A DNA stretch of 63,747 bases, counting the filler, from Candidatus Rokuibacteriota bacterium (GTDB taxonomy: Bacteria > JAUVQV01 > DATDCY01), in the NCBI GenBank assembly GCA_031406795.1. It is 5 parts of 5 records of this genome, joined end to end, with 100 filler letters (N's around TTAATTAATTAA, not from the genome) between each part and the next. Parts side by side here need not be neighbours in the genome. Positions count along the whole stretch, not along the records: positions 42,118 to 63,747 come from JANOHV010000261.1; 4 more parts are not named here. One strand, given 5' to 3'. A model generated the notes under the pieces. It was not told the origin of the DNA and did no database searches. It worked only from the letters and a program-made list of their open reading frames with translations. The position numbers and the translations under genes are program-made. Below are positions 1 through 63,747 of the stretch, piece by piece; positions within the stretch are counted from its first letter, which is position 1, and the number at the start of each line of letters is the position of its first letter.

Positions 1-1028
1 AGGCGCAGGCGCTCGAGGCTCACGCCGATCAGGCGCACGCGCACGCGGCGGCCGATCGCGCCGAACATCAGTTCGCGGGCGAGCGTGAGCAGCTCGCCGT
101 CGCGGTCCGATGCGGCCGGCAGCGCGCGGCTGCGCGTGACGGTCCGGAAGTCCGAATAGCGGACCTTGACGGTGACGCCCCCGGCCTTCATGCCGGCCTT
201 GCGCAGCCGGTGCGCGGCCTTTTCGACGAGCCGGCAGATCGTGGCCTCGAGGACGACGGGGTCGGCGGTGTCCTCCTGGAAGGTCGTTTCGTGGCCGACG
301 CTCTTGCGTTCGCCTTCTTCGGCAACCGGCGACTCCGAGATGCCGCGCGCCTTGCGGGCCAGCTCCGGCCCGAAGGCGCCGAGCGCCGCTTCGAGGACCC
401 TGTCCGGGATCGAGGCCAGGTGCCCGATGCGGGTCACGCCGAGCCGCTCGAGCATCGCCCCGGTGACCGGCCCGACCCCGGGGAGCGCGCGCACCGGCAG
501 CGGCGCGAGGATCTCGGCCTCCGCGCCGGGAGGGATCCACATCACGCCCGCGGGCTTGGCCAGGCGCGAGCCGACCTTCGCCAGCAGCTTGTTCGCCGCG
601 AGGCCCGCCGACGACGGGAGCCCGAGCTCCGAGGCGATCTGCTCGCGAATGCGCCGCAGCAGCGGGAAGATCGCGCCGTGGAGCAGGTTGCAGCCGGAAA
701 AATCCAGGTAGAACTCGTCGATGGACGCGGCCTCGACCCCGGGCGCATGGCGGGCGAGGATCTCGCGCACCTTGTCGTGGTACTCGCCGTAGAGGTGGTG
801 GTGCCCGCGGGCGAAGATCAGCTCCGGGCAGAGCTCTTTCGCCCGCCGCGATGGCATCGCCGAGCGCACGCCGAAGCGCCGCGCCTCGTACGATGCGGAG
901 GCCACGACGCCGCGCCCGTCAGGGTCGCCGCCGACGACGACCGGCTTGCCGACCAGGGTTGGGTCGAGCAGGCGCTCCACGGACACGAAAAAACAGTCCA
1001 TGTCGAGGTGGACGATCCAGCGGGGCAT
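1..1028 (-). CDS. dinB: DNA polymerase IV (Y-family), 3' end truncated by window edge
   Basis: Manual translation from ATG at 1028: MPRWIVHLDMDCFFVSVE...GRGVVASASYEARRFGVRSAMP...ASIDEFYLD; absent from ORF track because there is no stop in the window. Confidence 0.95.
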   Translation of the reverse strand, partial: MPRWIVHLDMDCFFVSVERLLDPTLVGKPVVVGGDPDGRGVVASASYEARRFGVRSAMPSRRAKELCPELIFARGHHHLYGEYHDKVREILARHAPGVEAASIDEFYLDFSGCNLLHGAIFPLLRRIREQIASELGLPSSAGLAANKLLAKVGSRLAKPAGVMWIPPGAEAEILAPLPVRALPGVGPVTGAMLERLGVTRIGHLASIPDRVLEAALGAFGPELARKARGISESPVAEEGERKSVGHETTFQEDTADPVVLEATICRLVEKAAHRLRKAGMKAGGVTVKVRYSDFRTVTRSRALPAASDRDGELLTLARELMFGAIGRRVRVRLIGVSLERLR

Positions 1029-1050
1029 CTGCGTGTCGCCTGGGAAATGT

Positions 1051-1275
1051 TCATCGCTGCAGAAAATAGACCTCGCCCCTTTTGGCCTCGCCGAAACAGC
1101 GGGCGACCTCGCGCGCGAGCCTGCCGAGCGCGCGGGAGCACTCGCGCGCGGGGGCCAGCGGTCCCGGCAACAGGGCGGGCTCGTGACGGACCCGGATCAG
1201 CGTGCGCACGCGCGCCGGGGCCGGGGACGGCGGGGCAAAGTTGGGAAAAACGTACCGCGAAGACCGGTCGCTCAT
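1051..1275 (-). CDS. Small hypothetical protein (74 aa) between lexA and dinB
   Basis: ATG at 1275 is 2 nt after the lexA stop and preceded by GGAGG; MSDRSSRYVFPNF...EVYFLQR; fills the gap to dinB. Confidence 0.55.
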   Translation of the reverse strand: MSDRSSRYVFPNFAPPSPAPARVRTLIRVRHEPALLPGPLAPARECSRALGRLAREVARCFGEAKRGEVYFLQR

Positions 1276-1277
1276 TG

Positions 1278-1901
1278 CTAAAACCTCCTCACGACGCCGA
1301 TGACTTTTCCCGCGACCCTGAACTCCGGGTCCCCGTCCCAGACCCGGATCGGGTCGAGGGCCGGGTTCTCCGGCTGCAGACGCCAGGTGCCCTCCTCGTG
1401 GAAGAGGCGCTTCACGGTGGCCTCCCCGGCGACGTAGGCCACGCCGATCTCCCCCGAGGTGATCTGCTCCTGATGGCGCACGACGACAAGGTCGCCGTCG
1501 TTGATGCCCGCGCCGATCATGCTCTCGCCGCTGACCTTGAGCAGGAAGGTGCCCTCGCCGCGCCCGAACAGTTCGTTGAGGTCGACATAGCCCTCGAAGT
1601 TCTCTTCCGCGAGCACGGGTGCGCCCGCGGGGACCACGCCGAGCAGCGGCCAACCCCGCGGTGTCGTGGCGGCGACCGCCCGCAACGAGGGGGAGAGGCT
1701 CAGCGCCCGCGACTTGACGCCCGTGCGCTTGAGAAACCCCTTGCGCTCGAGCGCAAGCACGTGATCCCGCGCTGCGTTCGGGGAGGCGAGCCCGAAGCGT
1801 TCGGCGATCTCCTTGAGCGTGGGGGGAAACCCCTCGTCACGCACCCCCGCGACGATGAAGTCGAGAATCTCTTCCTGCCGCTTCGTCAGTCCCTTCGCCA
1901 T
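1278..1901 (-). CDS. lexA: SOS repressor LexA
   Basis: LTKRQEEIL, PPTLKEIA..SPNAARDH HTH; VPAG cleavage site; GESMIGAGI (Ser) and ATVKR (Lys) S24 motifs. Confidence 0.97.
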   Translation of the reverse strand: MAKGLTKRQEEILDFIVAGVRDEGFPPTLKEIAERFGLASPNAARDHVLALERKGFLKRTGVKSRALSLSPSLRAVAATTPRGWPLLGVVPAGAPVLAEENFEGYVDLNELFGRGEGTFLLKVSGESMIGAGINDGDLVVVRHQEQITSGEIGVAYVAGEATVKRLFHEEGTWRLQPENPALDPIRVWDGDPEFRVAGKVIGVVRRF

Positions 1902-1950
1902 CTCTTCCTGCCCTCCCGCCTTCGACTACTGGATGCATGACACTGTGTTT

Positions 1951-1979
1951 AATATACTGATAACAGTTACAGTAGTCAA
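1951..1979 (-). promoter_or_regulatory. Sigma70 promoter of lexA (TTGACT-N17-TATATT) with LexA box TACTG-N10-CAGTA at 1955-1974
   Basis: Minus strand reads TTGACT actgtaactgttatcag TATATT; TACTGATAACAGTTACAGTA covers the spacer. Confidence 0.85.
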
Positions 1980-2068
1980 GCGAAACGTCGCCGCTCTGCC
2001 GAAGGCCGGGGTGAAGATGCAGGCCGGGTGCGACCGGCAGGGTGCGGCGGGGCGAAACGAGTGCGCCC

Positions 2069-2347
2069 TCAGGGGAGAGGGCGTTTTGCGATATAGGCTT
2101 CCTTCGCGCTTCTCGAGAGCGATTTCACGCGGTGTTCCTTCTTCAGCGCGCCCGACTTGTCGCGGCAGCCCTCGCAGTACACCAGTTCCACCGGCAGACG
2201 GCTGCGGGTATAGCGCGAAGCCGTTCCGCTGTTGTGCTGAGCGATCCGGCGCGGGAGATCATTGGTGATGCCCGTGTACAGGCTGCGATCCGCGCACTTG
2301 ACGAGATAGAGAAACCAGCCCCGCCGCCGGAGAGCACCCGCCCGCAC
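2069..2347 (-). CDS. GIY-YIG nuclease family protein (UPF0213/YhbQ-like)
   Basis: WFLYLVKCADRSLYTGITNDLPRRIAQHNSG..YTRSRLPVELVY. Confidence 0.9.
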   Translation of the reverse strand: MRAGALRRRGWFLYLVKCADRSLYTGITNDLPRRIAQHNSGTASRYTRSRLPVELVYCEGCRDKSGALKKEHRVKSLSRSAKEAYIAKRPLP

Positions 2348-2350
2348 GGG

Positions 2351-2716
2351 TCAATCCAGCAGGTTCTTGACGCTCCGGGCGAGCAATTCTCCGGAGCAGG
2401 GTTTTTCGAGGTAGTCGTCGGCGCCCACCTCGAACCCCACGAGTCGGTCGGACTGGGTGTTCCTGGCCGTGACCATGATGATTTTCGTGTCTTTGGTCCC
2501 CGGGTAGTTCTTGAGCTTCCTGCAAATCGACCGGCCGTCGAGGAGGGGCATCATCAGATCCAGAATGATCAGCGCCGGCCGCTCTTCAACGGCCATGACG
2601 AGGGTGTCGACGCCGTCGTAGGCGTGGAGATACTCGTACCGGTCACCGAGGAAGCCGGTGTAGACCTCGTGGGAACAGCGGCTGTCGTCGGCGATGAGAA
2701 TCTTTTTTTTCGGCAT
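2351..2716 (-). CDS. Single-domain response regulator receiver
   Basis: ILIADD, IILDLMMPLLDG, IIMVTA, GADDYLEKP. Confidence 0.9.
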   Translation of the reverse strand: MPKKKILIADDSRCSHEVYTGFLGDRYEYLHAYDGVDTLVMAVEERPALIILDLMMPLLDGRSICRKLKNYPGTKDTKIIMVTARNTQSDRLVGFEVGADDYLEKPCSGELLARSVKNLLD

Positions 2717-2805
2717 CTGCTCTGCGCTCGCATCCTTTCGGGGGAGTCCGGCCGCGCCGGCGGTTGTCAGCGCCTGGAGGGTCACGGCTTGTCGCGAAGA
2801 ACGAT

Positions 2806-2905
2806 NNNNNNNNNNNNNNNNNNNNNNNNNNNNNNNNNNNNNNNNNNNNTTAATTAATTAANNNNNNNNNNNNNNNNNNNNNNNNNNNNNNNNNNNNNNN
2901 NNNNN
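2806..2905. other. Artificial contig linker (N-run with TTAATTAATTAA)
   Basis: 100-nt N spacer with six-frame stop linker. Confidence 0.99.
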
Positions 2906-3119
2906 CAACGATTCCGCAACAAGGAGGTCGGGCGACCGCGGCGACCGGCTCAAGTTGTTACTTCGTATCGGATTCCGGCTGGCTCACGCAGCGGCGTGCC
3001 CTCGGGAGCATTTTCGGGAGGCTTTTTCCAGGTCCAGGCGGACTGCGGAGGGACTTATCCCTGCGCCCTTGGCTGGAGGGCGCTGGCGCTGGTAGTGTGG
3101 CGCGCCGGAGCGGAGATGG

Positions 3120-4362
3120 TCAGGGGCTGCCCCTGGTTCTTGTCAGCCAGGGGGCGGACCAGAGGGGTGAGACAAGATCGGCGTAGAACTCGCGAGCGAT
3201 GGCGATCAGCGTCAGGCGTTTGCGGATTTCGGGTTTGAGGTTGCGCAGATAGAAGCTCTGGATCAGGACGAAAGCGATAAAGAGCGTCAGGACGAAGTTC
3301 TGGATGGCAACAGGATGGTGTTTGAAGCAGTGATTGAGCGCCCAGTGGGTGGCCAGGGTGTTGAAGAGATCGTTTTCGATGTCCCAGCGACGGTGGCCTA
3401 CGGTGCAGAGCTGCGGTGCCGGCAGAACGGCGGATGGGATCGTCGTCTGCCACCACCAACTGTGCTCTTCGGCCTGGACCTCCCAGCGGCCCGCGATGCG
3501 GTGACGTTTGTTCTCGCTCTCCTGGGTGTGCAACACCCGCAGGGGAACCCGGATTCCCGCAGCGGATTCGAAGCCTTCTTCATCCCAGTACGCAATGGTC
3601 TTCTTCCCATCTTGATAGAGCTTCGGCCTCTGGTGCTGGAACAATCCTTGCGCATCGAGCAGGAGATTTCGCTTGTCGCCCTTGAGAACGGTGACCACAT
3701 GTTTGCCCAGCTCGAGGCACAGGTTGATAAAGGGCGCCTGAAAGTAGAGGGCATCGGCCACAAAGGCGTCGAAGAATCGGGGATAGTTCTCACAGACGCG
3801 CCGCACGAGTCGGCCGGCCGCCCCCACCTCATCCTCCCCAGGCTGGATCATCTCCAAGTCCAGGGGCGCTGCCAGGTCAAAGCCGATGAGATGGCAGACC
3901 ACTGCCCGGTGGTAGTACTCCGTTACCTCACGGGCGTTAACCGTGATCGTGCGCTGGTTGCACGCCGGACAGCAACGGTGCCTGCTGGGAAAAAAATTCA
4001 TGGCCGTCTATGGCCGCAAAGCGCAGGGTCCAGCGTTTGACAAAGACCTTGTTGCGTCCGAGACGGTGATTGATCTTGCACAGCATGGTGCGCAGGATCT
4101 GCGGGTCGATCTGCGCTGCGACCCTGCCGATGGTGTCGGCGCTCGGTTTGATCGGTCCGACCAATCTCTCCAGTCGCCGCGATGGCCGCAGTGCCGACTC
4201 GATGGCATTGAGACTGCCGCATCGAAGCACCGACATGGCAAAGGCGCTTCCCCAGATGGCCGTTGCCGGAATCTGCGGCTTGCGCCGCGAATCCCGCACC
4301 GTAGCCAGCAGCGCTCCGAAATCGAAGAGCTTCTCCAAATAGCGGCTAAACCGGGCGAGCAT
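3120..4362 (-). pseudogene. DDE transposase (IS4/ISAs1-like DDE_Tnp_1 fold), split by a 1-nt frameshift at about 3987-3996
   Basis: N-part MLARFSRY..DSRRKPQIP..PSADTIGR..AAIDGHEFF continues in another frame as SRHRCCPAC..FVADALY..RRWDIENDLFNTL; the break lies in a T7C3 run. Confidence 0.8.
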
Positions 4363-4732
4363 CGGGAGCCGACCTCCGGCGGCGCACTGGGGAAGGCGCC
4401 TGCTTTGCCGCCTTCTCCTTGAGAAACCGCTCCAGATACTCCTGGAGCATCTTCTCCCACAGGGCGGCGGCCTCCCGATAGTCTCCCGCCCAGGTGCGCA
4501 CCTCCTCCTCCAGGGCCGGCGGCACGTATACCATCTTGCGGCTGCGGCCAACCTTGATGGAGAGGTACAAGGAAACGTGCTTCAACCCCTTGGCGCACTT
4601 GCAGCTCTTCTTCCCGCAGGTCCGAGCCATCGTGACCAAGCCGGCCCGCATCATGGGACGGCTCTGCAGCAGGCTGGTCAGACGAGAGCGTGCTCTACTT
4701 CCGGCGGCGGACAAATAGGCAGAGTGGGTCAT
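4346..4732 (-). CDS. DUF6788-like Cys/His protein, IS accessory gene
   Basis: RTCGKKSCKCAKGLKH..LYLS..RKMVYVP; overlaps the transposase start. Confidence 0.75.
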   Translation of the reverse strand: MTHSAYLSAAGSRARSRLTSLLQSRPMMRAGLVTMARTCGKKSCKCAKGLKHVSLYLSIKVGRSRKMVYVPPALEEEVRTWAGDYREAAALWEKMLQEYLERFLKEKAAKQAPSPVRRRRSAPDARPV

Positions 4733-5010
4733 GTCCTTCCTCCTCTAAGTGTCTGATATTCTTACGCATATCAGATTGCCAGCTAAAAGTCAACCCCCAT
4801 GCGAATGCGAATTTGCTCCAAGGGCGGGGGGGCGGGTTAACCCCTTGGATTGCCTACAGACCTACCTCGGCAAATTTCTAGTTGCGGAACCGCTGGGCAG
4901 CACGCCGGCCGTCGCGACGTTTCGGGGCGCCGCCGCTTGATCGGGAGGGTGCACTCCGGTATGTTCGAAGACGATGCGGGGCTGCCGCAGCCCGCGGACG
5001 AGGAGGAAAC

Positions 5011-6360
5011 TTGCGACAGGAACGTTGGCTGCCGATGATTGCCCTCACGGCGCTGCTCGCGGCGACCCCGGGCGCGGCGGCCGCGGGCGAGATCCCGCTG
5101 ACGCTGGAGGAGGCGATCGGCATCGCGCTGCGCAATCACCCCGCGCTCGCGGCCGCCGCGGGGCGCGAGAACGGGGCCTGGGCGGCGCACGACCGGGCGG
5201 CCGCCGAGCGCTGGCCGCAGCTGCGGCTGGAGTCGCGACTCGCTCACCTGAGCGAGGTTCCCGCGACCGAGATACCCGGCCGCGAACCGGTGCCTCTGGC
5301 GGAGCGCGACACCTGGGTCACCTCCGCCTCCCTGCAGCAACTCGTGTATTCCGGCGGCAGGGTCAGCGCCGCGGTCCGCCAGTCGGGGCGCGGCGCACAG
5401 GCCGCCGGCGATGCGCGGCTGAGGACGCGGCAGTTGGTCGCCCACGGGGCCGAGCGCGCGTTCCGCGTGCTGCTGGCCACCCAGGAGGAGATCGGCGTCG
5501 CCGCGTTGAACCTGGCCGCGGCCGAGAACCATCTGCGCGTCGCCGGGGAGCGGTATGCGGCGCGCGCGGCGGCACGGTTCGACGTGTTGCGCGCCGAAGT
5601 GCAGGCCGAGGAGGCGCGCCAGGAGGTGATTCGCGCCGACGGCAACCTCATGGCGGCCCGCGCCCTGCTCCTGCAGGCCCTGGGGCTGCCGAGCGGCGAA
5701 CACCGGGCCCTGCCCCCGGAGCCGGCGGCGCTGCCACAGCCGGGGGTCGACGAACTCCTCGCCGCGGCCGAGCGGGACCGCCCCGACCTTCGTGGCCTGG
5801 CGCGCCAACTCGCCGCCGCCGATGCCGGGGTGGCCGCCGCGCGCGCCGAGCGCTACCCGACGCTCGCGCTGGCCGCGGACTACCAGCTGGTCACACCCGA
5901 GTCCACGACGGTCTTCACGCGCTGGTCGCTCGGCGCTCTCGTGAGTCTGCCGCTGCTCGACGGCGGCCGCGCCGGCGCGCGGCGGCGTGAAGCCGTGGCC
6001 GCCGTGGTGCAGGCGGGCGCCGCGTTCGCGCAGGGGCGTCGCCAGGTGGAGGCGGAGGTACGGCAGGTCGTCGCCCGGGTCGCCACCGCGGCGGCCCAGG
6101 TGCGCGTCGCGCAGCGGCAGGTCGAACAGGCCGAGGAACTCGCGCGGCTCGCCGACGTGCGCTTTTCGGGGGGGGTCGGCACGGCCACCGAGGTTGCCGA
6201 CGCCAAAGGGAGTCTCGCCCGCGCGCGCTACGGCCTGGTGCGCGCCCGGGCCGAGCGCGGGATCGCCGACGCCGAACAGGCGCTCGCGGTCGGGTCGGTG
6301 CCGACCGAGGCGCCCGCGGAGCGAACGCAGCCGGCGACAGCAGGGGGGACGAAGCAATGA
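5011..6360 (+). CDS. TolC family outer membrane efflux protein
   Basis: Signal peptide, LTLEEAIGIALRNHP, two OEP repeats; TTG start after GAGGAGG. Confidence 0.9.
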   Translation: MRQERWLPMIALTALLAATPGAAAAGEIPLTLEEAIGIALRNHPALAAAAGRENGAWAAHDRAAAERWPQLRLESRLAHLSEVPATEIPGREPVPLAERDTWVTSASLQQLVYSGGRVSAAVRQSGRGAQAAGDARLRTRQLVAHGAERAFRVLLATQEEIGVAALNLAAAENHLRVAGERYAARAAARFDVLRAEVQAEEARQEVIRADGNLMAARALLLQALGLPSGEHRALPPEPAALPQPGVDELLAAAERDRPDLRGLARQLAAADAGVAAARAERYPTLALAADYQLVTPESTTVFTRWSLGALVSLPLLDGGRAGARRREAVAAVVQAGAAFAQGRRQVEAEVRQVVARVATAAAQVRVAQRQVEQAEELARLADVRFSGGVGTATEVADAKGSLARARYGLVRARAERGIADAEQALAVGSVPTEAPAERTQPATAGGTKQ

Positions 6361-7556
6361 GGAAGCCGAATCCGAGGCTCGTGGTTCCCATGCTGCTGGT
6401 GCTCGCGGTCGGCGCAGCGGGCCTCTGGTACGCGGCGGGCCGGCGCAACCATGTGGCGCCGGGGACACTCTCCGGCAACGGGACGATCGAGGCGACCGAA
6501 GTCGAGGTCGGCGCCAGGATCTCCGGCCGGTTGCTGACGGTCGTGCCCCGCGAGGGCGACGCGGTACGCCGCGGGCAGGAGCTGGCGACGCTCGAGGCCG
6601 CCGAACTCGAGGCGCAGGCGGCCCAGATCCGCGGCAATCTGGCGGCCGCCGAGGCGGCGTTCGCCGATGTCGGCGCCGGGACGCGCGTCGAGGAGATCCG
6701 CCGTCTCAAGGCCCAGGTGCAGGCCGCGCGCGATGCGCAGGCGCAGGCGCAGGCGCGCATGGACCTGCTGCGCGCCGGCACCCGCCCCGAACTGCTGGCG
6801 CAGGTGCAAGCGGGGGTGCAGCAGGCCCAGATCGCCCTCGATGACGCGCAGCGGGACTTCGAGCGCACCGGCCGGCTCGCAGGCGAGGGTGCGGTCGCCG
6901 GGCGCGATCTCGACGTGGCGACGGCCCGCCGCGACGCCGCGGCCGCGGGGCTCGACGCCGCCGGGAACCGGCTTGCCGAAGCGCAGGCCGGCGCGCGGCC
7001 GGAGGAACTCCGCGGCGCCGCGGCCGCCGGCGCCCAGGCCGCTTCCCAGCTGCAGGCGGCGCAGGCGACGCTCGATCTCGCGGTTGCCGGTCCGCGCCGC
7101 GAAACGCTTCGGGCCGCCGAAGCGCGCGTGGAGGCCGCGCGGGGGGCCGTCGCGGTCGCCGAGGCGCTGCTGGCGCAGACGCGGATCGCGGCCCCTTCCG
7201 ATGGCCGGGTGACGCTGCGAAACGCGGAGCCGGGCGAGGTGGTCACCCCGGGCTTTCCGATCGTTCGCATCGCCGATCTCGCGCGGGTGCGGGTGCGGGT
7301 GTACCTCCCGGGACCCCAGATCGGCCGGGTGCGGACCGGCCAGCGCGCGGCGGTCAGCGTCGACGCGTTTCCCGGCCGCATCTTCGCCGGCGTCGTTACG
7401 CAGATCGCCGAGAAGCCCGAGTACACGCCGAAGAACGTCCAGACGCGCGAGGAGCGCGCGAAGCTCGTCTACGGCGTCAAGATCGAAGTCGAGAACCCTG
7501 GCGGGGAACTCAAACCGGGCATGCCTGCCGACGCCGTGATCACGCTCGGCGACTGA
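6357..7556 (+). CDS. HlyD family efflux membrane fusion protein (YbhG-like)
   Basis: SGNGTIEATEVEVGARISGR, long helical hairpin, EYTPKNVQT..LKPGMPAD. Confidence 0.92.
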   Translation: MRKPNPRLVVPMLLVLAVGAAGLWYAAGRRNHVAPGTLSGNGTIEATEVEVGARISGRLLTVVPREGDAVRRGQELATLEAAELEAQAAQIRGNLAAAEAAFADVGAGTRVEEIRRLKAQVQAARDAQAQAQARMDLLRAGTRPELLAQVQAGVQQAQIALDDAQRDFERTGRLAGEGAVAGRDLDVATARRDAAAAGLDAAGNRLAEAQAGARPEELRGAAAAGAQAASQLQAAQATLDLAVAGPRRETLRAAEARVEAARGAVAVAEALLAQTRIAAPSDGRVTLRNAEPGEVVTPGFPIVRIADLARVRVRVYLPGPQIGRVRTGQRAAVSVDAFPGRIFAGVVTQIAEKPEYTPKNVQTREERAKLVYGVKIEVENPGGELKPGMPADAVITLGD

Positions 7557-7685
7557 GGCGCTACTCTGAGGAATCATCGCGAAACCAAGCGAGGAATTGC
7601 AGGTGTTCATCCCGAATCGAAAAAAGGGAAACCGTGCAAAAGCCTCTCTAGTCTCGCGGGTGAAGCGCCCGCACTAGCGCCGCTG

Positions 7686-9692
7686 ATGGAGCAGCCGATG
7701 ATCCTCGCCCGGGGGCTGCGCAAGTCCTTCGGCGCCACGGCCGCCGTCGACGGCCTCGATCTCGCGGTCGGCCGCGGCGAGATCTTCGGCCTGGTCGGGC
7801 CGGACGGTGCCGGCAAGACGACGGCAATCAGGCTGCTCTGCGGCATTCTCGACGCCGACGCCGGGGAGGCCGCGGTCGCCGGTTTCGATCTGCGACGCGA
7901 GCCCGAGGCGGTCAAGCTGCGGATCGGCTACATGTCGCAGCGTTTCTCGCTCTACGGCGATCTCACCGTGGCGGAGAACCTGCGCTTCTTCGCGCGCCTC
8001 TTTCAGGTGCCGCGCGAGGAGCGTCGGCGCAAGCAGGACGAACTGCTGGAGTTCGCGCGGCTCGGGCCGTATCGCGACCGCCTCGCGCAGAACCTCTCCG
8101 GGGGCATGAAACAGAAACTCGCGCTCGCCTGCACGCTGATCCACACCCCGGAGGTCCTGTTCCTCGATGAACCGACGACCGGAGTCGACCCGGTGTCGCG
8201 CCGCGATTTCTGGAAGATCCTGTACGACCTCCTCCGCGCGGGGGTGACCGTCCTGGTGAGCACGCCGTACATGGACGAAGCCGAACGCTGCGGGCGCGTC
8301 GCGTTGATGGACCGCGGCCGCATCCATCTCTGCGACACCCCGGCCGCTCTCAAGGGGCGTATGCAGGGCCGCCTGCTCGAACTGGTGGCGACCCCGCAGC
8401 GGCTGGCCCGGGACGTCCTGGCCCGGATGCCCGGCGTCTGCGGTATCCAGGTCTTCGGCGACCGGCTGCACGTCTGGGTGCGCGAGGAGGGCCTCGACGA
8501 AGGCGCGGTCTGCGCGCACCTGGCGGGCCACGGCATCATCGCCTGCGAGTCGCGGCGCGTGGCGCCCGGTCTCGAGGACGTCTTCGTCTCGCTCCTCGCC
8601 GCCCCCCGGGACACCAACCAGGGTGACAGTAGTTCTCGCCCCCCCAAAAAGCCCCTGCTAGAGCCGGAGGGGTGGCGCGAAGCGGGGGGTGCGCAGCGAC
8701 CACCCCGGCGGCGGGGTGGCAGGCAGGACCCCGCAGGCGACGCACGGTCTGCGGGGCCGGCCGTCGAAGTCGAGGGCCTCGTCAAGCGCTTCGGCGCCTT
8801 CACCGCCGTCGACGGCATCAGCTTCTCGGTGCCGCGCGGCGAGATCTTCGGCTTTCTCGGCCCCAACGGCGCCGGCAAGTCGACCACGATCAGGATGCTG
8901 TGCGGCATCCTGCTGCCGACCGCGGGGCGCGGTGCGGTGGCCGGCCTGGACATCGTGCGCCAGTCCGAGGGCATCAAGACCCGCATCGGCTACATGAGCC
9001 AGCGCTTCTCGCTCTACGACGATCTGACCGTCGCCGAAAATATCGAGTTCTTCGCCGGGATCTACGGGGTGGAGCCGCGGCGGCTGGCGGAGCGCCGGCG
9101 CTGGATCCTCGCCATGGCGAATCTCGAGGGGCGCGCCGACAGCCCGGCCCGTGAGCTCTCCACCGGCTGGAAGCAGCGCCTGGCCCTGGGGTGCGCCGTG
9201 GTGCACGAACCGCGGATCCTCTTCCTCGACGAGCCGACCTCCGGCGTCGACCCGCTCTCCCGGCGCGATTTCTGGGAGCTGATCCACACCGTGGCGGGGG
9301 AGGGCGTGACGGTTTTCGTCACCACGCACCTCATGGACGAGGCCGAGCACTGCGACCGGCTCGGGATGATCTACGGCGGGCGGCTCGTGGCGCTCGGCAG
9401 CCCGCGCGAGCTCAAGGAGGGCCTGAGCGAGGGGGTCCTGCTCGAAGTGCGCGCCGAGCCGCTGATGCTCGCGCTCGCCGCTGCCGCCCGGGCGCCCGGC
9501 GTGCGCGAGGTGGCGGTTTTCGGCTCGGGTTTGCACGTGATCGCCGTCGATGCCGCTGCCGCCGGCCCGCTGCGCGAAACGCTGGCTGCCGCCGGCGTCC
9601 GCGTGGACGGGATCGCGCCGATCCGCCCGACGCTCGAGGACGTCTTCGTTTCGCTCGTCGAGCGCGCCGATCGCGCCGCCGCGGGGGACTGA
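7686..9692 (+). CDS. ABC transporter ATP-binding protein with two ATPase domains (YbhF-like)
   Basis: GPDGAGKTT/LSGGMKQ/LDEPT and GPNGAGKST/LSTGWKQ/LDEPT. Confidence 0.93.
   Translation: MEQPMILARGLRKSFGATAAVDGLDLAVGRGEIFGLVGPDGAGKTTAIRLLCGILDADAGEAAVAGFDLRREPEAVKLRIGYMSQRFSLYGDLTVAENLRFFARLFQVPREERRRKQDELLEFARLGPYRDRLAQNLSGGMKQKLALACTLIHTPEVLFLDEPTTGVDPVSRRDFWKILYDLLRAGVTVLVSTPYMDEAERCGRVALMDRGRIHLCDTPAALKGRMQGRLLELVATPQRLARDVLARMPGVCGIQVFGDRLHVWVREEGLDEGAVCAHLAGHGIIACESRRVAPGLEDVFVSLLAAPRDTNQGDSSSRPPKKPLLEPEGWREAGGAQRPPRRRGGRQDPAGDARSAGPAVEVEGLVKRFGAFTAVDGISFSVPRGEIFGFLGPNGAGKSTTIRMLCGILLPTAGRGAVAGLDIVRQSEGIKTRIGYMSQRFSLYDDLTVAENIEFFAGIYGVEPRRLAERRRWILAMANLEGRADSPARELSTGWKQRLALGCAVVHEPRILFLDEPTSGVDPLSRRDFWELIHTVAGEGVTVFVTTHLMDEAEHCDRLGMIYGGRLVALGSPRELKEGLSEGVLLEVRAEPLMLALAAAARAPGVREVAVFGSGLHVIAVDAAAAGPLRETLAAAGVRVDGIAPIRPTLEDVFVSLVERADRAAAGD
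8669..8733 (+). repeat. Dispersed ~65-bp hairpin repeat, copy 1 (inside ABC ATPase linker)
   Basis: GGGGTGGCGCGAAG..GCAGCGACCACCCC.GCGGCGGGGTGGCAGGCAGGACCCCG, nearly identical to 37756-37819. Confidence 0.85.
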
Positions 9693-9696
9693 AATC

Positions 9697-10830
9697 GTGT
9701 GGCAGCGGACGGGGATCATCGCCGGGAAGGAGTTCATCCAGATCGTGCGCGACTGGCGCACGCTCGCCGTCGTCATCGTCCTGCCCGTGCTGATGCTCGT
9801 TCTCTACGGCTACGCCATCAACTTCGATCTGCGGCGCATCGCGCTCGGGGTGCAGGACGAGGACCGCAGCCCGGCCTCACGCCGGCTCGTCGACGCCTTC
9901 GAGCGCGGCGAGAATTTCGCGGTGGTCGCCGCGCTCGCATCCCCCGCCGCGGCCACGCGAGCGCTCGACGCCGGCGCGGTCCGCGCCGTGCTCGTGATCC
10001 CGCGCGGCCACGCCGCCGATCTCGCCGCCGGGCGGACCGCGATCATCCAGCTGCTGGTCGACGGCGCGGACTCCACGAGCGCGACGACCACCATCGGCTA
10101 CGCCGGCGCCATCGTGCGCGAACACTCGGGGGCGACCACCATCGAAGCGCTGCGACGGCGGGGCCTGCTCGTGCGCGACGGGTTTCCGCCGCTCGAGATG
10201 CGGGCGCGCTTCTGGTACAACCCCGAACAGCGGAGCGTGAACTACATCGTCCCCGGCCTGATCGCCGTGATCCTGATGATGCTCTCCACGCTGCTCACCG
10301 CGCTCACCGTGGTCCGCGAGCGCGAACGCGGCACGATCGAGCAGCTGGTGGTCTCGCCGCTCAAGCCCGCCGAGTTGGTCCTCGGCAAGCTGCTCCCGTA
10401 CGCGCTGATCGCGTTCGTCGACGTCCTGCTCGTCATGGGGGCCGGGCGTCTGCTCTTCGGCGTGCGCGTCGCCGGGAGCATCCCGCTGCTGCTGGGCCTC
10501 TCGGCAATCTACCTCGTCTCCGCGCTCGGCATCGGCCTGCTGATCTCGGTGCTCTCGCCCACCCAGCAGACCGCGATGACCGTCGGTCTGCTCGCCTCGC
10601 AGCTGCCGACCATGCTGCTCTCGGGTTTTCTCTTCCCCATCAGCGCGATGCCCGAGCCCGTCCAGTGGCTGACGAACCTGATCCCCGCCCGCCACTACCT
10701 GGTGATCGTGCGCGGGATCTTCCTCAAAGCCAACGGGCTGGCCCAGCTCTGGCCGCAGGCGCTGCTGCTCGCCGGAATCGCGGCGCTGACGCTCGGCCTG
10801 GCCGCCCGCAAGTTCAGGAAGAAGCTGTGA
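9697..10830 (+). CDS. ABC-2 type permease (YbhS-like)
   Basis: KEFIQIVRDWRTL, WYNPEQRS..VPGLIAVIL, VRERERGTIEQL. Confidence 0.92.
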   Translation: MWQRTGIIAGKEFIQIVRDWRTLAVVIVLPVLMLVLYGYAINFDLRRIALGVQDEDRSPASRRLVDAFERGENFAVVAALASPAAATRALDAGAVRAVLVIPRGHAADLAAGRTAIIQLLVDGADSTSATTTIGYAGAIVREHSGATTIEALRRRGLLVRDGFPPLEMRARFWYNPEQRSVNYIVPGLIAVILMMLSTLLTALTVVRERERGTIEQLVVSPLKPAELVLGKLLPYALIAFVDVLLVMGAGRLLFGVRVAGSIPLLLGLSAIYLVSALGIGLLISVLSPTQQTAMTVGLLASQLPTMLLSGFLFPISAMPEPVQWLTNLIPARHYLVIVRGIFLKANGLAQLWPQALLLAGIAALTLGLAARKFRKKL

Positions 10831-11960
10831 ACGCGCGCCGCGTCCTCCATCTGGTGCGCAAGGAGCTGCTCCAGCTGCGGCGCGACCCGCAGATGCTGCG
10901 CATCGTTTTCATCGCGCCGCTCTTCCAGCTCTTCATCTTCGGGTACGCGGTGACGACCGACGTCAAACACGTGGCCACCGCCCTGCTCGATCAGGACCGC
11001 AGCGTCCAGAGCCGCGAGCTGGCCGAACGCTTCGCGCGCTCCGGCTACTTCGACATCGTGCGCCGGCCGGAGGGTCCGGCCGCCGTTGATGCACTGCTCG
11101 ACGACGGCGCCGTCCAGGCCGCGCTCGTCATCCCCCGGGGCTTCGCCGCCGATCTGGCCTCCGAGCGCACCGCGCGCGTGCAGCTGCTGATCGACGGCAG
11201 CGATTCGATGACCGCGGGAATCGTTGCCGGCTACGCCGGCGGGGTCGCCGGGGAGTATTCGGCGGGCATCGCGGCCGAGAGGCTGGAGCGGCTGCGCGCC
11301 CGTGTCCAGCGCGTCCCCGCCGTCGAGGAGCGGACGCGGGTCTGGTACAACCCCGAACTCAAGAGCGTGCGCTACATGGTGCCCGGGGTGCTCTCGATGA
11401 TCCTCTTTCTCGTGACGATGCTGCTGACGTCGATGGCCATCGTCAAGGAGCGCGAGATCGGCACCCTTGAGCAGCTGGTGGTGACCCCGATCACGGCGGC
11501 GGAGCTGATCGTCGGCAAGGCGCTCCCCTACATCGGGATCGGGTTCATCGACATGCTGCTGGTGCTCGCGCTCTCGACCTTCTGGTTCCGCGTCCCGATC
11601 GCCGGCTCCGTGGCGCTGCTCTTCGCGCTGGCGACCGTGTTCATCTTCACCAGTCTCGGCCTCGGGCTGTTCATCTCCACGATCTCGCAGACCCAGCAGC
11701 AGGCGATGATGTCGACGTTCTTCTTCATGCTCCCCTCGATCCTGCTCTCCGGGTTCATGTTCCCGATCGCGAACATGCCGCGGGTCATCCAGTACGTGAC
11801 GCTGCTGATCCCGCTGCGCTATTTCCTCGTGATCGTCCGTGGCATCTTTCTCAAGGGCAACGGCATCGACGTTCTCTGGCCGCAGGTGGCGGTGCTGCTG
11901 GGGTTCGGGGCGGCCATCCTCGGCCTCGCCGCCCTGCGCTTCCGCAAGCACCTCGGTTAG
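10827..11960 (+). CDS. ABC-2 type permease (YbhR-like)
   Basis: GTG at 10827 overlaps the previous stop; KELLQLRRDPQML, WYNPELKS, KEREIGTLEQL. Confidence 0.92.
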   Translation: MNARRVLHLVRKELLQLRRDPQMLRIVFIAPLFQLFIFGYAVTTDVKHVATALLDQDRSVQSRELAERFARSGYFDIVRRPEGPAAVDALLDDGAVQAALVIPRGFAADLASERTARVQLLIDGSDSMTAGIVAGYAGGVAGEYSAGIAAERLERLRARVQRVPAVEERTRVWYNPELKSVRYMVPGVLSMILFLVTMLLTSMAIVKEREIGTLEQLVVTPITAAELIVGKALPYIGIGFIDMLLVLALSTFWFRVPIAGSVALLFALATVFIFTSLGLGLFISTISQTQQQAMMSTFFFMLPSILLSGFMFPIANMPRVIQYVTLLIPLRYFLVIVRGIFLKGNGIDVLWPQVAVLLGFGAAILGLAALRFRKHLG

Positions 11961-12083
11961 CAGGGCGCTGAAAAGGGCCCATCTGCGGCGTTGCACTCCT
12001 CGTGTCTGCCTGCGGCGGGCACGAGCCCGCCTCGGCAACCACTTCGGGGTGCGCCTTGCACCTGGGCCCTTTTGAGCACCCTG
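11961..12083. mobile_element. MITE-like element, 123 bp, with 21-bp terminal inverted repeats
   Basis: CAGGGCGCTGAAAAGGGCCCA ... TGGGCCCTTTTGAGCACCCTG (19/21 match); non-coding; related end at 36810-36829. Confidence 0.75.
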
Positions 12084-12277
12084 CCGAGGCGGGGTACTGA
12101 CAGTTGAGAAGTCTGCGCCTCCGCGCGGACAGGGGAGCTGCCTTGCCAGGACGAAAAATCGCGCCGGGAGCGCGCCGGCCGACCCCGTGCACTTACTGAC
12201 GGAGGGGAGGTCTTCAAACTATCCAGAACTCCCTGAGTGGAATCATGTACACTGCCCGCCGTAAGGGAGGGCGACGG

Positions 12278-13123
12278 ATGGAGATCTCGATCTGGGGCGC
12301 GCGCGGGTCGATTCCCGTGTCCGGGCCGGAGTATCTCCGCTACGGCGGCGACACGACCTGCCTCGAGATCCGTGGCTCCGCGGAGCCGCTGCTGATCGAC
12401 GCCGGCACCGGGATTCGCCGCGCCGGCGACCGGCTCGACCTCCAGGGCGTCCGCCACATCCACCTGCTCTTCACCCACGCTCACTGGGATCACGTTCTCG
12501 GGTTCCCCTTCTTCCGGCCGCTGTACACGCCGGGCGTGCGCATCGAGATCTACGGTTGCCTGCAGGCGCAGGCCTCGGTGCACCAGATGCTCGGGCGGGC
12601 GATGAGCCCGCCGAGTTTCCCGGTCGACCTGCGCGATCTCGCCGCCGACCTCGTCTTCCACGAACCCTGCCGCGGCCAGTTCGAGGCCGGCGGGTTCGGC
12701 GTGACGACCATCCCGCTGAGCCACCCCAACGGCGGGGTCGGCTACCGGATCGAGGAGGGCAAACGGCGGATCGTCTTTCTCACCGACAACGAACTCGGTT
12801 CGGTGCTGCCCGGCGGCCGCACCCGGCAGGAGTACGCCCGCTTCGCCGCAGGCGCCGATCTGCTGCTGCACGACGGGGAACTGACCGCCGAGGAATACCG
12901 CACGCGCGGCGGCTGGGGACACAGCACCTGGGAGGACGCGCTCGACCTCGCGCTCCAGGCGGATGTCCGTCGCTTCGGGATCTGGCACCACAATATGCTG
13001 CGGGACGACGAGGCGATCGAGCGGATCGTGGGGGAGTGCCAGGCGCGGATCGGCGCCGTCTCGGCCGACACCGAGTGTTTCGCCGCGCACCAGGGCCAGC
13101 ACTTCACCATCGACGACGGCTGA
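12278..13123 (+). CDS. MBL-fold metallo-hydrolase
   Basis: WGARGSIP..RYGGDTTC, LIDAGTG, FTHAHWDH, SHPNG, WGHS. Confidence 0.9.
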   Translation: MEISIWGARGSIPVSGPEYLRYGGDTTCLEIRGSAEPLLIDAGTGIRRAGDRLDLQGVRHIHLLFTHAHWDHVLGFPFFRPLYTPGVRIEIYGCLQAQASVHQMLGRAMSPPSFPVDLRDLAADLVFHEPCRGQFEAGGFGVTTIPLSHPNGGVGYRIEEGKRRIVFLTDNELGSVLPGGRTRQEYARFAAGADLLLHDGELTAEEYRTRGGWGHSTWEDALDLALQADVRRFGIWHHNMLRDDEAIERIVGECQARIGAVSADTECFAAHQGQHFTIDDG

Positions 13124-13248
13124 ATGAAGCCCCTCCGCGGCGAGGTTCGGAGCGCGCGGGGAAATTGACTCCCCTGCCGAAACGTGCCAGTATCCGTGGC
13201 ATTATTTCGCCTGAAAACCATCAACCACCGAAGGGGAGGGAGCAGGGT

Positions 13249-14079
13249 ATGGCACGCAAGGGCAACGTTTTCCTGATGGCGGGGGTTCTCGCACTGGCGT
13301 TGTGCGCCGCGGGCGCGGTTCCGGGCCAGGCGAAGGTCGCGCTCAAGGGCGAGGACTGCGCGAAGTGTCACGAACAGCAACCGGCGGACATCGAGGCGGG
13401 CGGCGGCAAGCACAAGTCCGAGATCAGCTGCCAGGACTGCCACGCCGGCCACCGTCCGGTCTCCAAGAACAACATCCCCAAGTGCAGCGACTGCCACGAG
13501 GGCGAAGAGCACTTCAAGCTGCCCAACTGCCTCGGCTGCCACAAGAACCCGCACACCCCGAAGAACATCTCGTTCGACAAGAAGCAGACCGCGCCCTGTC
13601 TGACCTGCCACAAGGAGCAGATCAAGCAACTCACGGAGTTTCCGAGCAAGCACACGCAGCAGGCCTGCTCGTTCTGTCACGACGTCCACGGCAAGAAGCC
13701 CGCCTGCACCCAGTGCCACAAGCCGCACGCCCCGACGATGACGGCGTCGGAGTGCTCGACCTGCCACCGCGCCCACCAGCCGAAGAACGTCGTGTACCCG
13801 GCGACCGTAGCGAACGCCCAGTGCGGCGCCTGCCACAAGAAGCCGGCCACGCTGATCGCGGCGACGTCGACCCGCCACGCGAAGGTCGCCTGCGTGCAGT
13901 GCCACAAGGACAAACACAAGATGGTCCCGAACTGCAACCAGTGCCACCAGGTCAAGCATCCGGCCGGCATCCTGCAGAAGTTCCCCAATTGCCTGACGTG
14001 CCACAACCACCCGCATGACTTGAACAACTTCGCGGCGGCCAAGCCCGCGGCGGCGCCGGCGGCTCCGGCGACGAGGTAA
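13249..14079 (+). CDS. Periplasmic dodecaheme c-type cytochrome
   Basis: Signal peptide plus 12 CxxCH motifs. Confidence 0.93.
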   Translation: MARKGNVFLMAGVLALALCAAGAVPGQAKVALKGEDCAKCHEQQPADIEAGGGKHKSEISCQDCHAGHRPVSKNNIPKCSDCHEGEEHFKLPNCLGCHKNPHTPKNISFDKKQTAPCLTCHKEQIKQLTEFPSKHTQQACSFCHDVHGKKPACTQCHKPHAPTMTASECSTCHRAHQPKNVVYPATVANAQCGACHKKPATLIAATSTRHAKVACVQCHKDKHKMVPNCNQCHQVKHPAGILQKFPNCLTCHNHPHDLNNFAAAKPAAAPAAPATR

Positions 14080-14125
14080 CCCCCGAACCGGAAGAACTGA
14101 CGGGCGTCGCCTCCAGGTGATGCAG

Positions 14126-14159
14126 GGCCCGCCGGGGAGTCTCCCGGCGGGCCTTTTTT
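14126..14159 (+). terminator. Rho-independent terminator
   Basis: GGCCCGCCGGG-loop-CCCGGCGGGCC followed by TTTTTT. Confidence 0.8.
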
Positions 14160-14755
14160 CATCGGTGTGAGACGAAGGCGGAGCGCTTCGCCAGCGGTCC
14201 CAGTTCGGCGTCGGCCTGGAAGAATTCCTCGTCGATCCGGGCGAGGATCTCCCTGGCCCGGACCGGGTCGGCGGCCGTGTCGACCGCGTCGAACTCCGCC
14301 CAGAGCCGGTCGGCCCGGTTCAGGACCCGGCCGAGCGGTCGCAGACGGTCGGCGAGCGCGGATTGCAGTTCCCGAAGCGACTCCGCCAGGAGCCCGATCT
14401 GGTCGCCGCTGCGCAGGCGCATCGGAAAATTCACCGCGCCGCGCCGCAGGCTCTCGGCGAATCTCTCCATCTTGAAGAGCGGGCCGGCGATACTGTGCGA
14501 GATGAAGATGGTGACCAGCGCGACGATGACGCTGCCGATGATCAGGTAGATCAGCACGGACAGACCGATCATGGGGAGCAGTACTTTCTGCAGGTTGTGC
14601 AGGGTTGTGTAGGCCTGCTTGTAACTGGGCCCGAGATCCTGGTCGAGCGCCCGCCGCAGCGTGTAGAGAAACGACGCGCTGGCCACGGCGATCGCGGCGG
14701 CGACGATGATCATCCAGCGGAGCTGATAGCGTATCCAGATTTCCCGTTCCGACAT
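14159..14755 (-). CDS. Two-TM HAMP-domain membrane protein
   Basis: Two TM helices, then SHSIAGPLFKMERFAESLRRG..LRSGDQIGLLAESL. Confidence 0.8.
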   Translation of the reverse strand: MSEREIWIRYQLRWMIIVAAAIAVASASFLYTLRRALDQDLGPSYKQAYTTLHNLQKVLLPMIGLSVLIYLIIGSVIVALVTIFISHSIAGPLFKMERFAESLRRGAVNFPMRLRSGDQIGLLAESLRELQSALADRLRPLGRVLNRADRLWAEFDAVDTAADPVRAREILARIDEEFFQADAELGPLAKRSAFVSHR

Positions 14756-14766
14756 GATTGCCCCCG

Positions 14767-15270
14767 CTAATAGTCCTGGTGACAGGCCACGCAGAGTGGC
14801 TCAAAACCCTTGATCGGATCCGACATCCTCAGGTAGATGGTCTTGTACCAGGCGGTCTGCGTCCGGCCCTCCTGCTGGAGGTACGTGACCGGCTGGTCCT
14901 GGTAGGCCCGCGTCCTGGAGAGAAACGCCATGTGGGGGTTGTGGCAGGAGCCGCAGGAAACCTTCCCGTCCTCGAGCGGAAGCTCCGCGGGCACGTCGAT
15001 GGTGGTGGGTGAACGACTGGGGTCGACCCCGACCGGGTGCGAGAGGCCGAGCTTCGTCTGGGTGTGGCACTTCATGCAGATCTCCAGAATTTCCACGACG
15101 AAGCTGTGCGGGTCCATCGTTCCGCCGAAGTAGGCGTGACAGCCGACGCAGGCCTCCGCCCCGCTGAAGATCTGGTGCGGGTTCGTCGGCGGCGCGACAT
15201 CCGCGGGGGCCCGGGTCAGCGCAAGAGCGAGAAGCAGGAGGACGAGCACCCCGCTCCGGAGCGCCCTCAT
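14767..15270 (-). CDS. Tetraheme cytochrome c (doubled-CxxCH type)
   Basis: Signal peptide; CVGCH, CMKCH, CGSCHNPH, CVACH; SHPVGVD..ELPLEDGKVSC. Confidence 0.88.
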   Translation of the reverse strand: MRALRSGVLVLLLLALALTRAPADVAPPTNPHQIFSGAEACVGCHAYFGGTMDPHSFVVEILEICMKCHTQTKLGLSHPVGVDPSRSPTTIDVPAELPLEDGKVSCGSCHNPHMAFLSRTRAYQDQPVTYLQQEGRTQTAWYKTIYLRMSDPIKGFEPLCVACHQDY

Positions 15271-15872
15271 GGCTCATCGACCTTGAAGCCCTTGTAGAGA
15301 CTTTTCACGTTTCCGAACCCGGCGTGCAGTTCCCGGTTCCTCGCGGCCGTCACGCCGCCGCCGCCGCGCTCGAGTTCCTCGCGTGTTTCGCGGATCCTCT
15401 CCCGAAGCGTGAGGATGCCGCGGCGCAGCTCGTCGACCCGTTCCTGGTGCCCGGCGAGGCCGTCGGCGAGCTTGTCCTGCAGCGTGCCGAATTCGTGCGG
15501 CCGGGGCGGGCGGGGCCACGCCGAAGGATCCTGCCCCGACAGCGCGGAGCGCACGTTGGCCCGGACGGCGCGGGAGGCGCGGGCCACCGCCCAGGAGATC
15601 AGAAAGACGGCGAGGATCGCCAGGGCCATGATGCCGATGGTCGCCGCGATGTTGGTGTCGACGACCGCGGTGCGCAGCAGATCCCAGGAGCTGCAGTCCT
15701 GGGCATGCCCGCGGAAGAGGCAATAGCGCAGGGTGGCTACGGCACGCTGGTAGATCAGGTAGGAGAGCGCCGCCCCTCCGGCGACGAGAATGAGCAGTTA
15801 GTAGCAGAGGATGCGCGTCTGGAACCACTTCTTGACGAAGAAATCCCGCCGTTGACCGAGCTTCAAGACCAT
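15267..15872 (-). pseudogene. Two-TM HAMP-like membrane protein with in-frame TAA at codon 25 (15798-15800)
   Basis: RBS GAGGAGG and ATG at 15872: MVLKLGQRRDFFVKKWFQTRILCY*LLILVAGG..., continuing in frame into ORF 15267-15629. Confidence 0.75.
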
Positions 15873-16027
15873 GATGCCTCCTCGCGACTACCGCTTTGCC
15901 GAGGTCTCGCGTTCCGTCGCCCCTGAATCGCCTGGTTCAGGCGGGAAAATCCTCCCATGGTTGACGCCTGATGTCCACAGCAGAATGCCCGCTGCGCCGG
16001 GGCCGCGGGCTTGCCCGTCGCGCGCGC

Positions 16028-17386
16028 TCACCACCCGGGATCTCCCGGCGGCGCCTGCCCGGCCTCGCGCAGCACTGCCGACTCGATGCGCGCCCGGTCT
16101 TCGACCCGGTTGTCCCGGGCCCACTCGGTGACGCGGCGTTGGATTTCGCCGATGCGCGGACCCCGCGCGAGACCGGTCAGCGCCATGATGCCGTCCCCGG
16201 AGATCACGAACGCGCCGGCGCGGGCCCCGCTCCCCGGCGCGACCTCCGCCTCGGCCGCGTGAAAGGCCGCGGCGAGCCGCGCGACGGCGGCCACGTCCCC
16301 CCGCGCCGCGAGATCGCATAGCGCGAGCTCCCGCAGAACCGGCCAGTGGACATCCGCGAGGAGCGCGAGCACCCCGGAGCGCCGCAGTTCGGTGAACTGT
16401 CCGGCCTGCATGTGGTGCTCGACGGCGAAGGCGACGGCAGCGCGCTGCCGCCGCGGCAGGTGCAGGCGACGGGCGACGCCGTCCGCGATCGTGGCCCCGG
16501 ACCGCTCGTGGCCGTGATAACGGTGGCGGCCCGCCGACTCCCGGTGGGCAGGGGCCTTGCCGGTGTCGTGCAGCAGCACCGCCAGGTTGACGGCCGGGTC
16601 GGTCGAAATCGACGAGCGCAGCGCGGCGAGCGTGTGCTCCCAGGCGTCCCCCTCGGGGTGCCACTCGATCGGCTGCGGGAGCCCCCGCAGCTCGCGGACT
16701 TCCGGCAGCAGCAGCCCGAGCAGACCGAAGCGCTCCATCAGCGTGACGCCGTCGGCGAGCGCCGCTCCCGGCTGCGAGGCCAGCCGGAGGATCTCCTTGC
16801 CGATGCGCTCTCCCGCGACCGAAGCCAGGCGCGGTGCGGCGCGTTCGATCGCGTCGGCGGTTCTCCGCTCGATCGTGAAACCGAGGCCGGCGGCGAAGCG
16901 CACGGCCCGCAGGAGCCGCGCGGGGTCCTCGGCGAAGCGCTCCTCAGGCGAGCCGACGCAGCGAACCACCCGGTCCCGCAGATCGGCGCGTCCGCCCTGC
17001 AGATCGACGATGCCGCCGTCCGCCCGCATGAACAGCGCGTTGATGGTGGAGTCGCGGTGCGCCGAGTCCTCGAGGAGCGGGCCGGGCCCGTCCCGGCAGG
17101 GCGCGGTCGCGGGCGCATCCGCCGACTGCTGCGCGCCGCCGCGAAAGCGGGAGACTTCGAAACTCCGGCCGCCGCGGCTGATCACCACGGTGTCGAACTG
17201 CGCCGATCTGCCGACCGCGTGGGTGGTGAAGAGGGACGAGAGTTCGGTCAGCGGCATGTCGGTGGCGAGATCCACGTCGGTCAGGGGACGGCCGAGCAGA
17301 TGATCCCGCACGGCGCCGCCGGCGACGACGGCCAGACGCCCGCGCGCGGTGATTTCCCGGACAATTTCGAAGGCCGCTTCGAGCAC
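16028..17386 (-). CDS. CCA tRNA nucleotidyltransferase/poly(A) polymerase family protein with HD domain
   Basis: AGGAVRDHLLG..DVDLAT, EDPARLLRAVRF, HPEGDAWEHT, LLHDTGK; start approximate. Confidence 0.88.
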   Translation of the reverse strand: MLEAAFEIVREITARGRLAVVAGGAVRDHLLGRPLTDVDLATDMPLTELSSLFTTHAVGRSAQFDTVVISRGGRSFEVSRFRGGAQQSADAPATAPCRDGPGPLLEDSAHRDSTINALFMRADGGIVDLQGGRADLRDRVVRCVGSPEERFAEDPARLLRAVRFAAGLGFTIERRTADAIERAAPRLASVAGERIGKEILRLASQPGAALADGVTLMERFGLLGLLLPEVRELRGLPQPIEWHPEGDAWEHTLAALRSSISTDPAVNLAVLLHDTGKAPAHRESAGRHRYHGHERSGATIADGVARRLHLPRRQRAAVAFAVEHHMQAGQFTELRRSGVLALLADVHWPVLRELALCDLAARGDVAAVARLAAAFHAAEAEVAPGSGARAGAFVISGDGIMALTGLARGPRIGEIQRRVTEWARDNRVEDRARIESAVLREAGQAPPGDPGW

Positions 17387-17556
17387 GACGGTTCGTCCCC
17401 CCCGGCCGGCTGCTCCTCGCGGCCGCTGAAATTGTAGGCGCGCGCGCGAAGCGGGGCAAGCGGCGAACGGCGAGAAAAACCCTTTGCGTGGTGTTTCGTG
17501 GTGTGCTATGCTCCGCGCAAATCCGGGGAAAATCATCCAAACAAGGAGGGGAGCAC

Positions 17557-17877
17557 ATGGCAAAGGGCAAGGTTGAAGCGCGTCCCACCACGAAGTCCGA
17601 GAGCATGGCGTTCATCGCGGAGAAGACCGGTCTGACCCGCAAGCAGGTCGCCGGCGTCTTCGAGGCGCTCACGGGCATCATGGCTCGCGATCTGAAGAAG
17701 TTCGGCACGTACACCCTCCCGGGCCTCGCGAAGGTCAAGGTGGTGAAGAAGCCGGCCACGAAGGCGCGCAAGGGCATCAATCCCTTCACAAAGGAAGAGG
17801 TGATGTTCAAGGCCAAGCCCGCCCGCAAGGTGGTCAAGGTCCTCGCTCTCAAGGCGCTCAAGGACATCGTCGCCTAA
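17557..17877 (+). CDS. HU-family DNA-binding protein
   Basis: IAEKTGLTRKQV..LPGLAKV..KARKGINPFTKEEVMFKAKPA. Confidence 0.93.
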   Translation: MAKGKVEARPTTKSESMAFIAEKTGLTRKQVAGVFEALTGIMARDLKKFGTYTLPGLAKVKVVKKPATKARKGINPFTKEEVMFKAKPARKVVKVLALKALKDIVA

Positions 17878-17903
17878 TTCGTCTCTCGACGCTGCCGTTC
17901 GTG

Positions 17904-17940
17904 CGATGCCCGGCCCGCAAGGCCGGGCATCGACATTTTC
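17904..17940 (+). terminator. Terminator-like hairpin after HU gene
   Basis: CGATGCCCGGCC-CGCAA-GGCCGGGCATCG then ACATTTT. Confidence 0.6.
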
Positions 17941-17951
17941 AGGGGTCGATC

Positions 17952-18710
17952 ATGAAGCTTGCGAAATTTCCCGGTGCTTTCCTGCTGGTCCTGGCCGCGG
18001 TTTCCGCCGCCGAGGCGGTCGCGGTCCCGACGGCCGGCGGATTCGATCCGGAGCCGCCGGCGGACCAGATCATCCTGAGCGCCGGTGCGGCCGCCCCGGT
18101 GAAGGTCGACGCCGCGCCCGCGCGACGCGCGCGATGGGTCTTCCAGGCGTCGACGGGGACCGCCCACCAGTTCCGCAGCCGGTTGAACATCCGGCAGGAG
18201 GGCGAGGCCGATCTCGATTTTACCGCTCGCTACGAGACGCGGCCGTACACCAGCGGGGCGCCGTACTACTCGCTGCGGATCGGTCGCTGGAAGGGTGACC
18301 GGGCCTGGGAGTTCGAGACCCACCATCACCTGGTGACGCTGGTCGACGATCCCACGGGGGTGATCGGAAATTTCCAGATCACCCACGGGTACAACCTGAA
18401 CACCCTGAACCGGGCCTGGCTCGCCGGCGGCCTGATCTGGCGGATCGGGGCCGGGGTCGTGATCACGCACCCGGAGAGCACCGTCCGCGGCAGGACTTTC
18501 AGCGGCGACGGTTTCGCCGAGGGGTTCTATCTCAGCGGCGTCTGCGGCCAGCTCTCCCTGGAAAAACGGCTGCGGCTCTGGGGCGGGCTCTTTCTCTCCC
18601 TCGAGGGAAAATTCACCGCGGCCTGGGCGCAGGTCCCGATCGCCGACGGCGAAGCGACCGTTCCGAACTACGCCCTCCACGCCCTCGCCGGCCTCGGCTA
18701 CGCGTTTTAG
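17952..18710 (+). CDS. Exported protein, probable outer-membrane beta-barrel
   Basis: Signal peptide; amphipathic beta strands; C-terminal ..LAGLGYAF. Confidence 0.7.
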   Translation: MKLAKFPGAFLLVLAAVSAAEAVAVPTAGGFDPEPPADQIILSAGAAAPVKVDAAPARRARWVFQASTGTAHQFRSRLNIRQEGEADLDFTARYETRPYTSGAPYYSLRIGRWKGDRAWEFETHHHLVTLVDDPTGVIGNFQITHGYNLNTLNRAWLAGGLIWRIGAGVVITHPESTVRGRTFSGDGFAEGFYLSGVCGQLSLEKRLRLWGGLFLSLEGKFTAAWAQVPIADGEATVPNYALHALAGLGYAF

Positions 18711-18879
18711 CCCGGGTCGCTGGGGAGGCCCTGACACGCCCCGGCGGCGTTGCTTCTCGCGTCGCTTGTGCGGCGGGCCCGAGCCCGCCGCCGCGCGCGC
18801 GCGGCGCGGCCATGCCGGGGCGCCAAAACGCGCCGGGATCGGCACCGTCCACCCCGGTCGCGCGCTCGGCGGACGCGCG

Positions 18880-18979
18880 NNNNNNNNNNNNNNNNNNNNN
18901 NNNNNNNNNNNNNNNNNNNNNNNTTAATTAATTAANNNNNNNNNNNNNNNNNNNNNNNNNNNNNNNNNNNNNNNNNNNN
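18880..18979. other. Artificial contig linker
   Basis: N-run with TTAATTAATTAA. Confidence 0.99.
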
Positions 18980-19183
18980 GAAGGTGTCGACGAAGCCCTT
19001 CACCTCGAAGTGGAAGCTCGCCGGGCCGGTCGTGCCGAGGTTGACCTCCATCCGGTCCCCCTCCTTCTTGACGGTGAACGTTTCCTCGCTGCTGCTGCAG
19101 CCGGAAAAGACCGCCAGGCCCGCCGTCAGAACCAGAGCGCTCAGCGAGATGCCGGCGAAAATGCTCTTTTTCGTCTGTGTCAT
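18980..19183 (-). CDS. Lipoprotein, N-terminal fragment truncated by gap
   Basis: MTQTKKSIF..hydrophobic..VFSGC lipobox; GAGGAGG RBS. Confidence 0.7.
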
Positions 19184-19287
19184 TGAAAAGTCCTCCTCGT
19201 GTCAGCTATTGCCCGAGCTATAACGTTAAAACCTATATATATTAGCGTACTATAAAAGGAGATCCAAGAAGAATCCAGCCCCACGGG

Positions 19288-19428
19288 GTAACCCTTCAAT
19301 GAACGGTGGCCCCATCAGTACCGTTCGCCCTGAGCCCGTCGAAGGGCGTTTGTATGAAGGCTTCCCGTTCGTGGTTCGACAGGCTCACCACGAACGGGAA
19401 AAGTTGCCTCACTTCACTGAAGAGTTAC
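19288..19428. mobile_element. MITE-like repeat copy 1 with 16-bp TIRs and internal CGTC-type REP-like motifs
   Basis: GTAACCCTTCAATGAA ... TTCACTGAAGAGTTAC; internal CCTGAGCCCGTCGAAGG and TTCGACAGGCTCA; near-identical to 54213-54355. Confidence 0.85.
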
Positions 19429-19538
19429 CTCATGGAGCGCCTCGAGAAGCGGATTCAGCCGCTTCGCGACGGTGGGGTCCGCGGCGCGCTCCGGCGTGGA
19501 ACCCATGATTGAGCAGGGGAGTGGTATAATTAAACGAT

Positions 19539-20303
19539 ATGCAATCGCTGGATACGATGGTTTTGAGACATGGCCGCGGGGCCACGGGTGTGGCCGACGG
19601 GCGCGACGAGAGCTTCGAGGTCCCCTCCGCCGAGAGCAAGTTCGTCGGCGCCGGCGACCTCGAGGAGTTCGTGATCGCCTGGCTGCGGCACGTCTGCCTC
19701 CCCGACCCCGTGCACCCCGACGCGGTCGTGTCCTCCCTCTATTACGACACGCCGGCCCTGAGCGCCTACCACGAGAAGGTCGACGGCGATTTTCTCAAGA
19801 CGAAGTGCCGCCTGCGCTGGTACGACCCGGATATCGCGGCCGATCCCGCGCTGCGGACGGCCTATCTCGAAATCAAGCACAAGATCGGGCAGGGGCGGCG
19901 CAAATCGCGGGCCCGGGTGGTCGTGGAGCGCACCTGGTTCGACGACGCCAGCCTCGATCACCCGGCATTCCTCGAAATCCTCTCCCGCGAAGCCCCGACC
20001 CTCGGGGAGCGCCTGCCGTCGGGGCTGCTGCCGGCGGCCGTGGTGCGCTATCGGCGGCGACGGTTCATCTGCCCCTTCACGCTCTCGCGGATCTGCCTGG
20101 ACACCGGCATCGGGCTCGGGCGGGTCAACGAGCGTCTGCTGCCGCGTCTCGGCCCGGTGAAGCTCGGGACCATCGTGCTGGAGGTCAAGGACGGTAGATC
20201 GGCGCAGATTCCCTGGCTGGCGAAGCTCTACGCATCGGGGATCAGGCAGCGCAGCTTTTCCAAATACGGGGCCTGCATCGCCAGTCTGCTCAAGGAGGCG
20301 TGA
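19539..20303 (+). CDS. VTC (polyphosphate polymerase)-domain protein
   Basis: ESKF, VSSLYYDTP, EKVDGDFLKTKCRLRWY, YLEIKHK, RICLD, VLEVK, FSKY. Confidence 0.85.
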   Translation: MQSLDTMVLRHGRGATGVADGRDESFEVPSAESKFVGAGDLEEFVIAWLRHVCLPDPVHPDAVVSSLYYDTPALSAYHEKVDGDFLKTKCRLRWYDPDIAADPALRTAYLEIKHKIGQGRRKSRARVVVERTWFDDASLDHPAFLEILSREAPTLGERLPSGLLPAAVVRYRRRRFICPFTLSRICLDTGIGLGRVNERLLPRLGPVKLGTIVLEVKDGRSAQIPWLAKLYASGIRQRSFSKYGACIASLLKEA

Positions 20304-20998
20304 TCGTGTTCGACCAACTGCAGAAGATCAAGGACGTCCAGGACCTCACGGCCAGGATCGACCCCTGGCTGTTCGGCATCGCCATCCTCGTCTCGCTCGG
20401 CGCGTCGCTGGCGGCCAGCTGGCTCTACAACCGCTTCTACGAGCGCCGGGGGACCGGCAGCCAGATCAACCGCGCTTTCCCCCTCCTCGGCATCTCCATC
20501 ACCGCCCTGTTCATCTGCATCCAGGTCTCGCTCCCGCTGTCGCTCGGCCTGCTCGGCGCCCTGTCGATCATCCGCTTCCGCACGCCGGTCAAGGAGCCGG
20601 AGGAGGTCGGGTTCATCATGCTGGTCATCGCCTCATCGATCATCTGCGCGACCTTCAACTTCCAGTTCCTGCTCTTTCTCTTCCTCGTCGCCGTGGCCGC
20701 CCTCGTGGGGATCAGCTGGTTCCGCCGCGGCAACCGGTCGGGGCGCGACGGCATCGTTCTCGTGACGCTCGGCGACGAGGATGCGACCCTGCGCCAGAAG
20801 GAGATCGAGGAGTGCGTCGGACGGCACGCCCGGCGCAGCTTCGTCGAGAGCGCCGCCAGCCAGGACGGGCTCGCCAGCCTCCAGTTCTCCTTCACGGACT
20901 TCCAGGGAGGCGTGGCCGATCTGCAGGCCGAGCTGAAGCGGCTGGCTCCGGTCAACTCGGTCCGGATCTTTTTCAATCGCCCCGGCGGCCTCTCCTGA
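20300..20998 (+). CDS. DUF4956 membrane protein
   Basis: SLPLSLGLLGALSIIRFRTPVKEPEE. Confidence 0.9.
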   Translation: MIVFDQLQKIKDVQDLTARIDPWLFGIAILVSLGASLAASWLYNRFYERRGTGSQINRAFPLLGISITALFICIQVSLPLSLGLLGALSIIRFRTPVKEPEEVGFIMLVIASSIICATFNFQFLLFLFLVAVAALVGISWFRRGNRSGRDGIVLVTLGDEDATLRQKEIEECVGRHARRSFVESAASQDGLASLQFSFTDFQGGVADLQAELKRLAPVNSVRIFFNRPGGLS

Positions 20999-21027
20999 AG
21001 GGGACGGCCGGCTTCCGGGAGCGTCTG

Positions 21028-23918
21028 ATGGAGTCGGGCAACCGGAGGAAGCTCGGATACGCGGCCGCGGCCGCGATCGTCGTGCTGCTCCTCGCGGGCC
21101 TCTCGTGCGGCGCCGGTTTCCTGCTGGACTCCCTGACCAAGGCCGTCGATCTCGGCGAGCGCGGCATCGGCGGCAGGCTGAGGCGGGCCGGCGTCCTCGC
21201 GCACTGGGATTTCGACGAGCTCCGGCCGCGCGAGCGGGTCGGCCGCGAGGGCGTCGTCACTGGCGGGACGCGGCTCATCGCCGGCCGCAACGGCTCGGCC
21301 CGGGCCTTCCCCCCCGGGGAGCACGGCGTGATCCGCACCGCGTTTCCCCTGCCGTCCCTGGGTTCCCATTTCACCTTCTCCTGCTGGCTGCGCTTCCCGG
21401 AGCGGATCGTCAACCAGCAGATCTTCCAGTACCTGACGGTCCGCGACGGGAGCCTGGTCTTTCAGATGCCCCGCCAGGAACCCCTCGCCTGGGCAATCGC
21501 CGGCCGGCAGGGCTTCTTCCACGTCGCGTTCACCGTCGATCAGGACGAAGGCCGCGCCGCTCTGTACGTCGACGGCGATCCGGCGGGGGAGGTGCGGCTG
21601 GGCCCGCTGAAGCACCCCGGCGAATCGCTCTGCTTCGGTCAGGACCGGCTGACGCCGCCGCCGGCGTTCGCCCTGGACGAGGTGTCCATCTGGAGCCGCA
21701 CGCTCACCGCGCCGGAAATCCGCCGTCTCAGCCGTCTGCGGTGGCCGCTCATTTTCGACAACGCCTTCCTCGCCGCGACTGCGCTGCGGGTGGCGGAGGC
21801 GGCTCGCGAATCCTGCCGGGCCCTGCTGCTGGCTGCCGATCTCTTCGATCCCTCCCTCCACGAAAGCCGGATCTACGCCTCCGGGCTGCCCACCTACGCC
21901 CTGTCGCTCTCGGGCGCCGACGTCAAGGAGTTCAACAAGTACTTCAACGAGCAGTCCGAGAACGGCCTCAACGCGCCCGGGACGTCGAAGAGACGCACGG
22001 TCGAGGTCCTCGAAGGCGGCGGCAGGCGCCGGGCGGCGATGGAGTTGGTCGCGGGGGACCATGGCGGTCCGGAGGCTTCCGCAAAGCGCGCGTTCCGTCT
22101 CGAGATGCTCTCCGACGACGACGAGCCGGAGCGGACGCTGTTCATCCGGCCGATCGAGGGCTCGCCGTTCCTCCTCGAGGTGCTGGCCGGGAGGCTGGCC
22201 GAGCGCTGCGGCGTTTCCGCAGCGCCCACGGAGCTGTGCGCCGTGAGTGTCAACGGCGCCTTCGAGGGCCTCTCGCTCTGCTCGGATGTCTCGCGGGAAC
22301 AGGGGCCGTTCTGGCTTTCGGCTCCCGGCCAGGCGCAGGAGCTGCTGCGGCGGCTGCCGCTGTTCCGGGACGAGGTCCTCGGCGAGTTCGACCGGCTCGC
22401 GTCCGGGTGGCGCGCCGTGCTGCGGAGCGACCGGAAGAGCCCGCTTTCCAGCCGCGAGATGCTCAGCCGCATCAAGGCGCAGCGGCGGCTCCTCGAAGAG
22501 ACGCTCACCGATCGGACGGTGCGGTCCGACGCGGCGCTGGTCGCGCTGGTGGCCGATCGGCTGCGGGAGGAGATGTTCCTCGGCGACAATCCGCACGCCG
22601 GCCTCCTCGTGGGCGATCTCGATCTCTCGGTGCGGACGGTCAACGGCGCCGCGCTCTCTTTCGCGAGTCTGACACCGGCGACGCTCGGCAACGACGGCGG
22701 GGTCTTTCCGCCGGAGGGCGCGGCGGCTTCCGCCCGACTGCGGGTGAGCATCACCAGCGGAACGGCGGTCGCCGCGCGCGAACTCTCCTTCGTCGTTCTG
22801 CCCGGGCGTCGGCGGATCCCGGTGCTGCGGGTGCAGTCGGCCGGCGCCCCCCGATCGGGGCCACCGTGCCCGCCCTTGCGGAGTTCATCGAGCCGGACAA
22901 TCGCCGCAGCGGCCTGCTGGGCGGGGACATCCGCCTGCGCGGCAACACGTCGTTGTACCAGGCCAGGAACCAGAAGAAGTACTATCGCGTCGAGCTCGAC
23001 CGGCCGTACGACGTCCCCGGGGTCGGCCGCACCCGGCGACTGCTGCTGATCTCGGGGTGGAAGGACAAGACCCTGATGCGCGACCGGCTGGCCTACGACC
23101 TGTTCCGGAGTTTCTCCGAACCCGGGAAACCGCGCTACAGCCCGCACGTCCGGCTCGTCGAACTGGTCGTCAACGGCGACTACAAGGGGCTGTACAACCT
23201 GGTCGACCGGGTTGACGCCGATCTGCTCGAACTGGGGAAGGGCTCCGGGGCCGACCGTGCCGTGCTCTACAAGGCGACCGGCTCCGGGGCGAGCTTCAAG
23301 ACCCCCGACCGGGATTCCTACGTCCAGCAGGTCCCCGACTGGCGGGACGGGGAGTTCTGGGGCCCGTACGAGAAGCTGATCGCCTTCGTCGGCCAGTCGA
23401 CGCCGGAGGTGTTTCGCAGGGACGTCGAGCGGATCATCGACGTCGACAACGTCATCGATTTCGAGATCCTGCTGGCGCTGACCGCCAACGGGGAAGGGCA
23501 GAACTACAACCTCTACCTCGCGCGGCGCGCGGGAGCCGACGCCCGGTTCGTCATCGTCCCGTGGGATTACGACATCAGTTTCAGCCTGGCGTTCGTCCCC
23601 TCCAACCACCTGATCGCCCGGCTGCACGCGGATCTGCCGGGATACAGCAGCCGTGTGGCGGAGCGTTGGCGGGACTTGCGCAAGGACCGCCTCTCCGAGA
23701 GCGGGCTCATGGAACGGATCGCCGGCCTGGAGGCCGAGATGCTCGAGGGCGTCGAGCGGAACTACCGTCGCTGGCCGCCCACCGAAGGGGAGACCTGGGC
23801 GGGGATGGTCCCCCAGCTGCGGTCCTACCTCCGCGGCCGGCTGCCCCTCCTCGACGCCTGGTTCGCCGGCAGACCGGGCGCCGCGCCGGGAAGCCTTCAC
23901 CAAGGAGACACGCCATGA
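21028..23918 (+). pseudogene. LamG + CotH kinase family protein, frameshifted in a C6 run (22847-22852)
   Basis: N-terminal TM and LamG (AHWDFDE, FHVAFT, LYVDG, LDEVSIW); after the shift IRLRGNTS..KKYYRVEL, DKTLMRD, VNGDYKGLY, IVPWDYD; one extra C restores AGAPPIGAT. Confidence 0.8.
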
Positions 23919-26710
23919 AGCCACGGACCAAGGCCCTGCTGCTGGCGCTGCTGTTGCTGCTGGGGGTCTGCTACCGGCTCTTTGCCGCCTACCCGATCCG
24001 GCTGGGCCGGTTCGCGCCCGCATCCTCGGCGCTGCAGGCGATGCACATCATGAACGGCGAGCGGCCGATCTTCTACTCGGGGCAGGCCTGGATGGGGCCC
24101 GCGGGCGCCTACGTCCTCGCCGGCCTCTTCAAGCTCTTCGGCGCGTCGTCCCTGACCCTCGGGGGGTTCTCCTGGATCATGAGCGTCCTGTTCCTGCTGG
24201 GGACCGTCCTGCTGGCCTACCGGCTCTTCGGCATCGACAACGCCCTGGTGGTGGCCGGGCTATTCCTCGTCCCCATCGACTGGGTCATGTACCTGGCGGG
24301 GCAGCCGCGCGCGCACTACACGATCATCTTCGTCCTGGTGCCGATCGTCTTTCTGGCGACGCTGGCGCTGCTGCGACGGCACCGGGAGGGCCGCCCCCTG
24401 GCGTTGACGGCCTTCCTGCTCGGCCTGCTGTGCGGGTTCGCCTTCTGGACCAACATGTCGATCGGGCCGGCCATCGGCGTATCGGTGCTCCTGCTGCTCT
24501 GGCATCTGCGGCGATCCTTCTTCACGCGCGTTCTTCCCGGCTGGAGCGCCGGCTGGGTGCTCGGCTTCTCGCCGGTCATCTGGTACAACCTGACCCATCA
24601 GGCGATCCTCGCGGAGCAGGTGAACGCGAGAAACACCCGGCAGCTCGGCCGCATTCTCTGGGCCTTCCTGACCAACGCCTGGCCGAAATTCTGGGGGTTC
24701 GACCTCAGCGCGACCCCGACCCCGCTGCTGCATGGCGTGTTCGTCCTGCTGCTCGTCTGGATCAGCTTCCTCTACGTCTGGGCGCTCGTTCAGGGGTTGC
24801 GGAAGTGGCGGCGCGGGGAGGACGTGCTCGGCTACCAGCTGGTCTTCGGCTACTTCTTCTTCCACCTGGCGATCACCGCGGTCTCCAGCTACGGGAAGCG
24901 ATTCACCGAGGGGACGCCCCTCTCCTACATCGTTACTCTGTACACGGTGGCGTTTGCCATACCGGCTCTCGTGCTGCAATCCGGCCTCACGCGGCGTGCG
25001 AAAGCCCTGGCGCTGCTGCCCTTCGGGATCTTCATCGCCAACAACCTTGCGGCCAACACCGTCTACCCGGCGAAGTTCCTCGCCACCGTCCGGGAGCAGG
25101 GACTCTCCCGGGTGACGCGGTATCCCAACGAGGCGAACCCGTTCGTGCGCTACTTCCGGGAGCGCGGGCTAGCGGCCGGCTACCTGGGCCGGTTCCAGGG
25201 CGCCGATACCGCGAAGAACCAGAATTTCCCCCTCAATCTGGAGTGCTTCGGGGTGGGCACGTTCTCCGACCCCTCCAGCGAGCGGTATGTCGAGAGCGCC
25301 CTGGCCGCCGATGCCGCCCGGAAGATCTTCTGGGTCAACGCCGACCCGAACCAGCTGCGGCTGCTCGGCGTCACCTCGCGGGCGGCACCCGTACAGCAGT
25401 GGGAGGTGCACGACGATTTTCGCAAGGAGTTGCGCGAGCTGACCGCCGTCCGCGGGCAGTTGACCGCGGCCTCGTACAACCGGCCGCACGGCCTCTTCGC
25501 CTCGGACGGGAACTTCGACACCTCCTGGGACGTCCCCCGGGACGCCGGCACCGTGGCTCTCGATTTCGCGTTCGAGCGCCCCGAGCGGCTGCGGGAGCTC
25601 GTGATCTTCCCCGTCGACGTGCAGCGCAGCCCGACGAACGTCACCCTCGAGATCTCCGACGACGGGGTGAACTGGCGGCAGGCCTACCGGGCGAGCGACG
25701 CCGAGCCGATCTTCTGGTCGGTCTGGCATCCCTTCACGAAGAAGGTCAAGCCGCGGATGGAGCTGCTGCTCCCCGACGGCCTCGAGACCCGCTACTGCCG
25801 GCTGCGCTTCGACCCTTCCGGAAAGCGGGCCGGGCTGGCGATCCGCGAGATCCTCTTCCGCGGCGACGGCCCGGTGATCGACCCGGCGGCGTGGGAGCGG
25901 GACATCGACGATGTCGTCCGGGCGGTCGGGGCGCAGGGCGCCGGGGCGACCGTGGTCGGCGACCACTGGTTCGTCGACCACTTTCGGCGCCTGGGCTTCG
26001 CGACGGATTTCATTTCGAACGAGACCTTCAGCAACACCGGCGAACTGAGCCCCAATCTGGTCAGCCCCGTTGCGCTGGATTTCTCACGCCCGCAGGTCAT
26101 GATCGTCCCCCGGGCGTTCGTTGGCCGCGTGGTGGGGCTCTTGCGCAGCCGTGGCGTGCCTTTCACTGAAACGGCGTTTCTCTACCACGTCATCTGCCGG
26201 ACCGAGGCCGCCAAGGTCGACCCGCCGCTCTACTGGAACGGGCTGGAGCTGAACGATCTGGAGCCGCGGGTCGGCGAGCGGATGGCCTTCCCCTTCCGGC
26301 CGCTGCGGGAGTACGCCCCCGCCGCGGAGGCGACCTCGCTGCGCTTCGGCAAGGAGTTCGAGGTGACGGGAATCGCCGTTTCCCTCGACCAGGCCGCCCG
26401 GCGCATCGACCTCGCGTTCGAGGTGCTGCCGCTGCGCGAGACCGGCCGCGACTGGTGGATGTTCCTCCACGTCCTGGATCAGCGGGGGAAGATCGTCGCC
26501 CAGGGGGACTTCCGGATGAAGCAGGCCGGCCTCGCCACCAGCTCCTGGCTGCCGGGCAAGCGGGTCGTCCTCGAGCGGGCCCTGGCGCTGCCCTCGGGAT
26601 ACTCGGGGAAGGCGTCCGTGCTCATGGGCGTCTCGGACCCGCAGTGGCGCAAGCGGCTGAAGCTCGAGGGCGACCAGACCAAGGCCGTCATCTGGCGCGG
26701 CGACATCTAG
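23915..26710 (+). CDS. GT-C (ArnT/PMT-like) membrane glycosyltransferase with discoidin (F5/8C)-like and C-terminal beta domains
   Basis: PIFYSGQAWMG, many TMs, ASDGNFDTSW, LEISDDGVNWR, FLHVLDQRGKIVAQGD. Confidence 0.75.
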   Translation: MKPRTKALLLALLLLLGVCYRLFAAYPIRLGRFAPASSALQAMHIMNGERPIFYSGQAWMGPAGAYVLAGLFKLFGASSLTLGGFSWIMSVLFLLGTVLLAYRLFGIDNALVVAGLFLVPIDWVMYLAGQPRAHYTIIFVLVPIVFLATLALLRRHREGRPLALTAFLLGLLCGFAFWTNMSIGPAIGVSVLLLLWHLRRSFFTRVLPGWSAGWVLGFSPVIWYNLTHQAILAEQVNARNTRQLGRILWAFLTNAWPKFWGFDLSATPTPLLHGVFVLLLVWISFLYVWALVQGLRKWRRGEDVLGYQLVFGYFFFHLAITAVSSYGKRFTEGTPLSYIVTLYTVAFAIPALVLQSGLTRRAKALALLPFGIFIANNLAANTVYPAKFLATVREQGLSRVTRYPNEANPFVRYFRERGLAAGYLGRFQGADTAKNQNFPLNLECFGVGTFSDPSSERYVESALAADAARKIFWVNADPNQLRLLGVTSRAAPVQQWEVHDDFRKELRELTAVRGQLTAASYNRPHGLFASDGNFDTSWDVPRDAGTVALDFAFERPERLRELVIFPVDVQRSPTNVTLEISDDGVNWRQAYRASDAEPIFWSVWHPFTKKVKPRMELLLPDGLETRYCRLRFDPSGKRAGLAIREILFRGDGPVIDPAAWERDIDDVVRAVGAQGAGATVVGDHWFVDHFRRLGFATDFISNETFSNTGELSPNLVSPVALDFSRPQVMIVPRAFVGRVVGLLRSRGVPFTETAFLYHVICRTEAAKVDPPLYWNGLELNDLEPRVGERMAFPFRPLREYAPAAEATSLRFGKEFEVTGIAVSLDQAARRIDLAFEVLPLRETGRDWWMFLHVLDQRGKIVAQGDFRMKQAGLATSSWLPGKRVVLERALALPSGYSGKASVLMGVSDPQWRKRLKLEGDQTKAVIWRGDI

Positions 26711-26718
26711 CAGACCGC

Positions 26719-26818
26719 NNNNNNNNNNNNNNNNNNNNNNNNNNNNNNNNNNNNNNNNNNNNTTAATTAATTAANNNNNNNNNNNNNNNNNNNNNNNNNN
26801 NNNNNNNNNNNNNNNNNN
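26719..26818. other. Artificial contig linker
   Basis: N-run with TTAATTAATTAA. Confidence 0.99.
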
Positions 26819-26819
26819 A

Positions 26820-28640
26820 ATCGCCCAGGAGTCGCCGGCCGTAACAACGCAGGACCTGCTCGCCGTCTGCATTGCCTGCGCCACCCTCTTCTTTTCCATC
26901 CCGTCGGACGAAATTCTGCTCGGCGGGCAGGACCCCGGGGTCTATGTCCACGTCGCCGCCTCGGTGGCCCGCACCGGCTCGCTGATCCAGGAGGCACCGG
27001 ACCTGGCCGCGCTCACGCCCGAGGAGCGGCAACTGGTCGCGCGCAACCACCCGGCGGGCACCGAGCCCTTCCCCGGTATGTACCTGCGGCCCGACGGCCG
27101 GCTCTCCCCGCAGTTCTACCACCTCTTTCCGAGCCTGATGGCCGTCGCGTGGGCCATCGGCGGCATCCGGGCGGCGCTGCTGGTCAACCCGCTGCTCAAC
27201 GTGGCGGCGATCATCGCCCTGTACGCGGTCGCCTCGCTGTTCATCGGGCGCCGCTGGGGGCTGGCGGCCGCGCTGCTGCACGCCCTCGCCGCGGCGCAGC
27301 TCAGACAGGCCAAGTTTCCCACGGCCGAGATGATGACGCAGTTCTTCCTGCTCGCCGGCGTTGCGCTGCTGGCGCTCGCGACGCTCGAGGACGCGCCGCC
27401 GCGGACGCTGGCGCCGCTCGCCGGAGTCACGCTCGGGATGGCGAGTCTGACGCGTTACGACACGATCCTGTTCCTCGTCCCGCTGGCCGCGGCGCTCCTC
27501 TGGGGAATGGGCCCCGCGCGCCGGACCCGGCCGGTCCTCGTCGCGCTCGGGACGATGGCCCTCTTCTGGGTCCAGTCCTGGCTGCATCAGCAGTACGTCG
27601 CGCCCTTCTACCAGCCGCTCGGTGGGCTGGTCGGCAAGGCGCTCGCGGCTGCGACGCTGGTCCTCGTTGCGGTGCTCGTGGTGCGCCGCACCGGCGCCTG
27701 GGGGCGGCTCGATGCGGTTCTCCGCCGGCGCGAGACGCTGCTCAGGGCCGCGGCGGCGGCGCTGTTCCTCGGTTGGGTGCTGTTCGGCTGGTTCGTCCGC
27801 CCCGGCCTGGAGGGCCCCGGCCGCGTCGGGCAGCTGTTCCGCCGCCTGGTCGGCGAGCCGCCGCACGCGGGGTTCGCGCAGCTGCTCTCCGGCGTGGAGT
27901 CCGCCAACACACTCTACCTGGTCGACCTTCTCGGGAAGCTCGGCCTGCTCGCCGCCCTGGCGGGGATCGCCGCGCTCATCGTCTGGCGGCGCAGGCTCTG
28001 GGAGACGGCCTGGCTGACGGCTTCCCTCGCCGTGCTGGCGGTCTTCACGCTCAATGTCTTCCACGACCATTTCCTGATGTGGGTCAGCCGGCGGTTCGTC
28101 CCGGTGGTCGTGCCGCTGACCAGCATCGGGATCGCCGCCGCCGCCGCGTTCGTCGCGAACGCCCGGCAGGGGCGCTCGCCGCTGCTCGGCTGGGCGGGCG
28201 CCGCGCTCGTCGCGCTGGTCCTCTGGCTCAACGTCGGCGCCACGGTCGCGATGGCGGGCGGGCGCGAGTGGCCTGGCCTGATCGCCTGGTACGAGGGTTT
28301 CGAGAAGCAGGTGCCCAAAGACACGCTGCTCTACTGCGACCAGCCCGGGTTCGCCGCGCCGCTGCGGTTTATCTCGGGGCATCGGACGTACGAGCTTCCG
28401 GGGCGGACGCCCGAGCGCCTCGGCCTGCTCAACGCGCTGATGCGGCGCAAGGCCGCCGAGGGGCGCGAGGTGCTCTACCTCTCGCAGCAGACGTTCGAGG
28501 ATCTGCCGGCGAGCGGCCTCGTCCCGCTCGGCTCGTATCCGCTGCGCTCCTCCATGCTCGCCACCGGACGGCGGGGGGTCCCGACGGGCACCCGGGTCCG
28601 CGGCGCCAATTTCGTCCTCTACCGGGTCCAACCCTCCTGA
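26820..28640 (+). CDS. GT-C type multi-TM glycosyltransferase, 5'-truncated
   Basis: Open from contig start; GGQDPGVY, PQFYHLFP, many TMs, RRFVPVVVP. Confidence 0.75.
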   Translation: MAQESPAVTTQDLLAVCIACATLFFSIPSDEILLGGQDPGVYVHVAASVARTGSLIQEAPDLAALTPEERQLVARNHPAGTEPFPGMYLRPDGRLSPQFYHLFPSLMAVAWAIGGIRAALLVNPLLNVAAIIALYAVASLFIGRRWGLAAALLHALAAAQLRQAKFPTAEMMTQFFLLAGVALLALATLEDAPPRTLAPLAGVTLGMASLTRYDTILFLVPLAAALLWGMGPARRTRPVLVALGTMALFWVQSWLHQQYVAPFYQPLGGLVGKALAAATLVLVAVLVVRRTGAWGRLDAVLRRRETLLRAAAAALFLGWVLFGWFVRPGLEGPGRVGQLFRRLVGEPPHAGFAQLLSGVESANTLYLVDLLGKLGLLAALAGIAALIVWRRRLWETAWLTASLAVLAVFTLNVFHDHFLMWVSRRFVPVVVPLTSIGIAAAAAFVANARQGRSPLLGWAGAALVALVLWLNVGATVAMAGGREWPGLIAWYEGFEKQVPKDTLLYCDQPGFAAPLRFISGHRTYELPGRTPERLGLLNALMRRKAAEGREVLYLSQQTFEDLPASGLVPLGSYPLRSSMLATGRRGVPTGTRVRGANFVLYRVQPS

Positions 28641-28656
28641 AAGGGTGTCGAAAGAT

Positions 28657-29835
28657 ATGATGGGCGTCAGCGTCGTCATTCCCTGTCTTGACGAGGAGGC
28701 CTCGATCGGGCAGGTGATCGACGCCGCCCGCGCCGGCATCGCCGCGGTCGTCGACGAGGGCGAAGTCATCGTCGTCGACAACGGGTCGACCGACCGTTCG
28801 GTCGAGATCGCGAAGAAGCACGGGGCCCGGGTGCTGAGCGAGACGCACCGGGGCTACGGCTCCGCGCTGCGCAAGGGATTCGACAACGCCCGGCACGAGA
28901 TCGTGGTCATGGGCGACGGCGACCTGACGTACGATTTCACCAAACTCGGCGATCTGGTGCGGCCGATCCTCGCCGGCGAGGCGCAGTTCGTCATCGGCAA
29001 CCGGATGGGCAACATCCTCCCTGGCGCCATGCCGCCGCTGCACCGCTACATCGGCAACCCGATCCTCTCCGGGCTGCTCAGGGTGATGTTCCGCGACCGG
29101 CGGGTGCGCGACGTGCACTGCGGCCTGCGGGCGATCAGCCGCGACGCCTACCGGGGGCTGCGCTGCGTCACGACGGGGATGGAATTCGCCAGCGAGATGG
29201 TGGTCAAGGCGATCAGCAACAAGCTGGTCATCGCCCAGCGGGACATCGTGTACCACCCGCGCATCGGCGACTCGAAGCTCCAGTCATTCCGCGACGGCTG
29301 GCGCCACCTGCGCTTTCTGGTGCTGCACAGCCCGACGATGCTGCTGCTGCTCCCGGGCGCCGTGTGCTGGGTGCTCGGGCTGCTGCTGGCCCTGCCGATG
29401 GCCTTCGGCCCCGTGGTCATCGGCGGCCGCAACATCGACATCCACTTCATGATCATGGCCGGCCTGCTGAACATCGTCGGCGTCCAGATCGTCACGGCGG
29501 GCCTGCTGGCGAAGTCCTACGGGCACCTCTCGGGTCTGCGGCACGACGAGTTCGTCGCGCGCCTCTACCGCTGGTTCACCTTCGAGAAGACCTTCCTCGG
29601 CTCGATGATCCTCGCCCTCCTCGGCTGCGGCATCGCCGGCGCGGTGGTCGTCGAGTGGGTGCTCTCGGACTTCGGGGACCTGAATCGCGCGCGGATGCTT
29701 TTCTTCGCGCTGCTCCTGCTCGTCGACGGCGTCCAGCTCGGGTTGTCCTCGTACCTCTTCTCGATCATGGCCCTCCCCCGGCACATCGATGTGCTCACGG
29801 GCGAAGACGAAAACACCGGCATCGTCGATCTCTGA
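28657..29835 (+). CDS. GT2 glycosyltransferase (polyprenol-phosphate sugar synthase-like) with C-terminal TMs
   Basis: SVVIPCLDEE, VVDNGSTDRS, GYGSAL, MGDGDLTY, SKLQSFRDGWRHL. Confidence 0.9.
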   Translation: MMGVSVVIPCLDEEASIGQVIDAARAGIAAVVDEGEVIVVDNGSTDRSVEIAKKHGARVLSETHRGYGSALRKGFDNARHEIVVMGDGDLTYDFTKLGDLVRPILAGEAQFVIGNRMGNILPGAMPPLHRYIGNPILSGLLRVMFRDRRVRDVHCGLRAISRDAYRGLRCVTTGMEFASEMVVKAISNKLVIAQRDIVYHPRIGDSKLQSFRDGWRHLRFLVLHSPTMLLLLPGAVCWVLGLLLALPMAFGPVVIGGRNIDIHFMIMAGLLNIVGVQIVTAGLLAKSYGHLSGLRHDEFVARLYRWFTFEKTFLGSMILALLGCGIAGAVVVEWVLSDFGDLNRARMLFFALLLLVDGVQLGLSSYLFSIMALPRHIDVLTGEDENTGIVDL

Positions 29836-29841
29836 TTCGGC

Positions 29842-31991
<2,150 letters not shown>

Positions 31992-31995
<4 letters not shown>

Positions 31996-32016
31996 GGGCG
32001 GGGTTGACCCCCGCCC
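31992..32016 (+). repeat. GTAG-type REP hairpin
   Basis: GTAG GGGCGGGG TTGAC CCCCGCCC. Confidence 0.7.
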
Positions 32017-32085
32017 GATTGAGGACAATTCACGGTGAACCGGCGGGGGGGAGGGGATAAACCCACGGCTGGGTTGGGAGGCATC

Positions 32086-32937
32086 ATGAACGCGCGAGAT
32101 ATCGTCATCACCGGCTGCCGCGGTCAGCTTGGCCGCGCCTTGCGCGCGCGCCATCCGGGCGCGGTCGCCGTCGACATCGACGAACTCGACATCGCCGATG
32201 CGGGCGCGGTCGAAGCCTTCCCCTGGTCGGGGGTCAATCTGATTCTCAACGCCGCCGGGTACACCAACGTCAACGGCGCCGAAACCGCGGAGGGCCGGGC
32301 GATCGCCTGGAGCGTCAACGCCCGGGCGGTCGCCAACCTCGCCCGGGTGGCGATCGCGCGCGACCTCACGTTCGTCCACGTCAGCACCGACTACGTCTTC
32401 GACGGAACCCGGGCGCCCTACGCGGAGGACGCCGGCTTCTCGCCGCTGAGCGTCTACGGGGCGAGCAAGGCGGCCGGCGACACCGCGGCGGGGCTGGTTC
32501 CCCGGTTGTATCTGCTGCGCACGAGCTGGGTCATCGGCGACGGGAAGAACTTCGTGCGCACCATGCTCGATCTCGCGCGGCGCGGCGTCAACCCCGCCGT
32601 GGTCTCGGACCAGATCGGCCGCCCGACGTTCACCGCGGAGCTGGTGCGCGCCATCGACCATCTGCTCGCTGCGCGCGCCGCCTATGGCACCTACAACGTC
32701 AGCAACGGCGGCCCGTCCGTCTCCTGGGCGGATTTCACGCGTGAGATCTACCGCCAGGCCGGGTTGCCGAACACGGTCGCCGACATCACGACCGCCGCCT
32801 ACAACGCCGGGGCCAGTGGTGTCGCCCCGCGTCCGCTCGGGAGCACGCTCGCGCTCGACAAGCTCGAGGCCATCGGCTTCGCGCCCCGGGACTGGCGCCA
32901 GGCCCTCGGCGATTACCTGCGCGGGCGGCAGCCGTGA
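32086..32937 (+). CDS. rfbD: dTDP-4-dehydrorhamnose reductase family
   Basis: ITGCRGQLG, NAAGYTNV, STDYVFDG, YGASK, DQIGRPT. Confidence 0.85.
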   Translation: MNARDIVITGCRGQLGRALRARHPGAVAVDIDELDIADAGAVEAFPWSGVNLILNAAGYTNVNGAETAEGRAIAWSVNARAVANLARVAIARDLTFVHVSTDYVFDGTRAPYAEDAGFSPLSVYGASKAAGDTAAGLVPRLYLLRTSWVIGDGKNFVRTMLDLARRGVNPAVVSDQIGRPTFTAELVRAIDHLLAARAAYGTYNVSNGGPSVSWADFTREIYRQAGLPNTVADITTAAYNAGASGVAPRPLGSTLALDKLEAIGFAPRDWRQALGDYLRGRQP

Positions 32938-34403
32938 GCGCGGCCGTGTCGATCGCCGGGTTGATGGAAACCAGCGGCGTCGGTTTTGGCACCAGCGGCG
33001 CCCGAGGGCTGGCGCAGGCGATGACCGACCGGGTCTGCTACGCCTACACCGCGGGTTTTCTCGCCTATCTGTCCGGGCGCGGCGAGATCGCCGCCGGGGA
33101 CCGGGTGGCGCTCGCCGGGGACTTGCGGCCGTCGACGCCGCGGATCATGCGCGCCTGCTCGCGGGCGATCCGCGACAGCGGCTTCATGCCCGTGAACTGC
33201 GGCTTCATCCCGACCCCGGCCGTGACAAGCTGGGCGATGGGGGAGGGTCTGGCCAGCATCATGGTCACCGGCAGCCACATTCCGGACGACCGCAACGGCA
33301 TCAAGTTCAACCGCCCGGCGGGGGAGATCCTCAAGGGGGACGAGCCGGGGATCATGGCGCAGGCGCCCGACGTGCCCGATGGGTTCGACGCCGCGGGCGC
33401 GCTGCTCGCCCCGGGGGAACTGCCGCCGGTTTCGTCGCGGGCGCGCGCCGCCTACGTCGCGCGCTACCTGGACTTTCTTCCCGCGGGATCGCTGAGCGGT
33501 CGGCGGATCGCCATCTACGAGCATTCCAGCGTCGCCCGGGAGATCCTGTCCGAGATTCTCTCGGGGCTCGGCGCCGAGGTGCTGCGGCTGGGACGCACGG
33601 AACGCTTCATCCCGGTCGACACCGAGGCGGTGCGGCCGGAGGACGAGGCCCTCGCGCGCGACTGGGCGCGGGAGCACGGTTTCTTCGCAATCTGCTCGGC
33701 CGACGGCGACGGGGACCGGCCCCTCGTGGGCGACGAGGGGGGCGCATTCCTGCGCGGCGACGTGGCGGGCATCCTCACCGCCGGCTGGCTGAAGGCAGAC
33801 ACGGTCGTGACGCCGGTCTCCAGCAACACGGCGGTGGAGCGCTGCGGCTGGTTCGAGCGCGTCGAGCGCACTCGCATCGGTTCTCCCTACGTGATCGCCG
33901 GGATGCTGGCCGCGCCCGGCGCCCGGGTGGTCGGCTACGAGGCCAACGGCGGGTTTCTCACCCGGCACGAGATTCTGCGGGACGGTCGCCGTCTCGCCGC
34001 GTTGCCCACGCGGGATGCCGTCATCGTCGCGCTGGCCCTGCTGCTGTTCGCGGGAGAGCGGGGGGTGCCGCTGTCGGGGCTCACCGGCCTGCTGCCGCGG
34101 CGCTTCACGGCGAGCGACCGCCTCAAGGATTTTCCCACGGCGCTCTCCAGCGCGCGCATCGGGGCGCTGCGCGAAGGGGGCGTGGCCGCGGTGACGGCCG
34201 CCTTCGGCGCGGAATTCGGCGAGGCGCGATCGTTGGACGACACCGACGGACTGCGGATCACCTTCGCCAGCGGGGAGGTCGTCCACCTGCGCCCCTCCGG
34301 TAACGCTCCGGAGTTGCGCTGCTACACCGAGGCCGACGGCCCGCAGCGCGCGGCGGAGATGAACCGCCGCTGCCTGGAAATCCTCGCCGCCTGGCGCGAC
34401 TAG
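32934..34403 (+). CDS. manB: Phosphomannomutase
   Basis: [40 protein letters not shown]. Confidence 0.92.
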
Positions 34404-35341
34404 ATCGCCTGGCGGAAGTACTCGATCGTCTTCTTCAGGCCCTCGGCGAGTTGCGTCTTCGGCTCCCAGTCGAGCTCGCGCTTGGCCAGCGAGATGTCGG
34501 GCCGGCGCTGCCGCGGGTCGTCCCCGGGCAGGGGCTTGAAGCAGATGGTGCTGCCGCTGGCGGGGATCATCTGCAGGACGCGCTCGGCCAGCTGGCGGAT
34601 CGTGAACTCGACCGGGTTGCCGAGATTGACCGGGCCGACGAACCCCTGCCCGTTGTTCATCATGCGGACCATGCCCTCGACCAGGTCGTCGATGTACTGG
34701 AAGCTGCGCGTCTGGGAGCCGTCGCCGTAGATCGTCAGATCCTCGTTGCGCAGCGCCTGGACGATGAAGTTCGAAACCACCCGGCCGTCGTTGGGGTGCA
34801 TGTTCGGCCCGTAGGTGTTGAAGATGCGCACGACGCGGATGTCGACCCTGTTCTGCCGGTGGTAGTCGAAGCACAACGTCTCGGCGCAGCGCTTCCCCTC
34901 GTCGTAGCAGGAGCGGATGCCGATCGGGTTGACGCGGCCCCAGTACGACTCGGGCTGGGGGTGCACCTCGGGGTCGCCGTAGACCTCGGAGGTGGACGCC
35001 TGGAGGATGCGGGCCTTGATGCGCTTGGCCAGTCCGAGCATGTTGATCGCGCCGTGCACCGAGGTCTTGGTCGTCGCCACCGGGTCGTGCTGGTAGTGGA
35101 TCGGCGAGGCCGGGCAGGCCAGGTTGTAGATCTGGTCGACCTCCACGTAGAGGGGGAACGTCACGTCGTGCCGGATCAGCTCGAAGCGCTTGTTGTCGAG
35201 CAGCGGCAGGATGTTGTTCTTGTTCCCGGTGAAGAAGTTGTCGAGGCAGAGCACCTCGTGCCCCTCCTCGAGCAGCCGCCGCGACAGGTGCGAGCCGATG
35301 AACCCGGCCCCCCCCGTGATGAGCACCCTTTTCAAACCCAT
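34400..35341 (-). CDS. UDP-glucuronate decarboxylase (UDP-xylose synthase)
   Basis: [45 protein letters not shown]. Confidence 0.95.
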
Positions 35342-35753
35342 GACCACCCCTCCCGGCAACCGCGGCGTTGGCGCACGAAACTCGGTGCATTTAAGGGCTT
35401 TCGCGGTGGTTTGTCAAAGCGGCGCGGCGCACCCAGATCCGCGCGTACGCGCGGATCCAGCAGCAGAGGAGGCATTTCAACCGTCGAAAAAGCAGGATTT
35501 CTAGCAGAAAGTACGGTGTGGCAGAGGTCAAGCATCGCTCGAAGCATCCATTGCGATCAGATATGAGCAACGACCTGGCTAAACCGGACCAGGTGACAAG
35601 CCTGGCTCTCCTGATCCGCGCGTTACGCGCGGATTTGGGGCGCACCGCGCCGCTTGCGGCGGCCCCGGCGCGTGCTACACTTACGCAAAGTAGCCGGCAG
35701 CCCCGCCATGGCGCGGCGGGCGCCGGCGCGGCAATCATGGCGAGGAGTCAGGC

Positions 35754-36242
35754 ATGAAATCGTGTCCGTGCGGTTCGGAACTGTCCTACGAGGAGTGCTG
35801 CCGTCCCCTGATCAAAGGCCGGCGCAAGGCCGCGACGGCCGAGCAGTTGATGCGCTCGCGCTACAGCGCCTACGTCGAGAAGGAGATCCCGTATCTCCGC
35901 GCGTCGCTGCACCCGGATCACCGGAACGACTACGACGAGAAGGCCAGCCGGGATTGGGCCGAGAGCGCCGAGTGGCACTCCCTGCAGATCCTGAACTCCG
36001 TCGGCGGCGGTCCCGACGACAGCGAGGGGCAGGTCGAGTTCGTCGTCACGTTCACCCAGAAGGACGTCCGGCAGGAACACCACGAACTGTCCACGTTCGC
36101 CCGCGAAGGCGGCAAGTGGTATTTCGTCAACGGCAAAGAAGTGAAGGCCAAGCCGGTGGTCCGCGCGGAACCCAAGGTCGGGCGCAACGATCCCTGCCCC
36201 TGCGGCAGCGGCAAGAAGCACAAGAAGTGCTGCGGGGTCTGA
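35754..36242 (+). CDS. ychJ: YchJ family protein with SEC-C motifs
   Basis: [42 protein letters not shown]. Confidence 0.92.
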
Positions 36243-36245
36243 GGC

Positions 36246-36809
36246 ATGGAACTGCACGAGGCAATTCGCAGCCGTCGTTCCTGCCGGCGCTTCACCCCTG
36301 AGGCGGTGTCGCGCGAGGCGCTCGAGCGCATCGTCGCGGCGGCAACCATGGCTCCCTCCGGCAAGAATCGCCAGAATTGGCGGATCTTCGTGACCCGGGG
36401 GGAGGCGCGCGATCGTATCGCGGAGATCTCGGGGAGGTCGTTCGCTCACCACGAGGCGCTGCTGCGCGAGTACTACCAGGAGAAGGTCGTCGAGTTCACG
36501 CGCGGGTTCTTCCGCGATTTCGGCGGCGCCCCGGTGGTGCTGGTCGTTTACACGGAGAAGACGGCGGACGGGCCGTTCGTCGACCTGCAATCCGGCGCCG
36601 CGGCCGTCGAGAACGCGCTGCTGGCCTGCGTGGCCGAGGGCTTGCAGGGCTGCTGGATGACCGCGCCGGTCTGCTTCGAGTCCGAGATCACTGCGGTGCT
36701 CGGGGCGCAGGGACTCGATCTTGTCGCGCTCGTCCCGGTCGGGCATCCGGCGAAAGCGGCGCCCACGCCTCCGCGGCGCGAGGGCCGCGTCACCTGGGTC
36801 GGGTTTTAG
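36246..36809 (+). CDS. Nitroreductase family protein
   Basis: IRSRRSCRRF, MAPSGKNRQNW, AAVENALLA..EGLQGCW. Confidence 0.9.
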   Translation: MELHEAIRSRRSCRRFTPEAVSREALERIVAAATMAPSGKNRQNWRIFVTRGEARDRIAEISGRSFAHHEALLREYYQEKVVEFTRGFFRDFGGAPVVLVVYTEKTADGPFVDLQSGAAAVENALLACVAEGLQGCWMTAPVCFESEITAVLGAQGLDLVALVPVGHPAKAAPTPPRREGRVTWVGF

Positions 36810-36847
36810 CCGGCCGCTGAAAAAGGCCCTGTTTGTCGGTAGTGGTC

Positions 36848-36908
36848 GTAGGGGAGGGGTTCAGCCCCTCCCGTTCCAGCCTCGGGCGGGAGTAAATCCC
36901 GCCCCTAC
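36848..36908. repeat. Inverted pair of GTAG-type REPs (REPIN-like)
   Basis: GTAGGGGAGGGGTTCAGCCCCTCCC ... GGGCGGGAGTAAATCCCGCCCCTAC between convergent genes. Confidence 0.8.
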
Positions 36909-36960
36909 GAACCGCCGCCCGTTCCGGAGGCCGCCTTCGGGAAAATGTGCCGATGTCGCG

Positions 36961-37602
36961 CTACGGCGCCGAGGCCATCAAGCGCGTTAGAGTGCGCCAA
37001 TCGCGCGTCGGCAGGTTGACCGCCAGCGTGTTGACCAGTCCCCGCTCGAGCCAGGTCTCCTGGTCTTTCGAATCTGTCACCCCGTGGAAGGGCAGCATCA
37101 CACGGTAGGCGCGGGGCAGCAGTCCCGGCGGCGCCGCGAGCAGGTCGGCGCGGCGGACGTGGAAGGGGTCCTCGCCCTCGGCGCACGGGCGGCCGAAGAC
37201 CGTGAAGAGGCGGCACGCCATCGGCCGCACGGGGTGGATGGCGCAGCCGTGCTCCACGAGAAAAGGACACTCGCGCGCGCCGGGCGCGTGGCGTTCCAGC
37301 GCTTCGCGCACCGCGGTGCGCGCCGCTCCCTCCAGTTTTTCCACGCAGTACCAGGAGATGCCGGTCAGTTCGATCTGAAAGACGGGTATGTCTCCCTGGG
37401 TCCGGCAGCAGACGTCGCAACCCCTGCTGCAGGCCCGGCGCAGTGCGCGCCGGCGCTCCTCGACCCGCACCGCGGCGGCGATCCCGTCGTCCAGCAGCGC
37501 GTGCATCCGCAGCAGCACCGGCAGCCAGGGGTGCTTCGCCTCGTCCGCCGGAAACCGCGGGCCGGCCAGTGGGATTCCCGAACTTCTTGGTTTTCTCTTC
37601 AT
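36961..37602 (-). CDS. YkgJ family cysteine-cluster protein
   Basis: ACSRGCDVCC, CPFL..GCAIHPVRPMACR; start approximate. Confidence 0.85.
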   Translation of the reverse strand: MKRKPRSSGIPLAGPRFPADEAKHPWLPVLLRMHALLDDGIAAAVRVEERRRALRRACSRGCDVCCRTQGDIPVFQIELTGISWYCVEKLEGAARTAVREALERHAPGARECPFLVEHGCAIHPVRPMACRLFTVFGRPCAEGEDPFHVRRADLLAAPPGLLPRAYRVMLPFHGVTDSKDQETWLERGLVNTLAVNLPTRDWRTLTRLMASAP

Positions 37603-37755
37603 GTGTTCCTGTTCCTCGCCAGTCATACGGAAATCGTCAGCGCCCAGAAGATTCGAGGCGCCGACTCCGTCACGCAAGGCAGCCTTGCCCCTCCCCGAAA
37701 CGTGTGGAGCAGGAACGCTCCCCGGGACCCCGCGCCTTGGGACGTGCTGGACGGT

Positions 37756-37819
37756 GGGGTGGCGCGAAGGGGAGGTCCGCAGCGACCACCCCAGCGGCGG
37801 GGTGGCAGGCAGGACCCCG
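37756..37819 (+). repeat. Dispersed hairpin repeat, copy 2 (intergenic)
   Basis: Matches 8669-8733. Confidence 0.85.
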
Positions 37820-37873
37820 GAGTCCACACGATCTTAGCGAGCTTCGGCGGTCAGAACCTTGTCGTCGCCCCGT

Positions 37874-39100
37874 CTACTTCCCATGACGTTTGCGATAACC
37901 GTGGAGAAAGCGGGCGATTCGCCCGATCGCCTCGGTGAGATCGTCCACGTTCGGCAGGAAGACCACCCGCGCATGATTGGTGTCCGACCAGTTGAAACCC
38001 GTCCCCTGCACCAGCAGAACGCGCTCCTCGTTGAGCAGCTCGAGGATGAACTGCCGGTCGTCGACGATCGGGTAGAGGTGCGGGTCGAAACGCGGGAACA
38101 GATACAGCGCCGCGTGCGGCTTGAAGCAGCTCACCCCCGGGATGTCCGTGAGCAGCCGGTGCGCCAGATCGCGCTGCCGGCAGAGCCGGCCGGTGGGCGC
38201 CACGAGATCGTCGATACTCTGGTAGCCCCCGAGCGCGGTCTGGATGCCGTGCTGCGCCGGGACGTTGGCGCACAGGCGCATCGAGGCCAGCATTTCCAGC
38301 CCCTCGATGTAGTCGCGGGCGTGCCGCTTCTCGCCGGAGACGATCAGCCAGCCGGCGCGGTAGCCGCAGGCGCGGTAGTTCTTGGAGAGGCCGTTGAGCG
38401 TGATGAACAGGACATCGTCGGCGAGCGACGCGGTCGAGACGTGCTTGTTGCCGTCGTAGAGGACCTTGTCGTAGATCTCGTCGGAAAAGACGATCAGCTC
38501 GTGCTGGCGCGCCAGTTCGACGACCTGGGCCAGCAGTTCCTCGGAGTAGAGCGCGCCGGTGGGGTTGTTCGGGTTGATCAGCACGATCGCGCGGGTGTTC
38601 TCGGTGACCTTGCTGCGCATGTCGTCGAGCGCGGGCTGCCACCCCGCCTGCTCGTCGCAGTGGTAGTGGCGCGGGAGGCCGCCGGCGAGGCTCACCGCGG
38701 CCGTCCAGAGCGGGTAGTCCGGCGAGGGGATCAGCACCTCGTCGCCGTTGTTGAGCAGCGCCTGCATCGCCATCACGATCAGCTCGGAGACGCCGTTGCC
38801 GATGTAGATGTCCTCGAGCTGCACGTCCCGGATGCGCTTCTGCTGGGTGTAGTGCATCACGGCCTTGCGCGCCGCGAACAACCCCTTGGAGTCGCAGTAC
38901 CCCGAGGCGGCCGGCAGATTGAGGATAACGTCCTGGAGGATCTCCTCGGGCGCCTCGAAGCCGAAGGCCGCGGGGTTGCCGATGTTCAGCTTGATGATGC
39001 GGTGGCCCTCTTCCTCGAGCTGGCGGGCGTGGGCCAGGACCGGACCGCGGATGTCGTAGCAGACATCCGAGAGTTTGGCCGACTTCAGGATCGATTTCAT
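37874..39100 (-). CDS. alaA: PLP-dependent alanine aminotransferase
   Basis: VCYDIRGPV, KLNIGNPA, INPNNPTG, DEIYDK, GLSKNYRACGYRAGW. Confidence 0.93.
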   Translation of the reverse strand: MKSILKSAKLSDVCYDIRGPVLAHARQLEEEGHRIIKLNIGNPAAFGFEAPEEILQDVILNLPAASGYCDSKGLFAARKAVMHYTQQKRIRDVQLEDIYIGNGVSELIVMAMQALLNNGDEVLIPSPDYPLWTAAVSLAGGLPRHYHCDEQAGWQPALDDMRSKVTENTRAIVLINPNNPTGALYSEELLAQVVELARQHELIVFSDEIYDKVLYDGNKHVSTASLADDVLFITLNGLSKNYRACGYRAGWLIVSGEKRHARDYIEGLEMLASMRLCANVPAQHGIQTALGGYQSIDDLVAPTGRLCRQRDLAHRLLTDIPGVSCFKPHAALYLFPRFDPHLYPIVDDRQFILELLNEERVLLVQGTGFNWSDTNHARVVFLPNVDDLTEAIGRIARFLHGYRKRHGK

Positions 39101-39392
39101 CGCTGACTCCTTCACGCTGCGGCGTCACCGGCCCTCCGGCGCTTCTGCCCGCTCGTACGTCTGATTGTGCGGACTCGCGGCCCGGCAGTCAACGGGCAAC
39201 ATTGACTTTCGCCTGCGGCGGCCGGACACTGGTCTCGGCGAAGGGCCCGGCGTGCTCGCCGGAAATCAGCACGACGGATCCGCCGTCGCCGTGGCGGCCA
39301 CGGAATTTCTCGTGAGCCATGCTCGCCGTCATCGGCCCACGGCGCTTCGTTGCCGGTCGTTTCGACCGGCCCCTTCATGCAGAGGAGGACGT

Positions 39393-39926
39393 ATGAACAA
39401 GAGCGGATTCGTATTTCTCATGGCGGTACTGGCCGCCTTCGGCGCGGTAGTCGCGCCGGGAGTGTCATCGGCGCAGGTTGACGTGAACATCGAGGTCAGG
39501 CTGCCCCTGCCCCCGCTACCCCCGCTGCCTCGCTTCGTGTTCGCTGCGCCGCCGACCGTGGTCGTGGTGCCTGAGACCTACGTGTACGTCGTTCCGGATG
39601 CCGAAGTCGACATCGTCTTCTACCAGGGTTACTGGTATCGGCCGCATGGTGAGCGCTGGTACCGTTCGGCCGGCTACAACGGTCCCTGGAAGCTGCTGAG
39701 GGCGGCGCAGGTGCCGAGCACCTTCGGGATACTTCCCCCCGGGTTCCGCAGCGTGGAACCGGAGCGGGAGCGCATCCCGTATCAGAAGGTGAAGAAAAGC
39801 TGGAAACAGTGGGAGAAGGAACGCTACTGGGACTCGCGCCGGAATGGGCGCGACGAAAATGGGCGGCACGAAGGTGAGCGACACGATCGGCCCGGGCGCG
39901 CCAAAGGGAAGGGCCACGACAAGTAA
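39393..39926 (+). CDS. Exported Pro-rich hypothetical protein
   Basis: AGAGGAGG RBS; signal peptide; FYQGYWYR..WYRS..GPW; charged tail. Confidence 0.75.
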   Translation: MNKSGFVFLMAVLAAFGAVVAPGVSSAQVDVNIEVRLPLPPLPPLPRFVFAAPPTVVVVPETYVYVVPDAEVDIVFYQGYWYRPHGERWYRSAGYNGPWKLLRAAQVPSTFGILPPGFRSVEPERERIPYQKVKKSWKQWEKERYWDSRRNGRDENGRHEGERHDRPGRAKGKGHDK

Positions 39927-39982
39927 GGGATCAGGAAAGGCGGGCCGGCGGCCGCTGCGCCGGTCCGACTCTCCCGGAACTG

Positions 39983-41518
39983 CTACATCGGGCCGTCCAT
40001 CTCCATGATGTCCCAGACGCCCATCATGCCGATGTCCTCGTGCTCGATGATGTGGCAGTGGAACATCGCCATGCCCGGCCAGTGCATGACCGGCATGAGC
40101 ATCCGCACGCTCCCCCACTTCGGGATGATGACCGTGTCCTTCCACGCCGGCGCCCTGGTCAGGAACGAGGCGTAGGCCGCGTCCCCGCCGGTGATCGAGA
40201 GCACCTGGCAGGGATTGACGTGCTGGTGGAAGGGGTGGTCCATGCCGCTGTTGTTCACGATCTCCCAGACCTCGTGGGTCCCGAGCTGCGAGTGCAGCGT
40301 GTAGTGATTCTCCATGGTGAAGGAAATGCCGTTGACGTACCCGCGGCCCCGGCCCATCGAGAGCGTGATCCGCTCGGTCTTCACGGGCGCGGCCGTGCTG
40401 CGCCGGGCCGCCGGATCGATCGTCTTCGGAATGGCCTCGCCGGCGCTGCCCCCCTGATACGACAGCGTCAGCAGCGTGACCTGCTGGCCCATGCTGCCGC
40501 CTCCCCGACTGTAGGGCAGTGATAGCAGCCGGTAGTTCTTCGCGGTCTGCGTGGCCTTCACGAGGAGATCGACCCGCTCACCGGGCGATAGCAGGAAGGA
40601 GGAGACGGGGTACGGCTTGTCGAGGAGGCCGCCCTCGGTTCCGACGACCTGCAGGGTGTGACCCCCCTCGAGGCTCAGCTTCAGGAACCGGGCGTTGCAG
40701 GCGTTCAGGACGCGCCAGCGCTGCACCTGCCCCGGCCGGATGGGGAGCACGGGGTTGACCTGGCCGTTGACCATCACCGTGGTGCCTTCCTTGCCGTGCA
40801 TGTAGTCCATCGCGGAGGTGTAGGGCTGGGGTTCGGACCCGCTCAGGGTGATGTCCTTTACGACCATCAGATGCGTCTCGAAGGCGGAGAGCGCGCCGAT
40901 TTCGTCCTCGATGACCAGTGCGCCGGCCATTCCCCCCCAATACTGCTCGGCAACCGTGCCGTGGTGGTGGGGGTGGTAGAAATTGAGGGTCCCCGGCGTC
41001 TGCAGCGTGAGGTCGTACTCGTAGTCGAACTGCTCGCCGGCCATGAACATCAGCATGGCATTGTCGGCGTTTCCGGAAGGCGAAACATGCAGCCCGTGGG
41101 TGTGGAGGTTGGTCATCTCCCGCTCGTGGCCGAGGATGTTCGTGCCCCCCATCGGCAGCGAGTTCGTGAAATGGACCTTCAGCAGGTCCCCCCGCCGGGC
41201 GCGGATCGTCGGCGCCGGGTAGGCGCCGTTGTAGGTCAGTAGTTGTGCGTTGATTCCGTTGACGTACACCCAGGCCGGCGCTGCCTCGAGATCGACCTCG
41301 ACGACTCCGGCGACGGTGCTCAGGTTCGTCATCTCGACCGGATCCGCGAACGCGGCGCCCGGCGGCGGGTTGATGACGCTCGTGCCTCCGCCCCCCATTC
41401 CCCCGCCGCCGCCCCCCATCATCTGGGCGAACGCAGGTCCGCTCGCGAAACCGGCAGAGACACCGGCGGCGCCGATGGTGAGTCCTCTCAAGAACTGGCG
41501 TCTGGTGACTCTCTTCAT
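39983..41518 (-). CDS. Tat-exported multicopper oxidase
   Basis: TRRQFL; TNLHTHG, FYHPHHHG, HPFHQH, MFHCHIIEHEDIGMM. Confidence 0.95.
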   Translation of the reverse strand: MKRVTRRQFLRGLTIGAAGVSAGFASGPAFAQMMGGGGGGMGGGGTSVINPPPGAAFADPVEMTNLSTVAGVVEVDLEAAPAWVYVNGINAQLLTYNGAYPAPTIRARRGDLLKVHFTNSLPMGGTNILGHEREMTNLHTHGLHVSPSGNADNAMLMFMAGEQFDYEYDLTLQTPGTLNFYHPHHHGTVAEQYWGGMAGALVIEDEIGALSAFETHLMVVKDITLSGSEPQPYTSAMDYMHGKEGTTVMVNGQVNPVLPIRPGQVQRWRVLNACNARFLKLSLEGGHTLQVVGTEGGLLDKPYPVSSFLLSPGERVDLLVKATQTAKNYRLLSLPYSRGGGSMGQQVTLLTLSYQGGSAGEAIPKTIDPAARRSTAAPVKTERITLSMGRGRGYVNGISFTMENHYTLHSQLGTHEVWEIVNNSGMDHPFHQHVNPCQVLSITGGDAAYASFLTRAPAWKDTVIIPKWGSVRMLMPVMHWPGMAMFHCHIIEHEDIGMMGVWDIMEMDGPM

Positions 41519-41665
41519 ATCCCGCTCCTTTTCGGCGACGCATGGCGCAGTCGCCGGATCGAGATGTGCTTACGCTCGTCCGTACACACCCGACAGGAGG
41601 CCGCGTGTCGGCAAGCAGAGGAAGATGAGGCCGGGGCCGCACCGTGCGACCCCGGCCCGGTTCGG

Positions 41666-42017
41666 TCAGGGAATGCAGTTGCCCGCCAGGTCCACCGTGC
41701 CGACGCAGTACGGCCGCATCATCTCGTTGTCCTCATGCGAGAGGATGTGGCAGTGCCACAGATACAGGCCCGCGAGGTCGTACACCGCCTTGACCCTGGT
41801 CACCCCGCCGGGGTAGACGATGACCGTGTCCTTGAAGCCGGTCTCCCCGGGTTCTGGGGGAGTGACCGTGCCGGTCAGCATGTCCGTGCGGTCGATGACC
41901 TGGAACATCACGAGGTGGAGGTGGATCGGGTGGGCGTCGACCGTGAAGTTGTTGATCTCCCAGATCTCCGTGCTGCCGAAGGCCGGGGTTTCCGTGATCG
42001 GGTCCATGAAGTTCATC
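41666..42017 (-). CDS. Multicopper oxidase (CotA/bilirubin oxidase-like), C-terminal fragment, copy A
   Basis: HPIHLHLV, WHCHILSHEDNEMMRP; truncated by gap. Confidence 0.9.
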
Positions 42018-42117
42018 NNNNNNNNNNNNNNNNNNNNNNNNNNNNNNNNNNNNNNNNNNNNTTAATTAATTAANNNNNNNNNNNNNNNNNNNNNNNNNNN
42101 NNNNNNNNNNNNNNNNN
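42018..42117. other. Artificial contig linker
   Basis: N-run with TTAATTAATTAA. Confidence 0.99.
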
Positions 42118-42119
42118 GC

Positions 42120-43025
42120 TTCCGCATCCAGGCGCTGGAGGCGCTCGAGCGCCTCGTCGCGGGCGGCGGCGGCGCCGACCTCGAGGAGCTCGCGCGCGCG
42201 ATCCGCGCGGCCGACCAGTCCTCCCAGGCGGGCATCGAGGCCCAGCGCGCCCGGGTTGCGCGCCTCAAGGAGCGCCTCGTGGGCGCCGGCACGCCCGAGG
42301 CCCGCTGGCTGCTTTCGCTCGCCGACTATCTCGTCGCGAAATCGGTCTGGGGCGTCGGCGGCGACGGCTGGGCCTACGACATCGGGTACGGCGGCGTGGA
42401 CCAGGTGCTCGCCTCGGGGGAGAACATCAACCTGCTCGTCCTCGACACCGAGGTCTATTCAAACACCGGCGGCCAGATGTCCAAGGCGACCCCGCTCGCC
42501 GCCACCGCCCAGTTCGCCGCCGGCGGCAAGCGCACGCCGAAAAAGAACCTCGCCTACATCATGGCGACCTACGGCACCGTCTACGTGGCGCAGGTCGCCT
42601 TCGCGGCCAACATGCAGCAGACGTTGCGGGCGCTCGCCGAGGCCGAGGCCTTCCCGGGGCCGGCCCTCGTCATCGGGTACGCGCACTGTATCTCGCACGG
42701 CTTCGATCTCTCGCGCGGCCTCGAGCAGATGAAGCGGGCGGTCGCCTGCGGGCACTGGCCGCTCTTCCGCTATAACCCGGCCCTCGAGAGCCAGGGGAAG
42801 AGCCCCCTGGTCATCGACAGCAAGCCGCCGACGATCAGCTTCGCGGAATACGCCGGCCGCGAGAATCGCTACCGCTCGCTGCGCGCCAAGGACCCGGCCC
42901 TGGCCGAGGAGCTGATGGGCCGGGCGGAGGCCGACGTGCGCCGCCGCTGGGCCTACCTCCAACACCTCGCGCGCTGGAACCCCGGCGGCGGGGAGACAAC
43001 CGGCGGGGATTCGGGACCAGCCTAG
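42120..43025 (+). CDS. nifJ: Pyruvate:ferredoxin oxidoreductase, C-terminal fragment
   Basis: GGDGWAYDIGYGG, DTEVYSNTGGQ.SKATP, YAHCISHG. Confidence 0.92.
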   Translation, partial: FRIQALEALERLVAGGGGADLEELARAIRAADQSSQAGIEAQRARVARLKERLVGAGTPEARWLLSLADYLVAKSVWGVGGDGWAYDIGYGGVDQVLASGENINLLVLDTEVYSNTGGQMSKATPLAATAQFAAGGKRTPKKNLAYIMATYGTVYVAQVAFAANMQQTLRALAEAEAFPGPALVIGYAHCISHGFDLSRGLEQMKRAVACGHWPLFRYNPALESQGKSPLVIDSKPPTISFAEYAGRENRYRSLRAKDPALAEELMGRAEADVRRRWAYLQHLARWNPGGGETTGGDSGPA

Positions 43026-43035
43026 CTCGCCACCG

Positions 43036-43899
43036 CTAGGCGATCAGGGAATTCCAGTCCGCCGAGAATTTCTCCATCCCTTTGTCCGTCAGATCGTGCT
43101 CGAGGTGATACTGGTTCCAGTTCAACGTGAGCGGGACGTCGCGGTACTGAATGGGGGCGAGGTCTTTCGCGGCATAGCGGAAGTCGCCCGCGGGGACGGG
43201 CAGGCCGCGCTCGGCCCACTCCTTGAGGATCGCGAAGGGTGCGGTGACGATATCCGAGCCGAGGTGCAGCGCCTGCAGCAACTGATCGAGCGTCCTCACG
43301 CTGGCGGTCAGGACCTCGACGTGGTAATCGCCACCCCGGTACATCGCGAGGATGTTTGCTATCAGGTCCATACCGTTTTCGCCGCGGTCGTCCAGCCGGC
43401 CGACGAACGGCGAGACGAACACATCGCCGCGCTTCGCCCCGCGCGTGGCCGCGTAGACGGCCGCCGCCTGCTCCTGGGAAAAGCAGAGGGTCATGTTGAC
43501 CCGGTAACCCCGCTTGATCGCTTCGGCCGCCGCCTGCAGACCCGGGGCGGTGGTCGGAAACTTGATGTGGGCGTTGGGGATCCAGGCGAACATCTTCTTC
43601 GCCTGCTCGAGCATCGTCTCCGCCGTCGTCGCGGCATCGGCGTACACTTCGATCGAAATCGCCCCCTGCGGCAACAGCGCCGAAAGCTCCCGCACCACGA
43701 AGTGGTAGAAGTTCAGAATCTCCGCCGCGGTGAACTTCCGCCCTTCGGCGAGTGTCTTCTTCGCCTGCGGGTTTTTCGCGATCAGGGTCGGGTTGGTGGT
43801 CTGGCCGTCGAGAAAGCCCAGCAGCTCCAGGGTCTTCAGCGTCTCGTGTGGATCGCCGCCGTCGAGAAAGATCCGCGTCTTCAGGTTCTCGGGTCGCAT
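43036..43899 (-). CDS. Transaldolase family protein
   Basis: IFLDGGD, GQTTNPTL, HIKFP, VNMTLCFS, SPFVGRLDD. Confidence 0.9.
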   Translation of the reverse strand: MRPENLKTRIFLDGGDPHETLKTLELLGFLDGQTTNPTLIAKNPQAKKTLAEGRKFTAAEILNFYHFVVRELSALLPQGAISIEVYADAATTAETMLEQAKKMFAWIPNAHIKFPTTAPGLQAAAEAIKRGYRVNMTLCFSQEQAAAVYAATRGAKRGDVFVSPFVGRLDDRGENGMDLIANILAMYRGGDYHVEVLTASVRTLDQLLQALHLGSDIVTAPFAILKEWAERGLPVPAGDFRYAAKDLAPIQYRDVPLTLNWNQYHLEHDLTDKGMEKFSADWNSLIA

Positions 43900-43930
43900 G
43901 GCGTTTCCCTCCTCATCGTTCGGGTTCCAG

Positions 43931-44206
43931 TCAATTCTCCGGCTCCTCGCCGAATCCGGCGATCACGAGGTCGGTGATCGCCGCGATCGCGAGTTCCTCG
44001 TCCTCCCCGGTCGCGGAAACCTCGATGACGCTCCCGGTCGACGCGCCAAGCAGGAGCAGGTCGAGGATGCTCCGCGCATCGGCGGACTTCTCGCCCCGCC
44101 GCACCAGGACCTGCGAGGAGAAGTCGCCGATGCTGAAGACCATCGACGCCGCCGCCCGGGCGTGCAACCCGCGAGCGTTCCTGACCGTCAGCTTGCGCGT
44201 CATCAT
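43931..44206 (-). CDS. ptsH: HPr phosphocarrier protein
   Basis: GLHARAA (His15), ADARSIL (Ser46), ATGEDE. Confidence 0.9.
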   Translation of the reverse strand: MMTRKLTVRNARGLHARAAASMVFSIGDFSSQVLVRRGEKSADARSILDLLLLGASTGSVIEVSATGEDEELAIAAITDLVIAGFGEEPEN

Positions 44207-44289
44207 GACTCGACGATACCGCTTGTGCGACCGCGAAACATATGGGGTGAACACGGCATTTTCACCGGGAGGCGAGCACCGCCGGCCGG

Positions 44290-45192
44290 TCATATCTCCG
44301 CCAGCCGGTTGACGATTTCCAGCGCCGCGACCGCCCCCTGACCGGCGCTGATCACCGCCTGGGAGTGCCCGTCGCACAGCGCGCCGACGACGAACAGGCC
44401 GCGAACGCTGGACTCCCCACTGGCATTGGCGCGGATCTGAAAACCCCTCGAGCCGCGTTTCAGGTCCAATCCGGCGAGATAGCCGTCGTTGAGCCTGAAC
44501 CCATGCCCGCCGAGAACCACCTCACAGGGGATGATCGTGCCATCCGCGAGACGGATCCCTTCGAGCCGCTCCTCGCCCAGCAGCTCCGCGGGCGTTCCCT
44601 GAAAGAGCGGTATGCCCTGCTCCTCGAGAAGAAAGCGATGGTCCTCGGGGAAGGCGAAACCTTCGGCGAGAAACGAGACATCCGGGGTAAAAAACCGCCG
44701 CGCCGCCAGCGCGAGGCGGACGCCGCTGAGGGCGGGTGAACTGACGAGCAGCTTCTTGCCGGTCGTGAGATAGCCGTCACAGATGATGCAGGTGAAGTAC
44801 GAGCGGCCGAAGTGCCGTCCGAGGTTCTTCAGGGACGGATAGCGCTCTCTCGCTCCGGAGGCGGCGATCACGTAGCGTGCGGCGTAGCGCGACCCGGCCG
44901 CGACGACCTCGAAGCGACCCTCCCCGCCGTCGACGCGCTCGACCGCGACCGGCGCCACGGTGACGCCGTGCGCCTGCGCCTGTTTCAATCCGACCGCGAT
45001 CAGATCGGTGCCGCTCACCGCGGGCAAACCGAGATAATTCTCGATCCGAACGGCGTGGCGCGTGCGGCCGATCGCGCCGTCGAAGAGCAGCACCCGAAGA
45101 TTGTAGCGGGCGAGATGGATCGCAGCCTGCAGGCCGCCCGGCCCGGCACCGACGATGATCGCATCGAAGGCCGTATCGGCTTCGCTCACCAT
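44290..45192 (-). CDS. Thioredoxin reductase-like FAD/NAD(P) oxidoreductase
   Basis: IVGAGPGG, ENYLG, CIICDGY, SAGQGAVAA. Confidence 0.88.
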   Translation of the reverse strand: MVSEADTAFDAIIVGAGPGGLQAAIHLARYNLRVLLFDGAIGRTRHAVRIENYLGLPAVSGTDLIAVGLKQAQAHGVTVAPVAVERVDGGEGRFEVVAAGSRYAARYVIAASGARERYPSLKNLGRHFGRSYFTCIICDGYLTTGKKLLVSSPALSGVRLALAARRFFTPDVSFLAEGFAFPEDHRFLLEEQGIPLFQGTPAELLGEERLEGIRLADGTIIPCEVVLGGHGFRLNDGYLAGLDLKRGSRGFQIRANASGESSVRGLFVVGALCDGHSQAVISAGQGAVAALEIVNRLAEI

Positions 45193-45263
45193 GACCCAGC
45201 CCCCCGGCATTCAGGACGCACCACGCGTCGCATTCTACCACCTCGCGCGTGCTGGTCGATCCG

Positions 45264-46943
45264 CTACCAGTCGCTGCCGCGCGCCCTCCCGCCCGGCTGC
45301 CCGCCGTCGATCGAAGCCAGGTAGTTCGCCGCGGCCAGACCCGCCTTGGCACCCGCCCCTTCCGCGACGACGATCTGCTTGTCCGGCTCGTCGGTCACGT
45401 CGCCGGCTGCGAAGAGGCCCGGGACCGAGGTCGACTGATCGCGGTTGACCAGGATCTCCCCCTGGGCGTTCAGCGGCACGAGCGCCGCAACCGGTCCGCT
45501 GTTGGGAATCAGCCCGATTTCCAGAAACGCGCCGTCCACGGACAACTGCTGTTGGGTTCCCCCATCCACCGACTCGAGGCGGACACCGGTCAGTTCCTGG
45601 ACCCCGATGAACTCCACGACCCTCGTCGCGGGGTGGAGCATGACCTTGGGGTGATCTGAGATTCCGGCCTGCAGAATGGCGTCGGCCTGCCAGTCGGGCA
45701 GCGGGTTGACCAGATGGATTTCCGCGGCGTAGCGCACCAGATCCCTGGCCGCCGTGAAGGCCGAATTCCCTCCCCCGATCACGGCGACCCGTTTTCCGGT
45801 GTAGAGCGGCGCGTCGCAGGTCGCGCAGAACGCTATGCCGCGCCCGAGGAGACCGGCCTCGCCCGGCACACCCAGGGTGCGATACTGTTTTCCCGCGCAA
45901 TAGATCAGGGTGCGGCCCCTGAAGTCGGTACCGTCCTCGACACGGGCGACGAACGCATCGCCCTGGCGTTCGATCGCCGAGACTCTGGTGTGAAGCGATT
46001 CGGCGATCTGGTAGTGCTCCATGTGGGCCCTGAACATCACGGCGAGATCGTGCCCGCCGATTCTCCTGACTCCCAGCCAGTTCTCGATCGCCGCGGTGTC
46101 GGAAATCTGTCCGCCCAGGCGGTCGCCGACGATCAGGACATCCAGCCCCTTGCGCACGGCGTAAATCGCTGCCGACATCGCGGCCGGCCCCGCCCCGACG
46201 ACGATCGCGTCGTATACGTGGCCGGGTACCGGGGCAAGCACCCGGCTTGCTCCCGAACGCGCGCGTGCTAACGCCTCCAATTCCTCGAAGACGTCGGGAG
46301 CGGCGATGCGGGTGATTTCGAGCACGGTCTCTTCAGGTGTGAGCAGCCCCTGGAAAGCCGGGCGTCCGTTGACGACGACCAGGGGAACCGCCCGGACGTC
46401 ATAGGCTCTGGCGCGGCCGGGGAACTCGTCCGACACCACGACGTCCGCCCGAACCTTGTCGTTGACCATGGCCATCTGGCAGGCCAGATGCGCCACACGC
46501 GGGCAGACCGGGCAGGTCAGGGTGACGAACACCTCGATGTGCGTCGGTGTGTCGATCCGCCTGACCCAGTCTTCAAGAGCCGGGGCGAGGCCCGAGCGGC
46601 CGTTGCCGACCATCAGCACCGCTTCGATCAACGTAGAGAACTCGTGGCCGGCCGCAACTCCATAGAAACGCAGCCCGAAATCCCGCTTGCCGAGGATGGC
46701 CGTGCAGGGTGCCTCATCGACTGCATACCGGCTGGCGATTTCCCGGTCTGATTCCACATCGTAGACTTCGAGCGAGATCCGGCTCGAGAGCTTCACGACA
46801 TCTTCGAGCAACCGCCGCTGGTCTTTCGAGCGGGAGGCCTGTTTGGACGTGAACAAGACGATCTTGACCGGCTCGGGAAGATACTTGTCCAACGAACCGG
46901 CGAGATCGACTGCCTTCTGTCCGGCGTCTTTGGCATCCGTCAT
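45264..46943 (-). CDS. AhpF-like fusion (protein-disulfide oxidoreductase + thioredoxin reductase)
   Basis: GHEFSTL, TLTCPVCP, VGAGPAA, CATCDAP, VIGGGNSA, FAAGDVT. Confidence 0.88.
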   Translation of the reverse strand: MTDAKDAGQKAVDLAGSLDKYLPEPVKIVLFTSKQASRSKDQRRLLEDVVKLSSRISLEVYDVESDREIASRYAVDEAPCTAILGKRDFGLRFYGVAAGHEFSTLIEAVLMVGNGRSGLAPALEDWVRRIDTPTHIEVFVTLTCPVCPRVAHLACQMAMVNDKVRADVVVSDEFPGRARAYDVRAVPLVVVNGRPAFQGLLTPEETVLEITRIAAPDVFEELEALARARSGASRVLAPVPGHVYDAIVVGAGPAAMSAAIYAVRKGLDVLIVGDRLGGQISDTAAIENWLGVRRIGGHDLAVMFRAHMEHYQIAESLHTRVSAIERQGDAFVARVEDGTDFRGRTLIYCAGKQYRTLGVPGEAGLLGRGIAFCATCDAPLYTGKRVAVIGGGNSAFTAARDLVRYAAEIHLVNPLPDWQADAILQAGISDHPKVMLHPATRVVEFIGVQELTGVRLESVDGGTQQQLSVDGAFLEIGLIPNSGPVAALVPLNAQGEILVNRDQSTSVPGLFAAGDVTDEPDKQIVVAEGAGAKAGLAAANYLASIDGGQPGGRARGSDW

Positions 46944-47021
46944 GGTCGCTCCGTCGCGCCGCAAGAAAACTGCGCCGTGCACCAATTTACTCAGGGCGCA
47001 GGCATTGCCCGCAGGCCCGGC

Positions 47022-47507
47022 TCAGTAATCTTCGAGGTGGTACCACTCCGCGTTCTCGAGCCACTGCTCGGGGCGCGAGACGAAGTCGATGATCCCCTCG
47101 ATGATCCGGTAATGCCGGCGCTCCTCGACGGCGATGCGCTCGAACGTCAGCTTCTCGGCGGGGGAGGCAGCGCGCTCGGCGGCGGAGCCGTAAAGCTCCC
47201 AGCTCTTGCGCTCCAGCTCCAGGGCCTTGCGGTAGAGTTCGACCTCGGAGGAGCGCGCACCCGCGGCCCCCTCTTTCTCCCGGATCTCGGCGAAGACGTT
47301 CTTCACCTGGTCGAGCAGCGCGGAGTCCGTGAGCGTGGCGTCCTCATGCGCCTTCATCCGGCGGAACAGATCGTAGTGAATCGTCTCCGCGTCGGCGAGC
47401 ATCAGCAGTATCCTGCTTAAGCCCGCACTGGCGGTCTTCGCCGCGCACTCCCGGTAATAGGCCTCGCCGTCCTTCTCCATCTGCATCGCAAAGCCGTACA
47501 CGTCCAT
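47022..47507 (-). CDS. Rubrerythrin-like ferritin-family protein
   Basis: AMQMEKDGEAYY, LADAETIH, ALELERKS..Y, EERRH. Confidence 0.85.
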   Translation of the reverse strand: MDVYGFAMQMEKDGEAYYRECAAKTASAGLSRILLMLADAETIHYDLFRRMKAHEDATLTDSALLDQVKNVFAEIREKEGAAGARSSEVELYRKALELERKSWELYGSAAERAASPAEKLTFERIAVEERRHYRIIEGIIDFVSRPEQWLENAEWYHLEDY

Positions 47508-47634
47508 CCGTAGCCTCCTCTTCTGGTGATCCGCCAGCAGTATGCCCTCGTTGCCGCGTTCTGGCGAGTCCCCGACACGGCAGGTCCCCGGCGCGCGGCC
47601 TTGCTCTCTCGGGAAGAAGCTCTATCATTCTCCC

Positions 47635-48540
47635 ATGGGGGATGCTCAGGTCACCGCCGCGGCAGGACGGGCGCGTTCCGACGGCGGGACCTCCGCCGTG
47701 CTGGAAGTCGCCGGCCTCTCCAAGTCCTTCGGGAGCGTCCGGGCCGTGGACGCACTGACGTTCGCGCTCGCGGCCGGCGAATTCGTCGGGCTGCTCGGTC
47801 CCAACGGCGCCGGCAAGACCACCACCATCAAGATGCTCACCGGCCTGATGCGGCCCGGCGCCGGCACGATCCGGTACTACGGCCGCGACTTCCTGCGCTT
47901 CCCCCGCGAGGCCAAGCGGGAGATCGGCGTCGTGCAGCAGATCAGCAACCTCGACCGCGATCTGACGGCTCGCGAGAACCTGACCCTCCACGCCATCCTG
48001 CACGGCCTCGGCGGCGCCGGGCGCCGCGATCGGATCGAGGAGGCCCTGCGTTTCGCGGGCCTCGAAGCGGCGGGGGACCGGCCGGTCAGGACCTTCTCCG
48101 GCGGCATGGGCCGGCGCCTCGTCATCGTGCGGGCGCTGCTGCACGAACCGAAGATCCTCTTCCTCGACGAGCCGACGGTCGGCCTCGACCCGCAGATCCG
48201 CCGCGACCTGTGGGACCTGATCATCCGGATCAATCAGTCCCGCAAGACCGCCATCCTGCTGACGACGCATTACATCGAGGAGGCGGAGCGCCTCTGCAGC
48301 CGGGTCCTGATCCTCAACGACGGCCGGCTGGCGGCCGAAGGCTCCCCGGCCGGGCTCAAGCGGGGGCTCGGGAGATTCGTGCTGGAGATCCTGCGCGAGG
48401 AGGGTCTGGAAGAGGTTTTTTTCGAGACCCGCGAGGAGGCGGTCGCCCGGCTGGGCGTCTGCACCACCTCCTGCAAAGTGCGGGAGTCGACCCTGGAGGA
48501 CGTCTTCCTGAAGCTGACCGGCCGGCGGATGGAGCGGTAG
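47635..48540 (+). CDS. ABC transporter ATP-binding protein (NodI/DrrA-like)
   Basis: GPNGAGKTT, FSGGMGRR, FLDEPTVGLDP. Confidence 0.92.
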   Translation: MGDAQVTAAAGRARSDGGTSAVLEVAGLSKSFGSVRAVDALTFALAAGEFVGLLGPNGAGKTTTIKMLTGLMRPGAGTIRYYGRDFLRFPREAKREIGVVQQISNLDRDLTARENLTLHAILHGLGGAGRRDRIEEALRFAGLEAAGDRPVRTFSGGMGRRLVIVRALLHEPKILFLDEPTVGLDPQIRRDLWDLIIRINQSRKTAILLTTHYIEEAERLCSRVLILNDGRLAAEGSPAGLKRGLGRFVLEILREEGLEEVFFETREEAVARLGVCTTSCKVRESTLEDVFLKLTGRRMER

Positions 48541-48550
48541 GGGCGCGACG

Positions 48551-49288
48551 ATGTGGAACGGGGTGCGCGGCGTGCTCTACCGGGAACTGAAGGTCTACTC
48601 CAAACGCGCCGGCAAGCAGCTCCTGGCTTCCTCCATCTCCCCGCTGCTCTTCCTCGTCGCCTTCGGCTGGGGTTTCGGACGGGGAGTGACCATGGAGGGG
48701 GTACCGTACCTGACGTTTCTGATCCCCGGACTCATCGCGATGAGCAGCCTCAACCAGAGCTACGGCATCGCCCAGGAGCTGAACATCTCGCGCTTCTACT
48801 TCCATGTCTTCGACGAGTTCCTGATCGCCCCGGTCACCCCGCTCGGGATCGTGCTCGGGGAGACGCTTTACGGCATGTTCCGGGGACTGTTGAGCGCAGT
48901 GCTCATCCTGCTGATCGCCCTGCCCTTCGGGGTCCCGTTCGCTCCGACGCCGGTGTTTTTCGCGGCGCTGGCTCTGCACACCTTCATCTTCGCCTCGCTC
49001 GGCGTCGCGCTCGCGATGCTTGTGCAGGACCACGCCGGGCAGGCCGCCATCACCAACTTCGTGATCACCCCGATGATCTTCCTCGGCGGCACATTCTTCT
49101 CCCTGGAGCGGCTGCCCTCGCCGCTCCAGCTGGCGGTCTCGCTGCTGCCGCTCTCGCATTCGGTACGGGTCCTCCGCGACGCCTTCCTCGGCAGGGCCAC
49201 CGATCCCGTCCACCTGCCGGTGCTGCTCCTCTTTGCCGGCGGCTGCTTCGCCCTGGCCCTGCTCGCGGTGAAGCGGGTCGAAGCCTGA
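48551..49288 (+). CDS. ABC-2 permease
   Basis: Six-TM pattern, YLTFLIPGL, PMIFLGGTFF. Confidence 0.9.
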   Translation: MWNGVRGVLYRELKVYSKRAGKQLLASSISPLLFLVAFGWGFGRGVTMEGVPYLTFLIPGLIAMSSLNQSYGIAQELNISRFYFHVFDEFLIAPVTPLGIVLGETLYGMFRGLLSAVLILLIALPFGVPFAPTPVFFAALALHTFIFASLGVALAMLVQDHAGQAAITNFVITPMIFLGGTFFSLERLPSPLQLAVSLLPLSHSVRVLRDAFLGRATDPVHLPVLLLFAGGCFALALLAVKRVEA

Positions 49289-49304
49289 GCGGGGCCCGCC
49301 GCCG

Positions 49305-49829
49305 TTATTTGATCACGCCGCACGCCAGACGGGCGCCGCCGCCGCCGAGAGGCGCGGGCGCGTCGGAGTAAGTGTCGCCGCCCGCGTGGATCATCAGGGA
49401 ACGCCCCGCCAGGTCCGCGAGCTTCAGCCGCGGCGCGCCAACCGGCTGCGTGGCCTTCCCGTCTGCGCCCACGGTAAGCGCCGGCAAATCGCCGAGGTGG
49501 CCGACGCCGGAGGGGCCTTCGTGCTTCGCGGTCGCAGCCGGGTCGTAATGCCCGCCCGCCGCCAGGCCGGGAACTCTCTTTCCGTCCTTTTCTCCCGCCG
49601 CGCAGTCCGCGTTCTGGTGGACGTGGAACCCATGCACCCCAGGCGGCAGGTCCGTGAGCTCCGGCGTGAGCACCAGCCCGTTCGGCCCCTCGGTGATCGA
49701 CACCGAGCCGATTGCCTTGCCGACCCCCTGCTCATCGACCAGGTTCATCTGCACGACGGTGCCTTCTGCGAACGCCCTGCCCGTGAAGACCAGCGCCGCG
49801 ACAGCCACAACTGCCAGTGCCTTTCTCAT
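49305..49829 (-). CDS. sodC: Cu/Zn superoxide dismutase
   Basis: Signal peptide; [40 protein letters not shown]. Confidence 0.95.
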
Positions 49830-50024
49830 GCCAGACCCTCCCCCGTTGGTTGCCTTTGAATATAAACCTTTGAAAAGCCTTTGGCACCTCCTGACCGCCG
49901 ACCCTGAGCGCGATCGCCGGGTGACGCCGCGGGGAAAAAGATTTATGGTATGGTCAGCACTCTCACACGGAGCCGGGGCCTGAGGCCAGTGCCCCGGCGA
50001 AATTCCACGGCCGGAGGAGGACTC

Positions 50025-50708
50025 ATGAGCACGATTCGTGTCCTGTCCCGAAGCGACGCCCCGTTCCGCGACCGGCGTGAGGCCGGAATTCTGCTCGCCC
50101 GCGAGCTGGAGGCCTATCGCGCCCGGCGGCCCGTCGTTCTCGGCATCCCCCGCGGAGGCGTCGTCGTCGCGGAGCAGATCGCCGTCGGCCTCGACGCCGA
50201 ACTCGACATCGTGCTCGCGCGAAAGATCGGCGCCCCGGGCAATCCCGAGCTCGCGATCGGGGCCGTCGCCGAGGACGGGCATCTGATCCTCGACGAGCGC
50301 ATCCGGATGCGGCTCGGGGTGTCGCAGCAGTTCGTCGCCCAGCAGCAGGCCCGCCAGGTCGAAGAGATCGCACGGCGCGTCGCCCTCTTCCGCGCCGTGC
50401 GTCCCAAGATCCCGCTCCAGGGCCGGGTGGTGATCGTCGCCGACGACGGGCTGGCGACCGGGGCCACGATGGAGGCGGCGCTGTGGGCCGTTCACCGCGA
50501 GCGACCGGGACACCTCGTCATCGCGGTGCCGGTGGGCGCGGCCGATACCATCGAGCGGCTGGCCGGACAAGCCGACGAGTTGCTCTGCCTTCAGGCGCCG
50601 GAGGACTTCGGCGCCGTCGGGAGGTTCTTCGTCCGGTTCGACCAGACTACCGACGAAGAGGTCGTCGAGATTCTCCGGAGCCGGCGCGGCACGGGGAAGG
50701 AGACCTGA
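50025..50708 (+). CDS. Phosphoribosyltransferase family protein
   Basis: [38 protein letters not shown]. Confidence 0.9.
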
Positions 50709-50886
50709 CGGTCATTTCGCGAGACTCCTGCTCGCTGGCCGCAACGGAGCCCTTGCGGCCGGCCCGACGAGGAACTATCATCCAGTGGCAATCCATCGGT
50801 AGTCGCCACAACCCCGGTTCCGGCGGCGGGCGAACAGAGCCCGGCAGCTTTGCGAATCGGTGGAGCAACGAAGCAAGGAGGCTGAC

Positions 50887-51192
50887 ATGGAGAGGAAAGA
50901 CCTGAAGAAGCTGCTCGCAGGATTGAGCATCGCGGGCCTTGTGGGGGCCGGCATCAGCACGGTGGCGTTCGTCCAGCCGGCCGCCGCTGCCTGAAGCGGC
51001 ATGCCCCAGGGTGCAGTTAGCACCCCGGCCGTCCCGGAAGTCACGGTCCTCGTTGTCAATCAGAAGCCCGTCAAGAACATCCAGGAGCTGAAGCTGATCC
51101 TGGATACGCTCACGCCGGGCGCGAATGTCGCGATCACCTTCCAGAGCCAGGGAAAGAACCTGGCGATCGAGGGCGTGATCAAGCAGAAGTAA
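50887..51192 (+). CDS. Putative selenoprotein: SbtA/selenobiotic-like leader, Sec36 (UGA 50992-50994), PDZ-like tail
   Basis: AAGGAGG RBS; MERKDLKKLLAGLSIAGLVGAG..QPAAAA-U-SGMPQ..VVNQKPVKNIQEL..LTPGANVAITF; open to TAA at 51192. Confidence 0.75.
51009..51025 (+). promoter_or_regulatory. Candidate bacterial SECIS hairpin
   Basis: GGGTGC-AGTTA-GCACCC starting 14 nt after the in-frame UGA. Confidence 0.6.
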
Positions 51193-51248
51193 GATCGTCG
51201 GCCGCACCTGGCCCGCCAACCGGACCAGGTGCGGCGGGAGGCGCATTC

Positions 51249-52022
51249 TTGACGATCTTCCTCATCAAGTCCCTGCTTTCACTGTTGCTGCTGTTCGGCG
51301 TCGCGGTGAGCGCATATGCCATGCTCGAGGCCTGCGGTCGCGGGGCGGCGGTGGCCTCCGCCGAACGCTTCAAGCGGATCCATCGGGTTGCCGGCTATTC
51401 CTCCCTGCTGCTCTTCGCTCTGCTCGCCTATCTCTGCATCGGCTTCGCCGCGGCGGCGAAAACGGAACCCTCCCCGCGGGCGGCACTGCACAGCGCGCTC
51501 GCGTATTCCGTCATCGCGCTGTTCGTCCTGAAGCTGCTCTTCCTGCGTGTCTATCGCCAGTTCAACGTCCAGGCGCGGATCTTCGGCATCGTCATTTCAG
51601 TCGCCATATTCGTGCTGGTGGGTGTCTCGGCTGGTCACTACCTCACCGTGAGCGGATTGGGGCGGGACCTGACCACGGACAAGAGCGCGTACTTCGAACT
51701 GCGAGGGCCGCTGCTGCGCGTCGTCCGGACCGCTATCCCGCCCCCGGCGGGAATCCGGACCGACTCGCTGAGCATCGCACGCGGCCGGACCATGTTCCTG
51801 GCGCGTTGCGCGGGCTGCCATGACGCGCTGAGCGCAAACATGATCGTGGGTCCGGGGCTCAAGGGTCTGTTCAAGAACGCCGCGCTCCCGGTCAGCAGGC
51901 ATCCCGCAACCGCCGAAAGCGTCCGGTTCCAGCTGCGACAGGCCATGCGCGGGATGCCCTCTTTCGACTACCTCACCGAAGAGGAGATGAGCGACCTCAT
52001 CGCGTACCTCAACACCTTGTGA
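51249..52022 (+). CDS. Four-TM membrane protein with C-terminal monoheme cytochrome c
   Basis: TM helices with His (IHRVAGY, ALHSAL); CAGCH, VGPGLKGL, MPSF. Confidence 0.8.
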   Translation: MTIFLIKSLLSLLLLFGVAVSAYAMLEACGRGAAVASAERFKRIHRVAGYSSLLLFALLAYLCIGFAAAAKTEPSPRAALHSALAYSVIALFVLKLLFLRVYRQFNVQARIFGIVISVAIFVLVGVSAGHYLTVSGLGRDLTTDKSAYFELRGPLLRVVRTAIPPPAGIRTDSLSIARGRTMFLARCAGCHDALSANMIVGPGLKGLFKNAALPVSRHPATAESVRFQLRQAMRGMPSFDYLTEEEMSDLIAYLNTL

Positions 52023-52259
52023 GGCGCGGGGCGATCAGGATTACCGGAACGGTGGCGGCGCCCGCAGCAACGTCCACTTCTTCAACGGGATGACCCGGAA
52101 GCCTGCCTGCTGCGCTGTGTGATATCCATCACACCGGACGCCCGAAGTTCCAGTATATTGGCGGGTGCAGGAGTCTACCGAAAGACCGCCAGGCTCGGCG
52201 TGCATGCGCATTGGCCGGGACGGCGGATACGATGCGGACCATTCACGGAGGGCATTGCG

Positions 52260-53255
52260 ATGAAGACGCGAATGATTGGTGCGGCGGCCTTGCTGGCGTT
52301 GAGCGCGCTCGCCGGCTGCGCCGGAAAGACGCAGCAGCTTCAGCTGCGCGACGGCACGGGCGACGCGAAGGAGACGGTCTTCCCGAAAGGGCGCTTGTTC
52401 GGCGGCGTGAGCCAGCAACAGGTCGGGACGCTCGCCCAGATGGTCGCTGCTACCAACAACACCACATCGGAGCGGCTCGACGCGGTGGATCGAACCACCG
52501 GCAAGACCGCCGACGCCGCGGCGCGGATCGAGACGAAGGCCCTGCAGATTGAGGCGAAGACCCAGCAGATCGAAACCGCTACCCGGGACATCCAGGCCTC
52601 GGAAAAGCGGATCGAGTCGGGCACGACCCAGATCGCGGAGGACACCCGACGGATCGAGGGCGAGACGCTGAAGATCGCCGAGGCCACCCGGCGAATCGAC
52701 GGCGCGACCCAGTCCATCTCGGAAACGACGGCGAAGGTGGCGGACACGACCCGGCGGATCGACGAGACGGGCACGAAGACCTACGACACCACGAGAATGA
52801 TCCTCGACGCCTTCGAGAAAGTTTCGAAGAAACAGGGCACCGGCGAGATTACCGTCTTCTTCCCGGTCGCCTCCAGCCGGATCGAGCCCGGTTCGCTGCA
52901 ATACCAGCGCGTCGTCACCTTCGTCGATTTTCTCGCGCGGGAGAGCCGCGGCCGCAAGCTGATGCTTGTCTCCGTCGGCAGCGCATCGGCTTTCGGCCCG
53001 AAGGAGATCAACGAGCGCCTGGCGAAGGAGCGCTCGGAGGCGCCGCTGGAGATCGTCGACCAGTACCTCGTGAACTTGCCGCATGAGTACGTGCGGATCT
53101 ACGGCACCGGCGACGCCTACAGCCCGCGCGACGTCTCGTTGAAAGAGCACCAGCGCTATCAGGCCGCGCGGCTGATCGCCTTCTACGAAATGGGTCAGCA
53201 GCCGCAGCTCCCGGACGCGCCTGAACCCGGCCCCGGCGCCGTGTCGCAGCGCTGA
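52260..53255 (+). CDS. Lipoprotein with heptad-repeat coiled coil and OmpA-like C-terminal domain
   Basis: LAGC lipobox; 7-aa repeats; VFFPVASSRI..VGSASAFG..NERLAKERS. Confidence 0.75.
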   Translation: MKTRMIGAAALLALSALAGCAGKTQQLQLRDGTGDAKETVFPKGRLFGGVSQQQVGTLAQMVAATNNTTSERLDAVDRTTGKTADAAARIETKALQIEAKTQQIETATRDIQASEKRIESGTTQIAEDTRRIEGETLKIAEATRRIDGATQSISETTAKVADTTRRIDETGTKTYDTTRMILDAFEKVSKKQGTGEITVFFPVASSRIEPGSLQYQRVVTFVDFLARESRGRKLMLVSVGSASAFGPKEINERLAKERSEAPLEIVDQYLVNLPHEYVRIYGTGDAYSPRDVSLKEHQRYQAARLIAFYEMGQQPQLPDAPEPGPGAVSQR

Positions 53256-53295
53256 CCGACGGGGGAAGCGCAGCCTCGCCGGTGGCGCGCCTCGG

Positions 53296-53520
53296 TCAGT
53301 CGACCTGCGCGTGGGATCCGTCGCAGTAAGGCGGATTCTTCGTGCGCTGGCAGGAACACAGGGCGACCGTTTTCTTCTCCGCGATCACGAACTCCAGCGG
53401 CGTGAAGGATGTCCCCTGGTGCGATCCGTCGCAGAACGGCTCCTTCCGCGACTTCCCGCAGCTGCACCAGTGATAGGTGCCCGGCTCCAACTTCGTGATC
53501 AGCGGTGCGTTCTTGCTCAT
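53296..53520 (-). CDS. CDGSH iron-sulfur domain protein (two motifs)
   Basis: WCSCGKSRKEPFCDGSH and LCSCQRTKNPPYCDGSH. Confidence 0.93.
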   Translation of the reverse strand: MSKNAPLITKLEPGTYHWCSCGKSRKEPFCDGSHQGTSFTPLEFVIAEKKTVALCSCQRTKNPPYCDGSHAQVD

Positions 53521-53531
53521 GGTCTCCTCCG

Positions 53532-54110
53532 CTACTGCGCGATGCCGAGTTGTTTGAGATAGGTCAGGTTGTCCCAGTAGAGGAACTCCTCGACCATGAC
53601 TCCGTTCTTCCAGCGGCCGATGGTGCACATCGGGATCGAGAACCGCTTGCCCGTCGGCTCGATGAACTTCCCGTCGCCGGTGGGCATGGGCTCGGTGAAC
53701 GTGCCGGTCATGATGCCGGTCACGGCGGTGTATTCCCCCGAACCGAACTTGATCGGGTGCACCTTGATGCTCGTGTCCGGCGCATAGACGAAGAGGGCCT
53801 TGAGATCCTTGATGTGGATGTCGATGCCGTTCGTGTGGTGGCCGTCGGGCCAATTGACGACGATCTCCCGGTCGTGGCTCTCGTGCAGCCGCGTCCACTC
53901 CTGGTTGCTGAACACGACGAAATCCAGCGTGTCGAACGTCTCAAGGTTCCTGGCGATTTGCGCCTGCTCGTCAGTATGCTTCTTCAACTCCTGCACGATC
54001 TTTTGCATCTCCGGGGAGCGCACGCTCTTCGCCGGCTCGGCGGCGAGGGTCCGGGAGGCCAGAATCCCCGCAATCAAGACAAGCAGCCCGGGAACGACCG
54101 TCTTCTTCAT
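53532..54110 (-). CDS. Exported SnoaL-like ester cyclase family protein
   Basis: Signal peptide; FDTLDF.VFSNQ.W.RLHESH, PTGKRFSIPMCTIGRW. Confidence 0.85.
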   Translation of the reverse strand: MKKTVVPGLLVLIAGILASRTLAAEPAKSVRSPEMQKIVQELKKHTDEQAQIARNLETFDTLDFVVFSNQEWTRLHESHDREIVVNWPDGHHTNGIDIHIKDLKALFVYAPDTSIKVHPIKFGSGEYTAVTGIMTGTFTEPMPTGDGKFIEPTGKRFSIPMCTIGRWKNGVMVEEFLYWDNLTYLKQLGIAQ

Positions 54111-54212
54111 GCCCGTCTCCCTTCTGATGGCGCTTCGGCGGCAACCCAACGTCCCTGGCGCCGATGATAATCCCCGTAGATCCCGTTGTCGATCCCAAAG
54201 CGTCATGGCCGA

Positions 54213-54355
54213 GGAACCCTTCAGTGAACGGTGGCCAGATCAGTCCGTTCGCCCTGAGCCCGTCGAAGGGCGTTTGTATGAAGACTCTTTCCCGTTCGTG
54301 GTTCGACAGGCTCACCACGAACGGGAAAAGTTGCCTCACTTCACTGAAGGGTTAC
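54213..54355. mobile_element. MITE-like repeat copy 2
   Basis: Near-identical to 19288-19428; GGAACCCTTCAGTGAA ... TTCACTGAAGGGTTAC. Confidence 0.85.
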
Positions 54356-54373
54356 GTGACCGAGGAACCGGCG

Positions 54374-55414
54374 TCACAGAAAGCACTGCGGATCGTCCGC
54401 GCAGAGGTCCTCCTCGCCGCGCGCCGCCGACGACGCCCACGCGATCGCGCGGCAGCCGCGACAGGCGGCCCAGCGGGGACACGTCCCGCACCGCCCGCGA
54501 TATTCCTCGCGGCTGCGCAGTCGCGCCAGCACCGGGGACGTCGCCCAGAGCTCGCGGATCGAGTCGCGGCGGACGTTCCCGATCGCCACGGGGAGGCGGC
54601 GACAGGGCAGGATCGTCCCGTCCTCCAGCACCGTAATCCCGGCGAGGCCGGCGGCGCAACCGCCCGCGGGGATCGAGAGCCCGGGGTCGATCGCGGGCGG
54701 CCAGAGCACGCAGGAGGCCAGCGGGTCGCCGGTCACGAACTCCAGCCCCGGCACCGCGGCGGCGGCGATCTCCCGGTAGACCCGCCCGGTTTCCTCCGCG
54801 CTGAGCGCCGCCTCCCGCAATTCGCAACCCCGGCCGGCGGGGACGATGCGCGCGAAGCCGAGGCGCTGCACACCGCGCGCCGCCACCAGCTGCGCGAGGG
54901 GCAGGACCTCCGCAGCGTTCAGGCGCGACAGGGTCATGTTTGCCGTGACGGTCAGACCCGCGGCGATGAGGTGGTCGACACCGCGCAGCGCCGCGTGAAA
55001 GGACCCCGGGCCGCGGATGTCGTCGTGAACCGGTTCGCGCCCCTCGAGGCTCACCTGAACGGCGCGCACCCCGAGGTCGGCAAGCCGCCGCGCCGCAGCC
55101 TCCCCGACGAGCGTGCCGTTGCTCAGAACCGCGACCGCGAAACCCGCCTCGTGGAAATCGCGAACGATCTCGAACAGATCGCGGCGGAGGAAGGGCTCCC
55201 CCCCGGTCAGGCTCACGGCGGGGGCGAAAGCGAGCCCGTAGGTCTCCTGCCAGGCCTGGATCGTGTCGCGGACTTCGGCGATGAGATCGCGGACCTCGGC
55301 GGTGGTCAGTTCCTCACCCGCCGCTTCCGTCTGGTAGCAGTGGCGGCAGCGCAGATTGCAGCGTGCGGTGAGGTGCAGCTGCACGAAGAAGCTCAACGGA
55401 TCGGTGAGCGCCAT
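54374..55414 (-). CDS. Radical SAM/SPASM domain enzyme, probable peptide maturase
   Basis: CNLRCRHC, TGGEP; SPASM Cys: GCAAG..PCRRL..CGTC..CRGCR..PQC. Confidence 0.93.
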   Translation of the reverse strand: MALTDPLSFFVQLHLTARCNLRCRHCYQTEAAGEELTTAEVRDLIAEVRDTIQAWQETYGLAFAPAVSLTGGEPFLRRDLFEIVRDFHEAGFAVAVLSNGTLVGEAAARRLADLGVRAVQVSLEGREPVHDDIRGPGSFHAALRGVDHLIAAGLTVTANMTLSRLNAAEVLPLAQLVAARGVQRLGFARIVPAGRGCELREAALSAEETGRVYREIAAAAVPGLEFVTGDPLASCVLWPPAIDPGLSIPAGGCAAGLAGITVLEDGTILPCRRLPVAIGNVRRDSIRELWATSPVLARLRSREEYRGRCGTCPRWAACRGCRAIAWASSAARGEEDLCADDPQCFL

Positions 55415-55450
55415 GGGGCGATGATAACACTACGGCGGGACGGGGGATGG

Positions 55451-55497
55451 CGGGTGCGGCGGCGTCCTCACTCGGCGGAAATCCGCCGCCGCACCCG
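55451..55497 (-). promoter_or_regulatory. 14-bp perfect-stem hairpin between peptide gene and radical SAM gene
   Basis: CGGGTGCGGCGGCG ... CGCCGCCGCACCCG. Confidence 0.7.
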
Positions 55498-55505
55498 GAA
55501 CTCTG

Positions 55506-55523
55506 CATCGCCGACCGGCGACG
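55506..55523 (-). promoter_or_regulatory. Candidate SECIS hairpin
   Basis: Minus strand CGTCGCC-GGTC-GGCGATG; apical GCC-GGUC-GGC parallels the E. coli fdhF GCA-GGUC-UGC; loop starts after 25 and 16 nt from the first two UGAs. Confidence 0.75.
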
Positions 55524-55646
55524 TCACGATTTTCAGGAGTTTCACTTGCGGCAGACCTTGACCGACTGCTCACTCAGAGCCTTCTTCAGCGCCGTCCAGT
55601 GCGCCGCTTCCTGCTCCCGCGCCTGCTTGCTGATTGCCTTCTTCAT
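55524..55646 (-). CDS. Putative selenocysteine-containing RiPP precursor peptide (40 aa, CxxUxxU core)
   Basis: SD AGGAGGTGAT; MKKAISKQAREQEAAHWTALKKALSEQSVKVCRK-U-NS-U-KS-stop; in-frame TGA at 55544, 55535, 55526. Confidence 0.8.
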
Positions 55647-55881
55647 CCGTATCACCTCCTCTCTTCCTGCAGTTGAGCGCAGCGCCTCTGCCTCCGCGCC
55701 GATCCATAGGCGGTATCACTAACAGAGATACACCCTGTCCGCCGCGGACGCAAGACCAGCGACCCGGCCAGACAATTGCACTGTGGCCCGCGGAGCCGGG
55801 GGGGCGGAGTGGCAGCTCAGGCCTTGGCGCCGACGCGGCGCCTCATTCTCATCCGCACCGAAGGGTGGTATACCTCACTGC

Positions 55882-57981
55882 ATGCGGACTGTCGCGTTCC
55901 GGATCGCCTCGCTTTATGCTCTCTTCGGTGTCGTCTGGATCGCCGTCTCGGACCGGGTCCTGGAGGCCCTGATCGCCGACACGCACACGATCACCGTCGT
56001 CCAGTCGTACAAGGGCTGGGCTTTCGTGGTCCTCTCCTCGCTGCTGATCTACGCCGTGGTCGGGCGTGAACTCGCCGCGCGCGAGCGCGCCGAGGTCGAG
56101 CTCTCGGCCTCCGAGGAGCGCTACCGTACATTCATCGAGCTGGCCAACGACGCCATCATCGTGTACGACGCCGCGACCGGCCGGATCATCGACGCCAACC
56201 ACAAGGCCGGGGAGCTGCTCGGCCTGCCGCCGGAGAAGCTGCTCGGGCTGCACCATCTGGACCTGCACCCCGCAGCGGAGCGCGAACGGTACCGAGTCCT
56301 CTTCGCCGATGCGGTCCGCACGGGGAGCGTGCCCGCGGCCTCGGTCAGTTTTCCCCGCAGCGACGGCCGAACAATCCCGACCGAAGTCAGCCTGAGCGTG
56401 ATCGAGGTCGGCGGCCGCAAGGTCATGATGAGCATCGTCCGCGACGTCTCGGAGCGCCGGGAAGCCGAACTGCACCTGCAACAGGAGAAGGAGCGCGCCC
56501 AGCTCTACCTCGACGTCGCCGGGGTGATGCTCGTGGTCATCGACACCGAGCGACGGGTGCGCCTGATCAACCGCAAAGGCGCCCGGATGCTCGGCTACAC
56601 CGAGGAGGAAATTGTCGGAAAACCCTGGTTCGAGACGTTCGTTCCGGAGCGGGTGCGCACGGCGGCGGCCGCGACCTACACCCGGCTCATGGCGGGCGAG
56701 GAGCCCCCGATGGAATACCACGAGGACCCGGTGCTGACCCGCGACGGCGCCGAGGTGCTGGTCGGCTGGCACGACGCGCTGATCCGGGACGAGGCGGGCC
56801 GGGTCGTCGGGACAATCAGCTCGGGGGAGGACATCACCGAGCGCGCACGGGCGCAAACCGAAGCACGCACCCGGCTCGAGCGCCTCGCCACGCTGCACGA
56901 GATCGACCTGGTGATCAGCTCCAGCCTCGATCTGCGCGTGACCCTCACCCAGCTGCTCGAGCGGGTGATGGAGCAGTTCGGCCTCGACGCCGCGGACGTA
57001 CTGCTGCTGCAGCCGCACTCCCAGGCGCTCGAATACGCGGCCGGGCGCGGCTTCCGCACCGGCGGCATCAAGCGCACCCGGCTGAAGATCGGCGAGGGCA
57101 TCGCCGGGCTCGCGGCGCTCGAGCGGCGCAGCATCCGCATCCCGGACCTCCGGGATCCCGCGAGCGGCTTCGCGCGGGAGGAGCTCATCGAGGGGGAGGG
57201 CTTCATCGCCTACTACGCCGTGCCGCTCACCGCCAAAGGCCGGGTCCAGGGCGTCCTGGAGGCGCTCAGCCGCAAGCCGCTCCTGCTCGACGAGGAGCAG
57301 CAGGCCTTTCTGGAGTCGCTCGCTTCCCAGGCCGCCATCGCCATCGACAACGCCGCGCTCTTCGAGGAGCTGCAGCGCTCGCACAGCGCCCTGACGCTGG
57401 CCTACGACGCCACCCTCGAGGGCTGGGCGCACGCACTCGATCTGCGGGACCAGGCGACCGAGCGGCACACCGAGCGGGTGAGCGAGATGACCGTGCGCCT
57501 CGCCCGGGCGATGGGGATGAACGAGGAGGAGCTCTCCCATGTGCGCCGCGGGGCGCTGCTGCACGACATCGGCAAGATCGGCATCCCCGACACCATCCTG
57601 CGCAAGTCCGGGCCGCTGACCCCGGACGAGTGGGCGATCATGCGCCGGCACCCCCAGCTGGCCTTCGAGATGCTCCAGCCGATCGCCTATCTGCGCCCGG
57701 CGCTCGACATCCCCTACTGCCATCACGAGCACTGGGACGGGACCGGCTATCCGCGTGGGCTCAAGGGCGACCAGATCCCGCTGGCGGCGCGAATCTTCAC
57801 GCTGACCGACATCTGGGACGCGCTCCACGCGACCGACCGGCCGTATCGCACCTCGCTTTCGCGGGAAGAAACCTGCAAGGAGATCCGCGCGCTCGCGGGC
57901 ACCCATCTCGACCCCGCGGTCGTGGAGGCTTTTCTCCGCCTCGACGACGAGTCCTGTCACGCGCCGCAGCCGCACCCGTAG
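55882..57981 (+). CDS. Membrane-anchored PAS-PAS-GAF HD-GYP phosphodiesterase
   Basis: Two TMs, two PAS, GAF, LLHDIGK, HHEHWDGTGYP. Confidence 0.93.
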   Translation: MRTVAFRIASLYALFGVVWIAVSDRVLEALIADTHTITVVQSYKGWAFVVLSSLLIYAVVGRELAARERAEVELSASEERYRTFIELANDAIIVYDAATGRIIDANHKAGELLGLPPEKLLGLHHLDLHPAAERERYRVLFADAVRTGSVPAASVSFPRSDGRTIPTEVSLSVIEVGGRKVMMSIVRDVSERREAELHLQQEKERAQLYLDVAGVMLVVIDTERRVRLINRKGARMLGYTEEEIVGKPWFETFVPERVRTAAAATYTRLMAGEEPPMEYHEDPVLTRDGAEVLVGWHDALIRDEAGRVVGTISSGEDITERARAQTEARTRLERLATLHEIDLVISSSLDLRVTLTQLLERVMEQFGLDAADVLLLQPHSQALEYAAGRGFRTGGIKRTRLKIGEGIAGLAALERRSIRIPDLRDPASGFAREELIEGEGFIAYYAVPLTAKGRVQGVLEALSRKPLLLDEEQQAFLESLASQAAIAIDNAALFEELQRSHSALTLAYDATLEGWAHALDLRDQATERHTERVSEMTVRLARAMGMNEEELSHVRRGALLHDIGKIGIPDTILRKSGPLTPDEWAIMRRHPQLAFEMLQPIAYLRPALDIPYCHHEHWDGTGYPRGLKGDQIPLAARIFTLTDIWDALHATDRPYRTSLSREETCKEIRALAGTHLDPAVVEAFLRLDDESCHAPQPHP

Positions 57982-58050
57982 CCGCCGCCGCGGCTCAACG
58001 CGAGCCTGGGGCCGCGGGCCGGGTTTCCCTGCCCGCCCCTGGCGCCTGGC

Positions 58051-61000
58051 TTACTGGAGCGAGCTCAGGTACAGCGAGAGAGCCTCAATGTCCTCCGCGC
58101 TCAGATGCGAGGTTTTCCCATGCGTGTCGCCGATGACCTCGACCCCCTGCGCGCGAAGCTCCGGATTGATCGAACGGCTCCCCGCGGCGTCGACGACGAC
58201 CAGCGGGGCGAGATTCGCCGTCCCGAGACGGTCCAGCAGCAGCCTCCCCTCCGGGTAGGCCGCGCTCGGGGCGGCGACGACTTCCGGCGCATCGAGGCTG
58301 ACGAGGATCGGGCCGCGGCCGTCCCCGGCCACCGCGCCGCCGGCGTCGGCGACCGTGATCGGCACCTCGGTCGGCAGCACGACGGGCGCCCCCCCGAGGA
58401 AGTCGTGCGCGACCCGCCGCGAGTGGTCCGCGCGCACCGTCCGGAAGTTGAAACCCCGCTCCTGCCGTCGCAGCAGCGGGGAGTCGGGCGGCAGCAGAAC
58501 CTCGCGGATGGAGTGCGCGGCGCCGTGGTGCAGCCAGCGCGGGACGCTGTCCCAGAAGGACCGCAGGTGCTTGGTGTTGCGGCTGCTGACGTTCTGGCGC
58601 GACCCGAGATCCTGCGGCGGTCCGAATTTCTCGAAAATGTAATCGTTCGCAAGCCGCAGGAAGGGCCCGTCGCCGTCGACCGTCGTCTCGCTGACGACCC
58701 CCGGCTCGTGGATGTTGAAATCCTGGAACGTGTCGTCCGGCACCCCATTGCTGTTCGTCGTGCCGTCGTGGTGGCACTCGGCGCAGCCGGCGCCGCCCCG
58801 GTCGACGCCCGTCGAGAAGAGCTCCCGGCCGCGCGCGATCATGAGGGCTTGAGGGGCCGGCGGATATTGCGTGAGCGGATTGGGCATGCGCCTGGTCTCG
58901 TTCTGCGTCCAGAGGATCTGCGCGAACGCCATGTCGTAGAACCCGATGGAGGAGGCGTCCCCCTTGAGATCGGGCCGGCCGAGAGCCGCCGAATTCTCGG
59001 CGGTCTTCTGCTTGACGAAGGCCTCGCGGGCCAGCAGCCGCTCCCGGAGCGTCGCCTGCGGGAAAAGCGCGCTCCGGAGCTCCGCGTTGACGAGTTCGCC
59101 ATTGCAGGAAGATGCATAGCCGACCATGCCGTTGCTCAACCCCTCGAACCACTGCGGCCAATTGTCCGAGAGGTCCTTGTTCTGCGGCGATACCTTCGGC
59201 CCGCCGATGGCGTTTCCGCCGACGTTCCACTGATTCCCGTCCTGGCGGCTTTGCCAGTGGCAGAATCCGCAGGACTTGTGGCCGTCGTCGGAGTACGACT
59301 CGGTGAAGAGCCAGCGCAGCCCCACCTCCTCGTGCGTGGCAAAGAGACCGGCGCCGTTGCCGCCGCTGGTCGGATCGGGGGTCCCCGGAGTGACGCCGAC
59401 GGCGATCAGCTCACGCCGCGCAAGTTCCCCGGAGGCGCTGACCGCGAGAACCGCGATGTCCTCGGTCTGCATGTTGGCGACGTAGACAGTCCGGCCGTCG
59501 GGCGAGACAGCCACGCCCTGCGGCGTGATGCCGCCGGTGAACTCGAATCCGACCTGCGTGAGAATCCCCGCGGCGGTGGCCGGGTTCTGGTCGACGCGAA
59601 AGACTTCGAGCCGGTCCGAGTGCAGCTGGCTCACGAATAGCAGGTCGCCGCGGACGAACATCTGCTCGGGACCGCTCCCCCGGATGATCTTCTGGCCGGC
59701 CTCGTGATCGCCAAGATCGACGATCTCACCCGGCGAGGTCAGCTGCGAGAGGTCGCGCTCGGTGTCGACGTAGCGGTAGACGAACCGGTTACTGGCCGAG
59801 TCGAACACGTTCAGTTCACTGCCGAGGTCGTCGAAGGTGGTCGCCCGCGTCGCGTCCGACATCACCGGGGTGTAGCCAAGCGCGGTTCCATCGTTGCGGA
59901 TCGCGACCCCCTCGACGATCTTCGGCAGGCCATGCCCGGACTCCGGCCCGTTCAGCACGGTGTTGGTCTCATGGCCGCAGACGATCCCCCACCTGCCGGC
60001 AAACTTCACGTCGGTGGCCAAGCCCCCCACCGGGAGCACCTTGACCAGCCGGTTCGCGTCGTCGGCGATGTCGATCACGGCGATGGTGTGGCCGAGCGTG
60101 TTCGCGACATACAGCGTCCTGCCGTCGGGACCCAGGTCCAGATCGCGGGGATTCGTGCGCTCCAGGTCGCTCATCCCGGTCGGGATCTCCGCGATCGGGG
60201 CGAACAGCGGACCGGGGTCGATGCGGAAGGCGCGCACCTGATCCTTGAAGCGGTCGGTGACGTACAGGCGCGTGCCCTCGCGGTTGAACACCGCTTTCTC
60301 GGCGTAGAAGCCGGTCGGGAACTCCCCGAGGACGGCGTTGGTCCCCGTGTCGATCACGCTGGCGAAATTCGCGTACTGGTTCAGCACCACGGCGTAGGGT
60401 CCGGCGGCAATATCGCGATTGTCCGGTGAAATCGTGACGCCGACCGGGCGGGTGCCCCGCGTCTGGCCGGGCGGGCGCAGGTCGATCCACTGAACGCTCC
60501 GACTCGCGGTGTCAACTGCCGCCACGCGCCAATCGGGATACCCTTCGCGCCCGGGGAGCGTCACGTACAGCGTGCGCGCGTCGGCGGTGAGCGCGAGCGC
60601 GTTCGGCCAGCTGCGGAAGGGCTGCGGCACGAACGGCCAGTGCTGCCCGCCGCTCTTGACAACCGGATGGTTCGGGTCGATGCGGTCGCCGGGACCCGGC
60701 TTGCCGTCGAAATAGCCCGCCCCGAACATGATCTTCGTGAAACGCCCCAGCCCGGCACGCTCACCCGCCGACTCGGCGCCGACGAGGTTCTTCACCGGGT
60801 CGGGCGTCGGCCCGGTGATGATTCGTCCCCGAGAATCAGTCTTCACCGCGGTGCTGAAGAACCGCAGCGGGAAGGGAGATTCGGGAAGCACCGGCGCGAG
60901 CACCAGCCGCTCGAACGGCCGAAGCGAGATGCGCGGTGGCATCAGCCGCGAGCCGATCAAGACAGCCGCACCGATTGCCGCGACGATCACCAAGGCCGCC

Positions 61001-61059
61001 GGCACGCCGAACCGGCGGCAGAGCCCCTTCGGGTCGCTGCAGGGTGGATCATTCGTCAT
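58051..61059 (-). CDS. YVTN-type beta-propeller protein with C-terminal diheme cytochrome c (CCP/MauG-like arrangement)
   Basis: Repeats such as LYVANT..TIAVID and GVAVSPDGRTVYVAN; CGFCH and CAECH; WLHHG; LSAEDIEALSLYLSSL. Confidence 0.8.
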   Translation of the reverse strand: MTNDPPCSDPKGLCRRFGVPAALVIVAAIGAAVLIGSRLMPPRISLRPFERLVLAPVLPESPFPLRFFSTAVKTDSRGRIITGPTPDPVKNLVGAESAGERAGLGRFTKIMFGAGYFDGKPGPGDRIDPNHPVVKSGGQHWPFVPQPFRSWPNALALTADARTLYVTLPGREGYPDWRVAAVDTASRSVQWIDLRPPGQTRGTRPVGVTISPDNRDIAAGPYAVVLNQYANFASVIDTGTNAVLGEFPTGFYAEKAVFNREGTRLYVTDRFKDQVRAFRIDPGPLFAPIAEIPTGMSDLERTNPRDLDLGPDGRTLYVANTLGHTIAVIDIADDANRLVKVLPVGGLATDVKFAGRWGIVCGHETNTVLNGPESGHGLPKIVEGVAIRNDGTALGYTPVMSDATRATTFDDLGSELNVFDSASNRFVYRYVDTERDLSQLTSPGEIVDLGDHEAGQKIIRGSGPEQMFVRGDLLFVSQLHSDRLEVFRVDQNPATAAGILTQVGFEFTGGITPQGVAVSPDGRTVYVANMQTEDIAVLAVSASGELARRELIAVGVTPGTPDPTSGGNGAGLFATHEEVGLRWLFTESYSDDGHKSCGFCHWQSRQDGNQWNVGGNAIGGPKVSPQNKDLSDNWPQWFEGLSNGMVGYASSCNGELVNAELRSALFPQATLRERLLAREAFVKQKTAENSAALGRPDLKGDASSIGFYDMAFAQILWTQNETRRMPNPLTQYPPAPQALMIARGRELFSTGVDRGGAGCAECHHDGTTNSNGVPDDTFQDFNIHEPGVVSETTVDGDGPFLRLANDYIFEKFGPPQDLGSRQNVSSRNTKHLRSFWDSVPRWLHHGAAHSIREVLLPPDSPLLRRQERGFNFRTVRADHSRRVAHDFLGGAPVVLPTEVPITVADAGGAVAGDGRGPILVSLDAPEVVAAPSAAYPEGRLLLDRLGTANLAPLVVVDAAGSRSINPELRAQGVEVIGDTHGKTSHLSAEDIEALSLYLSSLQ

Positions 61060-61352
61060 GAGCAGTCCTCCTTCCCGGGATGAGCCGAATCAACCTTCTC
61101 TTCTTGGTAATATACGAGTTACGCCGCGAATTAGCACTGGTTTCTTGCGGCCCCGTCGCCTCCCTTGACATCAACGCCCGCGCGACACACCATCACGCAT
61201 GTCCGGTGCACGCTTCCTCCCGCGAAGCACCCGGTTCGGCAGGCACCCGCGGCGCCGACCGGCGTTGCCGTGGACGATTCTGCCTGGCCGCGTGCTCGTC
61301 GCGCGCATCCCGTGAGCGAAGGGGCGATCCTCTGACGCACCGGGGGGGACCA

Positions 61353-62228
61353 ATGAGGAAACCGCACCTGAACGCCGCCCTGGCGTCCTGCCTGCTGCTC
61401 GGAGCGGGTCTGCTGACGGGCTGCCATGGGCCCGCGCAGGACCACAGCCGGTTCGAGAACGCGGCGCTGCTGCGGGACCACACCGTGCTGTTCTCTTTCA
61501 AACACCTCGTGTACCGCCCGGCTGAAGGGTTCGCCGCGTTCCCCGACGGCGGGATCCCGAAGTACCTCAGAGACGAGGATCTCCTCGGCACGTACCACAT
61601 GCCCTCGGGCGCCATTCGAATTCTGCGCCGCGAGCCGAACCGCCGCTGGACCGACGGGCAGGGCGTGATCGGCATCCAACGCTCGCGCGGCACCGTGGCG
61701 CTCGTGACGCAGGGAGGCCAGCTGCGCCGGGACCTCTCGGAGTCCGCGTTCGAAGATTGGCTCGTCGACGTCGAAACCGGCACATTCCAACCGGTCGACT
61801 ATCGGACCGGGCTCGCCGGGCGCAAGCTCGCCTCGCGCGAGATGTACCTCGTCGATGCGCGGGGAACCCTGCTGTTCGTGACGGACCCGCTGGGGGCCGG
61901 CGGCAAGCGCGACGAACGCGAGGCCGCGCTGTGGATCCGCACTCCGGAGGGCGAGTATCTGCAGGTGGCGCAGACCTCGCACTACGAGGGGATGGAGGGG
62001 GACGACCTGATCTACTGGATTCCGCAGACGCGCCGCTTCCACGCGTACAACGTGGTCACCCGCGCGACCCGGGACCTGCCGGGCTACCGGACGAAACCGC
62101 AGGAGAATTTCGTCGAGGGGGTCTCCGTGGAGAGCGGCGGCCGGCGGCTGCTGTTCGGAAGCAATACCGGTTCCGGCTGGAACTACGAGCCGTTGCCGGT
62201 CGACCCGGCCCGCCTGAAAGAGCGCTGA
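61353..62228 (+). CDS. Hypothetical lipoprotein
   Basis: GGGGGGA RBS, MRKPH..LLTGC lipobox; GC3-rich codons. Confidence 0.7.
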   Translation: MRKPHLNAALASCLLLGAGLLTGCHGPAQDHSRFENAALLRDHTVLFSFKHLVYRPAEGFAAFPDGGIPKYLRDEDLLGTYHMPSGAIRILRREPNRRWTDGQGVIGIQRSRGTVALVTQGGQLRRDLSESAFEDWLVDVETGTFQPVDYRTGLAGRKLASREMYLVDARGTLLFVTDPLGAGGKRDEREAALWIRTPEGEYLQVAQTSHYEGMEGDDLIYWIPQTRRFHAYNVVTRATRDLPGYRTKPQENFVEGVSVESGGRRLLFGSNTGSGWNYEPLPVDPARLKER

Positions 62229-62658
62229 GGAAGAAACTGTACATCTCGATGACCGAGAGCGGCGAGCGGATGTCGTGCTTGGCGATGCCTTCAAGAGGGC
62301 CCGGCAGAAGTCCCCGCAGAAATCCTGCCCGGATGTTCGTCATGAGTCTCTTCCTGCTGGCTGCGCCCGGCACCGCTCAGGCCCGCGGGGGCAGCTACCG
62401 GCATCGCGAGCAGCTACGTGTTTACCGGGTCATACCGGGGCTGGCGGATCGCTCCGGAGGCCGGTGGCGGCTACTATGGTCTCGTCGCGATCAGGTCCTT
62501 TTGAGACGCCGCGTCCCGCTCTGCCGCGGAATCCCGGCTCTTCCCGATGCCCCCGGTCCGGAGCAGCGGCAAGCGCAGCCACACCGGCGGGACGAACGCA
62601 ACCCATGTTCTGCTGGCCCCGGCCTCGCGGCGCAGCGTCAACGCGATCGCCGGGACGC

Positions 62659-63138
62659 TCAGAACATGGTGTTCTGATTCATGACCTCGTTGTCCTCGGG
62701 CACCCATTGCATCACGTCCCAGTGCTCCACGATCCTGCCGTCGGCGTCGAGGCGAAACCAGTCCATCGAAGCCCGGCCCTTGCCGCCGGTCGGGTCCAGA
62801 TGGTGCACGTGGACCGCCACCAGGTCGCCCTCGGCGATCACGCGCTTGATCGCCATGCGGGCCTTGGGGACGCGCTTGAATACCTCCTTGAAGGCCGCGA
62901 TGAAGGCCTCCTTGCCGTCCTTCACGAAGGGATTGTGCTGCCGATACTCCGCCCCGACGTACTTCTCCATGGCCCCTTCCGGATCGTGGTCGTTCATGAA
63001 CATGTTGTAGAAAGCCGTCACGGTCTGCTTGTTGCGCTCCAGCCGCGCCTTCTCGATGTCAAACCGGTCCGCCGCCATGGCCGGAACAGCCGCCGCGGCC
63101 AGCATTGCCACTGCCACCACCATCACCGAACGTTTCAT
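62659..63138 (-). CDS. Exported SnoaL/NTF2-like protein
   Basis: Signal peptide; NKQTVTAFY, YRQHNP..DGKEAF, IAEGDLV, DWFRLDADGRIVEHWDV. Confidence 0.88.
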   Translation of the reverse strand: MKRSVMVVAVAMLAAAAVPAMAADRFDIEKARLERNKQTVTAFYNMFMNDHDPEGAMEKYVGAEYRQHNPFVKDGKEAFIAAFKEVFKRVPKARMAIKRVIAEGDLVAVHVHHLDPTGGKGRASMDWFRLDADGRIVEHWDVMQWVPEDNEVMNQNTMF

Positions 63139-63395
63139 CTCTCCCCCCTCTCACCCGGTCAGTCCCGTGTCACAATATGCCATGTTCATGCTGTTGAAAT
63201 CCAGATCGGGCAGACCATCAGCCTTTCCTCCGCAACGCATCGCGCGAAAAGCAGGCTCTTCGGAATCCCGGCAGGTCTTCTTCGAAAATGGCGCGCGCTT
63301 CGAAATGTCGGGGGTGGCGGCGGGTGCGCCCGGCAAGTCGGCCAACAGAGGAGGATGAGGCCGGGGCCGCATCGTGCGACCCCGGCCCCGTTCGG

Positions 63396-63747
63396 TCAGG
63401 GAATGCAGTTGCCGAACTGGTCCAACGAGCCGACGCAATATGGCCGCATCATCTCGTTGTCCTCGTGCGACAGGATGTGGCAGTGCCACAGGTACAGGCC
63501 CGCGAGGTCGTACATCGCCTTGACCCTGGTCACCCCGCCGGGGTAAACAATGACCGTGTCCTTGAAGCCACTCTCCCAGGGTTCAGCCGGCGTAACCGCG
63601 CCGGTGAGCATGTCCGTGCGGTCGATGACCTGGAACATCACGAGGTGGAGGTGGATCGGGTGGGCGTCGACCGTGAAGTTGTTGATCTCCCAGATCTCCG
63701 TGCTGCCGAAGGCCGGGGTTTCCGTGATCGGGTCCATGAAGTTCATC
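63396..63747 (-). CDS. Multicopper oxidase C-terminal fragment, copy B
   Basis: Same motifs as 41666-42017; truncated by window end. Confidence 0.9.
   Translation of the reverse strand, partial: MNFMDPITETPAFGSTEIWEINNFTVDAHPIHLHLVMFQVIDRTDMLTGAVTPAEPWESGFKDTVIVYPGGVTRVKAMYDLAGLYLWHCHILSHEDNEMMRPYCVGSLDQFGNCIP

Follow-up and report, generated by a model that had tools for sequence, protein, structure and literature searches.

We found that a gene at positions 50887-51192 (+) of the window, by which we mean the whole 63.7-kb stretch of DNA analyzed here, very probably encodes a single product that contains selenocysteine (Sec), inserted at an in-frame UGA. The gene is best read from its sequence as a derivative of the SbtA precursor family in which an SbtA-type leader and a Sec codon are followed by what sequence profiles and structure prediction identify as the C-terminal half of a bacterial PDZ domain of the HtrA type. 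On balance we consider it probable that this is an exported Sec protein of 101 residues, derived from SbtA and modified in trans by the radical SAM enzyme SbtM. The leader family and the PDZ domain are each known; their combination is apparently undescribed.

Gene layout and decoding of the in-frame UGA

The frame at 50887-51192 comprises 101 codons, with a sole in-frame TGA at codon 36 (50992-50994) and 65 sense codons beyond it, and ends in a TAA stop codon (51190-51192). With the TGA read as U, its translation is MERKDLKKLLAGLSIAGLVGAGISTVAFVQPAAAA-U-SGMPQGAVSTPAVPEVTVLVVNQKPVKNIQELKLILDTLTPGANVAITFQSQGKNLAIEGVIKQK-stop. A Shine-Dalgarno sequence, AAGGAGG (50875-50881), lies 5 nt upstream of the ATG at 50887. 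The first 35 codons (50887-50991) specify a signal-peptide-like leader of the SbtA family with a charged start (MERKDLKK), 21 hydrophobic residues and the sequence QPAAAA. The Sec codon is followed by a linker, SGMPQGAVSTPAVP (codons 37-50, 50995-51036), that carries a SECIS-like hairpin (GGGUGC-AGUUA-GCACCC, 51009-51025), and then by the predicted half-PDZ domain (codons 51-101, 51037-51189). An earlier note on this DNA had listed the Shine-Dalgarno sequence, the ATG, the in-frame TGA, the 65 further sense codons and a hairpin 14 nt past the UGA, and all of these were present in the sequence. Beyond the stop codon there is a G+C-rich inverted repeat with 15-nt arms and without a T run (51201-51235), a possible terminator; a scan for consensus terminators returned none.

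Codon usage indicated that both sides of the TGA are coding in the same frame. Third-position G+C was 0.86 on either side, in a window with an overall G+C content of 67.6%. Codon log-odds, derived from 11 long window genes, were positive in the gene frame alone (leader +12.4, tail +42.3) and negative or near zero in the five other frames. When all six frames of the window were scanned for TGA codons flanked on each side by 30 stop-free codons of coding-like composition, only two such sites were obtained, one of which was codon 36. The other, at 13677-13679 on the minus strand, has an odd, Trp/Cys-rich translation and matched no Pfam family.

Public gene calls give a different picture of this family. 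A protein search with the read-through product yielded eight proteins out of 32 candidates, each of 60-65 residues and matching the tail only, and all eight were ORFs starting after the TGA. The tail is recorded publicly as a 63-aa ORF, which one source names an "S1-C subfamily serine protease". A 104-aa database protein (P0031) has leader and tail without a stop, separated by an unrelated His/Arg-rich middle of 37 residues, and we suspect that this joining reflects a frame error. Family members were also retrieved as DNA, from the metagenome loci L003-L007, from L010, on a 1.46-Mb contig labeled as an uncultured Candidatus Rokubacteria bacterium, and as a distant copy, L042, in genome G003; two further loci from this retrieval (L008 and L009) are ordinary HtrA-type PDZ loci. 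Leader, TGA at the homologous codon and tail occupied a single frame in all seven copies that reach upstream (the window, L010, L003, L004, L005, L006 and L042; L007 begins at residue 41 and was excluded). The copies that conserve the TGA share 48-72% protein identity, and the orthologue in genome G001 is 69% identical to the window gene; the family comprises at least two clades at 48% identity and several 50%-identity clusters. The earlier note had foreseen that homologs might stop at this codon and the tail ORF occur independently. This was not the case, as every DNA copy reaching upstream carries the leader and the in-frame TGA. The search for homologs with Cys in place of Sec that had been proposed there found none, either among the eight protein matches or among the 11 representatives inspected out of 49.

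Two further observations bear on how the UGA is read. Loci L003, L004 and L006 terminate this same gene with TGA, which is thus an ordinary stop codon in these relatives, and a reassignment of the genetic code in the lineage was therefore ruled out. In L010, no in-frame ATG, GTG or TTG occurs from the TGA until codon 91, so that its tail can be made solely via read-through. Upstream of the main ATG, each of the six copies compared (the window and five relatives) has a Shine-Dalgarno or purine-rich site. In five of these six, an in-frame ATG is found 2-5 codons past the TGA, and no Shine-Dalgarno sequence was seen upstream of the internal ATG in the copies examined.

We compared substitution rates across the three parts of the gene by the Nei-Gojobori method, using six pairs. 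The leader had dN/dS values of 0.09-0.35 with dS of 0.43-0.89, and the tail 0.14-0.29 with dS of 0.25-0.79, which points to purifying selection on both. For the 14-codon linker, dN/dS ranged from 0.25 to 2.97 and dS from 0.11 to 0.43, and linker dS was below that of the flank in 8 of the 12 comparisons with either flank. Low dS together with high dN/dS suggests that the constraint on the linker acts on the RNA and not on the peptide, for which protein-level constraint appears weak.

The hairpin within this linker was kept in all six aligned copies, and in L004 it shows one compensatory pair (U-A to C-G). Its GGUGC begins 15 nt past the UGA and, with the rest of the hairpin, encodes G-A-V-S-T; the core stem, G-Y-G-C/G-C-R-C, is common to the window hairpin and to canonical SbtA hairpins. 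Its folding energy was unremarkable (z = -0.77 over 86 nt and -1.9 over 44 nt). A covariance model trained on 10 canonical SbtA hairpins only, and of low information for DNA of 68% G+C, placed it at rank 7 of 47 (10.9 bits, E 0.33). Across the window, Rfam at gathering thresholds gave no match and ARAGORN found nothing. The hairpin by itself is not statistically distinctive, and its support is purely comparative. Its conservation and its position 14-15 nt downstream are consistent with a role in decoding the UGA as Sec.

SbtA leader and half-PDZ tail

The earlier note had likened the leader to SbtA precursors, and profile searches bear this out. Residues 1-22 matched positions 1-22 of the 27 in TIGR04081, the NCBIfam model named [quoted passage not shown], with 40.7 bits against a cut-off of 30.5, and the leader of the G001 orthologue scored 46.1 bits. 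Over residues 1-35 the leader is 60% identical to that of Malonomonas rubra SbtA, and 12 of the first 13 residues match. We take the leader to resemble a Tat motif as well, with R-K in place of R-R; among its NCBIfam matches at E <= 0.1 there was no Tat model.

The surroundings of the Sec residue depart from the canonical pattern. Canonical SbtA copies read S-G-U-G-G or S-G-U-G-A, whereas the window has A-A-U-S-G, with no Ser ahead of the Sec, as the earlier note had pointed out; the Sec thus lies outside a Gly-rich (S)-G-U/C-G-(G) core. Among the seven copies, the residues leading up to the Sec are L-A-A-U in five, A-A-A-U in the window and M-S-G-U in G003. The product also differs from the low-complexity short peptides of the SbtA family in that its 51-residue C-terminal region is predicted to fold. 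Homology to canonical SbtA extends from the leader across the Sec codon as far as the SECIS, and no further.

The resemblance of the tail to half a PDZ domain, which the earlier note had proposed, was backed by profile, cluster, fold-prediction and structure-comparison results. At the sequence level, 12 of 14 family members matched the Pfam profile PDZ_2 (PF13180) at E <= 1 over positions 31-76 of 80, with all scores under the gathering cut-off (best 25.2 bits, against 27); the window protein itself had no Pfam PDZ match at that threshold. NCBIfam gave weak matches of the tail to DegQ/DegP (E 0.003-0.016). The ten best chains in a profile search of the PDB were all Deg/HtrA-family proteases (E 0.0076-0.019), and the nearest ESM Atlas clusters were all small PDZ proteins, with a score of 0.95. 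A motif of the tail, N-x-K-P-V-K-N-x-x-E-L, is almost the same in L008, one of the ordinary metagenomic HtrA-type PDZ loci.

Structure prediction gave a consistent picture. AlphaFold2 modeled the tail alone as strand-strand-helix-strand-strand with a pLDDT of 76.3; for the whole protein the pLDDT was 53.2, too low for use. In a Foldseek search with the tail, ranks 1-12 were all PDZ domains, of HtrA, DegP, DegQ, RseP and YlbL types, aligned over 44-51 columns of targets of 86-127 residues (rmsd 1.3-2.6 Å, E 0.047-0.096). Foldseek reported nothing at E <= 0.001, and here the PDZ reading leans on consistent ranks and not on significance. Because sequence profiles, ESM Atlas clusters, the AlphaFold2 fold and the Foldseek ranks agree, we assign the tail, on modeled as well as sequence grounds, to the C-terminal half of an HtrA-type PDZ domain. 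It is not a complete domain, as PDZ_2 positions 1-30 are absent. In a full domain, this stretch would presumably supply the carboxylate-binding loop along with the ligand-binding strand, and for a half domain without that loop the usual PDZ peptide binding should not be assumed.

SbtM, export and alternative readings

A tblastn search of the window with the SbtM of G001 found one gene, at 54374-55414 (-), with 31% identity. It encodes a 346-aa radical SAM/SPASM protein, lies 3.2 kb from the selenoprotein gene and had been missed by the earlier note. Its protein scored 139.9 bits on TIGR04082, the SbtM model, against a cut-off of 350, aligned to model positions 199-503 only, and reached the cut-off of no NCBIfam model. 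With a second, non-SbtM enzyme of G003 it shares 79% identity, compared with about 31% for true SbtMs. As its orthologue coexists with a true SbtM in G003, we rejected it as a stand-in for SbtM, and the window gene is in this sense an "orphan". The claim that no SbtM is adjacent thus stood and could be widened: with a true SbtM as tblastn query, none was found across the 63.7-kb window, whose only radical SAM/SPASM gene belongs to another family, and none was found in the flanks of L003-L007 and L010.

Related genomes suggest where the enzyme may be encoded. G001 has an SbtM (662.5 bits, cut-off 350) about 292 kb from its PDZ-type gene, together with genes for tRNA-Sec (Rfam 69 bits; anticodon TCA by ARAGORN), SelB (352.6 bits) and SelA (546.8 bits). 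It carries three SbtA-leader genes: one of PDZ type, one of Cys type with S-G-C-S-G and S-G-C-G-G sites, and one of Sec type. None of the three adjoins SbtM, so that action in trans would be the rule in this genome. G003 has SelA and SbtM (590.2 bits), and the sole TIGR04081 leader found in it belongs to the PDZ-tailed gene, whose site (...G-A-M-S-G-U-G-G...) is canonical. Among genomes G001-G005, the PDZ type is present in G001 and G003, and SbtM in G001, G003 and G005, where it is a fragment at a contig end; neither was found in G002 or G004. In a search of 150 G001 relatives the tail occurred in just 2 genomes, again G001 and G003, and a wider genome scan with alignment A6 found none among 304 candidates. 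The gene product is thus probably an SbtM substrate served in trans, in a co-occurrence sample of two genomes. Since SbtM is present in both related genomes carrying this gene type, the readings of the protein as modified and as exported are both strengthened.

We also compared the surroundings of the gene. Between the window and seven other loci, only the gene itself is common, with the exception of an ABC ATPase that is 36% identical and differently placed in L010, and a conserved neighborhood was ruled out by this comparison. A PEGA-domain gene lies upstream in both L010 and L003.

We propose the following sequence of events. In this gene, the usual Gly-rich repeat core of an SbtA precursor would have given way to the half PDZ of HtrA type. 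SbtM, presumably encoded elsewhere in the genome, would recognize the conserved leader in the cytoplasm and convert the Ala35-Sec36 pair into a 5-selenooxazole. The leader would then serve as an export signal and be cut at or just before the Sec, at an A-x-A site. The mature periplasmic protein would carry the selenium group on a flexible N-terminal tether of about 14 residues, ahead of the half-PDZ module. The strand-strand-helix-strand-strand module would associate with a partner or with itself, and a role in soft-metal binding or redox chemistry would fall to the selenium group, by analogy with copper-binding thiooxazole peptides. Whereas reading through the UGA is established by comparing the copies, the later steps are inferred: export is likely, and we lean slightly towards the protein still being modified by SbtM. 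That Ala, not Gly, precedes the Sec in the window copy is an observation against the overall reading, and so are the failure to find a Cys-for-Sec homolog, the unremarkable hairpin statistics, the lack of an Rfam match, the unconserved neighborhood and the uninterrupted P0031.

The main alternative is that the protein is an exported selenoprotein no longer modified by SbtM, its SbtA leader persisting only as an export signal and its free selenol, at the start of the mature protein, acting in redox chemistry or metal binding. In favor of this, A-A-U-S-G has taken over from S-G-U-G-G in the clades of the window and of L010, and the gene never adjoins SbtM, which is missing from the whole window. 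However, the 12 of 13 leader residues shared with Malonomonas across distant lineages far exceed what a generic signal peptide needs, and G001, whose gene is of the A-A-U-S-G type, retains SbtM. Ala before Sec also seems chemically allowed: judging from PMC9204691, the oxazole is built with the backbone carbonyl of the residue ahead of the Sec. We therefore regard this alternative as fairly unlikely. A variant of export in which the signal peptide is of the lipoprotein kind, with Sec instead of Cys as the lipidated residue, so that the protein is anchored in the membrane through selenium, seems to us decidedly improbable. The L-A-A-U of five of the seven copies and the M-S-G-U of G003 would fit what we take to be the lipobox pattern, and lipobox-like sites with an ordinary Cys (A-A-G-C and V-I-G-C) occur in both remaining SbtA-leader genes of G001. 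On the other hand, the A-A-A-U of the window matches a lipobox badly, the hydrophobic region, with 27 residues between K8 and U36, is long, signal peptidase I would be suited equally well by P-A-x-A-A, and canonical SbtA has G-S-G-U.

Alternatively, the locus may give two products, a 35-residue peptide ending at the UGA and a separate 63-residue tail starting from the ATG at 51001. Gene callers annotate it in this way, all eight database matches being 60-65-aa ORFs that start after the TGA, and the in-frame ATG 2-5 codons past the TGA in five of six copies would allow it. This reading is very hard to reconcile with L010, which lacks an in-frame start until codon 91, with the lack of a Shine-Dalgarno sequence at the internal ATG and with the retention of leader and TGA position together with the tail in all seven copies; moreover, a signal-like peptide of 35 residues without a core has no evident use. 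Least credible of all is a decaying SbtA remnant accidentally fused to a PDZ fragment and without function. A half domain is admittedly an unusual unit and the neighborhood is unconserved, but the low dN/dS of leader (0.09-0.35) and tail (0.14-0.29) over six pairs, and the presence of the family in at least two clades at 48% identity and several 50%-identity clusters, speak against decay.

Within the preferred reading of an exported, SbtA-derived Sec protein, there is a more speculative version, which we hold to be improbable: the end of the signal peptide would coincide with the Sec, leaving a protein that is either anchored through selenium or equipped with a selenooxazole "warhead" on a half PDZ. 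In the latter case, the half PDZ would need a partner or a second copy to complete its fold, the protein would act as a periplasmic selenium-based metal or redox shuttle, and a RiPP enzyme would be acting on a protein and not on a peptide.

Comparison with known systems

The characterized SbtM, from Geobacter lovleyi, acts on a conserved Gly-Cys/Sec motif, where it removes four hydrogens and creates a thio- or selenooxazole, as described in two reports (PMC9204691, PMC11002830), and the conserved motif of SbtA is given as GGUG or Gly-Cys(Sec) (PMC9204691). That report describes the SbtA/SbtM pair as seemingly limited to Geobacter and Desulfobacteria and the role of the selenium peptides in biology as unknown (PMC9204691). 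We found no paper on a fusion of an SbtA leader with a half PDZ, judging the SbtM papers by their titles or abstracts, and nothing relevant on selenocysteine lipoboxes or Rokubacteria selenoproteins.

The gene described here extends the SbtA family beyond the Geobacter and Desulfobacteria groups in print and indicates that precursor and maturase genes can be unlinked. It would also mean that public gene calls systematically split a PDZ-tailed selenoprotein in two at the UGA. With the leader, Sec and SECIS of the family tied to a folded domain, there would be a handle for pull-downs, structures and localization, which the low-complexity SbtA peptides do not offer.

The canonical SbtA loci matched by the leader were those of Malonomonas rubra (L001) and a Desulfosalsimonas MAG (L002). 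In both, SbtM lies directly downstream, within about 0.8 kb, and is 52-53% identical to the G001 enzyme. Malonomonas SbtA has five Sec codons, the first of which is codon 36, and each is followed by a hairpin with the core G-Y-G-C/G-C-R-C. The five-base stem starts 15 nt past the UGA in four of the five hairpins and 17 nt past it in the last; the 15-nt-spaced stems are GGUGC/GCACY in three cases and GGCGC/GCGCU in the first. These hairpins encode G-A-V-S-T after two of the five Sec codons and G-A-V-R-A or G-A-V-G-T after two more. The window gene resembles this system in a leader that passes the SbtA model, in a Sec at codon 36, in the core stem of its hairpin and in a 15-nt spacing that it shares with four Malonomonas hairpins out of five. 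It differs in having one Sec, compared with two to five in canonical precursors, and in lacking the Gly-rich S-G-U-G-G core, a folded half-PDZ tail being predicted in place of the low-complexity repeats. Furthermore, the PDZ-type gene never adjoins SbtM, in contrast to the spacing of about 0.8 kb in Malonomonas and Desulfosalsimonas, and its host is of the Rokubacteria type, whereas Geobacter and Desulfobacteria are the hosts named in PMC9204691.

Two other known systems share single features with the window protein. The sequence and predicted fold of its tail match the last 48 or so residues of the PDZ domains of HtrA, DegP, DegQ and DegS, while the protease domain and PDZ_2 positions 1-30 of those proteins are missing. 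Bufferins and other 5-thiooxazole RiPPs made by MNIO enzymes carry, on a ribosomal product, the same kind of heterocycle that SbtM makes, as outlined in PMC12538549. As such RiPPs bind copper, a metal-binding role for the modified residue would be plausible. The means of making the heterocycle differ, in that MNIOs are oxygen-dependent iron enzymes working with sulfur (PMC12538549), whereas the protein described here would rely on a radical SAM enzyme and selenium.

A small ORF with several TGA codons

The radical SAM/SPASM gene at 54374-55414 (minus strand), whose product is a non-SbtM enzyme, is closely preceded by a conserved 34-codon ORF with an in-frame TGA extension (55524-55646, minus strand). 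The ORF has its own SD and ends in K-V-C-R-K, after which the frame continues as TGA-x-Ser-TGA-Lys-Ser-TGA and is followed by a hairpin with the loop GGUC. The layout was identical in kind in the orthologue from the related genome G003 (locus L045), where the Ser codon between the first two TGAs is TCC versus AGC in the window. A third example, in a genome of 34% G+C (G138, locus L050), reads K-V-C-R-K-TGA-Lys-Ser-TGA-TAG, again with a hairpin, and sits between two tandem paralogues of the radical SAM/SPASM enzyme. None of the NCBIfam models matched the window ORF. With its TGA extension it may encode a hitherto undescribed precursor peptide that contains two selenocysteines and would serve a radical SAM/SPASM maturase other than SbtM.

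Apart from the TGA of the main gene (50887-51192, plus strand), only one in the window, at 13677-13679 on the minus strand, was flanked on either side by sequence of coding-like composition. Translated with read-through, its frame (13368-14804, minus strand) gives a product rich in Trp, Cys and Leu, with a recurring G-x-L-W-x-x-x-Q-x-G-like motif, that was assigned to no Pfam family. This frame may lie antisense to a gene on the plus strand; alternatively, it may encode an odd repeat protein.

Genomic context of the main gene

Fifty-seven nt downstream of the main gene lies a fusion gene (51249-52022, plus strand) whose product has a DUF6529 membrane domain at residues 9-137 and, at its C terminus, a cytochrome c domain spanning residues 176-257. 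The upstream region (45264-50570) holds a group of genes suggestive of oxidative stress: an AhpF-like reductase, a ferritin/rubrerythrin-like ORF, a DrrA/ABC-2 exporter pair and, on the minus strand, a Cu,Zn superoxide dismutase gene. The N-terminal part of the reductase scored 182.4 bits against TIGR02187 (PDO_seleno_TRX), for which the cut-off is 185.

Other SbtA leaders and C-terminal additions

The Rokubacteria-type genome G001 carries additional SbtA-leader genes at about 1360-1578 of L036 (contig C16) and about 1330-1572 of L037 (C15), both on the minus strand and both with a Cys lipobox-like site preceding the core (A-A-G-C, V-I-G-C). A small ORF after its Cys-type gene may encode a molybdate-binding Mop/TOBE protein. 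Midway through its Sec-type gene the frame shifts, possibly because of an assembly indel.

The tail-only database ORFs P0005 and P0008 (63 aa), called "S1-C subfamily serine protease" by one source, are 3′ parts of the main selenoprotein gene type and have no protease domain. A canonical two-Sec SbtA from a Desulfosalsimonas MAG (L002, 7596-7982, plus strand) carries a C-terminal extension of about 70 residues, rich in Gln, Glu and Lys, so the PDZ type is not alone in having an addition at the C terminus of SbtA.

Follow-up and report, generated by a model that had tools for sequence, protein, structure and literature searches.

In the parts of the literature that we consulted, SbtA/SbtM is the sole natural pairing of a selenocysteine (Sec)-encoding peptide with a radical SAM enzyme. 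The system comprises the "selenobacteriocin" TIGR04081 and the thio(seleno)oxazole radical SAM maturase TIGR04082 and is found in Geobacter and Desulfobacteria, according to the sections consulted (PMC9204691; PMC13188914). In the same sections, SbtA is described as probably also containing two Sec, with Sec following a small residue in the context SGUG or GGUG (PMC9204691; PMC13188914). In vitro, the maturases PapB and Tte1186 tolerate Sec at the position of Cys and generate Se-C links, and the Se contacts an Fe of an auxiliary cluster, as reported in the part of the study consulted (PMC10177961). For the recoding of UGA in bacteria, the model given in the consulted part of a recent inventory specifies a SECIS element with a loop of 3 to 9 nt, a stem of 4 to 16 bp and a G in the first two loop positions, located 16 to 37 nt from the UGA and with an MFE of ≤ −7.5 kcal/mol (PMC13188914). 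In the same part, a Sec located three residues before the stop is said to imply that the SECIS has to be situated at the stop codon or past it (PMC13188914).

Here, we analyzed a 63,747-nt stretch of joined records (referred to as the window) from a Candidatus Rokuibacteriota bacterium (GCA_031406795.1), in which a candidate two-Sec peptide gene lies next to a gene for a radical SAM/SPASM enzyme. SbtA/SbtM is the closest known system, and the peptide-enzyme pair is not a member of it. As in SbtA/SbtM, a small precursor with in-frame UGAs and a SECIS-like element is encoded beside a radical SAM/SPASM enzyme in anaerobic deltaproteobacterial-type hosts, and the second putative Sec is preceded by G or S. 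However, TIGR04081 had no match at E ≤ 1 to the window peptide or to any of 38 family members. The enzyme scored 139.8 bits against a cutoff of 350 for TIGR04082 and aligned only to profile positions 199 to 503 of 516; it therefore lacks the N-terminal ~200 residues of SbtM. Moreover, the core of the peptide reads C-x-K-U-x-x-U-K-S at the extreme C-terminus rather than G-U-G, and the present cassette, unlike SbtA/SbtM, also occurs in Nitrospirota.

Results

A candidate two-Sec precursor peptide is encoded upstream of the enzyme gene

The initial annotation of this locus described a strong Shine-Dalgarno site, an ORF with a charged leader and a C-R-K-UGA-N-S-UGA-K-S-UGA core, a hairpin whose loop lies 25, 16 and 7 nt past UGA1, UGA2 and UGA3, a stem of 14 bp and a co-oriented 346-aa radical SAM/SPASM gene. 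We found each of these elements again, to the base, on the minus strand of the window, to which all coordinates below refer. The Shine-Dalgarno site AGGAGGTGAT (55651..55660) lies 4 nt before the ATG start codon (55644-55646), and the start codons of homologous peptides are preceded by a AAGGAGGTGA-like site. The precursor peptide gene (55524..55646) has 40 sense codons, two of which are UGA codons putatively read as Sec, plus a UGA stop codon; its conceptual translation with UGA1 and UGA2 as Sec predicts the product MKKAISKQAREQEAAHWTALKKALSEQSVKVCRKUNSUKS. The leader MKKAISKQAREQEAAHWTALKKALSEQSVKV (residues 1 to 31; 55554..55646) is predicted to form a helix and to dock on the enzyme, and its residues E13 and W17 are invariant in the family based on peptide alignments. 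The core C32-R-K-U35-N-S-U38-K-S40 (55527..55553) and the stop codon are encoded by TGC CGC AAG TGA AAC TCC TGA AAA TCG TGA, in which UGA1 (55542..55544) would encode Sec35, UGA2 (55533..55535) would encode Sec38 and UGA3 (55524..55526) would be the stop.

The C-x-K-TGA-x-x-TGA motif was present directly upstream of the enzyme gene in 67 of 80 homologous loci in addition to the window. In three further loci, a contig end cuts off the upstream region; among the 77 whose upstream sequence is long enough, 10 have no adjacent peptide. The same gene arrangement is present in three close metagenome relatives of the window. Given its recurrence in 67 of 80 independent loci, the arrangement in the window is not a product of chance.

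We used the 68 motif-bearing sequences for codon counts. Rather than ending with TAA or TAG at the first UGA position, all 68 have TGA at both positions, while the codon at the position of the third UGA varies among relatives (TGA in 25, TAA in 18 and TAG in 6; in the others, 1 to 3 extra residues precede the stop), such that an in-frame stop of varying identity invariably follows 1 to 4 codons on. This difference supports the proposal that the first two UGAs encode Sec and the third is the stop. Matches to a regex-free HMM in 31 genomes likewise had exactly two in-frame TGAs in each.

The region past the UGAs has the signature of a coding sequence. Ser40 is encoded by AGC (40 sequences), AGT (10), TCC (3), TCT (3), TCA (2) or TCG (2) among the 68, and Ser is retained even though AGY and TCN codons differ by two or three bases. 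The Lys codons in the core differ only at position 3, and the mean entropy at codon positions 1, 2 and 3 is 0.51, 0.38 and 1.03 in the four codons past the UGAs compared to 0.96, 0.80 and 1.43 in the leader. There were no indels between Cys32 and UGA2 in the 68 sequences, of which that of L047 appears degenerate. The family consensus of the core is C-[HRQL]-K-U-[KNS]-[GSAE]-U-K-[STAG], with C32, K34, U35, U38 and K39 lacking any variation; thus, Lys precedes U35 and follows U38, and the residue before U38 is Gly (38 sequences), Ser (25), Ala (2) or Glu (3).

The exchange of Cys and UGA at the core positions, which had been suggested as a further line of support, was not seen in the 80 loci, the genome searches or 25 database sequences. 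When the 13 motif-less loci were searched with a relaxed motif, no Cys-variant peptide emerged either; the lone match, in L080, was in a spurious frame and was rejected. An alignment of Sec with Cys is a usual criterion in the discovery of selenoproteins and is no requirement for function. This classic criterion is unavailable here, as both Sec positions lack Cys in every homologue. We infer Sec insertion from conservation, the coding signature, covariation in the hairpin described below and the joint occurrence of the peptide with both the enzyme and Sec use, and judging from these sequence features, the 40-residue peptide very probably carries two Sec residues.

A SECIS-like hairpin follows the stop codon

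The hairpin cgucgcc-GGUC-ggcgaug (55506..55523) lies in the 3' UTR immediately past the stop codon and has 7 bp, including one G-U, and an energy of −10.2 kcal/mol. Its GGUC loop, 7-bp stem, energy and spacing of 25 and 16 nt to UGA1 and UGA2, respectively, fit the SECIS consensus model, with UGA2 at the lower edge of the spacing range, while UGA3, at 7 nt, is too near. It is unusual for one SECIS to serve two UGAs separated by 9 nt. A near-identical form is seen in a Geobacter relative, whose fdhA SECIS reads GUCGCC-GGUCU-GGCGGC and lies 18 nt past the UGA.

Using strict rules, we detected the hairpin in 61 of the 68 sequences, with a GGUC(N) loop in 53. The spacing from UGA2 to the loop was 16 to 18 nt in 54 of the 61 hairpins, and the pair closing the loop, as tabulated by script, was C-G in 30, U-A in 28 and A-U in 2. 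In RNAalifold on 41 sequences, compensatory changes were found at three of five pairs; only five pairs were recovered from the MAFFT alignment because the 3' arm is displaced by a fifth loop base that varies. The stem by itself reaches the model threshold in 37 of the 61 hairpins and is weaker than −7.5 kcal/mol in 24, and the 3' arm is absent in 2 of the 68 sequences (L044 and L056). The hairpin is, therefore, conserved with compensatory changes, as the initial reading of the locus would predict. The folding z-score of the entire 146-nt intergenic stretch is an unremarkable −0.75, and for this reason, the case for the hairpin rests on conservation and not on energy. Rfam gave no match at gathering thresholds in the window and only chance-level matches around the peptide (window and L062); because no Rfam model matches, Rfam gives no test of the SECIS.

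The second stem-loop (55451..55497) is formed by the G+C-rich arms cgggugcggcggcg and cgccgccgcacccg with 14 bp and has no U-tract in the window. In L095 to L097, its arms are retained and its loop is variable. Among 60 loci surveyed, relatives have a strong hairpin at this site, often followed by a T-run, resembling a terminator or attenuator. A scan of positions 55300-55950 for promoter and terminator consensus sequences gave no match.

The peptide co-occurs with Sec use and spans several lineages

We identified selB above the cutoff in five of five genomes holding loci, and the same genomes have TGA-containing selD and fdhA. We also used a sample of 352 genomes from two phyla (151 from Nitrospirota and 201 from a second phylum). 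Within Nitrospirota, selB was found in 17 of 19 peptide carriers and 44 of 132 non-carriers, a difference for which Fisher tests overstate the significance because they ignore relatedness. The remaining two carriers have TGA-containing selD and fdhA. Sec use is, thus, evident in all 19 Nitrospirota carriers, and the peptide is confined to Sec-using genomes in that sample. selA and selB were not found in two peptide-bearing metagenome-assembled genomes. In the window itself, none of selA, selB, selC and selD was seen, with protein-family scans covering ORFs beyond 37 kb, and ARAGORN detected no tRNA or tRNA-Sec gene. Four other TGA-interrupted candidates in the window were rejected as selenoproteins; the only long TGA-interrupted candidate (29833) seemingly represents a pair of adjacent genes, and an ATG lies two codons past the stop.

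The cassette spans Nitrospirota, Desulfobacterota-type lineages, Geobacter and Syntrophorhabdus, including the cultivable Syntrophorhabdus aromaticivorans UI (locus L079), and a search with the peptide gave 358 database clusters at E ≤ 0.001. Among 25 database sequences examined from these 358, 24 stop at C-[HR]-K, i.e., at the first UGA, and the truncated peptide is labeled "hypothetical protein." Annotation overlooks the family because gene-calling programs end the ORF at the first UGA. A full-text literature search gave no description of a two-UGA peptide of this kind or of its partner enzyme family. The consulted part of an inventory from 2026, which covers 119 families of prokaryotic selenoproteins, has no entry for the peptide; the supplements of BSepDB and of the review could contain one.

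The partner enzyme is predicted to bind the leader of the peptide

The gene for the 346-aa radical SAM/SPASM enzyme (54374..55414) is co-oriented with the peptide gene. The protein scores above the cutoffs of Pfam Radical_SAM and SPASM. The CxxxCxxC motif for the SAM cluster (C19/C23/C26) and seven Cys in the SPASM region (C253, C271, C309, C312, C318, C321 and C344) are invariant in 30 aligned sequences. The radical SAM core begins at residue ~15, and the enzyme has no N-terminal RRE (PqqD-like) domain; moreover, there is no conserved PqqD-like gene in the neighborhoods of the homologous loci. An RRE is not present in all radical SAM/SPASM maturases. Neither the peptide nor the enzyme reaches any curated NCBIfam family: the best profile scores of the enzyme were those of AhbD (174.1 bits), NirJ2 (154.5 bits) and a third heme-type family (145.3 bits), for which the cutoffs are 500, 500 and 515, respectively, while the score for MftC (123.8 bits) was also below the family cutoff. 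The nearest solved folds are the peptide-modifying SPASM/twitch enzymes SkfB, SuiB, PqqE, ChlB, anSME and CteB, with PqqE as the top neighbor in both sequence and fold among solved structures. Two sets of metatranscriptome contigs each contain a single short piece of the enzyme gene, spanning 55206-55417 (X5) and 54591-54829 (X9), and no RNA contig overlaps the peptide gene; such contigs cannot indicate transcription or its absence.

In the sample of 352 genomes, 28 carry the peptide, each with exactly two in-frame TGAs, and all 28 have the enzyme. These comprise 19 of the 151 Nitrospirota genomes, with an enzyme ortholog in 19 of 19, and 9 of the 201 genomes of the second phylum, the same 9 having the ortholog just downstream on the same contig. 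Two genomes (G029 and G136) have an enzyme ortholog, and no peptide was detected in them. The distance between the two genes is 19 kb in G004 and 1.4 kb in G151, and in G143, they are on separate contigs. We had considered that the 10 peptide-less loci represent a separate paralogue and dropped this idea, as the enzyme tree scatters them (not one clade, seven changes).

For the enzyme together with the 34-aa peptide obtained with genetic code 11, a complex was predicted with a score of 0.84 (0.84, 0.85 and 0.83 in individual runs) compared to 0.02 for the best control. Of the solved complexes, 58 of 80 reached this mark, as did 2 of 110 mismatched pairs; these counts apply only roughly here because we supplied our own alignments. 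The runs share at least 59% of contacts, and the pLDDT of the partner is at least 73. The predicted contacts span peptide residues 3 to 29, and the enzyme residues contacted include W55, R287, E288, W290 and R300, none of which varies among the 30 aligned sequences. Solved leader-enzyme complexes with similar folds may have contributed to the complex score. In the model, the conserved leader helix docks onto family-specific enzyme residues, which supports binding. Altogether, the enzyme has the SAM motif, the seven-Cys SPASM region and the pairing with a precursor that characterize a peptide maturase, along with predicted binding, and we infer that it acts on the peptide.

Discussion

We consider it likely that the locus is a two-gene cassette for a 40-residue precursor with two Sec and a radical SAM/SPASM enzyme that binds and modifies it. 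In the proposed mechanism, ribosomes would start at the ATG behind the strong Shine-Dalgarno site, and a single SelB-binding hairpin (SECIS, GGUC loop) just past the stop would recode UGA1 and UGA2 as Sec, while UGA3, 7 nt from the loop, would end translation, giving a product that ends with C-x-K-U-x-x-U-K-S. The conserved amphipathic leader (KEAAxW...) would then dock on a family-specific surface to which helix 55-61 and residues 285-300 of the SPASM region of the enzyme contribute, and docking would feed the C-terminal core to the SAM cluster and the auxiliary Fe-S clusters. As to the chemistry, we can only guess: intramolecular cross-links of the seleno/thioether type, in which Sec also serves as a ligand of an auxiliary cluster, have a reasonable chance of being correct, some other reaction is a more doubtful option, and SbtM-like oxidation of the β-carbon, giving a seleno-oxazole at the [G/S]-U step, is slightly more doubtful still. 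The peptide gene is single-copy, its core hardly changes from phylum to phylum, and the homologous loci have no conserved gene for a protease, transporter or immunity protein nearby. For these reasons, we think that the product is a housekeeping selenopeptide or a cofactor-like molecule rather than a bacteriocin. A more specific version of this idea, which is tentative and rather unlikely to hold in full, is that the peptide is the precursor of a Se-containing peptide-derived redox cofactor or catalytic mini-protein common to anaerobic Nitrospirota, Desulfobacterota-type lineages, Geobacter and Syntrophorhabdus, i.e., a Se counterpart of PQQ/mycofactocin. In this scenario, an RRE-less SPASM enzyme would read the leader directly, a single 3' UTR hairpin would recode two UGAs nine bases apart, and a third UGA nine bases on would terminate, such that distance to the hairpin alone decides how the codon is read.

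The same observations could be explained without modification of the peptide by the enzyme. If the peptide is a real two-Sec mini-selenoprotein, e.g., with a metal-, selenium- or redox-active CxxUxxU tail, the two proteins might share only a pathway, and the enzyme might have another substrate, e.g., a tetrapyrrole. Consistent with this possibility, AhbD and NirJ2 are the top profiles of the enzyme, which lacks an RRE domain; the loci have no conserved protease or transporter gene nearby; the genes are separated in G004 (19 kb), G151 (1.4 kb) and G143 (separate contigs); and a terminator-like hairpin often lies between them. However, the heme-family scores are far below the cutoff (174 versus 500 bits), peptide maturases are the closest solved folds, and the enzyme is present in 28 of 28 peptide-bearing genomes. 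The predicted leader-enzyme complex (0.84 versus 0.02 for the best control), with the caveats mentioned above, and a predicted interface built of family-invariant enzyme residues also argue against an unmodified mini-selenoprotein, which we regard as improbable.

It would be still less probable, and in our opinion very unlikely, that the gene stops at the first UGA to give a 34-residue single-Cys peptide, with the conserved remainder functioning as an RNA-level attenuator or protein-binding hairpin that controls the enzyme gene. While the database entries examined treat the gene in this manner (24 of 25 end at C-[HR]-K), nucleotide conservation past UGA1 is high and no Cys variants were found, a regulatory RNA would not account for the retention of Ser40 through AGY and TCN codons, the concentration of variation at third codon positions, the lack of indels from Cys32 to UGA2 in 68 sequences or the varying in-frame stop that is always within 1 to 4 codons. 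The SECIS form and spacing of the hairpin and the restriction of the peptide to Sec-using genomes in the Nitrospirota sample also speak against it. Taken in isolation, the window shows a short pattern and an ordinary folding z-score, as would be the case for three UGAs spaced by chance behind a spurious small ORF with no function; the conservation over Nitrospirota, Desulfobacterota-type lineages, Geobacter and Syntrophorhabdus makes this explanation barely conceivable.

If the cassette functions as a precursor and its modifying enzyme, it would be a second natural family, unrelated to SbtA/SbtM and apparently far more widespread (358 clusters; 28 of 352 genomes). Selenoproteome surveys based on Cys/Sec alignment miss peptides without a Cys form. 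Three identical UGAs at 25, 16 and 7 nt from one SECIS would provide a natural test of how distance sets codon meaning. The predicted recognition of a leader without an RRE domain would be a tractable enzyme problem, and a natural substrate would put Se where spectroscopists have hitherto introduced it synthetically.

Beyond SbtA/SbtM, the locus shares features with four groups of known systems. The enzyme resembles AhbD/NirJ in size and domain order and has its highest profile scores with them; however, these scores are far below the cutoffs, and the partner gene encodes a peptide and is not a heme-pathway gene. The peptide resembles UxxU and C-terminal-Sec families (UXX-star, KCU-star, Prx-like UxxU, NF041115 and FmdB-family UxxU), which, as described in the sources consulted, feature either a pair of Sec spaced by three residues or a single Sec located three residues ahead of the stop. 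The peptide has no NCBIfam match to these families, none of them is listed with a radical SAM partner in the portions consulted, and the comparison is otherwise by description only.

Similarly to PqqA/PqqE and MftA/MftC, the locus combines a short single-copy precursor and a near-invariant C-terminal core with a SPASM radical SAM partner. Those systems, in contrast, need a separate PqqD/MftB chaperone and peptidases, neither of which is conserved at the present loci, and are without selenium, and the enzyme scores below the cutoffs of those families. With the sactipeptide/ranthipeptide thioether maturases CteB, PapB and Tte1186, of which CteB is a structural neighbor of the enzyme, the locus shares the seven-Cys SPASM region and a Cys-rich core behind a leader. 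Thioether-forming SPASM maturases carry an N-terminal RRE domain. The natural substrates of CteB, PapB and Tte1186 use Cys, whereas the present peptide would carry genetically encoded Sec, which may become cross-linked.

A conserved peptide gene with in-frame UGA codons lies upstream of a radical SAM/SPASM gene

Re-reading the minus strand of the window, we found the peptide gene as the initial annotation had described it. A Shine-Dalgarno site, AGGAGGTGAT (55660-55651), lies upstream of an ATG at 55646 that opens the frame MKKAISKQAREQEAAHWTALKKALSEQSVKV-C-R-K-UGA-N-S-UGA-K-S-UGA, with UGA1 at 55544-55542, UGA2 at 55535-55533, and UGA3 at 55526-55524. A 7-bp hairpin, cgucgcc-GGUC-ggcgaug (55523-55506; −10.2 kcal/mol), begins at the base next to UGA3, and its loop starts 25, 16, and 7 nt past UGA1, UGA2, and UGA3, respectively, as had been claimed. 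The 14-bp G+C-rich stem (55497-55451) and the co-oriented open reading frame (ORF) for a 346-aa radical SAM/SPASM protein (55414-54374; hereafter, the enzyme) likewise follow on the minus strand in the order proposed.

Scanning a genome collection, we identified 183 stretches that encode relatives of the enzyme and analyzed the best 80 loci of these 183. Upstream translation of these homologues had been suggested as a check, and 67 of the 80 loci, as well as the window, contain the motif C-[HRQL]-K-TGA-x-x-TGA immediately upstream of the enzyme gene and in the same orientation. The peptide consensus is MKKxLSKKALxKEAAFWxxxKKAxKENPGKVCHK-U-K-G/S-U-K-S (U, selenocysteine [Sec]), and a AAGGAGGTGA-type ribosome-binding site lies ahead of the homologous peptide start codons listed. 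Among the 13 loci without the motif, three (L018, L066, and L078) have <140 nt of upstream sequence, that of L018 starting within the conserved hairpin; in the ten with at least 694 nt upstream, an adjacent peptide gene is truly absent. Three metagenome contigs encode relatives of the window enzyme with 88-91% identity, preceded by the peptide tail CRK-U-NG-U-KS-U; both hairpins are kept in all three, and in one, the basal pair of the first hairpin is A-U instead of G-U. We note that three loci look like degenerate copies: L047 (~2857) has a disrupted leader and seems to be missing one 9-nt unit, which puts its second UGA 7 nt from the loop, and in L044 (~2577) and L056 (~2866), the 3' arm of the hairpin is lost.

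Coding constraint and a SECIS-like hairpin support Sec at UGA1 and UGA2

We tabulated the codons around the UGAs in 68 peptide sequences. The codon after UGA1 is AAG in 57, AAA in 6, AAC in 3, and AGC in 2 sequences, and the second codon specifies Gly, Ser, Ala, or Glu. After UGA2, the first codon is AAG (53), AAA (14), or TAT (1), and the second encodes Ser in 60 of 68 sequences, using AGC (40), AGT (10), TCC (3), TCT (3), TCA (2), and TCG (2). Because a switch between the two Ser codon families takes two or three base changes, keeping Ser through both is expected only if the amino acid itself is selected for. Mean entropies for the first, second, and third positions of the four post-UGA codons are 0.51, 0.38, and 1.03 bits, compared with 0.96, 0.80, and 1.43 in the leader, i.e., the third-position excess is the same. 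No indels were found between Cys32 and UGA2 among the 68 sequences. At the position of UGA3, we observed TGA in 25, TAA in 18, and TAG in 6 sequences, while the remaining sequences have one to three extra residues (E, D, S, T, KP, or GS) followed by a stop. The codon variation and the varying stop thus argue that translation runs through UGA1 and UGA2 and that UGA3 is the true terminator in the window.

Using strict rules (a loop of 4-6 nt beginning with G and a stem of at least 5 bp), we detected the hairpin in 61 of the 68 sequences. The loops are GGUC (25), GGUCA (18), GGUCC (9), GGUUC (4), and others (5), and the pair closing the loop is C-G (30), U-A (28), A-U (2), or U-G (1). By eye, the seven sequences outside these rules comprise four with GUUGCU-UGGAU-AGCAAC, one with GUUGCCA-GGC-UGGCAAC, and two (L044 and L056) without the 3' arm. 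Across 41 sequences, RNAalifold revealed compensatory changes at three of five pairs, in agreement with the conservation anticipated for this element. In 54 of the 61 hairpins, the loop lies 16-18 nt past UGA2, and this spacing is kept where the peptide is one residue longer, since the stop codon and the stem overlap in that case. In a 2026 review, a bacterial SECIS is modeled with a loop of 3-9 nt, a stem of 4-16 bp, G as the first or second loop base, a UGA-loop gap of 16-37 nt, and an MFE of −7.5 kcal/mol or lower (PMC13188914). By that description, UGA1 (25 nt) and UGA2 (16 nt) are within the permitted spacing and UGA3 (7 nt) is outside it; the stem alone reaches −7.5 kcal/mol or lower in 37 of the 61 hairpins. 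Accepted selenoprotein genes of the same genomes bear similar elements, and in fdhA of a Geobacter relative, GUCGCC-GGUCU-GGCGGC, located 18 nt past the UGA, is almost identical to the window hairpin. Rfam contains no matching model. Based on these features, the hairpin appears to behave like a SECIS. The assignment of UGA1 and UGA2 as Sec and of UGA3 as the stop is therefore supported by the coding constraint, the variable terminal stop, and the hairpin spacing together.

The enzyme is predicted to recognize the leader directly

The enzyme has Radical_SAM and SPASM domains above the Pfam cut-offs and reaches no curated NCBIfam cut-off; its best score is to AhbD (174 bits; cut-off, 500), followed by NirJ2 (154; 500), SbtM (140; 350), GeoRSP (134; 400), and MftC (124; 265). 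In an alignment of 30 family members, the C19/C23/C26 SAM cluster motif and all seven SPASM-region Cys residues (253, 271, 309, 312, 318, 321, and 344) are invariant. Judged from the known SPASM pattern, these seven would suffice to bind two auxiliary clusters and leave a single iron site open. An N-terminal recognition (RRE) domain is absent. The solved folds closest to the AlphaFold model (mean pLDDT, 88.5; pTM, 0.88) are those of the peptide-modifying enzymes SkfB, SuiB, PqqE, ChlB, anSME, and CteB (query-normalized TM-scores, 0.63-0.75); by sequence, PqqE and SkfB are the closest solved structures.

For the complex prediction, we paired the enzyme alignment with the peptide as translated by table 11 (34 residues, the leader followed by C-R-K). 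This pair scored 0.84 (0.84, 0.85, and 0.83 in the individual runs) vs. 0.02 for the best control, with contact agreement between runs of at least 59% and partner pLDDT of at least 73. Of 80 solved complexes, 58 attained the 0.84 mark, as did 2 of 110 mismatched pairs; these counts apply only approximately, as we supplied our own alignments for the prediction. The score may in part reflect existing solved structures of leader-enzyme complexes with a similar fold. Peptide residues 3-29, including the invariant E13 and W17, are predicted to contact enzyme residues 55, 58-61, 241-250, 285-292, 297, 300, and 316, of which W55, R287, E288, W290, and R300 are family-invariant. The prediction supports, without proving, direct, RRE-independent recognition of the leader.

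The peptide co-occurs with the enzyme and with Sec use

In all five genomes behind selected loci, we identified selB above the cut-off, selD and fdhA each with one in-frame TGA, and a single peptide match, which carries two TGAs. In a sample of 151 Nitrospirota genomes, 19 encode the full-length peptide with two TGAs. Enzyme orthologs (>500 bits) are present in 21 genomes, including all 19 peptide carriers, and selB in 61, including 17 of the 19. In the assemblies of the two remaining carriers, selA and selB were not found, and TGA-containing selD and fdhA are present; the peptide is thus restricted to Sec-using genomes in this sample. Fisher tests gave 3e-22 for peptide vs. enzyme and 4e-6 for peptide vs. 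selB, values that are overstated as kinship is ignored. In a second phylum sample of 201 genomes, the peptide with two TGAs occurs in 9, and exactly those 9 encode an ortholog (at least 439 bits), on the same contig just downstream of the peptide. The peptide accordingly co-occurs near-perfectly with one radical SAM clade.

Among the sampled genomes, G029 has the enzyme and G136 an N-terminally truncated copy, with no peptide detected in either. In G004, one of the five genomes above, the enzyme has no adjoining peptide; the peptide is encoded on the same contig at a distance of 19 kb. Peptide-less loci are dispersed on the enzyme tree (seven changes). A peptide match in G033 is probably spurious (weak, 23.8 bits, one TGA). 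G004 also has two full-length selB matches above the family cut-off, and G152 has one full-length and one partial match (profile positions 1-347). A sister group of the enzyme (G091, G111, G139, and G158; ~280-293 bits against the family profile), from genomes without the peptide, may be a paralogue that acts on another substrate.

Gene surroundings

At many loci, a strong hairpin, GGCAGAUAUGGC...GCCAUAUCUGCC (also GGCAGATATGGC...GCCATATCTGCC), often with a T-run after it, lies between the SECIS-like hairpin and the enzyme gene (L007, L008, L016, L032, L033, L039, L042, L050, L051, and others). The G+C-rich second stem of the window is in the same place and has no T-run, and a consensus scan of this region found no terminator. 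In the relatives, the hairpin resembles an intrinsic terminator or attenuator and could set the peptide:enzyme transcript ratio.

No conserved protease, transporter, immunity, or PqqD-like gene was found nearby. At ~14 loci, the gene that immediately follows the enzyme gene, in the same orientation, encodes a ~190-aa PEMT/ICMT-family membrane methyltransferase (L006, L007, L009, L012, L020, L025, L041, L042, L045, L057, L061, and L064; ~4030-4630 in most), and at ~15 others, a YceI-like protein takes its place (L017, L021, L023, L035, L037-L039, L050, L052, L063, L072, L074, and L077; ~4030-4750 in most). Both families are linked to isoprenoid-bearing substrates, and on this basis may be accessory genes; neither is present in the window.

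Neighbors in the window include a SnoaL-like protein, a CDGSH iron-sulfur protein, a cytochrome c protein, and a PAS-GAF-HD sensor. An oxidative-stress-type cluster (44293-50570) comprises a thioredoxin-reductase-like protein (44293-45210), an AhpF-like thioredoxin-domain flavoprotein (45267-47021), rubrerythrin (47025-47621), an ABC-2 transporter pair (47530-49285), and an ORF (49305-50570) with a C-terminal part resembling Cu/Zn superoxide dismutase. This setting is redox-stress flavored and is not conserved among the relatives. Elsewhere in the window are three multicopper-oxidase ORFs (39986-41569, 41669-42061, and 63399-63746), two with the C-terminal cupredoxin domain only, and a plus-strand, 410-codon stop-to-stop frame (52023-53252; 378 aa from GTG) with degenerate T..RI(E/D)..T..I.E.T repeats and no Pfam match. 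One plus-strand frame split by a TGA at 29833 (28441-29835 and 29836-31995), with an ATG two codons on, most likely represents two adjacent genes and not a selenoprotein.

Proposed function and relation to known systems

The finding is real, and the interpretation first proposed is supported by the sequence comparisons: the ORF is conserved, its coding constraint extends across two UGAs, and the SECIS-type hairpin covaries and keeps a constant distance. In the mechanism that we propose, SelB on the single hairpin would deliver Sec-tRNA at UGA1 and then at UGA2; at UGA3, the hairpin would be too near the ribosome to act, and the release factor would win. The leader helix would dock on the enzyme, with the C-x-K-U-x-x-U-K-S tail at the C-terminus entering the active site.

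For the chemistry, we favor seleno/thioether cross-links because thioether-forming SPASM enzymes take Sec and bind it via an auxiliary cluster (PMC10177961); this is a guess to which we assign slightly less than even chances. SbtM-like oxidation at the [G/S]-U38 step, our second choice and equally a guess, seems considerably less probable. In its near-invariant core, single copy, and lack of nearby export genes, the peptide is closer to the precursors of PQQ and mycofactocin than to bacteriocins.

The peptide matches no NCBIfam or Pfam family. In a large protein collection, its profile matched 358 clusters (E ≤ 0.001), and 24 of 25 sequences examined from these stop at C-[HR]-K, i.e., at UGA1; matching entries, where named by their source, are "hypothetical protein." The remaining one, the public database entry P0127, has Trp at the TGAs (…CHKWKSWKSWSCRSATRH) with all three read through, evidently because the gene caller applied a code with TGA as Trp. 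In the articles covered by a full-text literature search, no description of the peptide/enzyme family was found. In Table 1 of the 2026 review, which tabulates 119 prokaryotic selenoprotein families, a C-x-x-U-x-x-U peptide is absent, and the only radical-SAM-linked peptide is Selenobacteriocin TIGR04081, with the motif SGUG (PMC13188914). The closest known system is SbtA/SbtM, in which the Gly-Sec/Cys unit of a Sec-containing precursor is oxidized to a thio(seleno)oxazole (PMC9204691). By family profile, the present pair falls outside that system: the peptide has no match to TIGR04081 at E ≤ 1, and the enzyme scores 140 bits against the SbtM cut-off of 350. Given this and the lack of a described family, we rate the pair as a putative second, unrelated, and wider family, after SbtA/SbtM, in which a radical SAM enzyme is paired with a peptide carrying genetically encoded selenocysteine.
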